Shown here: positions 1 to 64,000 of the stretch, in pieces
How positions within the stretch are numbered: position 1 is the first letter of the stretch
Layout: the number at the start of each line of letters is the position of its first letter
Origin: Candidatus Bathyarchaeia archaeon
GTDB lineage: Archaea > Thermoproteota > Bathyarchaeia > Bathyarchaeales > Bathycorpusculaceae
Assembly (NCBI GenBank): GCA_049512935.1
Contig: JBEKWR010000010.1
Span: 26,426 to 90,425 of the forward strand
Length of the DNA stretch: 64,000 bases
Direction of reading: 5' to 3'
Program-made: the position numbers and the translations under genes
The notes under the pieces: generated by a model
The model's database searches: none
Told to the model about the DNA's origin: nothing
What the model saw: the letters and a program-made list of their open reading frames with translations, nothing else

Positions 1-883
1 TGTCGTATCTGCCTCCGCCGCCGAGCGCAATGTCGAGCTCGGGAACGTACACTTCAAAAATCATCCCTGTGTAGTACTCCAGCCCCCGCGCAAACGCAGG
101 CTCCACCTCCCTAACGGGGCAACCGCTTTCAACAACGAGTTTGAGGATGTCGCCGAGGTTTTCCGCCGCAGCCTTCGCCTTCTCGCAGCCTGCGACGTAG
201 CTCTTGACTTTTTCAACCGTTTCGAAACAGTCGCCGCCCTTCAGCTGCAGCAGTCCTTCAAGCATGCTGCGGCACTGATCTGTTGGCGCTAGCTTGAGCG
301 CTTCTTCATACTCTTTCTTGTCCATGCGCTGCAGGATGGCGTTCTGGGTTTTTTCGTCAACGCCTTCTTGGCTGAGAATCCCCCGAACAACACCGATGTT
401 CCCGATTTTGAAGGCGTAACCGCTCAACCCCAAGGACTTCATGAAGCTGTCCGTTAGCAGGACGATTTCTGCATCGGCTTCGGGTCGGCTGGAACCCATC
501 AGCTCGAAGTTTGACTGGTAGAACTCGCGGTACCGCCCTTTCTGCGGCTCGTCGTAGCGGTAGACGCTGCCCGCGGAGAAAAGCCTTAGCGGTTTAGGCT
601 CGTTCTTCAACGCTGTCGTGGCTAGCCGAGCGATTGAAGCGGTGAATTCTGGGCGTAGCGCCACTTGACGCTCACCCAAGTCCTTGAAGATGAACATGCG
701 CTGGCGAATTTCCTCACCCGACTTCGCACTCAACAACTCGAAAGACTCCACAACAGGCGTGATGACCTCTCTGTAACCGTAAAGAAGGGCTGTTTCCCTA
801 GCTTTGCCGATTATGCCTGTGAAGGCTTGGGCTTCTTCGCCGAGTAAATCGCGCATTCCGCGAACAGTTTGGAAATTAGGCAT
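1..883 (-). CDS. hisS: Histidyl-tRNA synthetase (5' part; runs off left edge)
   Basis: Hand translation from ATG 883 gives MPNFQTVRGMRDLLGEE...LRPEFTASIAR...YRYDEPQKGRYREFYQSNFE, which are HisRS class II motifs. Not in the ORF track because it is truncated by the window. Confidence 0.95.
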   Translation of the reverse strand, partial: MPNFQTVRGMRDLLGEEAQAFTGIIGKARETALLYGYREVITPVVESFELLSAKSGEEIRQRMFIFKDLGERQVALRPEFTASIARLATTALKNEPKPLRLFSAGSVYRYDEPQKGRYREFYQSNFELMGSSRPEADAEIVLLTDSFMKSLGLSGYAFKIGNIGVVRGILSQEGVDEKTQNAILQRMDKKEYEEALKLAPTDQCRSMLEGLLQLKGGDCFETVEKVKSYVAGCEKAKAAAENLGDILKLVVESGCPVREVEPAFARGLEYYTGMIFEVYVPELDIALGGGGRYD

Positions 884-1044
884 GACCGTTTTTTCTCCGT
901 TGCTTTAAAAGGTACAATTATTCTTTTAAACTCTCGCTTAGGGCTTAAATGCTCAAGTTCAACGGACTTAATTAATTTTGAAGGATGACTTTGCAAGAAG
1001 ACTTTACTGATAGTTTTTCCATTTCTCTACTGTCTGGTGATAGA

Positions 1045-1308
1045 GTGAAATTCGGCGTAGTGATTGAAAAAGATGAGGATGGCTACTATGTTGCTTCTGT
1101 TCCAGAATTACCTGGCTGTCACACTCAGGCAAAAACTCTTGATGAAGTGAAGGAAAGAATCGAGGAAGCCATTCAAGTTTATCTGGATGCTGACGAGACA
1201 AAGGATCACGAGCTAAAACCCGAGTTTATTAAAGAAATAGAAGAAACTTGTAAGCATGGCAAATTTATAAAGGTGAAAAACTTTGCTGAAGAGTACGGTT
1301 TAAAGTGA
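1045..1308 (+). CDS. HicB-family antitoxin-like protein with extra C-terminal tail
   Basis: VVIEKDEDGYYVASVPELPGCHTQAKTLDEVKERIEEAI is a HicB N-domain. GTG at 1045 follows a GGTGA SD. Confidence 0.8.
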   Translation: MKFGVVIEKDEDGYYVASVPELPGCHTQAKTLDEVKERIEEAIQVYLDADETKDHELKPEFIKEIEETCKHGKFIKVKNFAEEYGLK

Positions 1309-1321
1309 TTTTGTTTGCAGC

Positions 1322-2146
1322 TCAGCGGCTCTCTTTAATTCTTTCCATGGGTTTGTGTGCTTCTGCTTCTATGCGCATCATGCCAACGTGAACTATGCCC
1401 TCGGCATCAGCAGGGTGTGTTTCGAGGTAGCGGTCAATAATTTCTTGGACGAATTTTGCCCTGAGCTCAACGGGAAGCCTGTCGGTGAAGGGCAGCCATG
1501 TTGTCCGTACCCACCCAGCTAAGCCTTCTGCGCCGTTGTGCTTCATGTCTTTGGGAAAGAGTTCAACCCGCTCAGCCACCAAACCCGCTTCCTGCAGAAA
1601 ACCTCTGTACTCTTCCTCGTCGTAAAAGCCGTAGGGAAACGGCATTTTGTGGAAGTAGCCTTTCCAAGGTTCAACATGCGCCAGCTCTTTTATTATGTTT
1701 AACACGTCTTTGGCGTTGCCTTTACCAGCCATCTGAAACAGCAGCCTGCCGCCTGGCTTAAGGGCTCTTTTTACGCCTTCGAGCACGGCTTTTTGGTCAA
1801 CAATCCAGTGCAGCGCCGCGTTAGAGAACGCCACGTCAAACTCCGATTGGAACGTCAGCTTCCTCGCATCCATCACTTGAAAACACAAGTTCGGGTAACC
1901 TTCCTGTGTGAAACTGCTTTGTGCCAGATTTATCATTTTTTCTGAGCTGTCAACTCCGACCGCCCTTCCGCTGGGTAGGCACCGTGCGAGTTCCGTCGTG
2001 ATTTTGCCGTCGCCGCAGCCGATGTCAAGCAAAGCCTCGTTTCCCCGCAGTTTTAGCTTCGGGATAAGTTCCTTTGCCCATTGGAACTGGTTTGCGGAGT
2101 TTTTGGCGTAGTCTTGAGCGTTCCAGTTATATGGTGAGGTTGCCAT
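1322..2146 (-). CDS. Class I SAM-dependent methyltransferase (trans-aconitate MTase-like)
   Basis: LLDIGCGDG motif I, FDVAFSNAALHW, LKPGG. Confidence 0.85.
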   Translation of the reverse strand: MATSPYNWNAQDYAKNSANQFQWAKELIPKLKLRGNEALLDIGCGDGKITTELARCLPSGRAVGVDSSEKMINLAQSSFTQEGYPNLCFQVMDARKLTFQSEFDVAFSNAALHWIVDQKAVLEGVKRALKPGGRLLFQMAGKGNAKDVLNIIKELAHVEPWKGYFHKMPFPYGFYDEEEYRGFLQEAGLVAERVELFPKDMKHNGAEGLAGWVRTTWLPFTDRLPVELRAKFVQEIIDRYLETHPADAEGIVHVGMMRIEAEAHKPMERIKESR

Positions 2147-2159
2147 GTTTTTCGCCTGC

Positions 2160-2711
2160 TTATTTGAAGGTCATTTGTGAGACGGAGTAGTAGACGATTT
2201 CGCCTCGGCGATTCATGACTGCGAGAACCATCTCTTTCTTTCGGCTTTGGCACTGCCGCAGCGCATCCGCCATCTGATCTATTCCCATGGGTTTGCCTTC
2301 TTGAATGCTGAGCACCAGGTAAGGCGCGGTGTCTTTGCCGTAGGTGCCGCGTTCGTAAACTCGAAAGTCGATGCCGCCGCCGAAGCCTTCCCGCGCGACG
2401 TAACCTCGGCTTCTCAGGTCGCGGTAAACGATGTAGCTGACCCAAGCGTTCTCGTTGACGGCTTCGTAGCAGCGAAGAAGACCCTGAAAATCCACCGAGT
2501 TGCCCTTGCCGTCTTTAACTTCAAGCATGCCCTTGTCCGCAAGGTACAATGCCTCAAAGAACGTAAGCGTGAAAACCTTGTCTTCCAGCGTGCCGTAGCC
2601 CCGTGAAGTGAGCGCGTCAATGCTGCTTTGCTCAGCTACCCTGACGCCTTTCTCTGCGAGGGTGCCGCTGGTTCTGAATTCTGGAGGCTGCGATTTTTTT
2701 GTTTCGGTCAT
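2160..2711 (-). CDS. endA: tRNA-splicing endonuclease subunit (possibly the structural subunit)
   Basis: LTFFEALYL, YIVYRDLRSRGYV, DFRVYERG and RKKEMVLAV in a 183-aa single-unit EndA fold. Confidence 0.85.
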   Translation of the reverse strand: MTETKKSQPPEFRTSGTLAEKGVRVAEQSSIDALTSRGYGTLEDKVFTLTFFEALYLADKGMLEVKDGKGNSVDFQGLLRCYEAVNENAWVSYIVYRDLRSRGYVAREGFGGGIDFRVYERGTYGKDTAPYLVLSIQEGKPMGIDQMADALRQCQSRKKEMVLAVMNRRGEIVYYSVSQMTFK

Positions 2712-3739
2712 TTTGCTCTTTTTCCTTCAAGTTTGAATTTGCCGTAGTCTTTGGGGTAGTAGACTTGGGTTTCGCATATTATGGCTGACACGTACTTTAA
2801 GGGTGTGATGTCGAAGGCTGGGTTCATGACTTTGACGCCGTTTGGCGCGATTTGCACGGAGCCAATGCAAGTGACTTCTTCGGGTTTGCGTTCCTCAATA
2901 ATCACGTCTGACGCCTTGTGTGCCAGGTCGAAGGTGGATTTTGGCGCTGCAACGTAGAACGGGATGCCGTGCTCATGCGCCAGAACTGCGACCGAGTAAG
3001 TGCCGATTTTGTTGACTACTGCGTCCTGAACGATGCGGTCTGACCCCACAATAACCTTGTTGACCAACCCCTTGCTCATGACGTAGCCCGCCATGTTATC
3101 CGTAATCAACGTCACAGGTATCCCATCCCGCATAAGCTCGTAAGCCGTGAGCCGCGCACCCTGCAAGAGCGGTCGGGTTTCGTCGGCGATGACTCGGATT
3201 TTTTTGCCCTGCTCCCAAGCCGCGCGGATAACGCCCAAGGCGGTGCCGTACTCCACGGTCGCCAGCTCGCCAGCGTTGCAGTGGGTCAGGATGGTGTCGC
3301 CGTCCGCTATGAGCACGGAGCCGTTTTTGCCGATTGCGTGGTTCTGCGCGGCGTCTTCGTCAGCGATTTTCTGTGCTTCAGAAATAACCGCCGCTTTGAC
3401 CGCTTCAACGCTGCCCTCTGCGCTTCGGGCTTTGGCTAGGACGCGGTCGACGCCCCAAAAAAGGTTCACCGCGGTGGGACGCTGACGCTTGATCGTGGCG
3501 CCCGCATCTTCAAGCTCGGAAAGCAGTTTTTCTCTGTTCTGCGCTTTTGAATGGTAAGCTGCCAACGCGATGCCGAAGCCTGCCGCTGCACCAAGAAGCG
3601 GGGCGCCTCTGACGCGCAGAGTTTTTATGGCTTCCGCCATCTGCTCAACCGTTGTGATTTCCAACGTGACCTCTTGAAGGGGAAGTCGTGTTTGGTCAGG
3701 AGTGATAACCGTTCCGTTTCGCCACTGAATCATCCGCAT
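2708..3739 (-). CDS. mtnA: S-methyl-5-thioribose-1-phosphate isomerase (eIF-2B alpha-like family)
   Basis: VRGAP, RPTAVNL, THCNAGELAT..YGTA, ETRPLLQGARLT, NKIGTY, NPAFDITP. Confidence 0.88.
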   Translation of the reverse strand: MRMIQWRNGTVITPDQTRLPLQEVTLEITTVEQMAEAIKTLRVRGAPLLGAAAGFGIALAAYHSKAQNREKLLSELEDAGATIKRQRPTAVNLFWGVDRVLAKARSAEGSVEAVKAAVISEAQKIADEDAAQNHAIGKNGSVLIADGDTILTHCNAGELATVEYGTALGVIRAAWEQGKKIRVIADETRPLLQGARLTAYELMRDGIPVTLITDNMAGYVMSKGLVNKVIVGSDRIVQDAVVNKIGTYSVAVLAHEHGIPFYVAAPKSTFDLAHKASDVIIEERKPEEVTCIGSVQIAPNGVKVMNPAFDITPLKYVSAIICETQVYYPKDYGKFKLEGKRAK

Positions 3740-3811
3740 TTTCTCTTTGCCTCGAATTTGCCTGTGTCTCTGCCTAGTTGGGTTGTGGCTCCCGTTAAAG
3801 ATTTTCTGTGC

Positions 3812-4201
3812 CTAAGCCTTGTTCCGTTGAACCAAGTCAATGAGGTTGCCGTACAGGTCCTCGAAAACGACTTCGACGCCCCAAGCTTGCTCCGCGGGCT
3901 CGCCGTAGAACTTCACGCCCTTTGCCTTCATGGCTTCGTAATCCCTTAGGCAATCGTCCGTTTCCAAAGTCATGAACACGTGGTCGCCCGCCTGCTTCCC
4001 AAGCGCCTTCCGCTTCGCCGCCGTATCCGCCAGCACAAACGTCAACTCAAAGTCAGGCTGGTCCCTCGGCGAAACCGTGACCCAACGCATGTCCCCCCAG
4101 AACTTCGTGTCCTGCCGCTTCACAAAACCAAGTTTTTTAACGTAAAAAGCGGCGGCTTCATCAAAATCCTTGGCTAACAACGTGACATGACCAATCTTCA
4201 T
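3812..4201 (-). CDS. VOC/glyoxalase family protein
   Basis: IGHVTL..DFDEAAAFY..LGF and WGVEVVFEDLYGN. Confidence 0.85.
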   Translation of the reverse strand: MKIGHVTLLAKDFDEAAAFYVKKLGFVKRQDTKFWGDMRWVTVSPRDQPDFELTFVLADTAAKRKALGKQAGDHVFMTLETDDCLRDYEAMKAKGVKFYGEPAEQAWGVEVVFEDLYGNLIDLVQRNKA

Positions 4202-4276
4202 CCAGACCGCTCCCTAAACAAGTGAAACTGAAAAAGAATTGTGTGCCTAACCTAAAAAAGCTTAAGCTCCCAGATT

Positions 4277-5029
4277 TTATGCTGCGTTGTCAAAGGGGGA
4301 TTTTAGGTAGGTGACGACTTCTACGGGTGATTCTTCGCCTGACTTCAGCCGCTTCCTCCATTCTTCCCCGACCGCAATCAACGAGAAGATGCCTGAAACC
4401 TCGGCTTTGGACTTCTTCACAAGCGTCACCAGCGCCTCTTGGGTTTCGCCGCTCTTAATCATGTCGTCAACAATCAGCACGCTGTCCCGTTTCTTGATGG
4501 CTTCCTTAGGAATGTAGAGGGTTACGGTTACGCCTGAATCCTTCCCGAGAATGTAAGTTTCGTCAATGAAAGCTTTAACGCCGACTTCCTTGTTCCGCTT
4601 CGCAACGATAAGGTTCACGCCAAGCGCGTTGGCAACCATGGTGGCAAGCGGGATGCCGTCAACGGCGGCAGTTAAAACTTTGGTGACCCGTTTCCCAGCG
4701 AAGTTTGCAAGGGCGTGGTTGGCGGCTTGCTGCAGTATGTTGTAGTCGCCGACGATTTCCGTGTTGTCGAAGTAGCCTGCTTCGTCGAATTTTATTCTGT
4801 TGCGCAACTCAGCTTCTAACCCGACCATCTTGTTTAGGACTCGCCAAAGCTGTTTGGCTCTTGCAGTGTTAGGCAGCACGTGTCCTTTCGCGTAGCGGCT
4901 AAGCACGGTGACGGGCAAATCGGTTTTTGACGCTAGCTCTCGGTAGGTGATGTTGCGTTTGTACTTTGCCGTCCTAAGAAGTTCAATCGTCATTAAACGT
5001 AGTTTCAAATCTTCTGCGTGAGTGCTCAA
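4277..5029 (-). CDS. HTH + phosphoribosyltransferase-domain regulator (PurR/Apt-like)
   Basis: N-terminal HTH (TYRELASKTDLPVTVLSRYAKGHVLP) and PRPP-binding VLIVDDMIKSGET. Confidence 0.8.
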   Translation of the reverse strand: MSTHAEDLKLRLMTIELLRTAKYKRNITYRELASKTDLPVTVLSRYAKGHVLPNTARAKQLWRVLNKMVGLEAELRNRIKFDEAGYFDNTEIVGDYNILQQAANHALANFAGKRVTKVLTAAVDGIPLATMVANALGVNLIVAKRNKEVGVKAFIDETYILGKDSGVTVTLYIPKEAIKKRDSVLIVDDMIKSGETQEALVTLVKKSKAEVSGIFSLIAVGEEWRKRLKSGEESPVEVVTYLKSPFDNAA

Positions 5030-5323
5030 CTTTTACCCAACCCCGTTTTTACATTTATAAGTATAATATCTTATGTCTAATAGCTATTGTAACGATTCAA
5101 TTTATAACTTTCTGTCTATGATTTTCAAGCGTAGTTTTCTACCCTTCTCTCGAGCCGTCACACGCTTTCGACCCCGCCAAGTCACGCGCCCATCAAAAGT
5201 GTCAAAGCTCATCCATTCCGGGCCTGCCCGCATATTTTGCCCTTGTTGCATTACATTTTTTAGACGGAGACGCGAAGTCCTACGTGTCAAGAAGGGGATG
5301 GTGGGACGCAGAGGCTTAACAGA

Positions 5324-5857
5324 CTGTTCATAACCGCGCTTTTCGGTTCCATAATCTTCGTCATCAACGCCTTCCTTCCGCCGCCCATAAACTACGTGCT
5401 AATCGTCGTCCAAGCCGTCGTCCTCGCGTTAAGCGGTTTATTCGTCAAAAGACTTGGCGCAACATACGTCGGCGCCGTCGGCGGACTCCTAACCGCGCTT
5501 GGAAGCCCAGCTTTGGGACCCTTCACTTTCCTGTTTTCCTTCCTCTACGGCGCATTAACCGACGGCTCCCTGATCCTGTTCAGAATCAACGCCACCAACG
5601 CGGGCGTGAACCGCAACAGGCTGATGATTGCGATGGCGGTTGCCACGATGCTTATCGGGTTGATCAGTTACTCGGCGTTTGCGCTTTTCCCCCAGTTTGT
5701 TCCTTTGGCAAGGGAGTTTTCAAGCGTCGGCTTGTTCATTCAGAGAAGCACCATGCTTGACGTGCTTGTGCTGTTTATGGGTCCAGCTACGGGGGTGGTG
5801 GCGGGTTACGCTGCAGCTTACCTGTGGAACAAGTACCTGCGGCACATCCGCGTTTAA
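5324..5857 (+). CDS. Integral membrane protein (ECF S-component-like); start uncertain
   Basis: Several hydrophobic helices. The hydrophobic frame continues upstream of GTG 5396 (LFITALFGSIIFVINAFLP) to a CTG at 5324. Confidence 0.6.
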   Translation: MFITALFGSIIFVINAFLPPPINYVLIVVQAVVLALSGLFVKRLGATYVGAVGGLLTALGSPALGPFTFLFSFLYGALTDGSLILFRINATNAGVNRNRLMIAMAVATMLIGLISYSAFALFPQFVPLAREFSSVGLFIQRSTMLDVLVLFMGPATGVVAGYAAAYLWNKYLRHIRV

Positions 5858-6123
5858 AGGCAGCGCTGCCTGATTTTCTCGTCAACCAACTTTGCAACCA
5901 TCAAGTTGGAGATGAACACGCATTTGACGCCCAGCAACTCGGCAAGTTCAGCGGGCTTCTGGTCCTGAGTTACCAAGAGCAGGTTGTTCTTGCCCGCGTA
6001 CTCGACGACTGTGCGGTCCTTGGCGCTTTTTAAACCCGCTTCCTGAGCAGTCAGCACTTCGTAACCTAAAGTTTCGAGGTATTCCTTCAAGCCAGCGTAC
6101 ATTTCATCGAGCAGAATCTTCAT
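5854..6123 (-). CDS. DUF5615 PIN-like (VapC45/Mut7-C-like) protein
   Basis: MKILLDEM...LGYEV...AKDRTVVEYA..NNLLLVTQD pattern. Confidence 0.75.
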   Translation of the reverse strand: MKILLDEMYAGLKEYLETLGYEVLTAQEAGLKSAKDRTVVEYAGKNNLLLVTQDQKPAELAELLGVKCVFISNLMVAKLVDEKIRQRCL

Positions 6124-6322
6124 GCGTCATCGCTTTCTGTTTCCGCGTCAAAGTTATTTAGCTTTTACCTTCCTTTAGAGAAACTGGAGAATCATAAGTA
6201 GGATACTCGTGTTTCAACTATTTGATTAACCAGGAAAAGACGCCGCAGTGCGTCTGCGCCCAGCAAACAAAAGCTGGACGGCTGCCAATCTCGGGTGAAG
6301 AACGACCCAAAAAAGAAGCTGC

Positions 6323-6961
6323 TTAGTCTATGAGCAGCAGCGCGAACGATTCAGGTTGCTTCGCGAATGGGAAGGACACTTCGATTCCCGCGTTAGCCGC
6401 GGTTTTTTTCACGTTAACTCCCACCGCGTCCTCTGACCACCGCGCCAGCTCAGGGTGAACGCAGATCCTCGTCTGGGTGTTGCATTTCTCGCAGAGCTGG
6501 CATGTTCCCGAAGCGAAAGCCAACGCCAAACTGTAGCCTTCCTTCATGGCTGCCTTCTCGAGGTCAACGACGCTTTGCAGCATCGCCTTCTTGTCTTCCC
6601 GCCAGACAGCCCAAAACTTCGCCGCTTTTTCCTTAACGTCTTTAGGCACGGATGGGTCGGTTTCAGCCACTGACAGCTTGCTGAGCACTTCTGGGTCGGC
6701 TTGGGCTTTGGATTTAAACTTCATGAACATGGCGTAGCTGTACTCGCCGACGATTTTTCGGAATTCCTCAGCCGAAGGCGTGTAGGGTGGGCAAGCCAGT
6801 GTTTTCCCGTAGTTGCTGCAGCCTACTTTGCACTTGAGAACCACTCGGTCTTCCACGACGACTTTGCTCGCGGGTATGATTTGGGCGTCAGCGGCACCCT
6901 TCTCCAACGCTAACTTGGCGAGAAACTGGAATTTTTCGGCTTCGCTATGAGCTGGCATCAT
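6323..6961 (-). CDS. DUF2284 metal-binding protein
   Basis: KCKVGCSNYG..LACPPYTP, GTCQLCEKC, CVHP..AR.SEDAVGVNV. Confidence 0.8.
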   Translation of the reverse strand: MMPAHSEAEKFQFLAKLALEKGAADAQIIPASKVVVEDRVVLKCKVGCSNYGKTLACPPYTPSAEEFRKIVGEYSYAMFMKFKSKAQADPEVLSKLSVAETDPSVPKDVKEKAAKFWAVWREDKKAMLQSVVDLEKAAMKEGYSLALAFASGTCQLCEKCNTQTRICVHPELARWSEDAVGVNVKKTAANAGIEVSFPFAKQPESFALLLID

Positions 6962-7125
6962 TTTTCCCTAAGTTCTTTGTCAGAACGGGCTCTTTTGATA
7001 TAAACTTTTAGCGCAGCCGTTCGGGAAAAACCTCGTGGAAAAAGGCGGTGAAGTTTGGCATTGAATGGGATATGTGGCTGTTTTACATGCTGGTGAGCGC
7101 AAGAATAATATAGTGAATCTGTTAA

Positions 7126-8310
7126 ATGATGTTTCTGCGCGGGGGTGCGGTTGGTATCAAGAGCAAAATCAGCAGCATAGGTTACGTCAACAAAATCCAA
7201 GAAAACATCCTAAGCATCAAGCATCGTGAGCTTGCACCTCTTTTTAATGAGCTTAAAGCTGCTGACTGCGTTATCTGCGGCGGGTCAGGCAGGTCACTTT
7301 ACTCACTGAACGCTGCCCTGAGCCAGATTGCACTTAGTCAAGCAGGCTGGAGGAACAAGGTTGTCTTGACCCCCGACGACCCAGGTTTTCCAGGCAAAAG
7401 CATGTACGACGCGGCAGCTGACCTTGCGAGGCGCTACAAGAAAACCCTGCTTCTCATTAACAGCGGAAGCGGCTACTCTGACGATCCCTTGGTGATGGCG
7501 CAGGATTTAGCACAGTTCATTGAAGAAAAGAAGACTAACAGGTTCTCCATGGGTCTTTTCACGTCTGCTCCCGAGTCGCCTCTAGGCGAGATTGTCGGCA
7601 AGTACGGTCACGTGGTTGAGCTTAAGGGGCGCGGCAAATCTAAGCCTGGCACCGAGTACAGCGAGACAGGCATGATGGGCGACATCTTCGAGCTGGGCAC
7701 GCTAGAGCTTTTGAACAGCATGGTTGAAGCCGTATTTCGGAACCTTGAGGTTCAAGATGTTTTCACGATATGCGTTGAGGAACTGGAAAAAATCGGCGAC
7801 ATCATCGATTCCAACGTTAACTCCGAAACTTACACGCAGCTTGTCGACCTGCTTGAGAAGAGGACAAACGTGTTCTTCGGCGGGAAAGGCACGGGAAACG
7901 AAATCGCCAAAATGACGGCAGTGCGGCTTTTCCACATCAAGAGTTTCCTAGGCGACAACGTTTACATCACGCGAGGCGTCAACACTCCTCACCCAAGGGC
8001 GGGAGACCTGGAAATCCTGATTTCCTACTCTGGCGAGACGAGACCCGTGATTATCTGGGCTGACGTCATCAAGAAATTCGCGGGAACCGTGTTCGCGATA
8101 ACAAGCGCCAAAGAATCAACCTTGGCGAAGAAGGCAGACCTGAAGCTGATTTTGCCTGAAGAGGTCAAGCCGCTTACGCCGAGGCGCTTCTACACCCGAA
8201 CAGCCTTCGCGCTGAGCCCAGTGCCAGTTAAGCTTGCTGAACGGCTCGGTCAAAGAGGCTTGAACCTGCCTGAATACATCATCAGCTGGTACCACTCAGT
8301 GACCCAGTGA
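7126..8310 (+). CDS. Tandem SIS-domain protein, 6-phospho-3-hexuloisomerase-like
   Basis: Two SIS units: GGSGRS..NSGSG and GGKGTG..AVRLFHI..TP..GDLEILISYSGET..ITS..ESTLAKKAD. Confidence 0.7.
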   Translation: MMFLRGGAVGIKSKISSIGYVNKIQENILSIKHRELAPLFNELKAADCVICGGSGRSLYSLNAALSQIALSQAGWRNKVVLTPDDPGFPGKSMYDAAADLARRYKKTLLLINSGSGYSDDPLVMAQDLAQFIEEKKTNRFSMGLFTSAPESPLGEIVGKYGHVVELKGRGKSKPGTEYSETGMMGDIFELGTLELLNSMVEAVFRNLEVQDVFTICVEELEKIGDIIDSNVNSETYTQLVDLLEKRTNVFFGGKGTGNEIAKMTAVRLFHIKSFLGDNVYITRGVNTPHPRAGDLEILISYSGETRPVIIWADVIKKFAGTVFAITSAKESTLAKKADLKLILPEEVKPLTPRRFYTRTAFALSPVPVKLAERLGQRGLNLPEYIISWYHSVTQ

Positions 8311-8455
8311 ACATAGCTCAAACTAGAGATTCATGCTACACAGACTTTTTAGCAAGAAAGGGTGTAACGAGTAACAAGTGACAAATCGGGAAAAGTGAAT
8401 ACACGTACGGAAGACTCAGACATAGATTATGAACGTTATGATTCGCCTGTGAGTA

Positions 8456-9733
8456 TCAAGAATAGTTATTGAAAAATTCCCAAGCAATGTTGAAACGCCA
8501 GGGGTCACCCTTTTGTGTGAGCTGTATTTTTCCATCTTTAGTTTCAATTAAGCCCTTTTCCTGTAATCGGTGGATTGCCTCGGGAAATACATCTTCAGGT
8601 AACTTGCCAAACCTAGACTGAAAAACGTGGCGATCCACGGGAACACGAATGTAAATTAGCATCATCTCTTTTCTCATCTCATCTTCAACCGAAAGCTTAG
8701 TAACCCGCTCAATAGGAAACGCACCGCTTCCCACCGCTTCAATATAAGCCTGGATATTCTCAATATCAGAATACAGAAAACTTCCAATGTGGCCCATAAA
8801 AAAGCCTGCTCCAGAACCCACCACTTCGGAAGAAGGCCTGTTAAAATCCTCTTTAACACGAGAAAATCTGTTGTGACAAGTAGGATAATATCCATTCTTC
8901 CGGAAAATATTGGAAGCCTCAAGATACATTTCGATTTCGACCTTATCATCGCCAGTCGGAGGCAACTCGCCAGATTCAATTTTCTTTGCAAGAAAAGTAT
9001 CAGGATACAAATCCAAAGGATAACAATCTACGCTTTCAAGTTCAAGTTCCAATGCCTGCTCTATATCCGCCTTCCATTGGCTCAGCGTTTGACCTGGTAA
9101 ATTATAAATCAAATCAACGCTTACGCCAAGTCCCTGCTTTCTAGCACTTCTCAGTTTTGTCGCAACTTCACGTTTGCTGTCACGAAGCATCAGAATTTTG
9201 CGGAACGAATCGTCAAATGTTTGAACCCCGATATCTAACTGGTTCACCTTCTGCGAAGAAAGCAGGCGTATTTTACTTTCGGAAAGATTGGTAGTGCAAG
9301 CGGCAACTTTGGTCTGATGGTCTTTCTCAAAGTTGAAGTTTTCTCGGCAGAAATCCAAGATGTCTACTATTTGGTCATTTGCAAGAACGGTAGGGCTTCC
9401 ACCGCCAATGTAGAGTTCACTAAAAAGGCTGGAGCTGACATATTTGTTTTGGGCATAGAGACATAGGGCTTTCTTCATAGCAGCTAGATACGGGGGAATG
9501 CTTTGTTTATCGCAACTAACAGGAAAATAGCAGAATGCGCACTTTCCTTCGCAGAAAGGAATCCAGGGCTGCAACTCTCTTGTTTGTCCAATTGTACTGC
9601 CCGTTTTCAGAAACTCAGCAAAATCTGACATGACACTAGAAGTGGAAAGAGCCCTATCTCTGTAAGTCATTGGAGGCCAATGTTGAATGGTCTTGTATGG
9701 CCAACCATTATTCGCATCTTGCAATAACGGCAC
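8456..9733 (-). CDS. HemN-like (class C) radical SAM enzyme
   Basis: IPFCEGKCAFCYF (CxxxCxxC), YIGGGSPT, DIGVQTF, DLIYNLPGQT and a HemN C-terminal domain. Confidence 0.85.
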   Translation of the reverse strand: MPLLQDANNGWPYKTIQHWPPMTYRDRALSTSSVMSDFAEFLKTGSTIGQTRELQPWIPFCEGKCAFCYFPVSCDKQSIPPYLAAMKKALCLYAQNKYVSSSLFSELYIGGGSPTVLANDQIVDILDFCRENFNFEKDHQTKVAACTTNLSESKIRLLSSQKVNQLDIGVQTFDDSFRKILMLRDSKREVATKLRSARKQGLGVSVDLIYNLPGQTLSQWKADIEQALELELESVDCYPLDLYPDTFLAKKIESGELPPTGDDKVEIEMYLEASNIFRKNGYYPTCHNRFSRVKEDFNRPSSEVVGSGAGFFMGHIGSFLYSDIENIQAYIEAVGSGAFPIERVTKLSVEDEMRKEMMLIYIRVPVDRHVFQSRFGKLPEDVFPEAIHRLQEKGLIETKDGKIQLTQKGDPWRFNIAWEFFNNYS

Positions 9734-10007
9734 CTTTCAAGTAAAACGGGCTATTTTGTCTTTTAAAGCTACCCATACATCAAAAGCTTTTTCGCTGGAA
9801 TATGAACCCACTGGAACGAATGTTTACTTTCCACCATTTTCTGGAACTATTTTCCTCGTGAACGAATAGCACGCGCTACCATTGGAGCGCAACCATTCGA
9901 AAAATGGATGTGTCTTCAAACAACTTGCATAGACATGGCTCCTTAGTGGTTTAACATGTAAAAAGCTAAGCAAGAAAATAGTTTAAAATATGTTACACTT
10001 ATGAATG

Positions 10008-10031
10008 TTGGGTTACCACTCAGTAACCCAA
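10008..10031. promoter_or_regulatory. Perfect 9-bp inverted repeat TTGGGTTAC-N6-GTAACCCAA (operator or terminator)
   Basis: Read directly. It lies between the 3' end of the beta-helix gene and the AT-rich upstream region of the radical SAM gene. Confidence 0.5.
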
Positions 10032-10073
10032 TAAACCAGCTTCTTCGTTTCTACTCTAAAAAAGGGATGAGCG

Positions 10074-11177
10074 CTAACTGTTTTTCTGCAGTCCGAACAG
10101 CCTGTTTCTAAACGCAAAGACGACGATAATGCACGATGCAGCCGCAATGGCTAAAGCAGCAAAAAGAGCCGTTTCCATCATGCTGCCTCTTGGGTTTGGC
10201 GAAGGCTCAGTTAATGACGATGCAGCTTTTGAGATGTTGGCAGGTGCCGTTGCGGAAACGTTTTGGATTTTGGCGGGCGCCATTAGTGGGTAGCGGTCAA
10301 TGATTGTTGGGTTTTGGCGGATTAGGTATGGTGTGTCGCCGACGCCTGACGTGCCTATTTCGGTTGCGTTCGGGTATTTCGCGGCGTAGTCGCTCCAGCA
10401 GTTGCCTACGGAGCCGTTATCCCACGCGGGCAGTGTTCCCTGATCGGCGGGTCCCAGGGCGTCCGAGCTTGTTTCGGCGATTCTTGTGTTTGCGTCGACT
10501 GCGAAGTTGTTCTCGTAGATTTCGTAGCTGATTTCGCCGTAGGTGCCGATGTTGAGGTCAACCGTGTTGTTTGCGAAGTTGTTCTCGGTTATTGTCGCCC
10601 CAAGGCTTGGATAGATCATTACGCCGCCGTAATTGTTAACTATCTGGTTTTGCGAGACAAGATTATTGTTGCCTTTTATGGTGACGGCGTAAATGCTGCT
10701 TGCTAAATAGTTGCCGCTGACATGGTAGCCGTCGGCGTAGATGGCTACGGCGTTCTCGGTTCTGGTGATGTTGTTGTCGATGACGCTGTTGCCGTTGAAG
10801 GCACCCGAGACGCCTGCTTCCCAGCCTGTGATGCTGAAGTTTTGGACTGTTATGTTGCTGCCTCTTAGGTCTATCGCGGCGGTGTCTTCTGCCCCTGCGA
10901 CTCCAGGCGTTCCCCAGCCGCCCGCGCCCTGAAGCGCGAAGCCTTCGCCGTCAAGAACGATGTTGTTGCATGCCACCATGATGGGTACGTCGTAGATGCT
11001 TGCCGTGAAACGGTAAATGTTGCCCTGCCGCTGAATCAGCGTGGTTCCTGGCACTGAACCGTCAGGGTTAATGACGATGGTTCCCGCTGGCTGCGCTTTT
11101 ACGCCGAAACACCCGATTGTTAAAGTCATCAGGCTTATGAAAACGCAAGCAACCATTATCTTCCCGATCGATTTCAT
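10074..11177 (-). CDS. Secreted right-handed beta-helix (NosD/CASH-like) protein with C-terminal membrane anchor
   Basis: Signal peptide, Asn-rich pentapeptide-like repeats, WDNGSVGNCWSDY...GVGDTPY...DRYPLM and a C-terminal TM. Confidence 0.8.
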   Translation of the reverse strand: MKSIGKIMVACVFISLMTLTIGCFGVKAQPAGTIVINPDGSVPGTTLIQRQGNIYRFTASIYDVPIMVACNNIVLDGEGFALQGAGGWGTPGVAGAEDTAAIDLRGSNITVQNFSITGWEAGVSGAFNGNSVIDNNITRTENAVAIYADGYHVSGNYLASSIYAVTIKGNNNLVSQNQIVNNYGGVMIYPSLGATITENNFANNTVDLNIGTYGEISYEIYENNFAVDANTRIAETSSDALGPADQGTLPAWDNGSVGNCWSDYAAKYPNATEIGTSGVGDTPYLIRQNPTIIDRYPLMAPAKIQNVSATAPANISKAASSLTEPSPNPRGSMMETALFAALAIAAASCIIVVFAFRNRLFGLQKNS

Positions 11178-11294
11178 GTTTATCGCTCTTTTTGCATCTG
11201 CATAAAGCAGCATTCGTTCTAATAGCTCTCCTCAAGGAACAAGCCGTTCTTTCAGAAGAACAGCGCTATGGAACCCGTCTACCCTTCGGCAAAA

Positions 11295-12716
11295 TCAAGG
11301 AGGTTTAAGCCAGAATGGTTTGCCACGTAAAAACTCGGTTAGGAACATGGCGAAATCGCCGTTTTTAGCGTAAACTTCGCTTATTTTGCTGTCAACGATG
11401 ACCTTGATGTTTTTGCGGATTGATTCCGCAATGAGGTCCGCCACGCCAGCGTTTTTGCCTCCGTCCACGAGCTTCTCTTTTAAGAGGGCGACAGCATCGG
11501 TTGTTTTCCGCGGCAACATAACCATCCAGCGTCCGTCCTCAACGAAGGGTCCCGAGATAACCTGTGGGTTGCCTGCGTATTTAGTCAGGAAAGATTCGCA
11601 TTCGGGTTCCCGTTCAAGGGGCGGACCGAAGTGCTTTTTGATGTTCGGCAAAACCCGCTGTTCAAGCTCGAAGACGAAGACGCTGAGGGTTTTTTCGTTG
11701 CTCCAAACCGTGTCGTTAAGGATTCTGTAATCGTTGAGCTCGATCATTCTGTGCAGGGCGCGTTTGGTCCTGTAAAGTTGACCCCACATGACGTCTGGGA
11801 CAGCTGGCGCTTGGTCAACCATGAGAAACAGGGTTGATGACCCGCGACTTTCCAGCTGGCTTTTCAGTTTTTTAAGGGGCAGGGCTTTGGTTTTTGGCGG
11901 GTAAAAGAAGGATGTGTCTGGCGTTTTCAGGAACGCTCTTGCCGCGGCGACAAAACTGTAAAGTTTCTCAGGTTGCACTGCGGAGGCAACGTTTCTTCCC
12001 TTGTCCACGGGGTCAACGATGACCAGCGGCTCGGGGAAAAGAAGCGCGAGCTCGTGTTGCCGTTCAGCGTAGTGGTTTCTAATGTCGACTGTTACCCGTT
12101 TGCTGTAGCGGGCAAAAGCCTGCAGGGTTTCGGCGAACGACCCGTAATTCATGATGAGGAGTTCGCAGAGGTACCCGCTGAAGCCGCCGACTTTTATTTC
12201 GGCGCCGTAAACGCCTGTGCCCTGCATGAACTTTTTAAGAAGCCTCACCTCGCCGCGCAGCTCCGTGGTCAAGTGCTGCTTTATGTAGTCAGTGTGATAG
12301 GGCGTTCGGTCAGTGGCGCTTTGCCACTCGCCTAGCTTGGCATCGTAGCAGGGAACGATGTCTACGCGGTAGCCCCCGACCATGACTTCAAGGTAAGGGT
12401 GCTCGGCGAACCGTTCAAGCTGCTCGTAACCCACCGCCGCTTTCTTCGCAATTTTTAAGCCTACGTCGCCGAGGTTTTTCCGCGGTAACTCGGTTGGCAG
12501 GCGCATGAAAATGTCGATGTCAGGGTTCTCGCGTAGCCACGTGTCTTTGGCGACTGAGCCTTCGACACGCACAACCGCTGAGACCCCCTCTTCATTGCAG
12601 GCTAAGGTTACTTTCTGCGTTATCTCTTGGGTGATAGCCTCTACTCTGGCGCGGTCATCTTCTTTCGGCGAAATTTTCCTGAGAATTCGCTTTGTAATTT
12701 CCTGCATAGTCATCAT
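11295..12716 (-). CDS. cca: Archaeal (class I) CCA-adding enzyme
   Basis: GSVAKDTWL..PDIDIF, AEHPY, DIVPC, SATDRTPYH, GVYGAEIKVGGFSGYLCELL, DPVDKGRNVA. Confidence 0.95.
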   Translation of the reverse strand: MMTMQEITKRILRKISPKEDDRARVEAITQEITQKVTLACNEEGVSAVVRVEGSVAKDTWLRENPDIDIFMRLPTELPRKNLGDVGLKIAKKAAVGYEQLERFAEHPYLEVMVGGYRVDIVPCYDAKLGEWQSATDRTPYHTDYIKQHLTTELRGEVRLLKKFMQGTGVYGAEIKVGGFSGYLCELLIMNYGSFAETLQAFARYSKRVTVDIRNHYAERQHELALLFPEPLVIVDPVDKGRNVASAVQPEKLYSFVAAARAFLKTPDTSFFYPPKTKALPLKKLKSQLESRGSSTLFLMVDQAPAVPDVMWGQLYRTKRALHRMIELNDYRILNDTVWSNEKTLSVFVFELEQRVLPNIKKHFGPPLEREPECESFLTKYAGNPQVISGPFVEDGRWMVMLPRKTTDAVALLKEKLVDGGKNAGVADLIAESIRKNIKVIVDSKISEVYAKNGDFAMFLTEFLRGKPFWLKPP

Positions 12717-13291
12717 TTTTGTTCCTGCGCTGGGCAAAACTCTCTAAGCGTTGAGTAAGTTGGACCTTTAGGCGAAAGCTGGCTCCGCTTAAGGCGAAGG
12801 CAATCCGCTTTTATTGTGCCGAACTCGTAATCAGCCTTCTTCGTGACTAGTTCGGCGAGGCGCTGCTTGTTGGCAGCTGACCTTACCCGCGCGATGGTTA
12901 AGTGGGGGCTGAAGCCATGGTCATCCACTGCGAAGCCCAACGCGCGAATCTGCGGCTCCAACTGGGCGTAGATGCTTTTTAGTTGCTCGGCGCCCTCGGT
13001 CATTCCCGCCCAGACAACACGGGGATAGTTGAGGCTGGGAAAGACGCCTAAGCCTTGGAGCTTGATGGTGAACGGGGTGAACTTAACGTTCTTCATTGCC
13101 TCGTGGATTTTGTCCACCATGCCTGGGCTGATGTCGCCGAGGAAACGCATGGTCACGTGGATGTTTTGGGGCTCGACAAGTTTGAGGTCGGCGCCTGTTT
13201 CCCTGAGAAGTTTCTGCGCCGCGGCGAGCCTGCTAAGAACCTGCTCGTTTTCCATGTCAAACGCGATGAAGCTTCGGATTTGCTCGGACAT
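12713..13291 (-). CDS. thpR: RNA 2',3'-cyclic phosphodiesterase (2H phosphoesterase, 2'-5' RNA ligase family)
   Basis: Two HxT motifs (HVTMRFLG, PHLTIAR) and N-terminal RSFIA. Confidence 0.92.
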   Translation of the reverse strand: MSEQIRSFIAFDMENEQVLSRLAAAQKLLRETGADLKLVEPQNIHVTMRFLGDISPGMVDKIHEAMKNVKFTPFTIKLQGLGVFPSLNYPRVVWAGMTEGAEQLKSIYAQLEPQIRALGFAVDDHGFSPHLTIARVRSAANKQRLAELVTKKADYEFGTIKADCLRLKRSQLSPKGPTYSTLREFCPAQEQK

Positions 13292-13505
13292 TTCTGTTCC
13301 CTCTGAATACTTAGCGAACAAGACTCATAAATGCTTTAAGCATTCGCAAGGCGCCTCATGGGCGGTTTGTCCATGCATTTTCCGTTCGGGTTAACTAATC
13401 TCTTTCTTTTCTGCCACAGCAAGCTTTTAGGTGTTCAACGCTTGGTTTGTGCTTCAGATACTTTTTAATGTTAGTTACCGCCATAGAAGCAAAAAAGGGT
13501 TCGCT

Positions 13506-14072
13506 ATGAACGCTGACAAAATAGTGGTTGGACTTGCGGGGATGCCTGGGTCAGGCAAATCCTTGGCGGTTGACGCCGCGCGCGAACTGGGCTACGCAAT
13601 CGTGGTTATGGGCGACGTTGTCAGAGAGGAAACGCTTAAGCGCGGCTTAGAGTTGACCCCCCAGAACGTGGGCAAAGTCATGCTGCAGCTTCGCGCGGAA
13701 GGCGGAAACACCGTGGTCGCCCAGAAATGCATTCCCAAAATCGAGGAGCAAGCGGGCAGCAAGGTTCTAGTCGACGGGTTGCGCAGCCTCTATGAGGTTG
13801 ACGCTTTCAAAGAGCACTTCGCCAAGTTCACGGTTGCAGCTGTGCATGCTTCGCCTGAGACAAGGTTTAACCGCCTGTTTAGCCGCCGCCGAAGCGACGA
13901 CCCCGACGGCTGGGAAGTTTTCCGTGAACGTGACATGCGGGAGCTGAGCGTGGGGTTGGGTAACGTTATAGCGATGGCTGAGCAGTTGATAGTTAACGAT
14001 AATAGTGTTGAAGACGCTAAGGGTGCATTCAAGGAAGCACTCGGGAGGATTGAGGCGAAATGGAGCAAGTGA
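13506..14072 (+). CDS. UPF0200 P-loop kinase-like protein (dephospho-CoA kinase-like)
   Basis: GLAGMPGSGKS, MGDVVREE, DGLRS, RDMREL..GLG. Confidence 0.85.
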   Translation: MNADKIVVGLAGMPGSGKSLAVDAARELGYAIVVMGDVVREETLKRGLELTPQNVGKVMLQLRAEGGNTVVAQKCIPKIEEQAGSKVLVDGLRSLYEVDAFKEHFAKFTVAAVHASPETRFNRLFSRRRSDDPDGWEVFRERDMRELSVGLGNVIAMAEQLIVNDNSVEDAKGAFKEALGRIEAKWSK

Positions 14073-14461
14073 CCGTTCACGCTGAGGCGGAAATTAACCC
14101 GACGGAGGACGAGGAAAAAGTCAAGGCTGCCGTCTGCAACATGCTGGGGAACCCATCCGTAACCATCGCGTCAGAAGGCAAAGGCAGCGTGTTGACGGCT
14201 GAAGCCTCAGGGCAAGATTCTCTGTTTAAATTTCGAAATCTGCTGCGTAATGACAGGATTCGTGACGCCGCCAGAAAAGCCCTGTTTCACAGTATGCGAG
14301 GAAACACCATCAGCTTCTGCCTAAACAAGCAGGTCGCCTATGCTGGGCACATCAGCTTTTCAGAAGAAACAGCGGAGTCGCCCCTAGGACCCATAAGAGT
14401 AACTATCACCAGTGACAATCCAAGGCACCTAATCGAGTGGCTAGCTGAAAAAACCGCGTAG
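14060..14461 (+). CDS. UPF0201 (DUF54) putative RNA-binding protein
   Basis: INPTEDEEKV, IRDAAR, LNKQVAYAG, SPLGPI. It is the usual partner of UPF0200. Confidence 0.85.
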   Translation: MEQVTVHAEAEINPTEDEEKVKAAVCNMLGNPSVTIASEGKGSVLTAEASGQDSLFKFRNLLRNDRIRDAARKALFHSMRGNTISFCLNKQVAYAGHISFSEETAESPLGPIRVTITSDNPRHLIEWLAEKTA

Positions 14462-14477
14462 GCGAGAAGGGCACGGG

Positions 14478-15494
14478 ATGGCTGCAAGGGCGCAGGTGGC
14501 GAAGAACGGTGCGGTTCTGCTAGGTGACAGCGTCGCATGTGACGCCTTCGACGAGCATCGACCCTTGCGGATTGTGACTCACGCGCACGCAGACCACCTT
14601 GGCGGCTTGCGGAAAAGCATCAAGTGCTGCCAAAAAGTTCTGATGACACCAGCCACAAGGGACCTTGCCGAGAAGCTTGATTACACGCTTAAACTGCGGG
14701 GCAACCCGATTGAAACCTTAGAGTACGGCAAAGGCATCGTGTTCGGCGACGAAAAAATCACGCTTTTGAAAGCCGACCACATCTTGGGCGCGGCGCAGGT
14801 GCTGCTTGAGGATGCGGGCGGGATACGAGTTGCCTACAGCGGCGACTTCCGCATTGACGGCACCCCCGTGGTGGAATGTGACGTGCTTGTGGTTGAGGCA
14901 ACTTATGGAAGCCCGTCGTGCAGGCGCAGGTTCAAAGTGGATGTGCGCGAACTCTTCGTTTCCATGGTTGAGAAGCGCCTGCGCGGCGGCGCGGTATACG
15001 TTTTCGGGTACCACGGGAAACTTCAGGAAGCCATGCAGCTTCTAAGAGACGCGGACGTGTCTGTGCCGTTTGTGATGCCTGACCGTGTTTACGAAATCGC
15101 GCAGGTTTGTGAGCGGCATGGGATGCGGTTGGGCGGCATGTCGCTTTCCACGGATGCGGATGGGCGGGAACTTTTGGAGGGCAACCTTCCCTGCGTCGCC
15201 TTCTACCACATGAACGCCCGTGGCAATGTGGGCTTGCGGAACGCGAGGATTTGTCTCAGCGGCTGGGAATTCAGTGCCGCAAGCAGGCAAATCGGCGAGC
15301 GGGAATATTTAGTGGCTTTGAGCGACCACTCGGATTTTGACGGGTTAATCGAGTACGTTAAGCGTTCGAAGGCAAAGCAGGTTATCACCGACAACTACCG
15401 AAGCCAAGGCGCGGTCTTAGCCAAGGAAATCCGCAAGCGCTTAGGCGTCTCCGCGGTGCCGATGCCCCGAACGCCCGGGCAAACCACACTGTAA
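14478..15494 (+). CDS. Metallo-beta-lactamase-fold (beta-CASP-like) exonuclease
   Basis: THAHADH, ADHILGA, YSGDF, VEATYG, LSDHSDF. Confidence 0.85.
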   Translation: MAARAQVAKNGAVLLGDSVACDAFDEHRPLRIVTHAHADHLGGLRKSIKCCQKVLMTPATRDLAEKLDYTLKLRGNPIETLEYGKGIVFGDEKITLLKADHILGAAQVLLEDAGGIRVAYSGDFRIDGTPVVECDVLVVEATYGSPSCRRRFKVDVRELFVSMVEKRLRGGAVYVFGYHGKLQEAMQLLRDADVSVPFVMPDRVYEIAQVCERHGMRLGGMSLSTDADGRELLEGNLPCVAFYHMNARGNVGLRNARICLSGWEFSAASRQIGEREYLVALSDHSDFDGLIEYVKRSKAKQVITDNYRSQGAVLAKEIRKRLGVSAVPMPRTPGQTTL

Positions 15495-15525
15495 AACTGC
15501 ATTCTGCCCCAGTTCTGAGCTTCGT

Positions 15526-16965
15526 TCAGAAAAGCAGTAGGAAAAACCAGAGAGGAATGTACGCGATCTTGTCTTTGAAGTCAAGTTTGTCCTTGGTTAC
15601 GATGATGCTGAACGGGCTTGAATTTTTTTCCGCGAATTCCCGACAGCCTTCTGCGTCTTCAGCCCTTATTTCGCTTTGGTACTTGACTTCGATGGGCACT
15701 GGTTTTTTCCCGTACACTACGACGTTATCCACTTCGCGGTTGTTCTTCCAGTAGTAACAAGTCGGGCGGTAAGAGGGAAACCGAACCGACAGAATTTGAA
15801 GATGGCTATGCACAACGGTTTCAGCGATTAAACCTACATCGCTGGTGTCCAAAAGCGCCTTGGGCGAGTATGTGCCATTAAGGACGTTTCTTACGCCCGT
15901 GTCTGAAATGTATGTTTTCGTGGGGTTTCGAAGTTGCTTGGCTCTATTTTTGGAGTAAATCATGCAGGTGCTGATCAGGAAGACTTCCTCAAGGTACTCT
16001 ATGTATTCGCCGATGGTTTCCTGCTTCATCTTCAGTTTAGGCGACACGCTTGTCTCGGAAAAAAGTTCAGCCGAGTGGTTGGCTAAGTAAAGCAGCAGGT
16101 CTTCCATGTTCTTCGGGTTCCTGATGCCGAAGACTCGCACGATGTCCTTGTAGATTACCAGCTGCAGCAAATCCTTGATGTATTGACCGCATTTCTGGTA
16201 GTCTTCCATCGGGATGAGCTCTATATAGCCGCCTTTGATCATGAATTCGGAAAGCAAATTCTCTATCTGCCTCTGACAAGAACCCAGTTTGGCGTATGAC
16301 TCTTTAAGGTTCTTTGACAGCGGACCTATGTCGTTGTTTTCCAACGCTGCCTTCAAGCTTTCCTGCAGCGCCGAGCTTAGCTTGACCAGTTCGCCGTTTA
16401 CGTTCTTGAAGTTAAGATAGTCCGCGAAAGTGAGGGTTGAAATCAGATTCAACGATATTCTCCCAGCGAGAGACTCGGAACTGCCCCGCGTGACTCCCGC
16501 CGCAGACGAGCCGCTTATGATGAATTTGACGTTGTATCCTTTGTCATAGAAGGATTTGAGGGTCTCACTCCATCTGTCTACGTGCTGGATTTCGTCAAGA
16601 AAGATGTAGGTTTTTCCTTCAAGGTTTGCCAAGTCTTTGCCCAAAATGTGCTTGCTGTAGACGTCGATTAATCGGTATATGAGCGGGGGATTTTGCGTTT
16701 CAGCTTCAAACAGCGGTTCGTCAAGCTGCGCAAAGAGGATGTTCTTCGGGTTGGTTCTTTCGTCCAGTAACTGCTTTATCAACTGCTTCATCAGCACGGA
16801 CTTGCCGACTCGTCTGGGACCGATTATCGCCGTTATCTGTTTGTCCTTCAGGGCGGTCCAAAGGGACAAGAATTCCCTTCGCTTTTTGGAGGGCACCGTT
16901 AACCTTTTTTCTTCCCACCAAGGGTTGAGGCTGTAGAGGATTTTCAGTGTCTCTAAATCATCCAT
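15526..16965 (-). CDS. AAA_14 ATPase with C-terminal DUF4143 (PD-(D/E)XK-like) domain
   Basis: NPWW, GPRRVGKS, FLDEIQ, SGSS, KTYISDTG, EVD...PIEVKY. Confidence 0.88.
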   Translation of the reverse strand: MDDLETLKILYSLNPWWEEKRLTVPSKKRREFLSLWTALKDKQITAIIGPRRVGKSVLMKQLIKQLLDERTNPKNILFAQLDEPLFEAETQNPPLIYRLIDVYSKHILGKDLANLEGKTYIFLDEIQHVDRWSETLKSFYDKGYNVKFIISGSSAAGVTRGSSESLAGRISLNLISTLTFADYLNFKNVNGELVKLSSALQESLKAALENNDIGPLSKNLKESYAKLGSCQRQIENLLSEFMIKGGYIELIPMEDYQKCGQYIKDLLQLVIYKDIVRVFGIRNPKNMEDLLLYLANHSAELFSETSVSPKLKMKQETIGEYIEYLEEVFLISTCMIYSKNRAKQLRNPTKTYISDTGVRNVLNGTYSPKALLDTSDVGLIAETVVHSHLQILSVRFPSYRPTCYYWKNNREVDNVVVYGKKPVPIEVKYQSEIRAEDAEGCREFAEKNSSPFSIIVTKDKLDFKDKIAYIPLWFFLLLF

Positions 16966-16997
16966 GGTTCACTGAGTGTTAAAACAACCTTTTAAAA

Positions 16998-17056
16998 TTT
17001 GCCCCTTCATGAAGGGGTGAAAATGGCAGATTTTGCCCCTTTACGGAGGGGTGAAA
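16998..17056. repeat. Two tandem imperfect palindromes (25 bp, 34-bp period)
   Basis: TTTGCCCCTTCATGAAGGGGTGAAA (16998-17022) and TTTGCCCCTTTACGGAGGGGTGAAA (17032-17056). Confidence 0.8.
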
Positions 17057-17170
17057 TACGGCGTTTTCTGGGGAGCCACGCCTTTGCTGGCTGCCGAAGA
17101 TTTATTTGCCTAAAGTTTAAAAGTGAAAAACGGAACTATCTCAAGCTACGAGAAGACGGAGCAACAGAAA

Positions 17171-18442
17171 ATGACTAAGACATCCGTGATTTCAGGATTC
17201 TACAAGTTTCCGCTTAAAGAGCGGCTGAGCATCGTTAAGGACTTCGCGGGCTTAACCGACGACGAAGTCGCTTTGCTGGAGAACACGGGCGCAGTTGCGT
17301 TCGACACCGTGAACCACATGGTGGAAAACGCTATCGGCGTCTTCCCTGAACCGCTTGGTTTGGCGGTGAACTTCCAGATTAACGGCAAAGACTACCTTAT
17401 CCCGATGGCGACTGAGGAGCCCAGCGTGATTGCCGCCGCCTGCTACGCCGCGAAAATGGTCCGTGACGGAGGAGGCTTCCACACCAGCAGCACCGCACCC
17501 GTGATGATTGGACAGGTGCAAGTGGTTGGCTTAAAAGACGCTGAGGAAGCGAAAAACCAAGTTCTAGCCGCCAAAGCAGAGATTCTGAAGAAAGCCAACG
17601 ATCAAGACCCAGTGTTGAACTCTTTCGGTGGCGGAGCAAAAGACTTAGGCGCCAAAGTCATCGACACAACCTTGGGGCAAATGCTGATTGTCGAGTTGTA
17701 CGTTGACTGCCGTGATGCAATGGGCGGAAACGCCGTTAACACCATGGCTGAAGCAGTGGCGCCCCAAATCGAGCAGTTAACTGGCGGTCACGTTTACCTG
17801 CGCATCATCTCCAACCTCGCAACTAAGCGGATGGCAAAGGCATGGTGCACCGTTCCCAAAGAGGCGCTGGGCGGAGAAGCGGTGGTTGACGGAATCGCCT
17901 ATGCCTCTGCCTTCGCCGCTGCTGACCCTTACCGTGCAGCTACACACAATAAGGGTGCAATGAACGGCATCATCGCGGTGGTTCTTGCAACAGGCAACGA
18001 TCACAGAGCCATTGAAGCTGGAGCCCACGCCTACGCCGCGTTGAAGGGACCCTACACGAGCATTTCGAAATGGACGAAAAACGCGGACGGCAACTTGGAA
18101 GGCGTGATCGAGTTGCCTATGGCTGTCGGCTTGATAGGCGGCGCAGTGAAAACGCATCCCGTAGCTCGGGTAGCCATGAAGATACTGGGCGTTAAGACAG
18201 CCAACGAGTTCGCGGAGGTCTTAGCTGCGGTAGGCTTAGCCCAGAACCTTGGTGCATTGCGTGCTTTGGCGAGCGAGGGAATCCAGCGTGGGCACATGTC
18301 GCTTCACGCGAGAAACATCGCTATAACGGCTGGCGCGAAGGATGAAATGGTTGATTTGGTGGCTGAACGCATGGTTAAGGAACGCAAGGTCCGAGTTGAC
18401 CGGGCAAAAGAAATCATTGACGAACTAAGCGGCAAGAAGTAA
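17171..18442 (+). CDS. mvaA: Class II (bacterial-type) HMG-CoA reductase
   Basis: MVENAIG, PMATEEPSVIAA, DAMGGN, RAATHNKG, EGIQRGHMSLH. Confidence 0.92.
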   Translation: MTKTSVISGFYKFPLKERLSIVKDFAGLTDDEVALLENTGAVAFDTVNHMVENAIGVFPEPLGLAVNFQINGKDYLIPMATEEPSVIAAACYAAKMVRDGGGFHTSSTAPVMIGQVQVVGLKDAEEAKNQVLAAKAEILKKANDQDPVLNSFGGGAKDLGAKVIDTTLGQMLIVELYVDCRDAMGGNAVNTMAEAVAPQIEQLTGGHVYLRIISNLATKRMAKAWCTVPKEALGGEAVVDGIAYASAFAAADPYRAATHNKGAMNGIIAVVLATGNDHRAIEAGAHAYAALKGPYTSISKWTKNADGNLEGVIELPMAVGLIGGAVKTHPVARVAMKILGVKTANEFAEVLAAVGLAQNLGALRALASEGIQRGHMSLHARNIAITAGAKDEMVDLVAERMVKERKVRVDRAKEIIDELSGKK

Positions 18443-18481
18443 CCGCAGTCATTTGGCGCAGCGAATGCTGATCCGTAAAGG

Positions 18482-20242
18482 TTAGAAGTTTAGGGTCACC
18501 TGTGTGCCCGAGGGTGCTCCTGTGACAGTGACTTCTCCCATTGACGTTTCACCCCAGCCTGTAGTCGTGATCATGGTGGCTGAGTAAGTCCAGTTTGTGG
18601 GCGCGGCTGGTGACCCGTTGAATTGTACCGATTTTGGCGCGGAGGCTGCTGAGAACATTTGGTATCCGCCGGTTCCGAGGACCGTGTATTTAATCTGGGT
18701 GGCGTTGATGCTGTTTATCACGATGTTTGAGCCGACTGAGGTCACAGTAAAGTTCGATGTGACGCCGTTCATGATTAAACCGTTAAATGTAAGCGTGTCG
18801 CCGTACTGGCTGAAACCTTGCAGCGTCGCAGCGGATCCAAAGCCCACGCTGTAACCGCTTGACCCTAGAAAACTGTTACTGGTTGGTACGGTGGCGTTGG
18901 AAGGCGAGTAAGCGTTGAGGGCGGGGTAGAAAGTGAATTGGTCCTGAGGGTCGGTCAGGAAGTGAGGTGATCCATAGTCTTGATAGGTGTGAATGTACAC
19001 GATCGGGTTTGCTGTATCGTTGAAGTTGAAAGTGTAGATTCGCGCGGTCGCGGCGCCCATCTGGTTATCCACTTCTTGACGGTTGAAGAAAATCTCTTCT
19101 CTGTTCCCAACTCTGAGGTTGTCTGCTGTGCCTCCTTCCCCGTAGTCGTGCCCGTTTAAGGTCATGAACACGTTCGGGTAGTTGTTTAGTATCTTTTCAA
19201 AGTTTGTCGCCCAAGTTACATCGTAAGCATCAAGGGTGCCGTAAGTCCCGTTTCCGTTAAGGTAATTGTGCGTTGCCACGATCACGTTGACGTTCGGGTT
19301 CGCCGCCAACAAGCCTTGCATCCAGTTCAGGACAGTCTGGTTAGCGTCGTACTCAACGTTGATTATCATGAAACGGTAGCTGCCGAAGCTGAACTGTACC
19401 GCCGTGCTTGCGCCGTTGAAGATGTCTCCGACCCAGTATGGGTTTTGGCGCATGAGTGTTACGTTGAAGGCAGGGTAGTTTCCGCCTATGTACGTGCCGT
19501 TGACGTTTCCGTCGCTGTAGCCGTCGTTGCCTATTTGGTCATGGTTTCCCGCGTCCCAACAGTAAGGAATTTCATTGTAGTACAGAGTCATCATGGCGGC
19601 ATTGGCGTTTTGCCAGTCAGTTAAATTGTTTGGTGTCTCCACGATGTCTCCTGTGTGAACAACCATTGCCAGATTTAGCGCCTCGCTGTTATTCACTATC
19701 CAACTGGTTAAGCCGCTGTATGCGGCTGGATAAGAGTCGCTCAAGTATTGGGTGTCTGTGATTTGAACTATGCTAAATGAGACACCGATTGGATTCTCCG
19801 TGGGCAGGTCACTTTGAGCTTGCATGCTTGCTACATTCCCGTTCAAAGTTGCTATTTCCGTGTTGTCTGCTGCCGCTATCGACTGCTCTGATTGCAACGC
19901 CGATGTGGTAGACGCTAACGAATCCTGAGCTGCCGCCAGTTCATACTGCGTCTTTAACAATGTGGTTGATGTCACTGTTTCCGTGGCTTTCAGAGAATTG
20001 TATTTTTCGACTTCAGAGTTGAGTTTGTTCTGAAGATCTGTGTTATTGGCCTTCATTGATGACACTTGCGCTGTAAGGTCAGCTATTTGGGCGTTCAAAG
20101 AATCGATGGTCTTGTTTTGGGAAGACGCGCGGGTTTGGCTCACACTTAGATTTTGCAGCAAGCCGCCCACAGCGATTACGGTAACGATGCATAAAACTGC
20201 GATGCCCAATACAAGTTTTCTACTAACAGACTTTTTGCTCAT
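18482..20242 (-). CDS. Membrane-anchored/secreted calcineurin-like metallophosphoesterase with coiled-coil stalk
   Basis: N-terminal TM, a heptad-rich segment, then DTQY, HTGDIV, GNHD, ATH, LNGH. Confidence 0.8.
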   Translation of the reverse strand: MSKKSVSRKLVLGIAVLCIVTVIAVGGLLQNLSVSQTRASSQNKTIDSLNAQIADLTAQVSSMKANNTDLQNKLNSEVEKYNSLKATETVTSTTLLKTQYELAAAQDSLASTTSALQSEQSIAAADNTEIATLNGNVASMQAQSDLPTENPIGVSFSIVQITDTQYLSDSYPAAYSGLTSWIVNNSEALNLAMVVHTGDIVETPNNLTDWQNANAAMMTLYYNEIPYCWDAGNHDQIGNDGYSDGNVNGTYIGGNYPAFNVTLMRQNPYWVGDIFNGASTAVQFSFGSYRFMIINVEYDANQTVLNWMQGLLAANPNVNVIVATHNYLNGNGTYGTLDAYDVTWATNFEKILNNYPNVFMTLNGHDYGEGGTADNLRVGNREEIFFNRQEVDNQMGAATARIYTFNFNDTANPIVYIHTYQDYGSPHFLTDPQDQFTFYPALNAYSPSNATVPTSNSFLGSSGYSVGFGSAATLQGFSQYGDTLTFNGLIMNGVTSNFTVTSVGSNIVINSINATQIKYTVLGTGGYQMFSAASAPKSVQFNGSPAAPTNWTYSATMITTTGWGETSMGEVTVTGAPSGTQVTLNF

Positions 20243-20671
20243 AATCTTCCCCGCTTCGAAGCCCTTTTACTCCGATGAAACAATGGAACGATGTCTTTTT
20301 ATATTTTGCTTAAAAAAAAACTATTGGAAAAATATTATCGTATGCAATGATTCTTACGTTTTATTCTTGCAGTCGCAATTTGGGTCAACTGCATCGCCCT
20401 GCCCTCATTGGTAGGGCTTTAAATTGTTGACGACCACCTTTAGAATGGAAATAAGCCGCCAAGTACGACGTGTTGGGTTAAGACGCCCCCTCACAGTCCG
20501 CGTCGTTGTTTGCTGCTTGCGGCATAGCTCTAAACACCTTTGCTGATGGCAAGCTACCGTTTGAACGCTTTAACCGTGGCTCTGCACAGAGAGCGTGAAA
20601 AAAGACGAGGCACCCTGTTTTTGCAGTTTTGATAGCGACGTGTTTTTAGGCGGTTGGAAAGCGGTGAAGCT

Positions 20672-21652
20672 TTAGCGTGTAGTGTGTTTCTTGACTTTTC
20701 TAGCTTCTTTTACTGTCTTGTGAGATCTGTTTCTTTTTAGCATCAGCATGGCTGCGGTGGCTGCTATTGCAAGAACCACTACCACGATTACCACGATGGC
20801 AATCGTCGTGACGATTGAGGAGCTTTTCTGGTTTCCCGGTGACTGCGTAGATGACGAGGCTGTGCTGGTTGGGGACGTGGTGGAAGTTGCATTGCCCACG
20901 TTGGAGGTGCTATTGGGTGGGGTTCCTGTAAGAATAGGCGCTTGAGTTTGAACTAGCAGTTGGTAACTGTATATTTTCATGCTTGCTGGTACCTGTGACT
21001 GGTTTAGGTCAAACGCGGCGACTTGGAATGTGGTTGATTGTGAGGGTTCAAGAACGGTAGGGGTCAGGTAATTCGTGTATCCTACGGCAACTACGCCTCC
21101 GGTGGAGTTATAGAATGTTCCAACGATGTACACGTTTGTCGCTGCCTGGTTACCTGTGTTTTTCACTTCGCCGTTAACCAGATAGACACCGGTGAAGTTG
21201 CCGAATGTGCCGATTGATCCCGTGTGGCTTGTGATGGTTAAGCCTTGGTATTGGTAGCTGTTTGTCGCGTTGGCCTGAGCGACGTTTAGGTATATGGTGT
21301 AATGGTATGATGGGTCCCAGTAATCGGAAGTGCCGCCCTGTGGCTCGTAGAATTCTATATAGAAGGGCGCTGACTGCCCAGGGATTAGGTCTGACACGTA
21401 AGCTTGACAGGCAGAGTCGTCAAGATCTGTTGTGCCAGCGTATACTGATCCAGTCAAATACACCTGTGAAAGTGTGGTGTTACCCACATTTCGGATTTCG
21501 CCAACCACGTCAAGAATGCCTTCTTGGTCAACGTACCAGCTGTGGCTTAGAATCTTGACGTTTTGGGTTTGGCTGTGCGCCTTAGGAACTGAGATTAACC
21601 CTACAGATAGCATTAACAAAGCGACCAAGAAATAAACCGTTTTCTTTCTCAT
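20672..21652 (-). CDS. Secreted protein with two FxLYD-type Ig-like domains and C-terminal TM
   Basis: VVGEIRNVG and VNGEVKNTG..VGTFYNSTG..V repeats, an S/T linker, TM and basic tail. Confidence 0.75.
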   Translation of the reverse strand: MRKKTVYFLVALLMLSVGLISVPKAHSQTQNVKILSHSWYVDQEGILDVVGEIRNVGNTTLSQVYLTGSVYAGTTDLDDSACQAYVSDLIPGQSAPFYIEFYEPQGGTSDYWDPSYHYTIYLNVAQANATNSYQYQGLTITSHTGSIGTFGNFTGVYLVNGEVKNTGNQAATNVYIVGTFYNSTGGVVAVGYTNYLTPTVLEPSQSTTFQVAAFDLNQSQVPASMKIYSYQLLVQTQAPILTGTPPNSTSNVGNATSTTSPTSTASSSTQSPGNQKSSSIVTTIAIVVIVVVVLAIAATAAMLMLKRNRSHKTVKEARKVKKHTTR

Positions 21653-21867
21653 GAAATTTCCTCTCTCATCCATGCGGAATTCTAAAGCGAACCAATGACG
21701 CATGCATAACAACTTTGCAGTATAAAATGCTTTTTCCAAATGTCAAATTTGGCGTAATCGCAGATTTTTTTCAGGATAAGTGCTTATCTAACGGGTTTTG
21801 GTTCACATCTTCGTTTTCTACGATGTGTTAAGACGAGGTTGAAAATGAGTCTTTGCCGTGGGAGGTC

Positions 21868-22857
21868 TTAGCGCGCATTTTGTTTTCTGACTTTTTTCAC
21901 TTCTTTCACTGACATTTTACGCGTTTTGTCTCTTCTCAACATCAGCAAAGCTCCAGCAACTACTACGGCAAGGATTACCACGGCGATTACAACCACGGCG
22001 ATTTTCACGTTGATCGATGTATCTTTGGGGCTGCCAGGTTGCGTCGAAGAGGCTGAGGAAGAACTTGTTTTAGAGATTTTACCAGAGCCTTGAGCGTTGT
22101 CAGCTGCAGGTGGGATTCCCTGGAGAAATGGTCCAGTGGACTGAACTATTAGCGAGTAGGTTGAGATCTTTTCCCATGAAGGGATGGTTGTCGCGTTTAA
22201 GTCGTACGCGTAAACTTGAAATGGTACTGTTGCGGAAGGCGCCAGACTAGGCGTTATCCATGGATTGCCAAGTTGATAAGTGGTTCCTACGGCGACTACG
22301 GTGCCCGTCGCGTTGTAGAAGGTTGCAGCCAACGTTATGTTGTAGGCTGTCTGGGTTCCAGTGTTTTGAATGACTCCGTTGACGACATAGAGGTCGTTTG
22401 CGTCTCCCGTGCCGATTGTAAGTGAAGAACTTGGAACGCTAAAGTCTGAGTATTCATAGCTGCCCGTAGCGTTTCCCTGAGAAGGCGTCAAAGTGATGTT
22501 GCCGATGCCTGAAAGCTGCCATCCCGAAATGCCCGGAGGAGCCTGAAATTGCATGTAAAAGGGCGCTTTCTGCTGTGGAGCCAGATAGCTCTGCCACACT
22601 TGACAAAACGACGAGCTAATTTCCTCCCCTTTTGGCGTCGAAACTTGGACTGAACCCGTCAAATATGGTTGTTGTATGGTGGTGGAGCCGATGTTCTGAA
22701 CTTCTCCGACCACGTCAAGAAACCCTGTGCTGTCGATGTAGTAGGTGTAGGGTAAGATTTTGATGTTTTGTGTTTGACTTGACGCGTTTGGGATCAGCGC
22801 AACACTCAACGATAACATCGACAACGCGACAAACAAGTAAACGGCGCTCTTTTTCAT
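21868..22857 (-). CDS. Paralog of the adjacent FxLYD-type surface protein
   Basis: SQTQNIKIL..YYIDSTGFLDVVGEVQNIG, APFY, VNGVIQNTG..ATFYNATG; same architecture as 20672-21652. Confidence 0.75.
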   Translation of the reverse strand: MKKSAVYLFVALSMLSLSVALIPNASSQTQNIKILPYTYYIDSTGFLDVVGEVQNIGSTTIQQPYLTGSVQVSTPKGEEISSSFCQVWQSYLAPQQKAPFYMQFQAPPGISGWQLSGIGNITLTPSQGNATGSYEYSDFSVPSSSLTIGTGDANDLYVVNGVIQNTGTQTAYNITLAATFYNATGTVVAVGTTYQLGNPWITPSLAPSATVPFQVYAYDLNATTIPSWEKISTYSLIVQSTGPFLQGIPPAADNAQGSGKISKTSSSSASSTQPGSPKDTSINVKIAVVVIAVVILAVVVAGALLMLRRDKTRKMSVKEVKKVRKQNAR

Positions 22858-23113
22858 GAAACTCTTTCCCCGATAATCCCTCCAATACGAGCTTGTAGTA
22901 TAAAATATTTTTTCAAAAACCTCAAATCAACTTGCTCCACGGTTTTTGCAGGATTACTCTTTAAGGCTTTAGTGTTAGTTGAACGTGGTCAACTGTGTCG
23001 CCGAACCGAGGAAAGGAAGTGCGGAACGCTTTTAAGAATGGCGAGTTAAATGCAAAATGCAAGAGTTGAATAGTCGAAGTCTTGCAGTTAGGCTTTCAGC
23101 CGAGGCGCAAAAA

Positions 23114-24322
23114 ATGCAGTACAGAGTTGTTCCTAAAAACGGCGATAGATTGTCAGTTTTAGGTTTTGGAGCCATGCGTTTGCCCTTAAAGGGACAGGAA
23201 ATCGATGAGGAACGCGCAATTGCGCAGATTCGCTATGCCATCGACAACGGCGTAAACTACGTTGACTCCGCCCCGCCATACCATAACGGCGAAAGCGAAA
23301 GAGTGGTTGGGAAAGCTCTTTTAGACGGCTACCGCGAAAAAGTGAAGGTAGCCACTAAACTTACGTCTTTTCTGCTAAGTAAGCCTGAAGACATGGAGAA
23401 AATGCTGAATACGCAACTGCGAAAGCTGCAGACAGACCATATCGACTATTACCTGTTGCACGGGTTGGAAGAAGAATCTTGGAAGAAACTGCAGGGCTTC
23501 CACGTTTTGGAGTTCTTGGGAAAAGCGAAGGCTGACGGAAAAATCGTCAATGCGGGCTTCTCGTTTCACGGGTCACTTAAAACTTTCAAAGAGATCATCG
23601 GCGCCAACGATTGGGCGATGTGCCAGATACTTTACAATTTTTTGGACGAAAAATTGCAGGCTGGAACCCGCGGTCTAAGGTATGCTGCGTCAAAGGGTCT
23701 GGCGGTTATGGTCATGGAGCCGCTTAGAGGCGGAGCGTTGGCTGGCAACCTTCCAAACGAGGTCAAACAGCTTTACGAGAACGCGAAGCCTCAGCGGTCC
23801 GCCGCCGAGTGGGCTCTCCGATGGGTCTGGAATCACCCCGAAGTAACAGTTGCCCTTTCGGGAATGAACGAGGAAAGCCAAGTTGTCGAAAACATCAGAG
23901 TCGCCGAAACCGCGCTGCCCTGCTCGATGAAGCGTAAAGAGTTGGCTGTTGTCCAAAGCGCAGCGGATTCTTACAGGCGCCTCATGAAGGTTCCATGCAC
24001 TGGCTGCCAATACTGCATGCCTTGCCCCTACGGAGTGAACATCCCCAGCAACTTCCGCATCTACAACGACTATCACATGTTCGGCGACGAGGAAAAATCA
24101 CGCGCAATCTACGCCAGAATGCTTCTTGGCATGCTGACTGGCAAACGCGCCGACGCCTCGCTATGCAAAGAATGCAAAAAATGCATGGAACGCTGCCCAC
24201 AGCACATCGCAATCCCAGAGCAGCTTAAATCAGTGTCAAAAGAACTCGGCGGACCCAAAACAGAAGCGATGCTTGCCCCTCAAAAAAACGTCCAGTTACA
24301 AAACCCAGCGAAACCCACGTAA
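23114..24322 (+). CDS. Aldo/keto reductase with C-terminal 4Fe-4S dicluster domain
   Basis: SVLGFGAMRLP, NYVDSAPPYH, MEPLRGG, CTGCQYCMPCP and CKECKKCMERCPQ. Confidence 0.9.
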   Translation: MQYRVVPKNGDRLSVLGFGAMRLPLKGQEIDEERAIAQIRYAIDNGVNYVDSAPPYHNGESERVVGKALLDGYREKVKVATKLTSFLLSKPEDMEKMLNTQLRKLQTDHIDYYLLHGLEEESWKKLQGFHVLEFLGKAKADGKIVNAGFSFHGSLKTFKEIIGANDWAMCQILYNFLDEKLQAGTRGLRYAASKGLAVMVMEPLRGGALAGNLPNEVKQLYENAKPQRSAAEWALRWVWNHPEVTVALSGMNEESQVVENIRVAETALPCSMKRKELAVVQSAADSYRRLMKVPCTGCQYCMPCPYGVNIPSNFRIYNDYHMFGDEEKSRAIYARMLLGMLTGKRADASLCKECKKCMERCPQHIAIPEQLKSVSKELGGPKTEAMLAPQKNVQLQNPAKPT

Positions 24323-24425
24323 ACCGTCTGATCCTTTTAAACATTAATTGCCAACTGTCCATTTAGGCTTCTAGCTGCCGCCTTTTTGACCTCAGGCTTT
24401 ATCGCGGCAAAAATTTAAGGAAACT

Positions 24426-26411
24426 TTAGGCTTCAGGCGGTGGCGGAGGTGGAGGAGGCGGGGGTGGCGGCGGTGAAGTTGACGCTTGACGTCTCCAAAG
24501 CAACATCAAAACTGCGACCACCGCTATAATGACCACAATTGCAGCCACTATCATCGTGGTTGAAATTGTCAAAGGCGCTGGCGTCGGAGATGGTGAAGCG
24601 GTGCTTGTGGCGGTCGGTGTCGGCGTGGGCGTAGGACTAACAGGTGTGGTGACAGTTATCTGTGCGACAGAAGAGTTAGCTGAGGCTCCTGCGTCGTCGA
24701 TTACGTCAACCATGAACGACCAGGCTCCCAACGTCGCAGTGCTCGCAAATGTGTACTGGTAGCTTGATGAATCTGCGCCGCCAATTTGCGTGAATGAAGT
24801 GCCGCTTGGCGGCTCAATGAACCACTGGAAACTGTAGGGAGAAGTGCCCCCTGTAACCCCAGAAACGGACAAATCTGTCGTCTGCCCCTGACTCACCGTG
24901 GTCGGCGAAGCAGATGCCGTAGGAACAGCCAATGGGGAGTTAACCGTTACTGTGACTCCTGTAGAGTTCAATTGGCTATCAACGCTGTCAGTTACCTGAG
25001 TCATGAAGGTCCAGTTGCCAGCAGCAGTGGAAGTTGAGGTTACGAAGGCGTAGCTTGTAGAGGTTGCGCCGCTGATTAAGCTGAAAGAAGATGCGCCAGG
25101 CGACAAGCTGAACCATTTGTAAGTGTAAGGAGGAGAGCCTGTTGCGGGTGACGAAAGGGTCAAAGTTGTACTCTGACCCTGATCAACTGCTGCGGCAGAC
25201 GCGGTTGCAGACAAAAATGAACCGAAAGCGTACAATTCATGGTTCCATGAGCCCACGTAGACTATGCCGTTGGCTACGGCGGGAGATGATTCGATGCCGC
25301 CACCGACGCCTGCTGCGTAACTCCACATGCTGCTGCCGTTTGTCGCGTTCAACGCATACAAGCTGCCACTGTTCGAGCCAACGTAGACCACGCCGCCAGC
25401 GACAGCGGGAGAGGACCACAGGTAACCTCCTACGGTGCTTTTCCAATTTAGGGTGCCATTTGCAGCGTTCAAAGCGTACACGTTGCCGTCTTCTGAGCCT
25501 ACGTAAACTGCGCCGCCGACTGCAGCGGGAGACGACCATACGCTGCTACCTGTCGTGTAGTTCCACATAGAGGCGCCTGTTGCGGCGTTGAGAGCATACA
25601 CTTTGTCGTCGATTGAGCCTACGTAGACTATGTCGCCTAAAACAGCTGGCGACGACCAAACGCTGCTGCCTGTTGCAAAACTCCACACAAACGACCCAGT
25701 TGTAGCGTTTAGTGCATACAGGCTGTCGTCATAAGAGCCGAAGTAAACTATGCCGTTTGAAACGGCAGCGGATGAGTTGACAGAGTTTCCTGTGATGTAA
25801 TTCCACAGAATGGTTCCAGTTGTCGCGTTCAAAGCGTACAGGTTCCCATCCTGTGAGCCAACGTATACTATGCCGTTTGCAACGGCGGGAGACGATTCGA
25901 CAGCGCCACCTGTTTTGTAACTCCAAACCTTGATGCCAGTCGCCGCGTTCAAAGCGTACACGCTATCGTCGTATGACCCGACATAGACTACGCCGCCTGC
26001 CACAGCGGGAGAAGAACCCACAACGTTACCCGTCGTGTAATTCCACAGTTTGCCGCCCGTCAAAGCGTTCAGTGCATAGACGTTATCGTCGTACGAACCG
26101 ACGTAGACCACGCCGCCGACAACTGTCGGCGAGGAAGTCACGTTGCCGCCTGTTGTGAAGTTCCACAAAAGCTTGCTTGTAACGGGCGCAAGCGACAACG
26201 AACTGCCGGAGTGGCTTAAATTATCATGAAACATTGACCATACGCTGGGGTTCCCATTGGAATCGCTGCTCTGATTGTTCGAGCTAGCCAACGTAAACGT
26301 TCCAAGCAAGACCGAACTCACGATGCTTACTAAAAGAATGACTGTTAGCACGGTTAACAATGCTTTCTTGTTCACGATTTCCCGCCTCATTTCTCTTTCA
26401 CGCTTGCGCAC
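24426..26411 (-). CDS. PQQ-like/BamB-type beta-propeller surface protein with Ig-like domains, TM and poly-Pro tail
   Basis: Eight SSPAV..G.VYVGS.D..VYALNA.TG...W repeats, a PT linker, TM and a C-terminal run of 13 Pro. Start uncertain. Confidence 0.85.
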   Translation of the reverse strand: MRKREREMRREIVNKKALLTVLTVILLVSIVSSVLLGTFTLASSNNQSSDSNGNPSVWSMFHDNLSHSGSSLSLAPVTSKLLWNFTTGGNVTSSPTVVGGVVYVGSYDDNVYALNALTGGKLWNYTTGNVVGSSPAVAGGVVYVGSYDDSVYALNAATGIKVWSYKTGGAVESSPAVANGIVYVGSQDGNLYALNATTGTILWNYITGNSVNSSAAVSNGIVYFGSYDDSLYALNATTGSFVWSFATGSSVWSSPAVLGDIVYVGSIDDKVYALNAATGASMWNYTTGSSVWSSPAAVGGAVYVGSEDGNVYALNAANGTLNWKSTVGGYLWSSPAVAGGVVYVGSNSGSLYALNATNGSSMWSYAAGVGGGIESSPAVANGIVYVGSWNHELYAFGSFLSATASAAAVDQGQSTTLTLSSPATGSPPYTYKWFSLSPGASSFSLISGATSTSYAFVTSTSTAAGNWTFMTQVTDSVDSQLNSTGVTVTVNSPLAVPTASASPTTVSQGQTTDLSVSGVTGGTSPYSFQWFIEPPSGTSFTQIGGADSSSYQYTFASTATLGAWSFMVDVIDDAGASANSSVAQITVTTPVSPTPTPTPTATSTASPSPTPAPLTISTTMIVAAIVVIIAVVAVLMLLWRRQASTSPPPPPPPPPPPPPEA

Positions 26412-26545
26412 AATAAAAGGTTTCAGCTAACACATGTCTCTTTGTTTTTTGCTTGCTCGTTGCAAGTGCTGGAAAAACGTTTGGAACCGTGGTTTCGTCA
26501 GGTCTGCGGCGGTTTTGGTGAATTCTTTGGTTTGGTTGAGCAAGA

Positions 26546-26583
26546 TTAAATAGTTAGCACTAATAGTTAGCATTTCTAATCAT
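26546..26583 (+). promoter_or_regulatory. Probable promoter and MarR operator
   Basis: TTAAATA box followed by AATAGTTAGCA twice (26549, 26562) and the imperfect palindrome ATAGTTAG-N5-CTAATCAT just upstream of marR. Confidence 0.5.
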
Positions 26584-26600
26584 TCGAGTGTGCAATTAAT

Positions 26601-27062
26601 ATGTTAGGAACCCCAGAAGAAGCTGCAAGCGAGCTGCTTGAAGTAGTTCCCGTAATAATGAGAGAAATACGATCCGAGATGCGCAACCAAACCTCGCCCG
26701 ACTTAACTGTTCCCCAGTTTCGAGCCTTAGCCTTCGTCGACCGCAACAAAGGCGCTTCGCTCTCAGCGGTCGCAAACCACATGGGACTGACCTTGCCCTC
26801 AACATCCAGGCTCGTCGACGTTCTCATTGCCCGGCGACTGTTGACTCGGGAGGACAATCCAGCTGACAGGCGACGAATAAAGTTAGGCGTGACAAATCGC
26901 GGATCAACAATTTTAGCCAACTCGCGTCGCGGCACTTTGAAATATCTGGCGGAGAAGCTGAGCGGCATCTCTTCGAACGACAGGAAAGTTATCATTGAAG
27001 GCATGGCGGCGATTCGCTCCGTCTTCATGAGCGGCGCTGAAATAAGCGCGTTGGTGAAGTAA
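26601..27062 (+). CDS. MarR family transcriptional regulator
   Basis: LTVPQFRAL, SLSAVANHMGLTLPSTSRLVDVL, DRRRIKLGVT. Confidence 0.9.
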   Translation: MLGTPEEAASELLEVVPVIMREIRSEMRNQTSPDLTVPQFRALAFVDRNKGASLSAVANHMGLTLPSTSRLVDVLIARRLLTREDNPADRRRIKLGVTNRGSTILANSRRGTLKYLAEKLSGISSNDRKVIIEGMAAIRSVFMSGAEISALVK

Positions 27063-27063
27063 A

Positions 27064-27861
27064 ACGCCAATTCTTTCAACAGACCACTTAACCCGCCGTT
27101 TCGGGGAACTAACAGCCGTCGACAACTTGACAATATCCGTCGATGAAGGCGAAATCTTCGGGCTTCTAGGCCCAAACGGCGCAGGCAAATCCACCGCCAT
27201 CAAAATGATCATCACAATTCTCCCTCCCACGTCAGGGCACGCCACTGTGGGCGGCTTCGACTTAACGCGTAACGCTAACAAGATAAGAAGACTGATCGGC
27301 TACGTACCTCAAATCCTCTCAGCGGACGGCACCCTCACGGGACGCGAGAACCTAATGATATTCAGCAAGTTGTACGATATCCCCAAGGGTGAACGCGCCA
27401 GAAGAATCGACGAGTCACTTGAATTCATGGGTCTCACGGACGCTTCCAATAAGCTTGTGAGAGACTATTCAGGGGGCATGATTAGACGCTTGGAGATAGC
27501 GCAATCCATGCTGCATCGACCCAAAATCCTGTTCTTAGACGAACCCACCATCGGTCTCGACCCAGTGGGGCGCAAAGCAGTGTGGGATCACATCCAAAAG
27601 TTGCAAAAAGACTTTGGAACAACCATCTTTCTAACCACGCACTACATGGAAGAAGCCGACAAACTGTGCGGCAGAGTAGCAATCATGAACTTGGGAAAAC
27701 TGGCAGTGATAGGCTCCCCAGCCTTTTTGAAGGCATCACTGGGAACCGACGACGCCACGCTCGACGACGTGTTTGTCCAATACACTGGAGGAACCCTTGA
27801 AAGAGGCGAAGGCTACCGGGAAGCTTCAAGAACAAGACAGACCGCGCGGAGGCTCAGTTAA
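27064..27861 (+). CDS. ABC exporter ATP-binding subunit (DrrA-like); likely non-canonical start
   Basis: GPNGAGKS, YSGGM, LFLDEPT, TTHYMEEA. The frame extends upstream of TTG 27127 to ACG 27064 (xPILSTDHLTRRFGELTAVDNL). Confidence 0.9.
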   Translation, partial: TPILSTDHLTRRFGELTAVDNLTISVDEGEIFGLLGPNGAGKSTAIKMIITILPPTSGHATVGGFDLTRNANKIRRLIGYVPQILSADGTLTGRENLMIFSKLYDIPKGERARRIDESLEFMGLTDASNKLVRDYSGGMIRRLEIAQSMLHRPKILFLDEPTIGLDPVGRKAVWDHIQKLQKDFGTTIFLTTHYMEEADKLCGRVAIMNLGKLAVIGSPAFLKASLGTDDATLDDVFVQYTGGTLERGEGYREASRTRQTARRLS

Positions 27862-27863
27862 GA

Positions 27864-28670
27864 ATGACCTCGGAACAGTTGAAAGGCGCAGCCAACTCGA
27901 TCGTCAGCTTCTTCAGCAAAACATTTAGCATCGCTGAAATGGAGGTTCGCAAGCTCCGCCACGACCCGACTGAATTGATTACGCGCGCCGTGCAGCCTGC
28001 AATTTGGCTGTTGATTTTCGGCGAAGTCTTCACGAGAATACATCTTATCCCAACAGGAAACCTTTCCTACCTGTCCTTCCTGGCGCCGGGAATTCTAGCG
28101 CAAAGCGTGCTTTTCATAGCAATATTCTACGGCATCGCAGTAATCTGGGAACGCGACCTGGGCATTCTCCACAAGTTCCTTGTCAGCCCAACTCCGCGGG
28201 CAGCGCTGGTTTCGGGCAAGGCTCTGTCAGCAGGCGTTCGCGCGCTCTCCCAAGTTGCCATCATCTACATTCTTGCCCTACTGATCGGCGTAGGCATCAA
28301 CTGGAACCCCATAAACCTGTCACTGGTTCTGGTCGTCGCGTTGTTAGCTTCGGCGCTGTTCTCAACGTTCTCGCTCATCATCGCCTCGCTGGTCAAGACG
28401 CGAGAACGCTTCATGGGCGTCGGACAAATACTGACCATGCCCCTGTTCTTCGCAAGCAACGCCATTTACCCGCTGTCCATGATGCCTGGTTGGCTGCAGG
28501 CGGTCGCTCGGTTTAACCCGCTCACCTACGCCGTGGACGCCATGCGTGGACTCATGATCGTGGGCGGAGTTAGCGTCTACGGGATCGGCATAGACATTCT
28601 TGTGCTCTTCGCCGTCATGGTTGCACTGGTGCTAATCGGAGCCAAAGTCTACCCCAGAGTCGTTATCTAA
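27864..28670 (+). CDS. ABC-2 type exporter permease (DrrB-like)
   Basis: Six-TM pattern, WERDLG, PLFFASNAIYP, NPLTYAVDA. Confidence 0.9.
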   Translation: MTSEQLKGAANSIVSFFSKTFSIAEMEVRKLRHDPTELITRAVQPAIWLLIFGEVFTRIHLIPTGNLSYLSFLAPGILAQSVLFIAIFYGIAVIWERDLGILHKFLVSPTPRAALVSGKALSAGVRALSQVAIIYILALLIGVGINWNPINLSLVLVVALLASALFSTFSLIIASLVKTRERFMGVGQILTMPLFFASNAIYPLSMMPGWLQAVARFNPLTYAVDAMRGLMIVGGVSVYGIGIDILVLFAVMVALVLIGAKVYPRVVI

Positions 28671-28729
28671 AACGGGCAAAATGACTTCGATAACCCTGCC
28701 GACCCTCCGATGAGTCAATCAAGCCTCGT

Positions 28730-29761
28730 CTAACTGCAGAATGTTGCGGCTATTTCGTAGAGCTTCGGATCAACCGTTTTTCGCTTCCCAACAACATCCT
28801 TCAACGCAACCGAAACCATCTTGTTCCCTTTGATCGCGACCATAAAGCCGAATTTGCCCTCTTTCACTAGGTCTATCGCGGCGATTCCGAATCGGGTAGC
28901 AAGAACCCGGTCAAAAGCGATGGGCGAGCCTCCGCGCTGAAGATGACCAAGAACCACCACCCTAGCATCCATGTTTCCGAACCGTTTCTCTATCTCCTTT
29001 CCCAAGTAGTAGCCGATGCCTCCCAGCCTCGCGTGTCCAAACTCGTCCACTCCGCTGCTGTAAACAACCTCTTCACCGCCTTTCGGCTTCGCGCCCTCGG
29101 CAACAATGATCAAGCTGAAGTTTCTACCCCGGTTCTGCCTCTTCGTGATACACTCGTACACTTCTTCAATGTCAAAGGGCTTCTCAGGAATCAAAACAGC
29201 GTCAGCTCCCCCCGCAATCCCAGCCTCTAACGCAATCCAACCCGTATAGCGACCCATAACCTCAAGAATAATCACCCTGTGATGCGCCTCAGCCGTCGTG
29301 TGCAGCCTATCAAGCGCTTCACAAGCAATCGACACCGCCGTTTCAAAACCGAAAGAGTAGTCAGTCCCGACCAAGTCGTTGTCAATCGTTTTTGGGACAC
29401 CAACAACCTTGAGCCCCAACTCGCTAAGCTTGCAGGCTACGCCAAGCGTGTCCTCCCCGCCGATGGCGATGACCGCTTCAATCCCGTTTTTGGAAACGTT
29501 TCTTAGGATGCACTCGGCGCCGTCGTCGCTTTTAAACGGGTTAGTCCTTGACGTGCCCAGAATCGACCCTCCCCTGGGCAGAAGACCAGAAATGTTATCT
29601 AAATCCAAAGGCACAAACTCGCCAGTCAACAGCCCACGCCACCCATCTTTGGCACCGACAACCTCGTACCCGTACTCCTGGATGGCTTTTCTAACGACTG
29701 CTCGTATCACGGCGTTGATTCCCGGCGCGTCTCCGCCGCCAGTCAATACACAGACCTTCAT
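28730..29761 (-). CDS. pfkA: PfkA-family 6-phosphofructokinase, group III, PPi-type signature
   Basis: LTGGGDAPG, GGSILGTSR, GGEDT, PKTIDND, EVMGR, LGHLQRGG. Confidence 0.9.
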   Translation of the reverse strand: MKVCVLTGGGDAPGINAVIRAVVRKAIQEYGYEVVGAKDGWRGLLTGEFVPLDLDNISGLLPRGGSILGTSRTNPFKSDDGAECILRNVSKNGIEAVIAIGGEDTLGVACKLSELGLKVVGVPKTIDNDLVGTDYSFGFETAVSIACEALDRLHTTAEAHHRVIILEVMGRYTGWIALEAGIAGGADAVLIPEKPFDIEEVYECITKRQNRGRNFSLIIVAEGAKPKGGEEVVYSSGVDEFGHARLGGIGYYLGKEIEKRFGNMDARVVVLGHLQRGGSPIAFDRVLATRFGIAAIDLVKEGKFGFMVAIKGNKMVSVALKDVVGKRKTVDPKLYEIAATFCS

Positions 29762-30174
29762 GTCACATTCATCTCGCTCTGAAACATAAGAAAACAGCAT
29801 TACTACTTATGACAGCGCTTATATTAATGCAACTAGACTAAGACGCACAAGAGACTGCCTTGCCAACCGCCTAGCTGAACGCTGGAAAAACGCGCGAAAA
29901 GTCTCCTTTCCAACAGCATACAAGATTTCTTCAGCAAGATTAAAAACTTCGAAGAACTAAGAATTACAGATGCGTCAAAAATGGCTAAAGGCAACTCTTT
30001 CAGGTTTGAAAACGGGAAGGCGCGCATCCACGTCAGGCAAAGAAACGCCAGCGAAAACGCCCACAGGGGAAAATAAAATGGCGAGTTCTGAACGTTTTTT
30101 AACTCAACTTATTCAGCCTTGCCTATTCTGCTCAGCCGCCGAACCAGAAGGCAGCCGCACCTGGAGCTGATAGC

Positions 30175-31233
30175 TTGCAAGAAAAAGCAGTTGTCAAAGT
30201 TCTGGCGGCGTTGCTCATCGTGATTGCCGTCGCCGACGCCTTGGGCGCGTATGCCGTGTACCAATCGGCAACAGCTAGAACCAGCGAAAAACCTGTGCCA
30301 ACGCCCTCAGTCACCCCGATGAAGCCTTCGCCCACTTTACTCACCCCAAGCATAGTCGGGTCACCTTCACCAACACAGTCTCCCAGCCCTACAGTAGCCC
30401 CTACCCCTTCCCCGATTGCTACACCCATACCGACTCCTATTCCTACGGCAATTCAAACGCCGACGGCAACGTCGACTCCCACGTCAACGCCGACGCCTGC
30501 GCCCACCTCAGTTCCAACGCCGACTCCAGTCCCCACTCCAACTCCAGCGCCCATATTGCTTCAAACAGTCAACTGGGCTGGCTACTCCGTAGCATCTGAC
30601 TTTACAAACCCGCAGCCCGAGGTCACGAACGTTAGCGCCTCATGGATTGTCCCGACAGTTACAGCCAATTTAACCGGCAGTTACTACTCCGCCGTATGGA
30701 TCGGCATAGGCGGCCAGTTCAGTAACGATTCCACACTGATCCAATGCGGCACCGAGCAGGATTCAATTCGCGGACGAGCCGAGTATTCCGCTTGGTACGA
30801 GCTTTTACCCAGCTCCACAACAACCATCAATATGACAATTTCGCCCGGTGACCAGATGGAGGCTTGGATCCAGCTTCAAGACGCAACCGCTCATCTATGG
30901 ACCATAAACGTGACTGACACGACAACGGCTCAAACGTTTCAGACAAACGTTACATACGCTTCCAGCCAGTTATCAGCCGAATGGATAGTTGAAAGACCAT
31001 CAACAACGGGCTTTGGAGGGTCTCGGGTAACAAGTCTAGCTGACTTCGGAAACGCAACTTTTACCGACTGCGCCGCGTCGGTTGACGCCGTTACTGGAGC
31101 AGTCAACAGTTTTCCAGTGGAGGAGCTTGTCATGTATTCCACGGTTGGAAACCCGCCTGCTCAACTTACCGACGTCTCTGACCTTACCCCTGACGGCACA
31201 TCCTTCACGGTAACGTACTTGGCTTCTGGATAA
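30175..31233 (+). CDS. Membrane-tethered glutamic peptidase, family G1 (eqolisin), with P/T-rich stalk
   Basis: NWAGY, SASWIVP, SAVWIGIGG, LIQCGT (catalytic Gln), AWYE, SAEWIVE (catalytic Glu). Confidence 0.85.
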   Translation: MQEKAVVKVLAALLIVIAVADALGAYAVYQSATARTSEKPVPTPSVTPMKPSPTLLTPSIVGSPSPTQSPSPTVAPTPSPIATPIPTPIPTAIQTPTATSTPTSTPTPAPTSVPTPTPVPTPTPAPILLQTVNWAGYSVASDFTNPQPEVTNVSASWIVPTVTANLTGSYYSAVWIGIGGQFSNDSTLIQCGTEQDSIRGRAEYSAWYELLPSSTTTINMTISPGDQMEAWIQLQDATAHLWTINVTDTTTAQTFQTNVTYASSQLSAEWIVERPSTTGFGGSRVTSLADFGNATFTDCAASVDAVTGAVNSFPVEELVMYSTVGNPPAQLTDVSDLTPDGTSFTVTYLASG

Positions 31234-31359
31234 AGTAACCCTTCAACCCGCAAGGGTGATGAAAAAAAGGGTTGCAGCCTCGTAAATCTGAAACGAAAAG
31301 GCTTCATGACAAAAAGCAAAGAAGTGAAAGAATGGGGTTGGAGCAAAAGCTCCTGTTTT

Positions 31360-32295
31360 CTAAAATATCCTCTTGCCGCAGAATGGACACATGGTTTGGT
31401 CGCTTCGGACGGATCTTCTGCAGTTAGGACAAGTCTTCGAGTAAACTGACGAGCCTCTGTAACTTGACGGCGTTGACCTGGGGCTGGAAGTTGAAGATTG
31501 CCCGTACCGCGAGTAACTTGACGACCTAGCGCCGCTTGAAGGCTGATTGAAACGTGCGTACACCGAAGAGCTTGACGACTCCTGCCTGTAGCTGGGGCTT
31601 GGAGCCTGATTGAAAGCGGGTCCGACTTCGGGTCTGGACGGCGCAGGAGCAGGCTCTGGTCCGTAACGTGGACGTTCCTCATCAAGCAACGTTTTCCGCT
31701 TGCCTCGTCCCCTGTAAAGGAGCGCGGCTGGAATTGCGCAGGCAACCACAACCACGGCGATTATGCCGATTAATAGCGATGACCCGATTCCGCTTCCGCT
31801 CGCGGTTGGAGCCAAAGTGGGCTGATACGTGACCCATGGTGTTGGCGTCGGGGCGGCTGAAGGCTGTTGTGTTGGCGCGGGAGTAGTAGTTGTGGTTGAT
31901 GAAGAACTTGCGGCGCCTGAGGTTACAGTGAACAGCCCAGTTGCAGTATAAGGGGGCACAGCATTATCCTGAGCCGAAATGGAGGAGGCGCCTAAACTTG
32001 CGTCGCCGGGTATTTCAGCCTTTACGTTCAAGTTTCCAGAATTATCAGCTGTTGCTGAAGTCATAGTCTCTGTTCCACCAAAAACGATGTACACCGAACC
32101 GCCTGGAATAAATCCTGATGCCGTCACAGTGACCATTTGACCCGGTGGGCCTTCATCGGGAGTGATTGTCAAAGGCGCATCGGCTTTAGCTACGGGCGCC
32201 ACAGACGCCGCTGAAGCTAAAACAGTAAGAACCAATAACACAAGTATTAATGCGCCTGATTTTCTCTTCAAACCTGTAAAGGCTTTTCCCAGCAT
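31360..32295 (-). CDS. Single-pass membrane protein: Ig-like ectodomain, cytoplasmic zinc ribbon
   Basis: Signal peptide, LTITPDEGPPG..VTVTASGF, T/P linker, TM and C-terminal CPNC-X10-CPFCG. Confidence 0.75.
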   Translation of the reverse strand: MLGKAFTGLKRKSGALILVLLVLTVLASAASVAPVAKADAPLTITPDEGPPGQMVTVTASGFIPGGSVYIVFGGTETMTSATADNSGNLNVKAEIPGDASLGASSISAQDNAVPPYTATGLFTVTSGAASSSSTTTTTPAPTQQPSAAPTPTPWVTYQPTLAPTASGSGIGSSLLIGIIAVVVVACAIPAALLYRGRGKRKTLLDEERPRYGPEPAPAPSRPEVGPAFNQAPSPSYRQESSSSSVYARFNQPSSGARSSSYSRYGQSSTSSPRSTPSSYRGSSVYSKTCPNCRRSVRSDQTMCPFCGKRIF

Positions 32296-32512
32296 GAACT
32301 CTCCCCGATTGGTAAGGGTTCACTTGCTTATTTAACACTTTGCAAAAAACACGTTGAAAAAAAGCACGGTATCCACGAGTGCAAAACCGCAAATTCGCCA
32401 TTTTCGCGTCTCTGCCCACCGCTGGGGAACACTTAACAGTCGAGCTTGCAACGCCAGCTCCCATAGGCAACTCTTCAAGTCTTAAAGCTCGTTTACTCAA
32501 AGAAGAGCGTCG

Positions 32513-33514
32513 TTAAGAGAGCTGCTCCAAGGTTTGAGAGTCTTCCTTCAAGATTGGGCGTCCATCCTGGTAGGAACACTTAAGCCCGAATTTCTTAACG
32601 CAGTCAAGGCAGAGAACGGGGTCGCAAAGCGTCGTGCTCAAGTACTTTTCGCCGCCGTCAGGAGCAATCGCAACGATAACCCCTTTCTCCAGCTCCCTTG
32701 CTTTCTTAGCCGCAACAGAGAAAATGGCGCCTGAACTTGAACCCACAAAGATTCCCTCCTGCAAAGCAAGCAGCCGCGCCGCTTCGTCGGCTTGCCTCGG
32801 GTGAACATAATGAATCTCGTCTACAAGCTCTTGCCTCCAGATGGCGGGAACATGCTGGCTGGTCAAATCCTTCAATCCTTGAATCGCCGTTTTCGGCTCA
32901 GGCTGAACAGCAATCACCTTCACGTCTGGATTGTACTCTTTAAGCCGTTTCGAAACACCCATCAACGTGCCGCCTGTCCCGATGCCTGCCACGAAATGCG
33001 TTACCTGCCCTTCCGTGTCACGCCATATTTCCTCGCCAGTCGTCTGATAATGCGCCAAAACGTTAGCGTCGTTAGCGAACTGGTTAGGCATGAAATACTT
33101 GTCGCCGCCGCGGTTCACGATTTCATGAGCCAAATCCTCCGCGCCATCCATCCCTTTCGCGCCGTCGCTGAGAAGAATCTGGGCGCCCAACGCGATTAAG
33201 ATTTGGCGTCTCTCCAAGCTCATGATTTCAGGCATCACCAAAACCAAGTTGTACCCCTTCGCGCGGCAAACCAAGGCTAACCCTATTCCAGTGTTACCGC
33301 TTGTGGGTTCAATAACCGTTTTCTCCCGCGTCAGCTTCCCCGACTTCTCCGCCTCCTCAATCATGTACTTGGCGATTCTGTCTTTAACTGAACCGCCTGG
33401 ATTGTGCTTCTCAAGCTTAACGTACATCTCCACGTTGGGGTTAAGGTTAAGCTGATTGATTTTCACCATCGGAGTGTCCCCGATGAGATCAAGGATACTT
33501 GCTACTTTCATCAA
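32513..33514 (-). CDS. PLP-dependent cysteine synthase family protein
   Basis: KLEKHNPGGSVKDR (PLP Lys), PTSGNTG, GIGTGGT, PDGGEKYLST. Confidence 0.9.
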   Translation of the reverse strand: MMKVASILDLIGDTPMVKINQLNLNPNVEMYVKLEKHNPGGSVKDRIAKYMIEEAEKSGKLTREKTVIEPTSGNTGIGLALVCRAKGYNLVLVMPEIMSLERRQILIALGAQILLSDGAKGMDGAEDLAHEIVNRGGDKYFMPNQFANDANVLAHYQTTGEEIWRDTEGQVTHFVAGIGTGGTLMGVSKRLKEYNPDVKVIAVQPEPKTAIQGLKDLTSQHVPAIWRQELVDEIHYVHPRQADEAARLLALQEGIFVGSSSGAIFSVAAKKARELEKGVIVAIAPDGGEKYLSTTLCDPVLCLDCVKKFGLKCSYQDGRPILKEDSQTLEQLS

Positions 33515-33651
33515 AAGCGCCGCCTAAATACAACATAATACCTATGCCTAAATCGCCTTAAAACCTTACGCACGCCCAGTTTAGCCATCAATAAACACAA
33601 CTCGCTAAAGCGAAATAAAGGTTAAGGCAAGAATCTGCATCAAGCGTGCGC

Positions 33652-34089
33652 TCATCGGCTGTTGTCGGCTAATGGATATCTGCTCATAGCTGCGAGCATT
33701 ACTTCACTGAATGATTTTTTGCTGAGGTGCCTGGCAAAATCTGAAGTGGCTATTATACCAACCAAAACGTTTTTCTTCGTAACTGGGAGTCGCCTGATTT
33801 TGTACTTGACCATTTTCCTCGCGGCATCTCTGAGTGAGGCGTCCTCCTCGATTGTTATGAGCGGATTAGACATTACTTCAGATACTTTAGTATCAAGCGA
33901 TTTTTTCTGCGCCAGTACCCTTCTAACTAAGTCTCTTTCAGTAACTATGCCCTTAGCCACAACGCCATCCATTACCACAAGGTCACCGACGTCTTGTTGA
34001 TGCATTAGTTTTGCAGCTTGAAGCACCGTTCCTTGAACTTCGATTGTGATGACATTCGTTGTCATAAAATCTTTTACTGCTGGCATCAT
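33652..34089 (-). CDS. CBS-pair protein
   Basis: VKDFMT, GIVTERDLV, VSEVMS.PLITI, IRRLPV. Confidence 0.9.
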   Translation of the reverse strand: MMPAVKDFMTTNVITIEVQGTVLQAAKLMHQQDVGDLVVMDGVVAKGIVTERDLVRRVLAQKKSLDTKVSEVMSNPLITIEEDASLRDAARKMVKYKIRRLPVTKKNVLVGIIATSDFARHLSKKSFSEVMLAAMSRYPLADNSR

Positions 34090-34278
34090 TTACAAAGTCT
34101 GTAGCCAATAGTATAAAAGTGTTGTGACGTGAACTTGTAGGTAGAAAACTCATAAAGTTACTACTCAGTACAATGCAGTCGAAACTGCCAAAGATTCTTT
34201 TATGAACCGATTTCGTTCCGAAAATACTCGTAATCTGTGATCAATATGCCAAAGTAAACTCAATTTCGTGTTAATGTG

Positions 34279-34431
34279 TGGTGCTGAGGGCAGGATTCGA
34301 ACCTGCGAACCCCTGCGGGAAAGGATTTCCCATCTGGAGCCCATTACAGGCCAAATGTTAGATCTTGAGTCCTTAGTGGAACACGCACAGCGCGCATTCT
34401 TTCACCTTTGACCTGGCTTGGTTACCTCAGC
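34279..34431 (-). tRNA. tRNA-Leu(CAA) with two introns (28/29: 34373-34400; 37/38: 34327-34363) and encoded CCA
   Basis: Spliced sequence GCTGAGGTAACCAAGCCAGGTCAAAGGTGAAGGACTCAAGATCCTTTCCCGCAGGGGTTCGCAGGTTCGAATCCTGCCCTCAGCACCA folds as a long-variable-arm tRNA. Both introns form bulge-helix-bulge-type junctions. Confidence 0.93.
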
Positions 34432-34494
34432 CCGATGCAAGCCTAAAATGTCTGGGTTCTGTCTTATTAATCATTTCCATCCGCAGCTAGCGTG

Positions 34495-36279
34495 TTAGAT
34501 AACTTTTTCTAAGTCAGCGATGAAGCGTTCGAACACTTTTAAGCCGCCGTTCCAGAAGCTTGGGTCAGCCACGTTTAAGCCCACGATTTTGCCGATTTCC
34601 ATGGGTGACACGCTGCTGCCCGCCGACAACGCCGCTTCCAGCTTTGGCACAAACGCCTTGCCCTCCTCTAGGTGCCGCTCGTACAGCGAGTAGACGAACA
34701 TTTGGGCGTAGACGTAGGGGTAGTTGTAGAATCGGTAATTCGCCATGTAATAGTGCGGCTTCATCGCCCATTCTGCCTCCATTTCGGGGAACCATGTGAC
34801 TGCGTCGCCGAAGATGCGGTCCCGCGCCGCCGTCCAATGCCTGCAAATGGTCGGGTAATCCACGTATTCGCCTTTCTGAATGCTGCTGTAGAGCGCCTGC
34901 TCGAACCAGACGCGCGCGGTGACCTGGAACGTTGTCATGCCTGCCTCGTCGAGAACTTGGCACAAAATAGCTTTTTGTTCTTGGTCAGATTTTGTTTCGC
35001 TCAGAAGCAGGTCGGTTAGAAGCAACTCGCCGAATATGGATGCGGTCTCCGCCACGGTGGACGGAACAGCTGTGTTCATGAGAGTTTGACTCCGAGACAT
35101 GTAATAGTCATGGGTCGCATGTCCCAACTCGTGAGCTAACGTGTAAACGTCGTCTATGGCACCGTTGAAACTGTCCAGAACAAACGCGGATTTGCCTCGG
35201 TACCAGCTTGCACAGAACGCGCCGTTGCGTTTGCCAAATCGCGGCGTGGCGTCAATGCGGCGTTTCGCAAACATCTCTTTGACTGCGGCGGCGTATTCTT
35301 CGTCAAAGTGGCTATAGGCACGTATAACGAGGCTTCGGGCTTCTTCAAACGCGAACTTTAGCTCAGGCGCATCGGGCAGGGGCGCAACGATGTCGTGGTT
35401 TCCGAGGACGGGCAGGTTCATGAGTTTAGCTTTCAGTTTCAGGTAACGACGGTATGTGCCCGCGTTTTCCTCTATTGCCCGAAGCAGATTCTCCACAATT
35501 GCCTGTTCGACGTCATTATTCATGAGGCTGGACTCCATCGGCGTCGCGTATTTTCTACGCTGCGAAACCGTGACCCAGTCGTTGCAGATGCTGCGCAGGG
35601 CTGAAGCGAAGATTTCGCCGTCTCTGCCAAGCAACCCGTAAATCGAGCGGTTCGCGGATTCCCGTGTTGCTCTGTCAGGGTGAGACAGCAGCCCGTTGGC
35701 TTCGCCGTAGCTGAGCTTTTTCTTCTCGCCTGCCACGACAATGTCGAACATGCGGGTGTTTAGCCATTTGCTTTGCAGTTCTTCCCACGCTTGCACGCCG
35801 AACTGGTCCTTTTCGATGATAAGCTGCTCCTCCACCTCGCTCAACTGGTGAGCTACGCGGCGCTGGACGCGCTCCAGCATGTGGCGGTACCCAGCCAAAA
35901 CTGGGTCGGCAACGATTTCGGGCTTATCTTTCACGAGCGCGCCGAGTTCCAGCGAAAAGAACGCCAGCTGCTTGCCCAGCTGCGCCTCAAACTTGCTCAC
36001 TTTGTCGTAGAGCGCCTGCACATCTGGCAACGTCATGTTAGCTGAAAAAGACAAGCCCGCAAAAAGCGAGACGTCACCCAGCTTAACATCGAAAGCCTCC
36101 AGTTCATGAATGCACCGGAGCAGGCTGGCTGAGTCAAGAGAGGCTATTTTTCCGCGGTATGACTTCTCGAAAGCATCCGCAAACGTTTTGGCTTCGTTAA
36201 GTGCTTTTTCAACGGATGGGTCGTTGACGCTTGGGAAAAGCTCCGTTAGATCCCATGTTACTTCTTGCTTGCTGGTCAT
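34495..36279 (-). CDS. pepF: M3B oligoendopeptidase F
   Basis: WDLTELF, GKRNGAFC, TLAHELGHATH, AETASIFGE, PHYY..FYNYPY. Confidence 0.92.
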   Translation of the reverse strand: MTSKQEVTWDLTELFPSVNDPSVEKALNEAKTFADAFEKSYRGKIASLDSASLLRCIHELEAFDVKLGDVSLFAGLSFSANMTLPDVQALYDKVSKFEAQLGKQLAFFSLELGALVKDKPEIVADPVLAGYRHMLERVQRRVAHQLSEVEEQLIIEKDQFGVQAWEELQSKWLNTRMFDIVVAGEKKKLSYGEANGLLSHPDRATRESANRSIYGLLGRDGEIFASALRSICNDWVTVSQRRKYATPMESSLMNNDVEQAIVENLLRAIEENAGTYRRYLKLKAKLMNLPVLGNHDIVAPLPDAPELKFAFEEARSLVIRAYSHFDEEYAAAVKEMFAKRRIDATPRFGKRNGAFCASWYRGKSAFVLDSFNGAIDDVYTLAHELGHATHDYYMSRSQTLMNTAVPSTVAETASIFGELLLTDLLLSETKSDQEQKAILCQVLDEAGMTTFQVTARVWFEQALYSSIQKGEYVDYPTICRHWTAARDRIFGDAVTWFPEMEAEWAMKPHYYMANYRFYNYPYVYAQMFVYSLYERHLEEGKAFVPKLEAALSAGSSVSPMEIGKIVGLNVADPSFWNGGLKVFERFIADLEKVI

Positions 36280-36414
36280 TTTGATTCACTTTATAATAAG
36301 ATTAAATTCCACGGGGCTATTTTGGGGTTTCCTGTCTCTTAATTCCTCGCATTAATCATTTCCTGCTACCGCAAAAGTAAAAGCGTTGCACCAACGATAC
36401 AATAGGGAACACGC

Positions 36415-37296
36415 ATGCACACAGGACACAAAATAATCCTCGGCAACAGCCAGCAAATGCCTGAACTAGCCGACGGCAGCGTCCACTTGATGGTTACTTC
36501 TCCGCCTTACCCCATGATAAAAATGTGGGACAACCTCTTCATTGACGCAGACCCAAGGATTGGGGCGCTGTGGCGGAAACTGGAGGCGGACGGCGAAGAC
36601 GATGCGGTCACGCAAATTTACGACGCGATGCACCTTTACCTAGGGGAGGTTTGGCGTGAAACATTTCGCGTTCTTTGCGACGGTGGAATCGCATGCATAA
36701 ACATCGGCGACGCGACCCGCACAGTCAACGGGAAATTCAAGCTTTTTCCCAACCACGCCCGAATCTTGGAGATTTGCGAGAAAATCGGCTTCACCACGCT
36801 GCCTTACATCCTGTGGAAGAAGCCCACGACGAAACCGACGTACAAGGGCAAAGGCGCTTTCCTCGGCTCAGGCTTCCTGCCGCCGAATGCTTATGTCACG
36901 CTTGACTGCGAATTCATCCTGCTTTTCCGCAAGGGCAACCTGCGCAAATTCCCTCCACATGACCCGATACGGTACGGCAGCGTCTTCACCAAGCCCCAGC
37001 GGGACGAGTGGTTCAGCCAAATCTGGGCTTTGAAAGGAACGCGGCAGACGTCAAGCGAGTTGGAAAGAAGGACCGCGGCTTACCCCGACGAAATCGCCGA
37101 CCGCCTCATCAAAATGTTCAGCATCAAAGGCGACACAGTACTTGACCCGTTTCTGGGCTCAGGCACTACGACAAAGGCAGCAATGCAGAACGAACGCGAC
37201 AGCATTGGGTATGAGGCAGATCAAAATCTGCTTCCAATCATAAGTAAAAAAATAGGCGAAAGCAACACTGCAGGCATGAAGATAATCAAACGCTAA
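36415..37296 (+). CDS. Beta-class N4-cytosine/N6-adenine DNA methyltransferase (orphan)
   Basis: TSPPY near the N-terminus and VLDPFLGSGTT near the C-terminus. No adjacent endonuclease. Confidence 0.88.
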   Translation: MHTGHKIILGNSQQMPELADGSVHLMVTSPPYPMIKMWDNLFIDADPRIGALWRKLEADGEDDAVTQIYDAMHLYLGEVWRETFRVLCDGGIACINIGDATRTVNGKFKLFPNHARILEICEKIGFTTLPYILWKKPTTKPTYKGKGAFLGSGFLPPNAYVTLDCEFILLFRKGNLRKFPPHDPIRYGSVFTKPQRDEWFSQIWALKGTRQTSSELERRTAAYPDEIADRLIKMFSIKGDTVLDPFLGSGTTTKAAMQNERDSIGYEADQNLLPIISKKIGESNTAGMKIIKR

Positions 37297-37365
37297 GCCA
37301 GAAAAATGAAGCATAATTTATAATATGTCGGTTAGTATAGGTTATCGGAAGTTTCATTGGTGTGA

Positions 37366-37599
<234 letters not shown>

Positions 37600-37613
37600 G
37601 TTGGGTGCAATAG

Positions 37614-37970
37614 TTGCCTCATTTGCTCATTGACGAGAGCGTAACAAGAGACATCAAGGAATGGCTAAAGAAGCACGGCTTCGATGCAGTAAACGTTTCG
37701 GGTACTAACCTCAAGGGTGCAAATGACCAAGAAATAGCTGATTACGCGGCAAAAAACAATTTGACCATTCTGACGCTTGATACTGACTTTGCGCAAATTT
37801 ATCATAACTCCCCAAAGGGTACGCTTGGCGTCATAGTAATAAGAGTGAGCCACTCAACACCAGCTTCCATCCTCGAAACGCTAACTCGAGCACACCAAAA
37901 AATAAACCTAAAGAAAACGCACAACCAACTAATCATTATAACACAAAGGAAAATACGAATAATCAGTTAG
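37614..37970 (+). CDS. DUF5615 PIN-like toxin (VapC45-like), paired with DUF433
   Basis: LLIDESV, GANDQEI..YA..N..TILTLDTDF, GVIVIR. Confidence 0.85.
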   Translation: MPHLLIDESVTRDIKEWLKKHGFDAVNVSGTNLKGANDQEIADYAAKNNLTILTLDTDFAQIYHNSPKGTLGVIVIRVSHSTPASILETLTRAHQKINLKKTHNQLIIITQRKIRIIS

Positions 37971-38079
37971 ATGCCTTCGTCGATAAAGTCTTTAATGCAG
38001 CTTCATTGAGTGGAAGGCAAAAGAGCAGTGGTGATTTGCCATACATGCTTTAAAAGCATTAGAATTTCTTGATTTCAAG

Positions 38080-39783
38080 TTATGCGCTTCGCTGAGAGCT
38101 TCTCCGCTTACTTATTTCCTGAATTAATCCCACTTCTGATTTTTCCAGAATTCGTCTTTCAGAAAGAACCCCCACAATCTTTTCTCCCTGAACTACCACC
38201 AGACGCCTGATTTCGCTGGATTTCATGGTGTTCAAGGCTTCCAGAAGACTATTTTCACTGCTGATAGTGATTAATGGCGCGGACATGATTTCTTCAGCTG
38301 ACGTTTTCACGGGGTCTCGCTGGGTGCCTACTAATCGGTTAAGGACATCCTTCTCTGTTATTATGCCTACAGGCTTTTCGCCCTTGACAACGATAATTGA
38401 ACCGATGTTGTTTGCGAGCATGGAGTCGATAGCTTTAGATGCCGGTGACTCAGCCGATATAGTTATCGGCGGCGACCTCATGGCTGCTTCCACCGTCATA
38501 TCATGGAGGTCAAGGGACCTATTCCATAAATCGTCCAGCAAGTTTCTCATGCTTCTCAAGTAATCAGCGTCGTTAGTGTACAGCAGGTGATCAAAGTATG
38601 CCGAAGGCTCAGTTTTCTTCTTGATTGACAAAGGAGCTTTAAACATGAACATTTGCTTACCATCAACGATTGCTAAGCTTGAGGAAACAGCATCGGAATA
38701 TTTGACCCGATAGTGCTTGGAAAGTGCTTCGGCAGCCTCTAAATTTTCAAAATCAAGTGAAACCAGAACGCGTATTTGGAGTGGTTTGGAAACTTTAGAA
38801 AGAAGATTTGACAACATTGTGGTGAAACCTTTCGAAGTGGAAACGACGATTAGTTCTTCTTTTACTTCGCTTATCGCTTCACAAAACCTTTGATACGCTT
38901 CATCGGCGTCTCTTACAATAACCGTTTCTGAGGTCGACTCGCCAGTTTCAATCTCATTTATTCTTATTCCGAGATCAGTTGCTTCATCCCACGTTCCTTC
39001 AAAGAAGATTTTGAGCGCTGACACAATTTCTCGGCTATTAGTCCAAAGAACTGTTTCCTCTTGATCGGGAGTAGATGACTCCTCTGTCGGTGTCAGGAAA
39101 AAAACGATTTCATCATTATCCCTAATCACAAAACGAGGATATGACTTGGCTCCTAAGTCTTTGTGGCGTCCTTCAATTTCAAAATGCCTGGGCAAGGACT
39201 TCTGCAGAACCGCCTTCACAAATCTATAGTTTTCTCTTTTAATATTTGTCAGAATTCTAAATCTGATGTCATGCTTCTCGGTTAGGTCAAAGACTCCAGC
39301 TTGCTCTGACCTGATGATGCCTATGCTATCAACCATAGCTAGCACCTCCGTGTTCGCATGCTCGATTAACTCTATAATGCGCGAATACAGGTTATCTCTG
39401 CCCCTGATGACTGTAAACTTGGCCTGGTCGGGGGATGGTCTGTCTGGGATTATCGATTCCCAACGTGCTAGCAGCTTGCTTTTCCTAGCTTCAAGTTGAG
39501 TGGTTTCTTCTCTTTTGGCTCTTATCGTCATGTCAAGAAAATGCTCAAACGATACAGGCACGAAGCGTGCTGGGAATTCCAGTGTTGCCTCTGCTAACCC
39601 TCTGCTTTGCAGGACCTGTAAAATACGGTACACCTGCGCCTTATGCATCTTCAGCCGTTTGGAAACCTCACCGGCTCGTTGAACCCCTGTTTTCGCGATG
39701 AATAAATAGACTTCGGCTTCTTTTTCGGTCAAGCCGAAATCTCTGAGAATGGAGACTATTTCGCTTTCGGTCACTATAATCAC
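38080..39783 (-). CDS. TrmB-family regulator with duplicated effector domains and C-terminal CBS pair
   Basis: LRDFGLTEKEAEVYL..VYRIL..LQSRGL..TLEFPARF, two PLD-like TrmB_C units, then GIITEKDV/IRRLVV CBS motifs. Confidence 0.85.
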   Translation of the reverse strand: MIIVTESEIVSILRDFGLTEKEAEVYLFIAKTGVQRAGEVSKRLKMHKAQVYRILQVLQSRGLAEATLEFPARFVPVSFEHFLDMTIRAKREETTQLEARKSKLLARWESIIPDRPSPDQAKFTVIRGRDNLYSRIIELIEHANTEVLAMVDSIGIIRSEQAGVFDLTEKHDIRFRILTNIKRENYRFVKAVLQKSLPRHFEIEGRHKDLGAKSYPRFVIRDNDEIVFFLTPTEESSTPDQEETVLWTNSREIVSALKIFFEGTWDEATDLGIRINEIETGESTSETVIVRDADEAYQRFCEAISEVKEELIVVSTSKGFTTMLSNLLSKVSKPLQIRVLVSLDFENLEAAEALSKHYRVKYSDAVSSSLAIVDGKQMFMFKAPLSIKKKTEPSAYFDHLLYTNDADYLRSMRNLLDDLWNRSLDLHDMTVEAAMRSPPITISAESPASKAIDSMLANNIGSIIVVKGEKPVGIITEKDVLNRLVGTQRDPVKTSAEEIMSAPLITISSENSLLEALNTMKSSEIRRLVVVQGEKIVGVLSERRILEKSEVGLIQEISKRRSSQRSA

Positions 39784-39788
39784 TAACT

Positions 39789-39801
39789 TTTGTGACTGAC
39801 T
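39789..39801. promoter_or_regulatory. Island motif copy 1 (TTTGTGACTGACT) between TATA box and start of TrmB-CBS gene
   Basis: Matches the copies at 41466, 46762 and 49880. Minus-strand TATA TTATAAAA at 39814-39807. Confidence 0.55.
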
Positions 39802-39892
39802 AGTTATTTTATAACACGAAACTAATATGTTTTACTTGAAAATGCGTTGACAAGAAAAGTCTTTTTTTCGTATTTTCGTCGGAGGACACCAT

Positions 39893-40072
39893 ATGACTCT
39901 CTTACAGAATGAGGGTTTCGAGTATATTGAAGAAGATTTGACAGAGGACCGTCAAAAGAAAAGGTTTAGAGGAACATTGGAGCAACAGGAATTAATCCAG
40001 AGCGGAAGCGATTTCTATGAAGTTTTCCTGGCTCGGGATCCTTATAGCGAACTCAGATTCGTAAGGAAATAA
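39893..40072 (+). CDS. 59-aa hypothetical protein (below the ORF-track cut-off)
   Basis: GGAGG SD at 39881, ATG 39893, MTLLQNEGFEYIEEDLTEDRQKKRFRG...FVRK; the stop lies 2 nt before the next ATG. Confidence 0.65.
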   Translation: MTLLQNEGFEYIEEDLTEDRQKKRFRGTLEQQELIQSGSDFYEVFLARDPYSELRFVRK

Positions 40073-40074
40073 AA

Positions 40075-41139
40075 ATGATAGGTGCAGCAAAACCCAATGT
40101 TCTGGTCGTCGGAGCAGGCGCCATAGGCTTAAGCGTTGCGGGTTGGATTTTTCCTTACAACGAAAACCTGCATCTCTTAGCTCGGGGAGAAAGCGTCGAT
40201 GAGATTAAGCGAAATGGATTGTGCCTGCATCAGATAGGTCAGGAACCCAAAGTTGTTAGGATACCTGTAGTCAAGTCTTTAGACGAAATTTCAGTGCCAG
40301 ATGTCATAGTCATTGCGGTGAAAAATTATGACCTCGACCGAGCCGCTTTTGCGCTTCGGCAAGAACTGAAAAACGTTGAACCAATCGTTGTGACCCTTCA
40401 GAATGGCGTAGATAACCAGCAGATACTGCCCAAATATTTTTCGAAAGCATTATTCGGCGTCGTTTGCTACAATGCTTGGCGAGAAGGACCGGGCAAAGTT
40501 GCATATGTGAAGCATGGGCACCTGCTTATAGGGACTCCAACAAATGACTTGCAACAGGAACTTAAAAGCGCTAGAGGCGTCTTCAACAGCGGATTAGACT
40601 GTTTTATCACCGATCGTTTAGAGGATGCGGTTCACTGTAAATTAGCGATTAACCTGATAAACGGGTTGATGGCGTTAGTTGGGTTCCGAAAACGCTCCAT
40701 TGAGTCTGAAAAGATTCTGGTACACATGACCACTAGGCTGCTCTGGGAAGGAGTTCAAGTGCTGCAAGCGGCAGGTTTTAAGGAGCAGGAACTCGGAAGC
40801 ATGCCTTCTTGGAGCGAGATTCAAATGGCTGTCAACATCCCAGAATCACGTGCAAATCCCCTCTACGACTTTATTGTCAACAGGGTAGGACCGACCAGCA
40901 TGACACAGGATGTGTTCGCTGGGAAGAAAACGACTGAGTTGGACTCATTGAACGGGCATATGCTTGAGTTAGCCCAGAGGGTGAGGGTTCCAATGCCGAT
41001 TAACCGAGCTATCTACGAGATTGCTAAGGAACGTTTCTGCCCTGGCTTTGAACCCATTCAAGAAATTGATCTTTGGGAAATGATAAACGAGAGAATTCTG
41101 GACAGCACGAAGATGCTAACTCGAACACTTGCCGCTTAG
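40075..41139 (+). CDS. Ketopantoate reductase (PanE/ApbA) family oxidoreductase
   Basis: VVGAGAIG, IAVKNYD, TLQNGV, KLAIN..N, TSMTQDV..G..TELDSLNG. Confidence 0.85.
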   Translation: MIGAAKPNVLVVGAGAIGLSVAGWIFPYNENLHLLARGESVDEIKRNGLCLHQIGQEPKVVRIPVVKSLDEISVPDVIVIAVKNYDLDRAAFALRQELKNVEPIVVTLQNGVDNQQILPKYFSKALFGVVCYNAWREGPGKVAYVKHGHLLIGTPTNDLQQELKSARGVFNSGLDCFITDRLEDAVHCKLAINLINGLMALVGFRKRSIESEKILVHMTTRLLWEGVQVLQAAGFKEQELGSMPSWSEIQMAVNIPESRANPLYDFIVNRVGPTSMTQDVFAGKKTTELDSLNGHMLELAQRVRVPMPINRAIYEIAKERFCPGFEPIQEIDLWEMINERILDSTKMLTRTLAA

Positions 41140-41205
41140 CACTGATAACGCCTATTACATCCAACTTTTTAGGCTTCTTCGTGTGTACTAGAATTTTGGA
41201 GCTGC

Positions 41206-41391
41206 TTACAGTAGATAGATGATCAAAGCGACTAAGCTTAAGATGCCAATTGCTATGTCTAACCCCATTACCGCTTTCATGATTTTCATAAAAAACTGCA
41301 TGCGTTTAGAGCCGAACCTTATCGCGGCGACGCCAGCGAACATCATAACTGCACTTACCGCCAGCATTCCAAGCGCAAATAACGGAAACAT
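41206..41391 (-). CDS. 61-aa two-helix membrane protein
   Basis: Strong GGAGGTG SD, two hydrophobic helices and its own conserved promoter (41441-41480). Confidence 0.65.
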   Translation of the reverse strand: MFPLFALGMLAVSAVMMFAGVAAIRFGSKRMQFFMKIMKAVMGLDIAIGILSLVALIIYLL

Positions 41392-41440
41392 TGTTGTTTG
41401 CCACCTCCTCTTAAATTGTTTTATTTGTCTGGCTTGAATA

Positions 41441-41480
41441 AGTAGTTAAAATTTAGTTTGGAACATTTGTTACTCACTGC
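41441..41480 (-). promoter_or_regulatory. Conserved island promoter (copy 2)
   Basis: AGTAGTTAAAATTTAGTTTGGAACATTTGTTACTCACTGC is 34/40 identical to 46737-46776. Confidence 0.75.
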
Positions 41481-41609
41481 AAAAATGTTTTTGGGCACTC
41501 AACAGGGCTTTCTGCTTTGTGGGGCGGTCAGTGGTTTGTTGCTTTTGCAATTAACCACATCTTATTAGTGGCCTGCGAAACAAGCATTAGTCGAGAGGTA
41601 TGATGCAGA

Positions 41610-42533
41610 GTGTTCAAATTCGAAAAAGAGCAGCGTGTCCTCGATATTGCTGGAGTTAAAGTGGGCGGTCAACCAGGCGAGTACCCAACAGTCCTTATTC
41701 CCAGCATATTCTACGACGGACACAAAATCGTCAGCGACCCAATCAAGGGTGACTTTGACAGACCGAAAGCTGAAACGCTAATCAACAGGCTGAGTGAACT
41801 CTCTGAAAAAACTGGAAACCAATTTTTCCTCGATGTCGTGGGTAATACGTCCGAAGCGCTGGTCAGGTACGCAGATTTCGTTTCCAATGTGACACAGTCC
41901 CCTTTTCTGGTCGATGGTCCTTCCGAACAAGTTAGAATCCCTGCAATGGAGCGCATAGAGGAAATGGGCCTTATGAACCGAGCCATCTACAATTCAATTG
42001 ATTACCATGCTTCGGACAGAGAGCTGAAATCGCTTAAAGACCTCGGCGTGCAAAACGCTATTGTTATGGCTTTTGACCCGAAGAAGCCTTTGGCTGAGGG
42101 AAGAGTAAGCATCCTTAAGGGTTATTCGGGACAAAGAGGACTCATGAACGCTGCTGAACTGGCAGGCATAAAAAATGTCCTTGTAGACACGGGCGTTCTG
42201 GATGTTCCCAGCATAGGCATAGCAGCTAGGGCGGTGCAGCTTGTCAAGAACGAGTTTGGGCTGCCCACGGGTTGTGCGCCTGCAAACGCAGTGACTGGCT
42301 GGAAAAGGGTTAAGAAAGGCGAGTTCGGACCAGCAGCCTACAGCGTCTGCTTGGGCGGTTCTGTTGTTGTTACGCAAATGTCGGGGGCAAACTTTGTTCT
42401 GCACGGTCCAGTTGAATTTGCTGAGGCTGCTTTTCCAGCGTGCGCGATGACCGACGCGATCATAGCCTACGCGGCGAAGAGACTGGGCACTACGATAAAA
42501 ACGCCGAACCATCCACTCTACAAAATCTTTTAG
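41610..42533 (+). CDS. mtrH: MtrH-family methyl-corrinoid:tetrahydropterin methyltransferase (MT2)
   Basis: MFKFEKEQ..DIAGVKVGGQPGEYPTVL..SIFY.GH, PFLVD, RAIYNSI, LVDT, GLPTGCAPANA, GANFVLHGPVE. No other mtr subunits nearby. Confidence 0.9.
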   Translation: MFKFEKEQRVLDIAGVKVGGQPGEYPTVLIPSIFYDGHKIVSDPIKGDFDRPKAETLINRLSELSEKTGNQFFLDVVGNTSEALVRYADFVSNVTQSPFLVDGPSEQVRIPAMERIEEMGLMNRAIYNSIDYHASDRELKSLKDLGVQNAIVMAFDPKKPLAEGRVSILKGYSGQRGLMNAAELAGIKNVLVDTGVLDVPSIGIAARAVQLVKNEFGLPTGCAPANAVTGWKRVKKGEFGPAAYSVCLGGSVVVTQMSGANFVLHGPVEFAEAAFPACAMTDAIIAYAAKRLGTTIKTPNHPLYKIF

Positions 42534-42558
42534 GCTGTTGAGCTGGTGGGAATCCTAT

Positions 42559-43923
42559 TTAAGGCAAAAAAGAGATTTGCGGGTAGTTTTTTGTGCCTGT
42601 GAAGGTTGCCTGACCTAGGGGTCCCAGTTTCACTGTGCCCGACATTGAGTTGCCGTTGCGCTTCGCGGTGAATTCAAAGGTTATGCGCCGCGGAAATTTT
42701 ATCGATGCTTTCCACGTCATCTGGTCACCATTAATTGTTCCGTCTGAAATGTTGCTGTGACCTGCGCGACTGTCCATCTTGCCCGTGAGTTTGTCGCCGT
42801 CAGTGGAGATATGCAATGTTGCCTTCTGTGTGCCTAGAGGCGTCTTCATTGTGATTTCCCAGGTCTCGGAAACAGCTACGCCTTTGGTTTCTTCAGTAAG
42901 AGTGGGATAAGTTTCATTTTCTGTTTCAGGTGCTTCATTTTTAACCGTTTCAGTCTTTTCTGGTTCCCCAAACAGTGTTGGGTCAACGATGTCCATGCCG
43001 ATGTTTTCGAATGACTCCTTAAAGGCGTCAGGATTGGACTCGGCAGCCTGCAAAGACAACTCGGTCATGCGCGCCATCCGTTCCACCTCGGTTTTTCCTC
43101 GTCGCCAGTAGGCTTGGCATTTGAAATCGCCTTTTTGGAGACCGCGCTCCTCTAAAAGGAACTTGCGTATTTCAGTAACCATCTTCATCTCGCCGCATGC
43201 CCAAACGAAAACCTTTCCCTTTGGCCAATGAAGCTCGCGAATCGCTTTCAGCAGGAGATCGCTTGTGCCCGGTTCTGCGCCGCCCCGATGCAACCACGTC
43301 ACCGTGAGGTCAGCCTTCGTCTCGATGGGCTGTTCTTCGAGCTTGTTAGCGACTTCGAGGAAGGCCATCGCTTTTGTTCCTGATTCTAAGGCTTCAAGGT
43401 CGGTTTGTGCACTGGGAATTGCGGCTTCATCTGCGCAGAGCACAAACACGTCTGCTTGGTGAGCGGTTAACGGGTTATGGCCTGACGGAAGGGAGAACTC
43501 CACTATGCCTAAACGGTCACCCGCTTTTGCGTTGCTAGCCCAATCGCTGGCAAGCCCAGGGACATTATGCAGAGTGAAGTCAACTGTGAGTTCAAGCGCA
43601 TCTGGATTGAATCTGCGTGCAGTAAAAGCCCGAACGAGCGGGTCTTCAGAAAACGCGCTGAAAGAACTGACTTCGGTTTCGGATGTGGTCCTGTATTCTA
43701 CTTCGCCACCCGACGTGAGGAAAGGCTCTGGTGGATTGCTGTGACCCTTTGGGGGAAAATAAAGACGGATGAGCATCTCGGGGCGCCAGTGACCCTTCAA
43801 ACCTTCTAAGGCTACCCCGTGAAGAGTTATTCGCCTTACACAAGGAGTTAACTGCTCGATGCGAGACACCTCGCAGACACCAGCGACATGATATTTTGGT
43901 TCATAATCTATTTTTTCCGTCAC
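42559..43923 (-). CDS. Siderophore-interacting (ViuB-like, FAD-binding) protein fused to a C-terminal beta-rich domain
   Basis: LTPCVRRITL, RAFTARRF, DFTLH..GLASDWA..AKAGD, ADEAAIP, WACGE, YWRRG, plus a ~95-aa WEITMKTPLG...FTGTK domain. Confidence 0.8.
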   Translation of the reverse strand: MTEKIDYEPKYHVAGVCEVSRIEQLTPCVRRITLHGVALEGLKGHWRPEMLIRLYFPPKGHSNPPEPFLTSGGEVEYRTTSETEVSSFSAFSEDPLVRAFTARRFNPDALELTVDFTLHNVPGLASDWASNAKAGDRLGIVEFSLPSGHNPLTAHQADVFVLCADEAAIPSAQTDLEALESGTKAMAFLEVANKLEEQPIETKADLTVTWLHRGGAEPGTSDLLLKAIRELHWPKGKVFVWACGEMKMVTEIRKFLLEERGLQKGDFKCQAYWRRGKTEVERMARMTELSLQAAESNPDAFKESFENIGMDIVDPTLFGEPEKTETVKNEAPETENETYPTLTEETKGVAVSETWEITMKTPLGTQKATLHISTDGDKLTGKMDSRAGHSNISDGTINGDQMTWKASIKFPRRITFEFTAKRNGNSMSGTVKLGPLGQATFTGTKNYPQISFLP

Positions 43924-43936
43924 AAATAATCTCCTC

Positions 43937-45838
43937 CTACAAAATCTTCAACCGCTGCAACTGGTTTTGGACACTGGGATACTTTGCTATGTTTCGATGC
44001 GGAAGGAATACGGAATCCAAGAATTCTTTGCGGAAACAGGGGGCGGTCATGAGCTCAACGTAATTGACGCTTGCTGAAATTCTTTGAGCTTCCTTCCTCG
44101 CTTGCCTGGACAGCAGAGTTATTTTCGCGCCTGAAACAGCAGTGTTGCCGACAAACTCGATTTTCTGGGTAGCCACGTCGGGAATCAAGCCGATGAGCTT
44201 GGCGCTTTCAGGATTCAGGTATTTTCCAAAGGCTCCCGCGATATACACGTGTTCAATGCCAGCCTCAACCACGTTCCTTTTGTTCATGAGAACTGTGGCG
44301 CCCGTGTGGAGCGCCGCCTTCGCCAGCTGCATCTCTTGGATGTCTCTTCGGCTGATTGTTATGTCGCTGCCCAAAATGGTCTCATTTTTCCAAGCTACGA
44401 CGAATTTCGTTTCCCCGTTGACTGCGCGAAGGCGTTTTGATTCAAGATTCTTGTTAAAGTCTCCACGCTGGTTAATTACTCCGCACCTGAACATTTCGGC
44501 AACGGCATCGACGACTCCTGAACCGCATATCCCAACAGGTTTGCCGTCGTCAATGGCCACGAATTCTACATCCAACGTTTCAGCGTCAATCTTCACCCGC
44601 TCGATAGCTCCCGTGCCCGCTTTCATTCCGTACTCAATGTGCATGCCCTCAAACGCTGGACCAGCAGCGCATGAGCAAGCAACAATACTCTGCTTGTTTC
44701 CCACAAAAACCTCGCCGTTCGTTCCTATATCCATAAGAAGGCACACTTTACTCATTTTATGCATCCCTGTTGCCAGAACGTCTGCGACAGCGTCTGCCCC
44801 GACAAAGCCAGCTATATTGGGCAAAACATGAACGTTGCCTGATGGGTTGGCGGTGATTTCCAAAGATGCCGCTTTAACGTTCACCGCTTTCTTTATCGCT
44901 GGCACGTAGGGTGCAAAAAGAAGGTTTTTGGGTTGAATTCCGAGGAAGAAGTGATGCATCGCCGTGTTCCCAACGACCGTGACTTCGTAGACATCCCGCG
45001 TGTTGACGTTGCTTTCTTGGCATGCATCAACAATTAAGGAGTTGATTGTTTCGATTAGTGCCTGATGGAGTTCTTTGAAGTTTTCGTCGTTGGCTTGAGC
45101 ATAAGTTATTCTTGAGATTACATCTTCCCCGTGGGCTAACTGCGGGTTTTCCGCAGACTTGACCGCAACTGTTTTTCCTGAAGTTAAGTCCACGAGGTAC
45201 CCAACAATTTTTGAAGTGCCAATGTCCACTGAAAAGCCGAATTCATTTTTCTCTGTATTCCCATGTTCAACTGAAACTATTTTCTCGTCATTCCAAACAG
45301 TTGCCGTAACCTTCCATTCTGCCTCTCTCAAAACATTTGGCAACGTTTGAAGCAGCTCGTAGTCAATCTCCAAATCGGCAAATCCTCTTTTCTGCAACGA
45401 TTCAAGAAGCCTCTCAAAATCGGGCTGCACATCAACGATTGTGGGCTTTTGCAGTTCCAAGTAGAGCTTTCTTACTGCAGGGTTCAGTTTTACATGTTGC
45501 TCCGCTCCTTGTGCTTGGATTTTTCTTTTTCCTGTTCTGCTTTCAGAAGGCACCATCACCAAGAGGTTGCCTTGAACGCGTGTGCAACATGCAAGTCTGA
45601 GACCATCAGTCAATTCAGACGACGAAAGATACTTCTGTTCCGCAGCGGTGACTCCGCTAACCTCGGCATGATTCTTGATAATTACACGGCACTTACCGCA
45701 AGAACCTTCGCCGCCACAGTCAGAGCGTATGCCAACTCCCGTCTCTTTAGCTGCCTCAAGCACGGTTGCGTCTGGCTTGAAAGTTAATCTCTTGCCTTCT
45801 GGCTGAAAACAAATTTCAATTCCTTTTTCCATCATCAT
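43937..45838 (-). CDS. ASKHA-type reductive activator of corrinoid proteins (RACE/RACo) with N-terminal 2Fe-2S domain
   Basis: CGGEGSCGKC..RLACC, DIGTS, NPQ..HGEDVISR, GFVGAD, DIGTNGE, CAAGPAFEG, GICGSG, AGAFG. Confidence 0.92.
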   Translation of the reverse strand: MMMEKGIEICFQPEGKRLTFKPDATVLEAAKETGVGIRSDCGGEGSCGKCRVIIKNHAEVSGVTAAEQKYLSSSELTDGLRLACCTRVQGNLLVMVPSESRTGKRKIQAQGAEQHVKLNPAVRKLYLELQKPTIVDVQPDFERLLESLQKRGFADLEIDYELLQTLPNVLREAEWKVTATVWNDEKIVSVEHGNTEKNEFGFSVDIGTSKIVGYLVDLTSGKTVAVKSAENPQLAHGEDVISRITYAQANDENFKELHQALIETINSLIVDACQESNVNTRDVYEVTVVGNTAMHHFFLGIQPKNLLFAPYVPAIKKAVNVKAASLEITANPSGNVHVLPNIAGFVGADAVADVLATGMHKMSKVCLLMDIGTNGEVFVGNKQSIVACSCAAGPAFEGMHIEYGMKAGTGAIERVKIDAETLDVEFVAIDDGKPVGICGSGVVDAVAEMFRCGVINQRGDFNKNLESKRLRAVNGETKFVVAWKNETILGSDITISRRDIQEMQLAKAALHTGATVLMNKRNVVEAGIEHVYIAGAFGKYLNPESAKLIGLIPDVATQKIEFVGNTAVSGAKITLLSRQARKEAQRISASVNYVELMTAPCFRKEFLDSVFLPHRNIAKYPSVQNQLQRLKIL

Positions 45839-45892
45839 ACCTGACCGTGTTTAACCTGTGAGAGGTTAACATCCAGCTTTAGCTGTCTTTGA

Positions 45893-46219
45893 TTATAGTT
45901 TTGCAAGTATCTGGTTTTCAGGTCGAACCAAAATCAGGCCTTTTTCCATATCAGCGCTGCGTATCTTGTACATGTTCTCGTGTGGGAGCCCGTTTTCTTT
46001 CGGTAGACCCTTTGCCCATCTGGCTTCTACGACTCCGTTAAACCTTAGGTGCTTCTGAGTTATGTGAGAGGTGAATTCGACAGATACCGTGTCGCCGACT
46101 TCGTATTTGAACTGAGAGACCGGGTTGCTTTCGCATAGAGCGGCACTTTCCATGGTTTGGTACGTGTTTCCACACTTTTCACATTGATAAGATGGCGTTG
46201 GGGTATCTATTTTCTTCAC
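45893..46219 (-). CDS. Small hypothetical protein, N-terminal CxxC zinc-finger-like plus SH3-like domain
   Basis: YQCEKCGNTY...ALCE followed by FKYEVGDTVSV. It sits inside the operon. Confidence 0.6.
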   Translation of the reverse strand: MKKIDTPTPSYQCEKCGNTYQTMESAALCESNPVSQFKYEVGDTVSVEFTSHITQKHLRFNGVVEARWAKGLPKENGLPHENMYKIRSADMEKGLILVRPENQILAKL

Positions 46220-46323
46220 GAGTCTTCAACCCTCTGCATTACTCAAATTTTCCTTAATGCTCGCATTGTAGATGTCACATAAGCCCTGAATTGTCCGAGG
46301 TAAGTTGCTGCTTTGTGCTCTTG

Positions 46324-46680
46324 CTAACCGATTGCTGGCAACAACTTAAACAGCGCTGCAATGTCTCCGTGAATTTTAATCAAGTTGTTACCCATTGCTT
46401 CCATAGGGTTGACTGATCCATCGAGGAAGCCCTTCATGGTTTCCACGTTATCGGCGGTCACAGTAGCTGCCGCGTCTTTTAAGTTAATTTGTGACGCGGG
46501 AACTCTTTCGCTTGTCACGGTTCCATCCATCGCAAATTTCAATCGGTAACCGACGCCGATGTCGGTGAAAACTTGTTGAACCATCTTACCCCAGCCAGAT
46601 GTCAAGCTTTTGTTTTCATTGAGCTTTTGCACCATGGTTTTCATGACTTCGTCGGCCATCTGTTCTTTGTTTTGAGCCAT
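46324..46680 (-). CDS. SCP2 sterol/lipid-binding domain protein
   Basis: AAATVTAD..TMKGFLDGSVNPMEAMGNNLIKIHGDIAALFKL is the SCP2 C-terminal pattern. GAGGTGG SD. Confidence 0.8.
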   Translation of the reverse strand: MAQNKEQMADEVMKTMVQKLNENKSLTSGWGKMVQQVFTDIGVGYRLKFAMDGTVTSERVPASQINLKDAAATVTADNVETMKGFLDGSVNPMEAMGNNLIKIHGDIAALFKLLPAIG

Positions 46681-46736
46681 TCTTTTCCACCTCAAACCTT
46701 GCCTTCAGTTTAGATGTTGCTTGTTTAGCTTCGTTT

Positions 46737-46776
46737 AGTAGTTAAGTTCTAGTTTGGAACATTTGTAACTGACTCC
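46737..46776 (-). promoter_or_regulatory. Conserved island promoter (copy 3)
   Basis: AGTAGTTAAGTTCTAGTTTGGAACATTTGTAACTGACTCC, upstream of the SCP2-RACE-SIP operon. Confidence 0.75.
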
Positions 46777-46832
46777 AGAAAACAATAGTGCGGGCGGCAT
46801 CATCATTTTGACGGTCGCGTGGTAAGGTGATT

Positions 46833-47717
46833 TCAGACTATTGCATCTAAACTTCTTGATTCTTTCCAGACTAAATCGAAGAGGATGCTGAATGCGTTAA
46901 CCAGTTCCTTGTTGTTGGTTAACATAGCTTTTCGCTTGTGCCCACGCGGATCCTTTGAAACTATCAGGATGAGTTCTTCTTTATCTCTCAGCACGAAGCT
47001 TGGAAAAACGTTTAGATCCAAATCTGCACACCGAAACTCCACGTTCTTGGTGTTGCTCAATCCCTTGAAAAGCGCACGAAGATACTGCCTATTCCCCTCG
47101 GAAATTACGCTAAGGATTCTGTGCTTGACTCCACGATTAGCGTTGATCTTCGTTAACCGAATGTTCTCTTTCACGTCCGGGGCGTTTGACCAATCTTCAG
47201 TTAATGTTTCAAGCTCCCTTTTTGCATTTTTGATGCTTTCTTTGGCTTTTGAATAAATGCGGTTTGAATCTTCTACAACATCGAAGCTTTCTGTCATAAG
47301 CGGAATTTCAGCGTACTTAATCGCTTTCAAAGTGTTCAATAAGTTTTGCCGACTGTTCTCCAGCATCATAACGTCGGCCCTTTTGGATTCAACGATTGAA
47401 TCAGCGACTCGTTCAATTGAGTTAGCCGAAAAATACGCGGGAGTTTCAATCGAAGATTCGACAATACCTCTTTTTTGCAGGTTTCTTAAATGTCGATAAA
47501 CTTGAACTTTGTTTACGTTCATCATTTGGCATATTTCTCTTGCTTTCTGCGGACCTGCCTTCAACAAGAAAAGGTATATTTTCGCCTCTTGTTCAGAAAA
47601 GCCCCATTCAAGAAGTTCAGTCAATGCTTTGTCCTTGTCTGGCGAATTTTTACCTAACAGTGGACCGCTTGCATATGGGACAAGAGGTCTTTTGGCTGAT
47701 ATGTTCTTCACCACCAT
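46833..47717 (-). CDS. TrmB-family transcriptional regulator
   Basis: LLEWGFSEQEAKIYLFLLKAG..VYRHLRNLQKRGIVESSIETPAYF and a PLD-like effector domain (FVLRDKEE). Confidence 0.88.
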   Translation of the reverse strand: MVVKNISAKRPLVPYASGPLLGKNSPDKDKALTELLEWGFSEQEAKIYLFLLKAGPQKAREICQMMNVNKVQVYRHLRNLQKRGIVESSIETPAYFSANSIERVADSIVESKRADVMMLENSRQNLLNTLKAIKYAEIPLMTESFDVVEDSNRIYSKAKESIKNAKRELETLTEDWSNAPDVKENIRLTKINANRGVKHRILSVISEGNRQYLRALFKGLSNTKNVEFRCADLDLNVFPSFVLRDKEELILIVSKDPRGHKRKAMLTNNKELVNAFSILFDLVWKESRSLDAIV

Positions 47718-47920
47718 CTACAAGTGTCTAAATGCTTTGAACGCTCTATCTATATATGATTAACTAGTTTCAGCTTTTTCAATAAGTAATAGACTTATTG
47801 CTTTTCCTAAAACAACTAATGTCCTGCAATCTTTCGGGATTCCAAAGAAAGAAAAGATGGTTTTTTTATGTAGCGTGAACTGAGTTATTGGCGAAGGGCA
47901 AAGGTAGTTTTTTCAAAATC

Positions 47921-48580
47921 CTATTTTCCTCTCAGCTTCTTCATGAGCGCCTCTGTTTTCTTTAGAGCGTCCATTGCGTCCTCACCCGAGGTGTCCGCTC
48001 CAAAACCCTTTGCCACATCTTCTGTGAATCCCCAGCCCCCGCAAATCAACCCGGTTTTCTCCCTGATGCCTGCTTTTCTCATCTCGTCGTCAAGGTCCCT
48101 CACTCGGAATTTCGTAGCGCCAAGAATAGCTGAGGCGCCGATGATGTCAGCCTTCAACTCTATTGCCTTGTCAACGAAGTTTTTGGCGGGTTGATCAATG
48201 CCTATGTCAGTCACTTCGAACCCTGCTCCACAAAGCATCGATATGACGATGTTTTTGCCGATGTCATGAAGGTCTCCTTCGACGGTGCCGATCACAACTT
48301 TACCAGCGACAGCAGCCTTTTCCGATTTCAATAACGGCTGGATAATGTCCATAACGGATTTGGTTACGTCTCCCACCAATATTAGGTCTGTTAGGAAGAA
48401 TTCGTTCTTTGCATATTTTTCGCCTGCCACAGTTAATCCAGGATGCAGACCTTTCATGAGAATATCGTAGGGAGCGACCTTCATGTCCAGCGCCGTATGT
48501 GTCAACTCGCACGCCAACTCCTCGTTTTCGTCGATCACTGCTTGCTTGAGCTGCTCAAAAATTTCCTCCTTGGTAGTCAA
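47921..48580 (-). CDS. Methyltransferase cognate corrinoid protein
   Basis: Four-helix cap, GTVEGDLHDIGKNIV (DxHxxG), GASA, CGG. Confidence 0.93.
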   Translation of the reverse strand: MTTKEEIFEQLKQAVIDENEELACELTHTALDMKVAPYDILMKGLHPGLTVAGEKYAKNEFFLTDLILVGDVTKSVMDIIQPLLKSEKAAVAGKVVIGTVEGDLHDIGKNIVISMLCGAGFEVTDIGIDQPAKNFVDKAIELKADIIGASAILGATKFRVRDLDDEMRKAGIREKTGLICGGWGFTEDVAKGFGADTSGEDAMDALKKTEALMKKLRGK

Positions 48581-48615
48581 ATTTTGTTTTCCTCCATGTC
48601 TCCAATTGTAACTTC

Positions 48616-49830
48616 CTACAGGTTTATGGGGTATTTCCCAAATTGCTTCACGTCTTTCACGAAGGCCTCAACGTTCTGAGGAGGAGTCCAATAATCTATC
48701 GCGCCGACCGCCATGCCGAATCCGACGCCCGGAGTCGAAGTGCCAATCTTAATGTGTTGCTTGACTGTCGCTTCTAAAGTCGGCAAATCTGTCAGAACCG
48801 CTTTATCGGGCTCACAGCAAATATACGCTTTGTTCAACCCCTTCGTGAATTTCCTGCAGAATTCCACATCGGTGTCCGTAGTGAACTCCAAGAATTTGCA
48901 AGAGTCATATCCACCTGCGTCAGCCATGATCTGCACATGGGTCTCTTGATTCGCAGCGTAAATCCATCCGTCTAAGGGACCGCGTTTAGCCAGTTCAGCG
49001 GCGAAGGGAGCAATTTGTTCCTTGAACACGCTTGGAGGCCAAGCTGAATGATGCTGGCAACACCATACGATGTCCGCTCCCGCTTCTCTAAGTGCTTTAG
49101 CGTACGATATTTCGAAGTCAGTTGTTTTCCTAATCAGTTTCTGCCACATGGGAATGTTCTTGATTGGGTCAAGGAAGCCAGCTTTGAGTCCTCGCACAGA
49201 TTCCGCAACGATCCATTCCGCTGGAGTGCAAACAGAAGCACCAACTGGCACCGTGTCGCCAAGTCCATACTTCTTGAAAGCCTCTTTCATTTGATGTATC
49301 ATCCACAGCATGCCAGGATAGGCGCCGTCTTTTCTGGGGTCGGGAACCACTAACCTGTCTGCGTCTTCAAGAGTTTTAACCCCGCTTTCGATCATAACGG
49401 GATGAGCACGCTCCAGATATTTTGCCTTGCCGCCCCACTCAGACTCGCCGTAACTGTAGCTGTAAATCTGAGGCACGAACACACCGAACCTCGCGACGCT
49501 TGCCAAGTGGGCTTTCAAGAACAGCTTGGGATGTTTAAAAGAGTCTATCGGCTTCACAGCGTCCGCGTAACCGTCGAGCGCTTTGATAGAATAAGTTGTT
49601 TCAGGATGAATTTGCACATGCACCATGTCGACTTCTTGACCTGCTACCATGGCGTTCCAGCGTTCCCAAGGTGTCATCTTGTCTTTCTCAATATTCTGCT
49701 TAATTTTCTGACAGTACCTTTCTATTTCAAGCTCTTCTTCCTCTGAAAATGGGAAGTCAAGCTCAGTCCAGGGCGTATTAAACCATTTAGGTGCGTCTTC
49801 CATATGTCCCCAATTAACCATCATAACCAC
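48616..49830 (-). CDS. Uroporphyrinogen-decarboxylase-fold methyltransferase (putative substrate:corrinoid MT1)
   Basis: MTPWERW, PDPRKDGAYP, AGADIVW and C-terminal TPPQNVEAFVKDVKQFGKY; directly upstream of the corrinoid gene. Confidence 0.8.
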   Translation of the reverse strand: MVMMVNWGHMEDAPKWFNTPWTELDFPFSEEEELEIERYCQKIKQNIEKDKMTPWERWNAMVAGQEVDMVHVQIHPETTYSIKALDGYADAVKPIDSFKHPKLFLKAHLASVARFGVFVPQIYSYSYGESEWGGKAKYLERAHPVMIESGVKTLEDADRLVVPDPRKDGAYPGMLWMIHQMKEAFKKYGLGDTVPVGASVCTPAEWIVAESVRGLKAGFLDPIKNIPMWQKLIRKTTDFEISYAKALREAGADIVWCCQHHSAWPPSVFKEQIAPFAAELAKRGPLDGWIYAANQETHVQIMADAGGYDSCKFLEFTTDTDVEFCRKFTKGLNKAYICCEPDKAVLTDLPTLEATVKQHIKIGTSTPGVGFGMAVGAIDYWTPPQNVEAFVKDVKQFGKYPINL

Positions 49831-49854
49831 CTGAAAAGCTGTTTTAGAGCTTTT

Positions 49855-49894
49855 GTTATTTAAGTTGTAGGAATTTACTTTTGTAACTAACTGA
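49855..49894 (-). promoter_or_regulatory. Conserved island promoter (copy 4)
   Basis: GTTATTTAAGTTGTAGGAATTTACTTTTGTAACTAACTGA has the same TTAA..TAG...AC.TTTGTAACT.ACT spacing as copies 2 and 3. Confidence 0.65.
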
Positions 49895-50035
49895 TTTCGG
49901 CAAAAACCTATGCGCTCACAGTCAATAAGTCGAAGACTTTGCCAGAACTGATTATAGTTTCAAGAGCAAATAAACCCAAGCCCAGCATGAAACCCGCCCA
50001 TAACCGACAATACAGTCAACATGGAGTCAACATTG

Positions 50036-50161
50036 AAAGTCGCATCCCGCCAAAGCGAAAGTCGCAACCCGCAAAAAGCTTCAAGTCCCAAACCAAAAAA
50101 GCAACCCAAAACACAAAGAGCCAAGCCTGAAAGTCGCAACTTTCCCGTAGCAAAAGTCGCA
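50036..50161 (+). repeat. Four AAAGTCGCA direct repeats in two pairs
   Basis: Starts at 50036, 50058, 50130 and 50153. Confidence 0.75.
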
Positions 50162-50344
50162 ACTTAAATTTTTCCAGAAAAACCAACTCCTGAGAGTCAG
50201 CCATAAAAAGCTCTTTTCACACAAAAAATCCTATTTCAAGCATCTTTCGCGTTTTTCTTCATTCAACGGCAACTTCCAAAACATTTTTTCGACCAAAACC
50301 CCAACGAAACTTTAACCCGCCTTCATTTATGCCCTAATATGCAT

Positions 50345-50360
50345 GAAAAAGTTTATATGC
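50345..50360 (+). promoter_or_regulatory. BRE-TATA promoter of the RNA polymerase operon
   Basis: GAAAAAGTTTATATGC matches the archaeal BRE/TATA consensus. Confidence 0.55.
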
Positions 50361-50510
50361 AAGCTGCGTAGCATGTGTTTGTGCCTTTAGAAAAGTTAGG
50401 AGAACCCTTTTTCAAGTTGGACAAATCCCGCAACTTTGGAGTTGAAAATTTGAACCAAATACAGTTAACCATATCACACAACATAAAAACCAAGGGAGAA
50501 ACACCCTAAA

Positions 50511-53500
50511 ATGACCGCAACCATCCAAAAAGAAGACATCCACGATTTACTAAAAACCTTTTTCCACGAAAAAGGACTAGTCAGGCAGCACCTTGACAGC
50601 TACAACGAATTCATCGACCACGGACTACAAGAAGTCGTAGATGAAGTTGCGGAAATCCCAATCGAAGTCCCAGAAAGCCCCTACAAAGTCAAACTCGGAC
50701 AAATCTGGGTAATCGATCCGCAATCACGCATCACGGGACCATACGTCACCGAAGTAGACGGGACAAAACACGAAATCTACCCCATGGAAGCCCGACTCAG
50801 AAACCTCGCGTACTCAGCCCCAATCGCGCTGGAAATGACCCCGGTCATAGACGGCAGAGAACAAGACACCGAACTCGTCTTCATCGGCAACATCCCCGTC
50901 ATGCTTAAATCCAAACTCTGCTTCCTCTCACAACTCTCACGAGAAGAACTCATCGCGGCAGGCGAAGACCCAGACGACCAAGGCGGATACTTCATCGTCA
51001 ACGGCTCCGAACGCGTAATCGTCGCCATGGAAGACCTAGCGCCAAACCGCGTAATAGTCGACATAGACGAGAAAGGCACATCACCAGTTTACCAAGCCAA
51101 AATCTTCTCAACCACCGTAGGCTTCAGAGCAAGAATCGAACTTAAACTCAAGTCAGACGACGCAATCTACGTCACCATGCCAGGTGTCCCAACAGAAATC
51201 CCATTCGTCGTCATCATGCGCGCGCTTAGCTTGGAAAAAGACAAAGACATCGCAGAGGCAGTTTCGCTTGAAGGCGACATCCAAAGCCAACTAGCCGCTT
51301 CATTCGAAAAAGCCATCGGCGTAGACACGCCAGCTGACGCAGTGCTTTTCATCGGTAACCGTGTAGCCCACGGGCAAGTTGAAGAGTACAGGCTCCAGAA
51401 AGCCGAAACCGCCCTTGACAAGAACTTTCTGCCGCACCTTGGCAGAAGCGAAAAGAACCGCAAGGAAAAAGCGATTTTCCTAGGCGAAATGGCTTACCGC
51501 GTTCTGCAGTTGAAAACTGGTAAAAGGCAACCAGACGATAAAGACCACTTCAAAAACAAGCGACTTCGCCTCGGCGGACCGCTTCTCGCAGACCTTTTCC
51601 GTGTTTCATTCAGAAACTTGACAAGGGACATAAAGTACCAGCTTGAACGCATCGGCGTCAAAGGCCCAATCATAACCGTTTCAGCCGCCGTTCGCCCAGG
51701 CATAATCACCGAACGTTTCCAGCATGCGTTGGCAACGGGCAACTGGGGAAGAGGAAGAGTAGGCATCACACAGCTTCTTGACCGCACAAACTACATTTCA
51801 ACGCTTAGCCACCTGCGCAGGCTCCAATCGCCGCTGAGCAGAAGCCAACCTAACTTCGAAGCCCGAGACTTGCACCCGACACACTGGGGACGCCTATGTC
51901 CGAACGAGACGCCTGAAGGCTCAAACTGCGGTCTCGTCAAGAACCTGGCGTTGTCAGCCTCAATCGCCGTCGGCGTGAACCCTGACAGGGTTAAGCAGTT
52001 GCTTTTCGAGATGGGCACTGTGCCCGCCGCCGAAGTCCCCAACGAACTGCGTCTTTCAGGAGCTAAAGTTTTCGTTGATGGAAACATTATTGGCTACTGC
52101 AATAACGCGGCGGAGATCGCGAAGGTTTTCCGCGAGAAACGTAGAGCGGGGGAGATCTCAACTGAAGCTAACGTAACATACTTCTCTAAGCTGCAGACTG
52201 AAGCTGAAGAGTTGCACGCTAACTGTGACGAGGGCCGAGTCAGGCGCCCGCTCATAATCGTCGAGAATGGCGCTCCGAAGCTTCAGCCGAAACACTTGGA
52301 AAAAATCGGTTTAGGCGAGTGGACTTGGGAGGACATTGTCAAGAACGGGTTGATCGAATATTTGGACGCTGAAGAGGAAGAAAACGCTTACATCGCCCTG
52401 TCCTTCGACCAGATTCAGCCTGACAACACGCATGTTGAAATCGCCACTTACACGATCCTTGGCATATGCGCGTCAACCATCCCATATCCTGAGCATAACC
52501 AGTCTCCACGCAACTCTTACCAGGCAGCGATGGCTAAGCAGGCTTTAGGTGTTTACGGCACTAACTTCCATCACCGCGTTGACTCGCGTTCGCACATTCT
52601 GCATTACCCGCAGGTTCCGATGGTTGAAACTGAATTGATGGAGGTTATGGGTTACAAACAGCGTCCGACAGGACAGAACTGTGTCGTCGCCGTGCTGAGC
52701 TTTGAAGGCTACAACATGGAGGACGCTCTCATCTTCAACAAGGCATCCGTCGAACGGGGCTTGGCGCGTTCAACTTTCTACCGTATTTACGAGGCTGAAT
52801 GCCGTCAGTATCTGGGTGGCTTGAAGGACAAGTTTACAGTTCCAGAGCCGGGAACCCGAGGTTACCGTGGCGAACAGTATTACAGGCTTCTTGAGCCCGA
52901 CGGGATAATTAGCCTTGAATCGCAGGTTGTCGGCGGAGATGTATTGATTGGAAGAATTAGCCCTCCAAGGTTCCTGGAAGAGTACAAGGAGTTCGAAGTT
53001 AAAGGGCCGTCGATGCGTGACACGTCAGTTGACATGCGTCCGTCTGAAACGGGGATTGTGGACGGGATATTCATTACGATGTCGGGCGAAGGCAGTCAGC
53101 TTGTGAAGGTGAGGGTTCGTGATCAACGTGTTCCTGAGTTAGGGGACAAATTTGCTTCGCGTCACGGTCAGAAAGGTGTTATCGGCTTGATTGTTCCGCA
53201 GGAAGACTTGCCCTTCACGGACGAAGGCATTGTGCCCGACCTCATAATTAACCCACATGCAATTCCGTCAAGAATGACCATTGGTCAGTTCATCGAGTCG
53301 CTCGCTGGAAAAGCGGCGGCGGCAAGGGGCAGACCAGCGGATGGCACACCATTCAGTAACGAGGGACCCGACGAGGTGCGTAAGAGCCTTGTTAAGTTAG
53401 GTTTCAGCCACACGGGTGGCGAAGTTTTCTATAACGGCACCACAGGCGAGAAGTTCGTCGCAGACGTGTTCGTTGGCGTAGTGTACTACCAGAAACTCCA

Positions 53501-53879
53501 CCACATGGTCGCTGACAAAATTCACGCCAGAGCGCGCGGTCAAGTTCAAATGTTAACGCGGCAACCGACTGAAGGCAGAGCCCGAGGCGGCGGCTTAAGG
53601 TTCGGCGAAATGGAGCGAGACTGCTTGATTGGTCACGGGGCTGCGATGCTGCTTAGGGATAGGCTGCTGGAGGAGTCAGACAAGTACACGCTGTACATTT
53701 GTGAGAACTGCGGGCAGATAGCTTACTTTGACATGAAACAGAGGCGTTACGTGTGCAGGATATGTGATGAGAAAGCGAAGATTTCGCCAGTCATCGTTTC
53801 GTACGCTTTCAAGCTTCTCTTGCAGGAGCTTCAAAGCCTGTGTATTACGCCTAAATTAAGGCTTAAGGAGAAGGCATAA
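50511..53879 (+). CDS. rpoB: DNA-directed RNA polymerase subunit Rpo2 (B, unsplit)
   Basis: GGYFIVNGSER, ETPEG, GDKFASRHGQKG, GGLRFGEMERD; 1122 aa. Confidence 0.98.
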   Translation: MTATIQKEDIHDLLKTFFHEKGLVRQHLDSYNEFIDHGLQEVVDEVAEIPIEVPESPYKVKLGQIWVIDPQSRITGPYVTEVDGTKHEIYPMEARLRNLAYSAPIALEMTPVIDGREQDTELVFIGNIPVMLKSKLCFLSQLSREELIAAGEDPDDQGGYFIVNGSERVIVAMEDLAPNRVIVDIDEKGTSPVYQAKIFSTTVGFRARIELKLKSDDAIYVTMPGVPTEIPFVVIMRALSLEKDKDIAEAVSLEGDIQSQLAASFEKAIGVDTPADAVLFIGNRVAHGQVEEYRLQKAETALDKNFLPHLGRSEKNRKEKAIFLGEMAYRVLQLKTGKRQPDDKDHFKNKRLRLGGPLLADLFRVSFRNLTRDIKYQLERIGVKGPIITVSAAVRPGIITERFQHALATGNWGRGRVGITQLLDRTNYISTLSHLRRLQSPLSRSQPNFEARDLHPTHWGRLCPNETPEGSNCGLVKNLALSASIAVGVNPDRVKQLLFEMGTVPAAEVPNELRLSGAKVFVDGNIIGYCNNAAEIAKVFREKRRAGEISTEANVTYFSKLQTEAEELHANCDEGRVRRPLIIVENGAPKLQPKHLEKIGLGEWTWEDIVKNGLIEYLDAEEEENAYIALSFDQIQPDNTHVEIATYTILGICASTIPYPEHNQSPRNSYQAAMAKQALGVYGTNFHHRVDSRSHILHYPQVPMVETELMEVMGYKQRPTGQNCVVAVLSFEGYNMEDALIFNKASVERGLARSTFYRIYEAECRQYLGGLKDKFTVPEPGTRGYRGEQYYRLLEPDGIISLESQVVGGDVLIGRISPPRFLEEYKEFEVKGPSMRDTSVDMRPSETGIVDGIFITMSGEGSQLVKVRVRDQRVPELGDKFASRHGQKGVIGLIVPQEDLPFTDEGIVPDLIINPHAIPSRMTIGQFIESLAGKAAAARGRPADGTPFSNEGPDEVRKSLVKLGFSHTGGEVFYNGTTGEKFVADVFVGVVYYQKLHHMVADKIHARARGQVQMLTRQPTEGRARGGGLRFGEMERDCLIGHGAAMLLRDRLLEESDKYTLYICENCGQIAYFDMKQRRYVCRICDEKAKISPVIVSYAFKLLLQELQSLCITPKLRLKEKA

Positions 53880-53881
53880 AA

Positions 53882-56800
53882 ATGGCAACCCAACAGGAAG
53901 AATTAATTCATAAAGTAGTTGATGAAATCTCATTCGGTTTAATCTCACCTAAGGATTTGCGGAAACAGTCGGTTGTTGAAATCCAAACTCCAGATACCTA
54001 CGACGAAGACGGCGCTCCCATCACGGCTGGGCTTATGGACGGCAGACTAGGCACTCTCGAGCCGAGGCAACGCTGCAAAACCTGCGGCAACACCGCGATT
54101 CGCTGCCCAGGGCACTTCGGGCATATTGAACTTGCCGTGCCAATCGTCCACATCGAATTCACTAAAATCATCTTTGACCTGCTTAAATCGACGTGCCGCA
54201 GTTGTGGACGCATACTGTTAACTGAAGACGCCGCCAAGAAAGCTCGCCAGAGAATTGAGCGGTTCAACGAGCTTTTAGGAACGATCCCTGATGAGGTTTA
54301 CAAGGAAATCATGACTGAAATAAAAGCCAAGCAGTGTCCTTACTGCGCGTCTGCCCAGTTCAAGATTACTTTTGAGAAGCCGACCAAGTTTATCGAGCAG
54401 ACTGAAGCGGGCTCCGAGCCTTTGACGCCGAGCATGATTCGGGAGAGGCTTGAACGTATCTCAGACGAGGATCTTGAGGTTTTAGGTTTTAACCCGAAGG
54501 TTGCTCGTCCAGAATGGATGGTTCTGCAGGTTTTGCCTGTGCCGCCCGTTTATGTTCGTCCTTCAATCACGCTTGAGTCAGGCATTCGCTCTGAAGACGA
54601 CTTGACACATAAACTCGTGGACATCATACGCATTAATCAGCGTTTGAAGGAGAACATGGAGGCTGGCGCACCGACACTTATCATTCAGGACCTTTCAGAG
54701 TTGCTGCAGTACCACGTTACGACGTACTTTAATAATGAAGCATCAGGCATCCCGCCGGCACGGCACAGAAGTGGAAGAGCGCTCAAAACTCTCTCGCAGA
54801 GACTCAAAGGCAAGGAAGGACGTTTCAGAAGCAACCTTTCAGGCAAACGAGTTGACTTTTCCGCGCGCACGGTGATTTCTCCTGACCCGAACCTTGACAT
54901 TAACGAGGTCGGAGTTCCAGTTGACGTTGCCATGCGACTTTCCGTTCCTGAGAAAGTGACGGCTTGGAACATTGAGGAAATGAAGAAGTTTGTAATTAAC
55001 GGTCCAGAAAACTATCCTGGCGCACTGTACATTATCAGGCCAGACGGCAAACGCATCAGATTAGAGTTCGTGGTTGACCGAACCAAAATCGCTGAAGCCG
55101 TGGAGCTGGGCTTCGTGGTCGAGCGGCACCTTAAGAACGGTGACATCGCAATCTTTAATCGGCAACCTTCGCTTCACCGAATGTCAATCATGGCTCATTA
55201 CGTTCGGGTTTTGCCGTACAAGACTTTCCGGCTGCATCTTTGTGTCTGCCCGCCTTACAACGCTGACTTCGACGGCGACGAAATGAACCTTCACGTTCCG
55301 CAGAGCGAGGAAGCCCGAACTGAAGCTCTGCTTTTAATGCAAGTTCAGGACCAGATTCTCTCGCCAAGGTTCGGCGGACCCATCATCGGCGCCATCAGGG
55401 ACTTCATCACAAGCGCCTACTTCTTCACGAAAAAAGGCAACTACATAAATAGAGATCAAGTCGACAGGTTGCTCACTGCAACGGGCTACACTGATGAGCT
55501 TCCTGAACCGGAAATCACTGAGCCCCAGCCCATGTGGTCTGGTAAACAGATCTTCAGTCTTTTCCTGCCTAAAACGTTGAATTACGTTTTGAAAGCCAAC
55601 ATTTGCCAAGGCTGCACAAAATGCGAAGAGGAAGAATGCAAGCATGACGCTTACGTTGTGGTTAGGAATGGGCAGTTGGTTTCAGGAATCATCGACCGGC
55701 GTTCAATCGGTTCAGAGCAGTCCGAAAGCCTGCTTCACAGAATAATCAAAGATTACGGAACCCAAGCAGGACGACAATTCCTCAACAACATAACACATCT
55801 GCTTAAACTGTACATTTCAATGCGAGGCTTCAGCTACACCTACGACCAACTGGTTCTTTCACCCAGAGCCCGCAATCGCATGGCAAAGACGATGGAACGC
55901 ATCCAAAAGAAAATTGACGAACACATCGAAAACTTCAAAAACGGTACCCTGCCTCGCTTGCCAGGACAAACCTTGGAGGAATCCTTCGAAATTTACGTCA
56001 TGCATGAGCTTGCCGTAGCCAGAGACGAATCGGGCAAAATAGCAGATGAAGACTTCACACTGGAAAACGCAGGCATCGTCATGACTCGAACAGGCGCAAG
56101 AGGCTCAAGCCTTAACATTGGTCAAATGGCGGCTTGCGTTGGGCAACAGTCAGTTCGAGGTAAACGTATCCTCAGAGGCTACGCGGGACGTGCACTTCCA
56201 CACTTTCTGCCGAATGACCCGCTTCCGAGGGCAAGAGGCTTCGTTTACAACTCTTACCAAACGGGTTTAGACGCGATCGAATTTTTCTTCCACGCTATGG
56301 GTGGCAGAGAAGGTCTAGTCGACACAGCCGTCCGCACACAACAGAGCGGTTACATGCAGCGTAGGCTAATTAACGCGCTTGAGCACATTCGCCTTGAATA
56401 CGACAGCACAGTCCGCGACTCTGCAGGAGACATCATCCAATTCCGATATGGAGAAGACGGAGTTGACCCTGCAAAAAGCGATCACGGCAAAGCAGTCAAC
56501 GTTACTCGCCTCATTGACCAGATAAGAATCGGCCAAGAAAAAGGAGAAGCCGCATCCGCCGAAGAAATCAAGAAACAACTGAAGAAAGTCGAAACTCAAC
56601 TTACTCCGATTTTGATGAACCAGCTTAAACAAAACTTTGCAAAGGGCAAGCTTACCAACGTCAGCGTTGAAAAAGCCACAGCGGTGACTGCTGACCAGTA
56701 CACGCGTGCCTTGATGGAGCCAGGTGAGGCAGTGGGGATTGTTGCTGCCCAATCAATCGGTGAACCTGGTACGCAGATGACTCTTAGAACCTTCCACTAC

Positions 56801-57721
56801 GCTGGTGTCAAAGAACAAAACGTCACTCTAGGATTGCCTCGACTTATCGAGATCGTGGACGCACGCAGAATTCCTTCAACCCCAATCATGACCATTTACC
56901 TGCAGGGTGAACATGCCCAAAGCAAAGAGGGGGCGGTTGAGATTGCACGCAACATAATTTTCACGTCCGTTGTAGACTTAGCTTCTGCAATCTACGAGGA
57001 TCCAGTTCGCGAAGAGATCGTTATTGAGCTTAACAAGTCGATGATGGATGACCGTGGTATTACGATGGATGCGCTGAAGGAGCGTTTGCAACTGCAGAAC
57101 GCAACTGTTACCGTGTCTGATTCTACGGTGGAGATTAAGCCAAAGAAGGCTGAGCAGTTGAAGCGTATGCTGGGTAAGATTCCTGACTTCCAAGTTAAAG
57201 GTGTACCCGACATCAAACGTGTGCTTGTCACGGAGGAAAGCGGAGAATGGGTCATACGCACTGACGGCTCCAACCTCTCCAAAGTCTTAGAAGTCGAAGG
57301 GGTGGATACGTCACGAACCACCACCAACAACATTCACGAAATAGCTAAAACCTTAGGCGTCGAAGCTTCAAGAAACGCGCTTGTCAACGAGGCTAAGGGC
57401 GTTCTGGAAGACCAAGGCTTGGACGTTGACGTGCGCCATGTTATGCTTGTGGCGGATATGATGACGACGACGGGTGATGTGCAGCAGATCGGCAGGCACG
57501 GCATCAGCGGGAAGAAAGCAAGTGTTCTCGCGCGCGCCGCATTCGAAATTACAGTGCCTAACATTGTTGAAGCCGCCGTGAAAGGTGAAAGTGACCCCTT
57601 AGCAGGAGTAACCGAAAACGTTATAGTAGGGCAGTCAATACCAATCGGCACTGGCTTAGTCGAGTTGTATATGTCAACGTTCGAAAAGCAAGCTAAACAA
57701 GGAGGAAAAACCGAAGCATGA
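53882..57721 (+). CDS. rpoA1: DNA-directed RNA polymerase subunit Rpo1 (A'+A'' in one ORF)
   Basis: CPGHFGH, NADFDGDEMN and SGYMQRR, followed in frame by the A'' motif AAQSIGEPGTQMTLRTFH; 1279 aa. Confidence 0.98.
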   Translation: MATQQEELIHKVVDEISFGLISPKDLRKQSVVEIQTPDTYDEDGAPITAGLMDGRLGTLEPRQRCKTCGNTAIRCPGHFGHIELAVPIVHIEFTKIIFDLLKSTCRSCGRILLTEDAAKKARQRIERFNELLGTIPDEVYKEIMTEIKAKQCPYCASAQFKITFEKPTKFIEQTEAGSEPLTPSMIRERLERISDEDLEVLGFNPKVARPEWMVLQVLPVPPVYVRPSITLESGIRSEDDLTHKLVDIIRINQRLKENMEAGAPTLIIQDLSELLQYHVTTYFNNEASGIPPARHRSGRALKTLSQRLKGKEGRFRSNLSGKRVDFSARTVISPDPNLDINEVGVPVDVAMRLSVPEKVTAWNIEEMKKFVINGPENYPGALYIIRPDGKRIRLEFVVDRTKIAEAVELGFVVERHLKNGDIAIFNRQPSLHRMSIMAHYVRVLPYKTFRLHLCVCPPYNADFDGDEMNLHVPQSEEARTEALLLMQVQDQILSPRFGGPIIGAIRDFITSAYFFTKKGNYINRDQVDRLLTATGYTDELPEPEITEPQPMWSGKQIFSLFLPKTLNYVLKANICQGCTKCEEEECKHDAYVVVRNGQLVSGIIDRRSIGSEQSESLLHRIIKDYGTQAGRQFLNNITHLLKLYISMRGFSYTYDQLVLSPRARNRMAKTMERIQKKIDEHIENFKNGTLPRLPGQTLEESFEIYVMHELAVARDESGKIADEDFTLENAGIVMTRTGARGSSLNIGQMAACVGQQSVRGKRILRGYAGRALPHFLPNDPLPRARGFVYNSYQTGLDAIEFFFHAMGGREGLVDTAVRTQQSGYMQRRLINALEHIRLEYDSTVRDSAGDIIQFRYGEDGVDPAKSDHGKAVNVTRLIDQIRIGQEKGEAASAEEIKKQLKKVETQLTPILMNQLKQNFAKGKLTNVSVEKATAVTADQYTRALMEPGEAVGIVAAQSIGEPGTQMTLRTFHYAGVKEQNVTLGLPRLIEIVDARRIPSTPIMTIYLQGEHAQSKEGAVEIARNIIFTSVVDLASAIYEDPVREEIVIELNKSMMDDRGITMDALKERLQLQNATVTVSDSTVEIKPKKAEQLKRMLGKIPDFQVKGVPDIKRVLVTEESGEWVIRTDGSNLSKVLEVEGVDTSRTTTNNIHEIAKTLGVEASRNALVNEAKGVLEDQGLDVDVRHVMLVADMMTTTGDVQQIGRHGISGKKASVLARAAFEITVPNIVEAAVKGESDPLAGVTENVIVGQSIPIGTGLVELYMSTFEKQAKQGGKTEA

Positions 57722-58032
57722 TAGATATAGATAAGGCGTTAGCGTCGGCGTGCAAGACTGGCAAAGTTTCTTATGGTGCCAACACTGCGTTGCAGAATGC
57801 TAAAACTGGGAAGGCTAAGATGATTGTTTTAGCTTCTAACTGTCCAAAAAACATAAAAGAACAGATAGAATACTATGGAGAAATCTCTAAAGTCCCAGTA
57901 ATTACCTACAAAGGTGGATCAATGGATCTCGCTGAAGTCTGCAAAAAACTCTTCATTATTTCAGCTTTAAGCATCCGCGAAACCGGGGACTCCGACATTC
58001 TCAAGATAACAGAAGAACAACCTGAAGAATAA
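57718..58032 (+). CDS. rpl30e: Ribosomal protein eL30
   Basis: KTGKVSYG, KAKMIVLASNCP, GGSMDLAEVC, GDSDIL. Confidence 0.95.
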   Translation: MIDIDKALASACKTGKVSYGANTALQNAKTGKAKMIVLASNCPKNIKEQIEYYGEISKVPVITYKGGSMDLAEVCKKLFIISALSIRETGDSDILKITEEQPEE

Positions 58033-58049
58033 AAAATGGAGGAAAAAAA

Positions 58050-58487
58050 CTGACAACTGGCATAAAAATCACGTGCGACGAAATGCGTTACATAGCCCTG
58101 TTTGAAAGCATAAGCGGCGCCAGCGTGAAAGACTGCATCATCGACGAAATAGAGCAACGAGCAATATTCATCGTTAACACGGGTCAAGTCGGCGTAGCCA
58201 TAGGGAAAGGCGGCAGAAACATCCACACACTCGAACGGATGACAGGCAAGAAACACGAAATAATCGAGTACAGCGAAGACCCAGTTCAATTCATGAAAAA
58301 CGCCCTGAAACCCGCAGCCGTAAGAGAAGTACGCGTTACTGAAAGAACTGACGGCAAAAAAATGGCAGTCATCACCGTTAACCCGAAAGACAAGGGCGTT
58401 GCAATAGGCAAGAACGGCAAGAATGCCGAGCGTCTGCGCTTTTTAGCAAAACGGTACTTTGACATACAGAACGTAAGCATCACCTAA
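58050..58487 (+). CDS. nusA: Archaeal NusA (two KH domains); probable CTG start
   Basis: xTTGIKITCDEMRYIALFE..., AIGKGGRNI, AIGKNGKN. GGAGG lies 7 nt before CTG 58050. Confidence 0.93.
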   Translation: MTTGIKITCDEMRYIALFESISGASVKDCIIDEIEQRAIFIVNTGQVGVAIGKGGRNIHTLERMTGKKHEIIEYSEDPVQFMKNALKPAAVREVRVTERTDGKKMAVITVNPKDKGVAIGKNGKNAERLRFLAKRYFDIQNVSIT

Positions 58488-58639
58488 GCGGTCCATTCTG
58501 GGCTGGCTTGGGGATGAATGTTGCTGAGTCATGGGTTAGCATCCCTCCGAGTGGTCGGTTGATGACATAACAAACCGCAAGTTTTGACTGTTTATCTTAC
58601 GAATTTTTCGGACACCCCTGCTAAACATGCTGGTTTGGT

Positions 58640-58682
58640 TTAGTCAAGAAATCTTGACTAACAGCAGTCAACATTCTTTGAC
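58640..58682. promoter_or_regulatory. Tandem GTCAA-N6-TTGAC operator-like palindromes
   Basis: TTAGTCAAGAAATCTTGACTAA (perfect 10-bp arms) and GTCAACATTCTTTGAC 24 bp downstream, directly before an AT-rich BRE/TATA-like element. Confidence 0.6.
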
Positions 58683-58732
58683 GAAAATTCTTTTATTCAA
58701 AGTGGGGCTGCATCTTTTTTGGTGGAAACGGC

Positions 58733-60829
58733 ATGAAAAAACGAATATCCGTTATCATCATGGCTTTAGCTATGTCGGCACTGTTGCTTTCCAGTACCGC
58801 CAATTTTGCTTCTTCACAATCAACATGCAGCGGGTCACAAGGCGCCGTAGCCGTAAAATTCTACTGCGTCCTCAACGGCCAAGCTTCACTTACAAGCACT
58901 TTTACTCTCACAAGCCCAGAAGCAGCCAGATTGTACCTTCCATCCAATGCGTCGGAAGGTTCTAACGCCATATGCCTATACGCATACAATGGAACCCTGA
59001 ACTCTCTGCAGTCATTCCAAGTCTACACTTCCTTCGTCGACGCCGTACCCCGATTAGTCATCGCTTTGGACACAAACGGCGACGGCTTAATAGACACCAT
59101 GCTTATGAGCGATTACCAGATGCCCAGCAACGGCTCATGGCAGCTTACTCAAGGGGGCGAGCGGTGGGGATGGACAGTGGCAAGCATCGATTTAGCCTCT
59201 TACGGCGCCAGCTGGAACACCACGGACTACTGGAAAACAATCTATGGAAACGCAGATGTCATAGGCGTCGGCGTCGCCCTCGAATATTGGGCTGTCAAAG
59301 ACTCAGGCGGACTCAACCAAGCATTATACGCGGACGAAGTTGTGCTGAACGGAGTCACCTATAACATCGCAGGAGCAGAACAACAATCCAACACGCCCAC
59401 ACCCGACAACTGGTCAATGTATCGGCATGACCCTCAACGCTCAGGGGTTTCCCAGTCGAATGGCACCGACGGCGGCAACCTGCTTTGGAAGTTCTTCACT
59501 GGACCGTCCTCAGCCGAAGGCTCATTGGCTCTGGCAAACCGCTTACGCGCATCCCCCGCAATCGTCAACGGCGTTATCTACATGGGAACGAACAACACGT
59601 CCTTCTATGCCTTGAACGCCACAACAGGCAAGCAGATTTGGGAAATCGGCTTAAGCGCCAACGTGGATTCATCTGCCGCCGTTGCAAACGGCGTAGTCTA
59701 CGTGGGAATCCTGTGGAACGGACGCAACGGCTACGTTGACGCTTTAAACGCCACGGACGGCTCAATAATTTGGCAGTATGTCACCAACAGCGGCATCGAA
59801 TCGTCTCCAGTAGTCGTCAACGGCATCGTCTACGTTGGTTCAGCCTACGGCTACGTCTACGCCTTGGACGCAACAAACGGCGCTTTGAAATGGGCTTATC
59901 TCACTGGTGGCCAAACATTTTCCTCTCCTGCAGTCGTCAACGGAGTGGTTTACATCGGTTCCCTCGATGGCAAAGTTTACGCATTAAACGCTGACAGCGG
60001 CAGCCTAATTTGGAGTTCCCAGGTGGGCGATTCAATCTACGCTTCGCCTGTAGTCGCCGACAACGTCGTATACATCAACACTGACGGCGGACAAGTCTTG
60101 GCTCTCACGGCAAGCGACGGCTTAAAAATCTGGCAGGCTTCAATAGGCATGGGCGACCACGCAGACGACTCGCCAGCAGTAGCAAACGGAATCGTTTACG
60201 CAGGCGACCGCAATGGCTACTACGCCTTCAATGCAACCAATGGGAACCAAATATGGTTCTTCACGTCACCGTACACCCCCCGCCAGACAACAGGATACGT
60301 TTATTCGTCCCCTGCTATTGTAGGAAACGTAGTCTACTTTGGGTCCTGTGACAGCTACCTCTTCGCCCTGAACGCCTACACAGGCACCATGATTTGGTCA
60401 TACCTGACAGGGGGCTTCCTGTTTTCGTCGCCAGCAATCGCCGACGGCAACGTCTACATAGGTTCCTACGACGGATACATCTACGCATTCAGCGCCGTCT
60501 CAGCGCCAGCACTTCCACCCGCAAACCAACCCACACCGACTCCCACTCCCACTGCAACACCAGCCCCTACGCCTAAGCCGACAGCCACTCCAGCTCCGAA
60601 TCCAACTCCTACACCCGCCCCAACTGCGGAACCAAACATAAACCAACAGGCAATCTACGTAGCCACTCCGCAGCCCACCCACCCTTCAGCACCCCTATCG
60701 ACAACTGAACCCTATGTCACTGCGTCGAACGGGGAAGTCTTCAACTGGATAATGCTTGGAGGCATCCTCACGACCCTACTGGCTTTCTTTGCTATATTGA
60801 TGCTGACGCTCCGAAGAAAACCAACCTAG
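58733..60829 (+). CDS. Secreted PQQ-like beta-propeller protein with extra N-terminal domain and C-terminal TM
   Basis: Signal peptide, WSMYRHDPQRSG, eight SSPAV.NG.VY.G repeats, PT linker and TM. Confidence 0.85.
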   Translation: MKKRISVIIMALAMSALLLSSTANFASSQSTCSGSQGAVAVKFYCVLNGQASLTSTFTLTSPEAARLYLPSNASEGSNAICLYAYNGTLNSLQSFQVYTSFVDAVPRLVIALDTNGDGLIDTMLMSDYQMPSNGSWQLTQGGERWGWTVASIDLASYGASWNTTDYWKTIYGNADVIGVGVALEYWAVKDSGGLNQALYADEVVLNGVTYNIAGAEQQSNTPTPDNWSMYRHDPQRSGVSQSNGTDGGNLLWKFFTGPSSAEGSLALANRLRASPAIVNGVIYMGTNNTSFYALNATTGKQIWEIGLSANVDSSAAVANGVVYVGILWNGRNGYVDALNATDGSIIWQYVTNSGIESSPVVVNGIVYVGSAYGYVYALDATNGALKWAYLTGGQTFSSPAVVNGVVYIGSLDGKVYALNADSGSLIWSSQVGDSIYASPVVADNVVYINTDGGQVLALTASDGLKIWQASIGMGDHADDSPAVANGIVYAGDRNGYYAFNATNGNQIWFFTSPYTPRQTTGYVYSSPAIVGNVVYFGSCDSYLFALNAYTGTMIWSYLTGGFLFSSPAIADGNVYIGSYDGYIYAFSAVSAPALPPANQPTPTPTPTATPAPTPKPTATPAPNPTPTPAPTAEPNINQQAIYVATPQPTHPSAPLSTTEPYVTASNGEVFNWIMLGGILTTLLAFFAILMLTLRRKPT

Positions 60830-61082
60830 TACAAAGCGCTCGGTCCGCTTCCCAAAAAAGTGCCGAATGGAGGTGACCCAATCGAAAAAGAAGTTGCTTG
60901 CAGCCGCTAACCCGCTATTTAAAAAACGGGGCTTATTTCCCATTTTTTCCTGTCTGGAAGCAGAAAAGACTGGATTCAAACGTTTAAGTATTGCAGGCGT
61001 GTGCCTTTGCGCTGCGGGGCATGTTTTTTAGTGTAGCTTTTATACCTTGAACATGTGTATGTATGGGTAAGGTGGGGTTTAC

Positions 61083-62369
61083 ATGGCGGAATCTCGTGAA
61101 GACGAAATCTACTCTATCATGTTCAGCTCGCTGAAGCATCCTGTAAGACGCAAGATTCTGCGGATGCTTGGGATTAAACCTTTAACTTTTATGGAGATGG
61201 TTGAGCAACTTGGGGTTTCGTCATCCCATTTGACCTATCACCTTGAAAGCCTCGGGGAACTCGTATCGAAAATGGACAATGGCCAATACAAGTTGTCTAC
61301 TTTCGGCTTGGCCACTGTAGACGCAATGAAGGGTGTTGAAGAAGTTCATGAGGCTGAGCCCAAAAAGCGTCTAAGTTTCAGATGGAAGACGGTTACTGCA
61401 GGGTTGCTGGTTGCAGTTTTAATTTTGGCTGCACTTGGGGGTTACCAGTTTAGCACTATGAATCACCTTTCAGCCTCCCAGAAGACGCTCGCTGCCGAAA
61501 ATATGCAGTTAATGTCTTGGGGCGTGGACGGCAGTAAAGTGAGTGATTTTCTGCAGAACGTGACTCAGATTGCCTCCAATAATTACACAATTTCTTTGCT
61601 CAGCGACACAATGACGTACCGTACGGATTTCGGCGGCGTTCCTGAAGAAAATTTGCAATACTCTTTCGCTAGCACTAATAGCAACTTAAACGTACAATTT
61701 CGGTTCAGGGATAACCATTTCTCACGGTACGAGCTTGACATGATCGAAAGCGCACCTATTTTCACGCTTGTTCAACCCGATACTGTTTTACAAAACGCCA
61801 AGGAGATCCTTGCGAGATATCAAGCCTACTCGGGAGATTCTTACTTAACTAACATGACCAGCCTCTTAGCCACGGTTACCACCCTAAATAATACAGAGGT
61901 AACACAGGGCAACATGAAGCTGCAGATTACTATCTCAGGCGGCACTGAAACGTTTTTGTGGATGTACAGCGTAGACGGCATTGATTACCAAGCTAAAGGC
62001 TTAGAAATGGACTTCCAAGGGAACGTGTTAACCACTATGACAGACGGGTACTTCCTATTCACTGTAGGGAGCACTGACTTAGCCGTTTCCCAACAACAGG
62101 CGGTGACTATTGCCGAAAACTACGTTAAAACATTAACTTGGACCATTGAAGGCCAACAAGTTTCCCACTTCACCGCGGTTGAACCCCCCCTGTCAGTTCA
62201 ACTTGTTCCTCACCCTCGCGGCAATTCGGTGGCGCTGATACCTTACTGGTACATCGAAATGAGTCTCACTGTGACTTACCAAGGGGGCATAAATGAAGTG
62301 ACAGTTGGAATCTACGCCGACACGGGACAGGTTTCAGACGTTCAAATGTTAAGTGCAAGCACCACATAG
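61083..62369 (+). CDS. Membrane-anchored ArsR-type winged-helix regulator with large extracytoplasmic domain
   Basis: SLKHPVRRKILRML...LGVSSSHLTYHLESL, one TM, then a ~300-aa N/T-rich domain. Confidence 0.8.
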   Translation: MAESREDEIYSIMFSSLKHPVRRKILRMLGIKPLTFMEMVEQLGVSSSHLTYHLESLGELVSKMDNGQYKLSTFGLATVDAMKGVEEVHEAEPKKRLSFRWKTVTAGLLVAVLILAALGGYQFSTMNHLSASQKTLAAENMQLMSWGVDGSKVSDFLQNVTQIASNNYTISLLSDTMTYRTDFGGVPEENLQYSFASTNSNLNVQFRFRDNHFSRYELDMIESAPIFTLVQPDTVLQNAKEILARYQAYSGDSYLTNMTSLLATVTTLNNTEVTQGNMKLQITISGGTETFLWMYSVDGIDYQAKGLEMDFQGNVLTTMTDGYFLFTVGSTDLAVSQQQAVTIAENYVKTLTWTIEGQQVSHFTAVEPPLSVQLVPHPRGNSVALIPYWYIEMSLTVTYQGGINEVTVGIYADTGQVSDVQMLSASTT

Positions 62370-62491
62370 CCTTCTCAGCACTAAATGTTTCAATAACGGT
62401 TACAGACAGAGCAAAAGTCAATTCTTCTAGAGCTCTTTACCGACAAAAAACATGGTCAAGAAACAACCAACAGTTCCCCTAATAAAAAAAA

Positions 62492-62776
62492 TTACACGGT
62501 GAAATGGCTGTTTTTGCTTTCGTATTCCTCAACCATTCGTTTGACTTTCTTTTCGAGGCGCCGCTCGTACACGTGTTCCGGTATAGGAGGCGGCAAGGTT
62601 TTCTTGTTATGCAGCTCAGTAGGCGTCACTATGCGTCTTTCGCCTGCCTTAACCTTGACTTTTTCTCCATCAACGAAATCATCAAAATCTTCCGCGGCTT
62701 CAACAATCCAGTAGCCTTCACTTTTCGTCACAGCCTTAACCTTGTATAACCCCTTGTAGTACGAAAAATCACTCAT
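62492..62776 (-). CDS. Small hypothetical protein
   Basis: Clean ORF MSDFSYYKGLYKVKAV...EHVYERRLEKKVKRMVEEYE with a TATA-like AT tract upstream. Confidence 0.6.
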   Translation of the reverse strand: MSDFSYYKGLYKVKAVTKSEGYWIVEAAEDFDDFVDGEKVKVKAGERRIVTPTELHNKKTLPPPIPEHVYERRLEKKVKRMVEEYESKNSHFTV

Positions 62777-62973
62777 GAAAACCACATGTAAATAATGCAC
62801 CCGCAAATAAATAAACGCTTACCCTTGAATACGGCTTTAATTGCTTGTGCGGTTGCCTGTTTGGCTCTTCTATATGCGCATATTTGGATCTTCTAGAAAA
62901 CCGTGGGGGAGCTGGGTACGAAAAAAGAAAATAGGCAAGAAGAAGCCTAAGGCAAGCGGTCTACGCGATTGTT

Positions 62974-63080
62974 GTTGTTGATGTTGTTGTTGATGATACG
63001 ATGTTTTTCCACACGCGCCGAAAGAACCTAGCCCTGCTTCAAGGTTGATGAAGATGAAGATGATGACACAATGTTTTTCC
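62974..63080. repeat. Two 37-bp (GWW)n-ATGTTTTTCC direct repeats, 70-bp period
   Basis: GTTGTTGATGTTGTTGTTGATGATACGATGTTTTTCC and GTTGATGAAGATGAAGATGATGACACAATGTTTTTCC are 29/37 identical. Confidence 0.7.
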
Positions 63081-63176
63081 TTCTTCCTGAAAATCACAGG
63101 TCTGACGGTACATCATGCGCTCAGACATCACATTGTCCTCTCGACAACTTGGCAAAAACCGATTAAACCGAAAACA

Positions 63177-64000
63177 CTAAGCCAAACTCACACTTTTGCC
63201 TTTCTCAACAAGTTCCACTTGGCTACCGACGTCGCCCATAAATTTCTTGAACAACTCAGCTTTCTCCGTGTGAATTGGGAAAACCTGTTTGGCACCCATC
63301 TTTCTCAAAGCAGCCTTAAGCTGAAGCGGCATCATGTGCCCCGAAACATGAACTTGGTACTGAGCCAACCCGTAGTGGCTAAGCCAATTAAGCATACGTT
63401 CAAAATCAATCTCCATCTCCTCATTGAACGGCTCCGACGCTGACAAGACGTAGCAGCTTCCCGCGGCGGGCTGAATGTTTATAAGCTCCTCAAAATCGTA
63501 AAAGCTGACTGCCAAAATCACCTTGCACTGCTGCTTCGAAACCTCGAACACGTCCAGAATCTTGTTTTTTCCGTCCAAGCGCTCCATCAACTTTGTCTCC
63601 CACTTGTCATACCGCTTCTTCGACTTTCGAAAAACAATTATCCCCTCGTCGTCAAGCGATGGAACCTTCAAATGCACGTCGCTGCGAAGAGCATCCAACA
63701 GGTAGGCTTGTCTTAATGAAACGGCGAGGCAACGCTGATGCTTCTTGGCGATTTTGTGAAAAGTGTTAAGGCGGTCAATGTCCGAATAGCCGAACTCCGC
63801 CAACAGGATACCGTCAACCTGCGAAGAAATCTTGTCCAGCTTCGATTCAACTTCCGCTTCGTTTGAAACTGTTGCGCCCGTCATGTTAGTGGCTTCAGTC
63901 ACAACAGCAACTGGCTCTGCCTCATGCGCCTTCTCCACAAACTCATGAGTCATCTCAGGTCTGCCGCCGTGGTCTCGAAAATCACCCGTGTAAACTATTG
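63177..64000 (-). CDS. Metallo-beta-lactamase/beta-CASP ribonuclease (RNase J-like), 3' part only
   Basis: IVYTGDFRDHG (upstream of the ORF-track start), TEATN, HVSGH, FPIHTE; the frame is open to the right edge. Confidence 0.85.
   Translation of the reverse strand, partial: IVYTGDFRDHGGRPEMTHEFVEKAHEAEPVAVVTEATNMTGATVSNEAEVESKLDKISSQVDGILLAEFGYSDIDRLNTFHKIAKKHQRCLAVSLRQAYLLDALRSDVHLKVPSLDDEGIIVFRKSKKRYDKWETKLMERLDGKNKILDVFEVSKQQCKVILAVSFYDFEELINIQPAAGSCYVLSASEPFNEEMEIDFERMLNWLSHYGLAQYQVHVSGHMMPLQLKAALRKMGAKQVFPIHTEKAELFKKFMGDVGSQVELVEKGKSVSLA

Follow-up and report, generated by a model that had tools for sequence, protein, structure and literature searches.

A putative corrinoid-dependent methyl-transfer island with a conserved SCP2-like companion gene in a peat Bathyarchaeia genome

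A segment of ~12 kb (~38.0–50.0 kb) in the window, a 64-kb stretch of DNA from a peat Bathyarchaeia MAG, is an insertion into an otherwise conserved locus. On a modest balance of probability, we favor the explanation that it is an accessory, horizontally moving island encoding a complete four-component corrinoid methyl-transfer system, which would take methyl groups from hydrophobic methyl ethers and pass them to tetrahydromethanopterin (H4MPT). All features named in an earlier note on this DNA were recovered where it had placed them, as open reading frames and by Pfam and NCBIfam models (Table 1). In relatives, the M3 peptidase, DNA methylase and rpoB genes lie within ~1 kb, whereas in the window ~12 kb intervenes, flanked by a DNA methylase/toxin-antitoxin pair on one side and rpoB on the other. 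A related genome (G016) carries the island on a different contig and its own rpoB locus is empty; MT1 was found in one of 24 other genomes of the same genus. Comparison of 14 related MT1 loci showed that a core of nine genes (MT1, corrinoid protein, TrmB, SCP2, orf108, RACo, SIP, MtrH and the 61-aa protein) keeps its order in all three closely related Bathyarchaeia loci (L006–L008). With nine genes in identical order on three other Bathyarchaeia contigs, the cluster is no chance grouping.

Table 1. Features of the island, with coordinates in the window.
Feature	Position	Strand	Evidence
TrmB-CBS (TrmB-HTH, TrmB effector domain, 2 CBS)	38080..39783	-	Pfam
59-aa ORF directly upstream of PanE	39893..40072	+	open reading frame
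PanE/ApbA-family reductase	40075..41139	+	Pfam, NCBIfam
61-aa protein, two predicted membrane helices	41206..41391	-	hydrophobic sequence; conservation
Putative promoter/operator element, copy 1, upstream of 61-aa gene	41425..41485	-	contains motif TTTGTWACTNACT
MT2, stand-alone MtrH/MtgA-like methyl-corrinoid:pterin methyltransferase	41610..42533	+	PF02007, E 5e-92
SIP-type FAD/NAD(P)H flavoprotein with C-terminal 8-stranded beta-barrel	42559..43923	-	PF08021 (FAD_binding_9), PF04954 (SIP)
RACo-type ATP-dependent reductive activase, N-terminal [2Fe-2S] domain	43937..45838	-	RACo_C_ter, Raco_middle, RACo_linker, Fer2 (Pfam)
orf108, 108 aa: N-terminal C-x2-C...C zinc-knuckle-like motif, SH3/chromo-barrel-like domain	45893..46219	-	conserved residues, model
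SCP2-like small protein, proposed hydrophobic-substrate carrier	46324..46695	-	weak Pfam match, profile vs. solved structures, gene linkage
Putative promoter/operator element, copy 2, upstream of SCP2 operon	46721..46781	-	repeat and motif
TrmB-family regulator of the island	46833..47717	-	PF01978, E 4.5e-15
Corrinoid (B12-binding) protein	47921..48580	-	PF02310, PF02607; DxHxxG motif in translation
MT1, URO-D-fold substrate:corrinoid methyltransferase	48616..49830	-	PF01208 URO-D, E 1.1e-13
Motif TTTGTWACTNACT upstream of MT1	49880..49892	-	motif search, conservation

MT1 is 404 aa long, with Met4 probably its true start. The NCBIfam MtaA and CmuA models scored far under their cut-offs, and the search for MT1 homologues gave 143 matches at E ≤ 1e-3 among 1.84e9 representatives. 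Judged from homologue count and tree, MT1 is a member of a rare, uncharacterised branch. The corrinoid protein, 89–92% identical to the copies in L006–L008, is MtgC/pyl_corrinoid-like but under the equivalog cut-offs of NCBIfam. RACo, the sole copy in the genome, stayed below the cut-off of the AcsV-like model (543.7 vs. 800 bits); a plant-type Cys motif is seen in its translation, and its Fer2 domain resembles those of the FNR-fused reductases NqrF, BenC and GbcB. MT2 exceeded the cut-off of TIGR01114 (298 vs. 271 bits) and fell under that of the MtgA model (320 vs. 550 bits). In the proposed cycle, MT1 would transfer the substrate methyl group to Co(I) of the corrinoid protein, the MtrH-type MT2 would move it on to tetrahydromethanopterin, and the carbon of methyl-H4MPT would enter CODH/ACS or be oxidised. 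Accidentally oxidised Co(II) would be re-reduced by RACo with ATP. H4MPT as acceptor is supported by the gene content of the genome, which holds Mch and CdhC; neither McrA nor MTHFR was found in this 93% complete MAG.

The earlier note had placed the SCP2, SIP and PanE-like genes outside the known systems and suggested a variant acting on a different, possibly lipophilic, methylated substrate. For SCP2, a conserved association with MT1 was borne out. The window copy scored 17.8 bits in Pfam, below the cut-off of 21.3, the Atabeyarchaeum orthologue scored 38.7 bits, and a profile built from eight homologues retrieved solved SCP2 structures (E 3e-5). Homologues occur in seven of the 14 MT1 loci, in Bathyarchaeia, in the Asgard archaeon Atabeyarchaeum and at three Desulfosarcina loci; SCP2 is thereby kept with MT1 over three phyla despite a changing remainder of the neighborhood. 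A profile search of 400 other Bathyarchaeia genomes gave 13 further, independent paralogues, nine of them no more than 2.2 kb from a gene for a corrinoid protein, and SCP2 also adjoins paralogous cassettes in sister genomes. Since SCP2 was found neither in the 21-kb Chloroflexota locus L011 nor in Dehalococcoidia contigs, it is not obligatory for the MT1 family. Structure prediction lends weak support to binding of MT1 by SCP2: the pair scored 0.57 (best of three controls, 0.01), runs agreed in at least 93% of contacts, and partner pLDDT was at least 83. Of 80 solved complexes, 58 attained the mark set for such predictions, as did 2 of 110 mismatched pairs; of those reaching it, only seven of the 80 solved complexes, and both mismatches, scored 0.60 or below.

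What appears from sequence to be a shared promoter/operator element links MT1 to the SCP2 operon and to the gene for the 61-aa membrane protein. The two 61-nt copies form a direct repeat (79% identical), and the motif TTTGTWACTNACT occurs four times in 64 kb vs. 0.47 expected, each time in intergenic DNA of the island; one of 100 shuffles reached four. It stands at identical offsets in the orthologous islands L006–L008. Through this motif the TrmB regulator might switch on the transcription units; orthologues of the regulator are present in L006–L008 and paralogues, of 37–40% identity, in sister cassettes. A copy with one mismatch (39789–39801) lies by the TrmB-CBS gene, which is within the inserted segment yet specific to the source genome (orthologue in 0 of the 14 related loci). 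In sister genomes the island genes are multiplied as many regulator-equipped paralogous cassettes.

SIP is part of the closest islands (two intact copies and, in L008 of G016, a pseudogene), but not a defining part: it was found in none of 400 other sampled Bathyarchaeia genomes and in no MT1 locus outside Bathyarchaeia. Given the pseudogene and these missing copies, it is not essential, and it is a lineage-specific add-on. Thirteen nucleotides separate the RACo stop from the SIP start, a pairing not seen outside these islands, and electrons from NAD(P)H may pass through SIP to the RACo [2Fe-2S] domain. The C-terminal stretch of SIP (~170 aa), without Pfam assignment, was modeled as all-beta (pLDDT 79.5), with weak likeness to small-ligand barrels; look-alikes in the Atlas are either free-standing or fused to P450 or CMD proteins. 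Orthologues of orf108 are present in L006–L009; its residues C13, C16, C29, H52 and H80 are invariant. Its model (pLDDT 82.8) was closest to the MRG15 chromo domain at a borderline Z of 8.8, and a Foldseek search found nothing at E ≤ 0.001. As to two small ORFs listed earlier, the 61-aa frame on the minus strand is 75–84% identical in L006–L008, compared with 57–63% for the overlapping plus-strand frame, and is conserved beside SCP2 in several cassettes, 47–49 nt away in two L042 cassettes. The 59-aa ORF had no homologue in any fetched locus and is possibly no gene. PanE was absent from all 14 related loci; its homologues in nine of 400 other Bathyarchaeia genomes never lay beside methyltransferase parts, and a paralogue, 53% identical, is on contig C9. 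It is insertion cargo of the source genome only, outside the conserved system.

These data bear on whether the island encodes an MtoABCD-type O-demethylase of the ordinary kind, acting on soluble methoxybenzoates or guaiacols, which would leave SCP2, orf108, SIP and the 61-aa membrane protein as bystanders in methyl transfer. The layout is that of Mto, the habitat is peat/wetland (three runs from three studies besides the possible source hold 0.80–0.95 of sampled words), SIP is dispensable and L011 lacks SCP2. Yet bystanders would hardly explain the retention of SCP2 across phyla, its linkage to corrinoid-protein genes or the shared promoter element, and we consider this reading unlikely. As SCP2 is a real, conserved companion of MT1, it is reasonable to infer a hydrophobic substrate, and the SCP2-accompanied MT1 across phyla hints at a greasy methyl source. 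The SCP2 fold suggests the same, together with a Pfam scan in which no transporter gene was found in the island, a FadL/TodX-type outer-membrane gene that follows the Desulfosarcina cluster, and CdmB, a URO-D MTI reported to guide its substrate through hydrophobic tunnels (PMC13222342, available text). In the favored scheme, methyl groups would come from a hydrophobic substrate, with methoxylated aromatics of peat as the likeliest candidates, that enters without a dedicated transporter; SCP2 would pick it up, perhaps at the membrane by the 61-aa protein, and hand it over to MT1.

The available text of PMC13222342 places haloalkane enzymes and O-demethylases among characterised URO-D-superfamily MTIs, next to many clades without assigned substrate. 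The island could be a chloromethane or other haloalkane system like CdmBCA, with SCP2 and the hydrophobic features serving a volatile apolar substrate. CdmB is zinc-free, as is suggested for MT1 by absence of the MtaA zinc motif, and has reported homologues in Asgard archaea (same text). However, profiles A1, A4 and a paralogue matched no CdmB chain in the PDB set searched, which may lack entry 9RUI, and many separately regulated cassettes fit diverse substrates better than a single gas; this makes the halomethane reading distinctly unlikely. Very improbable is a biosynthetic direction, in which a lipophilic acceptor held by SCP2 would be methylated from methyl-H4MPT. Methyl transfer via corrinoids can in principle run both ways, and SCP2 with the membrane protein suggests a lipid-like partner, but the island is accessory, mobile and multiplied with regulators in relatives, and these traits indicate catabolic substrate-specific modules.

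A signature residue of MT1, Cys258, is Cys in 45 of the 52 MT1-superclade rows without TGA, a TGA codon in all five Sec-form rows, and Cys in two of 83 MtaA/UroD-like rows. Seven bacterial homologues have a single in-frame TGA at this position; four of six folded Sec-form homologues have an 8–9 bp hairpin ~15 nt downstream, and SelA is present in all three genomes checked. We read the position as selenocysteine in these seven and Cys258 as a putatively essential active-site residue. The accepted Co(I) nucleophile mechanism does not account for this signature. GcvH occurs in MT1 clusters of bacteria and Atabeyarchaeum, adjoining the cluster at L009, L010, L011 and L012, and Desulfosarcina loci also encode GlcD/GlcF-like CCG proteins, with FAD-oxidase and CCG-domain pairs in L010 and L012. 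Such neighbors hint at thiol redox chemistry, unused in the favored model. They would suit, along with the signature, a demethylase for methylated S/Se compounds or another thiol/selenol redox reaction. Cys258/Sec would then act in catalysis as the nucleophile or as a redox partner, with GcvH-type lipoyl proteins keeping it reduced in bacteria and SIP doing so in the island. We find this proposal, reduction step included, rather unlikely: MT1 lacks the zinc site of known methylthiol methyltransferases, GcvH and CCG genes are missing from the Bathyarchaeia islands, and the redox step is conjecture.

In methionine synthase reactivation, FNR-type flavoproteins (E. coli flavodoxin/Fpr, human MTRR) use NADPH electrons to restore Co(I). 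The role proposed for SIP would share NADPH-derived electrons, an FNR-fold flavoprotein and restored Co(I), but its acceptor would be the [2Fe-2S] domain of the ATP-driven RACo; SIP is also of another subfamily with an added beta-barrel, and its link to RACo comes from gene adjacency. UbiJ and UbiT are SCP2-domain lipid chaperones of ubiquinone synthesis. By fold, the island's SCP2 may likewise be a small protein that offers a hydrophobic substrate to the soluble enzymes modifying it, although other enzymes and another pathway are involved.

The likeness to Bathyarchaeia Mtg-type systems suggested earlier did not hold for the layout: in the available text of PMC10989822, MtgB has ~300 aa, vertical inheritance and no accompanying activase, and is said not to be homologous to any known MT1. 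The MtgABC lignin O-demethylase shares with the island the organism class, the MT2 and corrinoid-protein families, the H4MPT acceptor and a membrane protein in the cluster. By that text the island is of the 'bacterial-type' kind, present in 31 of 297 MAGs; an Mtg-style locus (short B12 protein, MtrH, DUF1616) also exists in the window genome, on contig C13. CdmBCA, the chloromethane system of Acetobacterium dehalogenans, resembles the island by description in a zinc-free URO-D-superfamily MTI as hydrophobic substrate guide, a corrinoid protein and a pterin MT2, but has an MtqA-like MT2 that works with tetrahydrofolate; the available text (PMC13222342) has 0 occurrences of 'SCP' or 'lipid'. The earlier comparison with the MtoABCD methoxydotrophy system of Methermicoccus shengliensis stands, as far as the available text of PMC8630106 goes. 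Unlike it, the island has no MFS or efflux transporters, adds SCP2, orf108, the SIP fusion and the 61-aa membrane protein, and carries the Cys/Sec signature, unmentioned there for Mto; MT1, of 404 aa vs. 47–48 kDa, is likened by layout and description, not by a tree with MtoB. Both combine an MT1 of the URO-D superfamily with a ~22-kDa corrinoid protein, a RACo-type activase and an MtrH-type MT2 whose methyl acceptor is a pterin, not CoM, and share a regulator in the cluster and horizontal acquisition.

ORF listing together with Pfam and NCBIfam scans recovered every gene that the earlier note had named in this region (see the table). The methyltransferase MT1 scores 51.3 bits against the URO-D family PF01208 (cut-off 23.9), the corrinoid protein combines a B12-binding domain with its cap and shows DxHxxG in translation, and MtrH, the pterin-type MT2, reaches 308.6 bits against PF02007 and 298.3 bits against TIGR01114, exceeding the cut-off of 271.4. 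In the activase RACo, PF14574, PF17651, PF17650 and PF00111 are each above cut-off, and the translation has cysteines spaced as in plant-type [2Fe-2S] ferredoxins. All four gene components of Mto/Mtv/Odm/Cdm-type corrinoid systems (MT1, corrinoid protein, pterin-type MT2 and RACo) are present, and the segment is a real, complete and mobile corrinoid island, predicted to serve demethylation.

Genes and operator-like sites of the island in the window, and MT1 homologues with an in-frame TGA at other loci (locus:position)
Feature	Position	Strand	Pfam
MT1, URO-D fold	48616-49830	-	PF01208
Corrinoid protein	47921-48580	-	PF02310 + PF02607
TrmB regulator	46833-47717	-	
SCP2-like protein	46324-46695	-	
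108-aa CxxC protein (orf108)	45893-46219	-	
RACo activase	43937-45838	-	
SIP flavoprotein, C-terminal domain without Pfam family	42559-43923	-	FAD_binding_9 + SIP
MtrH	41610-42533	+	PF02007
61-aa hydrophobic protein	41206-41391	-	
PanE-like reductase	40075-41139	+	
59-aa ORF	39893-40072	+	
TrmB-CBS	38080-39783	-	
TTTGTWACTNACT site	39789		
TTTGTWACTNACT site	41466		
TTTGTWACTNACT site	46762		
TTTGTWACTNACT site	49880		
TGA-form MT1 homologue	L015:174-1421		
TGA-form MT1 homologue	L017:488-1735		
TGA-form MT1 homologue	L014:12095-13348		
TGA-form MT1 homologue	L014:15554-16807		
TGA-form MT1 homologue	L012:18944-20191	-	
TGA-form MT1 homologue	L018:9167-10399		
TGA-form MT1 homologue	L010:15014-16264		

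In same-genus genomes an M3 peptidase and a DNA methylase are followed by rpoB about 1 kb on. In the window, about 12 kb separates a DUF433/PIN pair (ending at 37970) from the conserved rpoB leader, which is common to the window and another Bathyarchaeia genome, G016, from about position 50050 onward. The rpoB site of G016 is empty, and its island lies on a different contig beside an integrase-like ORF (below Pfam cut-offs). MT1 occurs in 1 of 24 other same-genus genomes and, with the window genome included, in 3 of 41 relatives overall. A scan of the genome collection gave 14 MT1 loci, with MT1 identities of 82–95% for three Bathyarchaeia loci, 73% for the Asgard archaeon Ca. Atabeyarchaeum deiterrae and 30–33% for ten bacterial loci (Desulfosarcina, Chloroflexota/Dehalococcoidia, Desulfonema). 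The order MT1-corrinoid protein-TrmB-SCP2-orf108-RACo-SIP-MtrH-61-aa protein is identical in the three Bathyarchaeia loci, while the flanks differ. The module is common to Bathyarchaeia and Asgard archaea, its closest MT1 pair across phyla being 73% identical, and is related to modules of sulfate reducers. Peat and wetland soils contain both archaeal groups in abundance, and acetate and methane precursors in such soils are controlled by the fate of methyl groups.

A search for att-like repeats at the island ends gave no convincing flanking direct repeat. Upstream of rpoB, at 50032-50163, a 15-nt repeat (AAAGTCGCAAC, (A)AAGTCGCAAC-type) is present in four copies. Because the empty site of G016 has related copies as well, we assigned the repeat to the region upstream of rpoB and rejected it as marking the island ends. 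That site of G016 also carries a long tandem repeat of the CCTTGTCCTT type. On the left, the insertion borders on the DUF433 and DUF5615/PIN-like pair (37372-37970), probably a toxin-antitoxin system; DUF433 is retained at the empty site of G016, and no PIN match was found there. An N6/N4 DNA methylase (36415-37296) stands directly upstream of the insertion site and beside rpoB in most same-genus genomes. On the other side, RpoB (50511-53879, 1122 aa) and RpoA (53882-57721, 1279 aa) are both unsplit, the latter with Rpb1 domains 1-5 in a single ORF (A' and A'' fused).

The accessory set proposed in the earlier note is right in part: it includes SCP2, orf108 and the TrmB regulator; SIP is an add-on of narrow distribution, TrmB-CBS is specific to this genome, and PanE and the 59-aa ORF fall outside. 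PanE, TrmB-CBS and the 59-aa ORF have no orthologue among the 14 MT1 loci and were rejected as conserved parts of the system. PanE homologues, found in 9 of 400 other Bathyarchaeia genomes, never adjoin methyltransferase parts; the window protein exceeds the cut-off of TIGR00745 (163.3 bits vs. 141.35) and stays below those of all equivalog models.

SCP2 proved to be a real partner beyond the window too, in Bathyarchaeia, Atabeyarchaeum and Desulfosarcina. An SCP2 homologue is present at 7 of the 14 MT1 loci, with the gene order MT1-corrinoid protein-orf108-GcvH-MtrH-SCP2 in Atabeyarchaeum and MT1-corrinoid protein-SCP2-GcvH-MtrH-FadL/TodX-like in Desulfosarcina. Four of the seven loci without it are at most 7.1 kb long or end less than 2.4 kb from MT1; from the 21-kb Chloroflexota locus L011 it is truly absent. 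Searching 400 other Bathyarchaeia genomes with a profile of eight SCP2 homologues brought up 13 further copies, in four genomes (nine in G412, two in G410, one each in G388 and G142). A corrinoid-protein gene lies within 2.2 kb of 9 of these 13 copies and a 420-aa URO-D MT1 within the same distance of 8, the usual paralogous cassette being arranged as [61-aa protein <- SCP2 <- TrmB][-> corrinoid protein -> MT1]. The SCP2 paralogue loci L034-L042 cover several places of G412:C1 as well as G410:C3:1-20000, where three cassettes follow in tandem, each with the 61-aa protein, SCP2 and TrmB beside a corrinoid protein and a 420-aa URO-D MT1. With the nine SCP2 paralogues of G412, these two same-genus genomes reveal a large, separately regulated methyltransferase repertoire in the Bathyarchaeia genus of the window.

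Against PF02036 the window SCP2 scores 17.8 bits, short of the cut-off of 21.3, and its orthologue at L009:14135-14494 (Atabeyarchaeum) 38.7 bits; the SCP2 profile matches the PDB structures 2ksh (E 3.2e-5) and 1c44 (E 1.8e-4) over positions 11-114. By these comparisons we assign the window protein to the SCP2 sterol-carrier fold (PF02036). Prediction of an MT1 and SCP2 complex gave a score of 0.57 (best of three controls, 0.01), on a scale where 58 of 80 solved complexes reach the mark, as do 2 of 110 mismatched pairs, and where scores of 0.60 or less came from just 7 of the 80 solved complexes plus both mismatches. The runs agree in at least 93% of contacts, with a partner pLDDT of at least 83, and the model lends weak support to binding of SCP2 by MT1. 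Full-text searches for a link of SCP2 or sterol carrier protein to corrinoids, methyltransferases or O-demethylases gave no relevant literature, and no paper on an SCP2 as carrier-type accessory protein of corrinoid systems was found. If SCP2 delivers the substrate, the demethylation range of anaerobes may extend to poorly soluble, membrane-bound molecules, possibly lignin fragments, pollutants or methoxylated lipids.

The MT1 profile matches MtaA (4ay7) at E 7.5e-10, as well as URO-D structures. MT1 itself scores 24.0 bits against TIGR01463 (MtaA/CmuA; cut-off 235.4), and in alignment to 4ay7 it has AANQE-like and non-Cys residues where MtaA reads 'LHICG' and 'PGCG'. A methylcobamide:CoM methyltransferase of the MtaA/CmuA family was rejected on both counts, the score being far under the cut-off and the HxC...C zinc ligands missing. 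An exhaustive HMMER search of 1.84 billion representatives returned 143 matches at E<=1e-3, 49 at <=1e-10 and 19 at <=1e-30. None of the 21 MT1 homologues found with the protein as query, nor of the 20 found with a 15-row alignment, came from Methermicoccus, Moorella, Acetobacterium or Archaeoglobus, and an NCBIfam scan of ten representatives gave sub-threshold MtaA/CmuA matches or none. In the PDB copy searched, which may predate the release of CdmB (9RUI), no O-demethylase or CdmB chain was matched by profiles A1 (MT1), A4 or a paralogue; this outcome is neutral as to kinship.

We placed these enzymes in a quick maximum-likelihood tree (140 rows, LG+G4, SH-aLRT support only, midpoint root) that left out 32 of the 140 newly listed representatives (P0027-P0166) on length. 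Three unnamed representatives join the window clade (9 rows, support 99), and this joint group has a bacterial clade of 21 rows as its sister (support 96). Cassette enzymes of 420 aa from Bathyarchaeia form a separate clade (15 rows, support 100), and 83 rows are MtaA/UroD-like. Cys occupies the column of window residue Cys258 in 9/9 rows of the window clade, 2/3 of the sister representatives, 15/16 bacterial rows, 14/15 of the 420-aa clade and 5/9 of the remaining rows of the 57-row superclade, vs. 2/83 MtaA/UroD-like rows. Aligned to MtaA, Cys258 falls on the barrel strand at 'DVIAIAD'; we infer that it would face the active cavity, which barrel-strand ends line in the URO-D fold. The Cys/selenocysteine signature gives the clade a concrete residue to mutate.

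Seven bacterial homologues (Chloroflexota, Desulfosarcina, Desulfonema) carry a single in-frame TGA exactly at the Cys258 column. A hairpin of 8-9 bp with a GUU loop follows about 15 nt downstream of the TGA in four of six that were folded, with differing stem sequences. An Rfam search of the six bacterial loci that contain TGA forms gave no family at gathering score, and the hairpins are candidate SECIS elements. SelA is present in 3/3 genomes with TGA forms; the window genome gave one 20-bit match, short of the family cut-off, and Atabeyarchaeum none. These features make the TGA forms a candidate selenoprotein family, and the main text of a 2026 selenoproteome review contains neither 'uroporphyrinogen' nor 'URO-D' as an entry. 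GcvH-type lipoyl proteins lie within the MT1 clusters of Atabeyarchaeum (L009:12430-12939), Chloroflexota (L011:14230-14769) and Desulfosarcina (L010:9471-9917, L012:12756-13226). Desulfosarcina also has pairs of a GlcD-like FAD-oxidase and a GlcF/HdrD-like CCG-domain protein (L010:6687-9458 and 11958-14627, L012:6622-9300). The Bathyarchaeia islands hold neither GcvH nor such pairs. The recurrence of GcvH (four loci), the FAD-oxidase/CCG pairs and the Cys/Sec signature together hint at thiol chemistry.

Among the remaining island proteins, orf108 has invariant residues C13, C16, C29, H52 and H80, and its model (pLDDT 82.8) shows a short zinc-knuckle-like hairpin and a helix, followed by an SH3/chromo-barrel-like domain. 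Structure comparison (VIA) gave a borderline best Z of 8.8, Foldseek found no match at E<=0.001, and the nearest Atlas clusters by language-model features (scores 0.95-0.97) are unnamed and partly viral (Uroviricota). The flavoprotein scores above cut-off for FAD_binding_9 (78.3 bits) and the SIP NAD(P)H domain (113 bits) and receives no NCBIfam name; by these matches it is placed among the siderophore-interacting protein (SIP) type of flavoreductases. Its C-terminal domain is modeled as an 8-stranded barrel (pLDDT 79.5), for which Foldseek gave Cap15 (E 1.1e-3) and FABPs as best matches. This weak likeness to small-ligand barrels is a lead only; in the Atlas the domain stands alone or is fused to P450 or CMD proteins. 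SIP was found in none of the 400 other Bathyarchaeia genomes sampled, and in G016 its gene is reduced to frame-shifted pieces with an internal deletion (L008/L053:11364-12356, several frames, residues ~45-172 lost).

As SIP starts 13 nt past the RACo stop and the Fer2 domain of RACo resembles those fused to FNR-type reductases, we infer that electrons might pass from NAD(P)H through SIP-FAD and the RACo [2Fe-2S] center to Co(II). The decayed SIP of G016 counts against such a route. If true, it would address what donates electrons to corrinoid activases physiologically.

A 61-nt element is duplicated upstream of the 61-aa gene and SCP2 (79% identity). Its core, TTTGTWACTNACT, occurs four times in the 64-kb window with at most one mismatch, always in island intergenic regions; 0.47 copies are expected per window, and four were attained in 1 of 100 shuffles. 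In the orthologous Bathyarchaeia islands (L006-L008) the core stands before MT1, SCP2 and the 61-aa gene with unchanged offsets; the paralogous cassettes lack it. This distribution fits a cassette-specific TrmB operator, and through the copy at 39789 the genome-specific TrmB-CBS gene may be part of the regulon.

The closest contigs are of Candidatus Bathyarchaeia from peat. Beyond the possible source, 0.80-0.95 of sampled words of the island were found in three runs from three studies (two peat, one wetland); no RNA run was among those listed for 41200-49830. The window genome, a 2.3-Mb MAG that is 93% complete, has one copy each of MT1, RACo, SCP2, SIP and orf108. It encodes Mch and CdhC, and neither McrA nor MTHFR was found in it; H4MPT is thus the likely methyl acceptor and CODH/ACS a likely sink, as PMC10989822 likewise proposes for Ca. 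B. ligniniphilus. A second methyl-transfer locus of this genome (G000:C13:56232-58036, L055:7237-9037) combines genes for a B12-binding protein (142 aa), an MtrH (303 aa) and a DUF1616 membrane protein. Radical SAM genes and two large ORFs lacking Pfam matches flank this locus, which is located at a contig end and resembles the published Bathyarchaeia MtgC/MtgA neighbourhood.

According to PMC13222342, URO-D-superfamily MTIs include the O-demethylases MtvB, OdmB, VdmB and MtoB, the haloalkane enzymes CdmB (a zinc-free hydrophobic scaffold), CmuA and MecE/C, and many clades with unknown substrates; the substrate is therefore not readable from the fold. Halomethanes and methyl-sulfur or methyl-selenium compounds may be the methyl donors. 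We favor hydrophobic methoxylated aromatics, in view of the habitat (peat), the cassettes with their many paralogues and separate regulation, SCP2 itself and the FadL/TodX-like gene in Desulfosarcina. A bolder reading, to which we give a rather low probability, is that Cys/Sec-signature MT1s with an SCP2-like partner form an unrecognised class of corrinoid methyltransferase systems for membrane-partitioned hydrophobic methyl donors. SCP2 would be a substrate-delivery subunit docking on MT1, and Cys/Sec would be directly catalytic (as nucleophile or in thiol/selenol redox), a chemistry served by lipoyl-GcvH in bacteria and by SIP, with NAD(P)H, in Bathyarchaeia. In anoxic soils and sediments, the module would pass between Bathyarchaeia, Asgard archaea and sulfate reducers.

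Of the two likenesses drawn earlier, to Mto and to Bathyarchaeia Mtg systems, the second does not hold. MtgB, as described in PMC10989822, is an MT1 some 300 aa long that has no homology to known MT1s, in a cluster without activase; by that description it is set apart from the island, whose MT1 has 404 aa and the URO-D fold and is accompanied by RACo. The layout is instead Mto-like, with MT1, corrinoid protein, MtrH and RACo as in MtoABCD.
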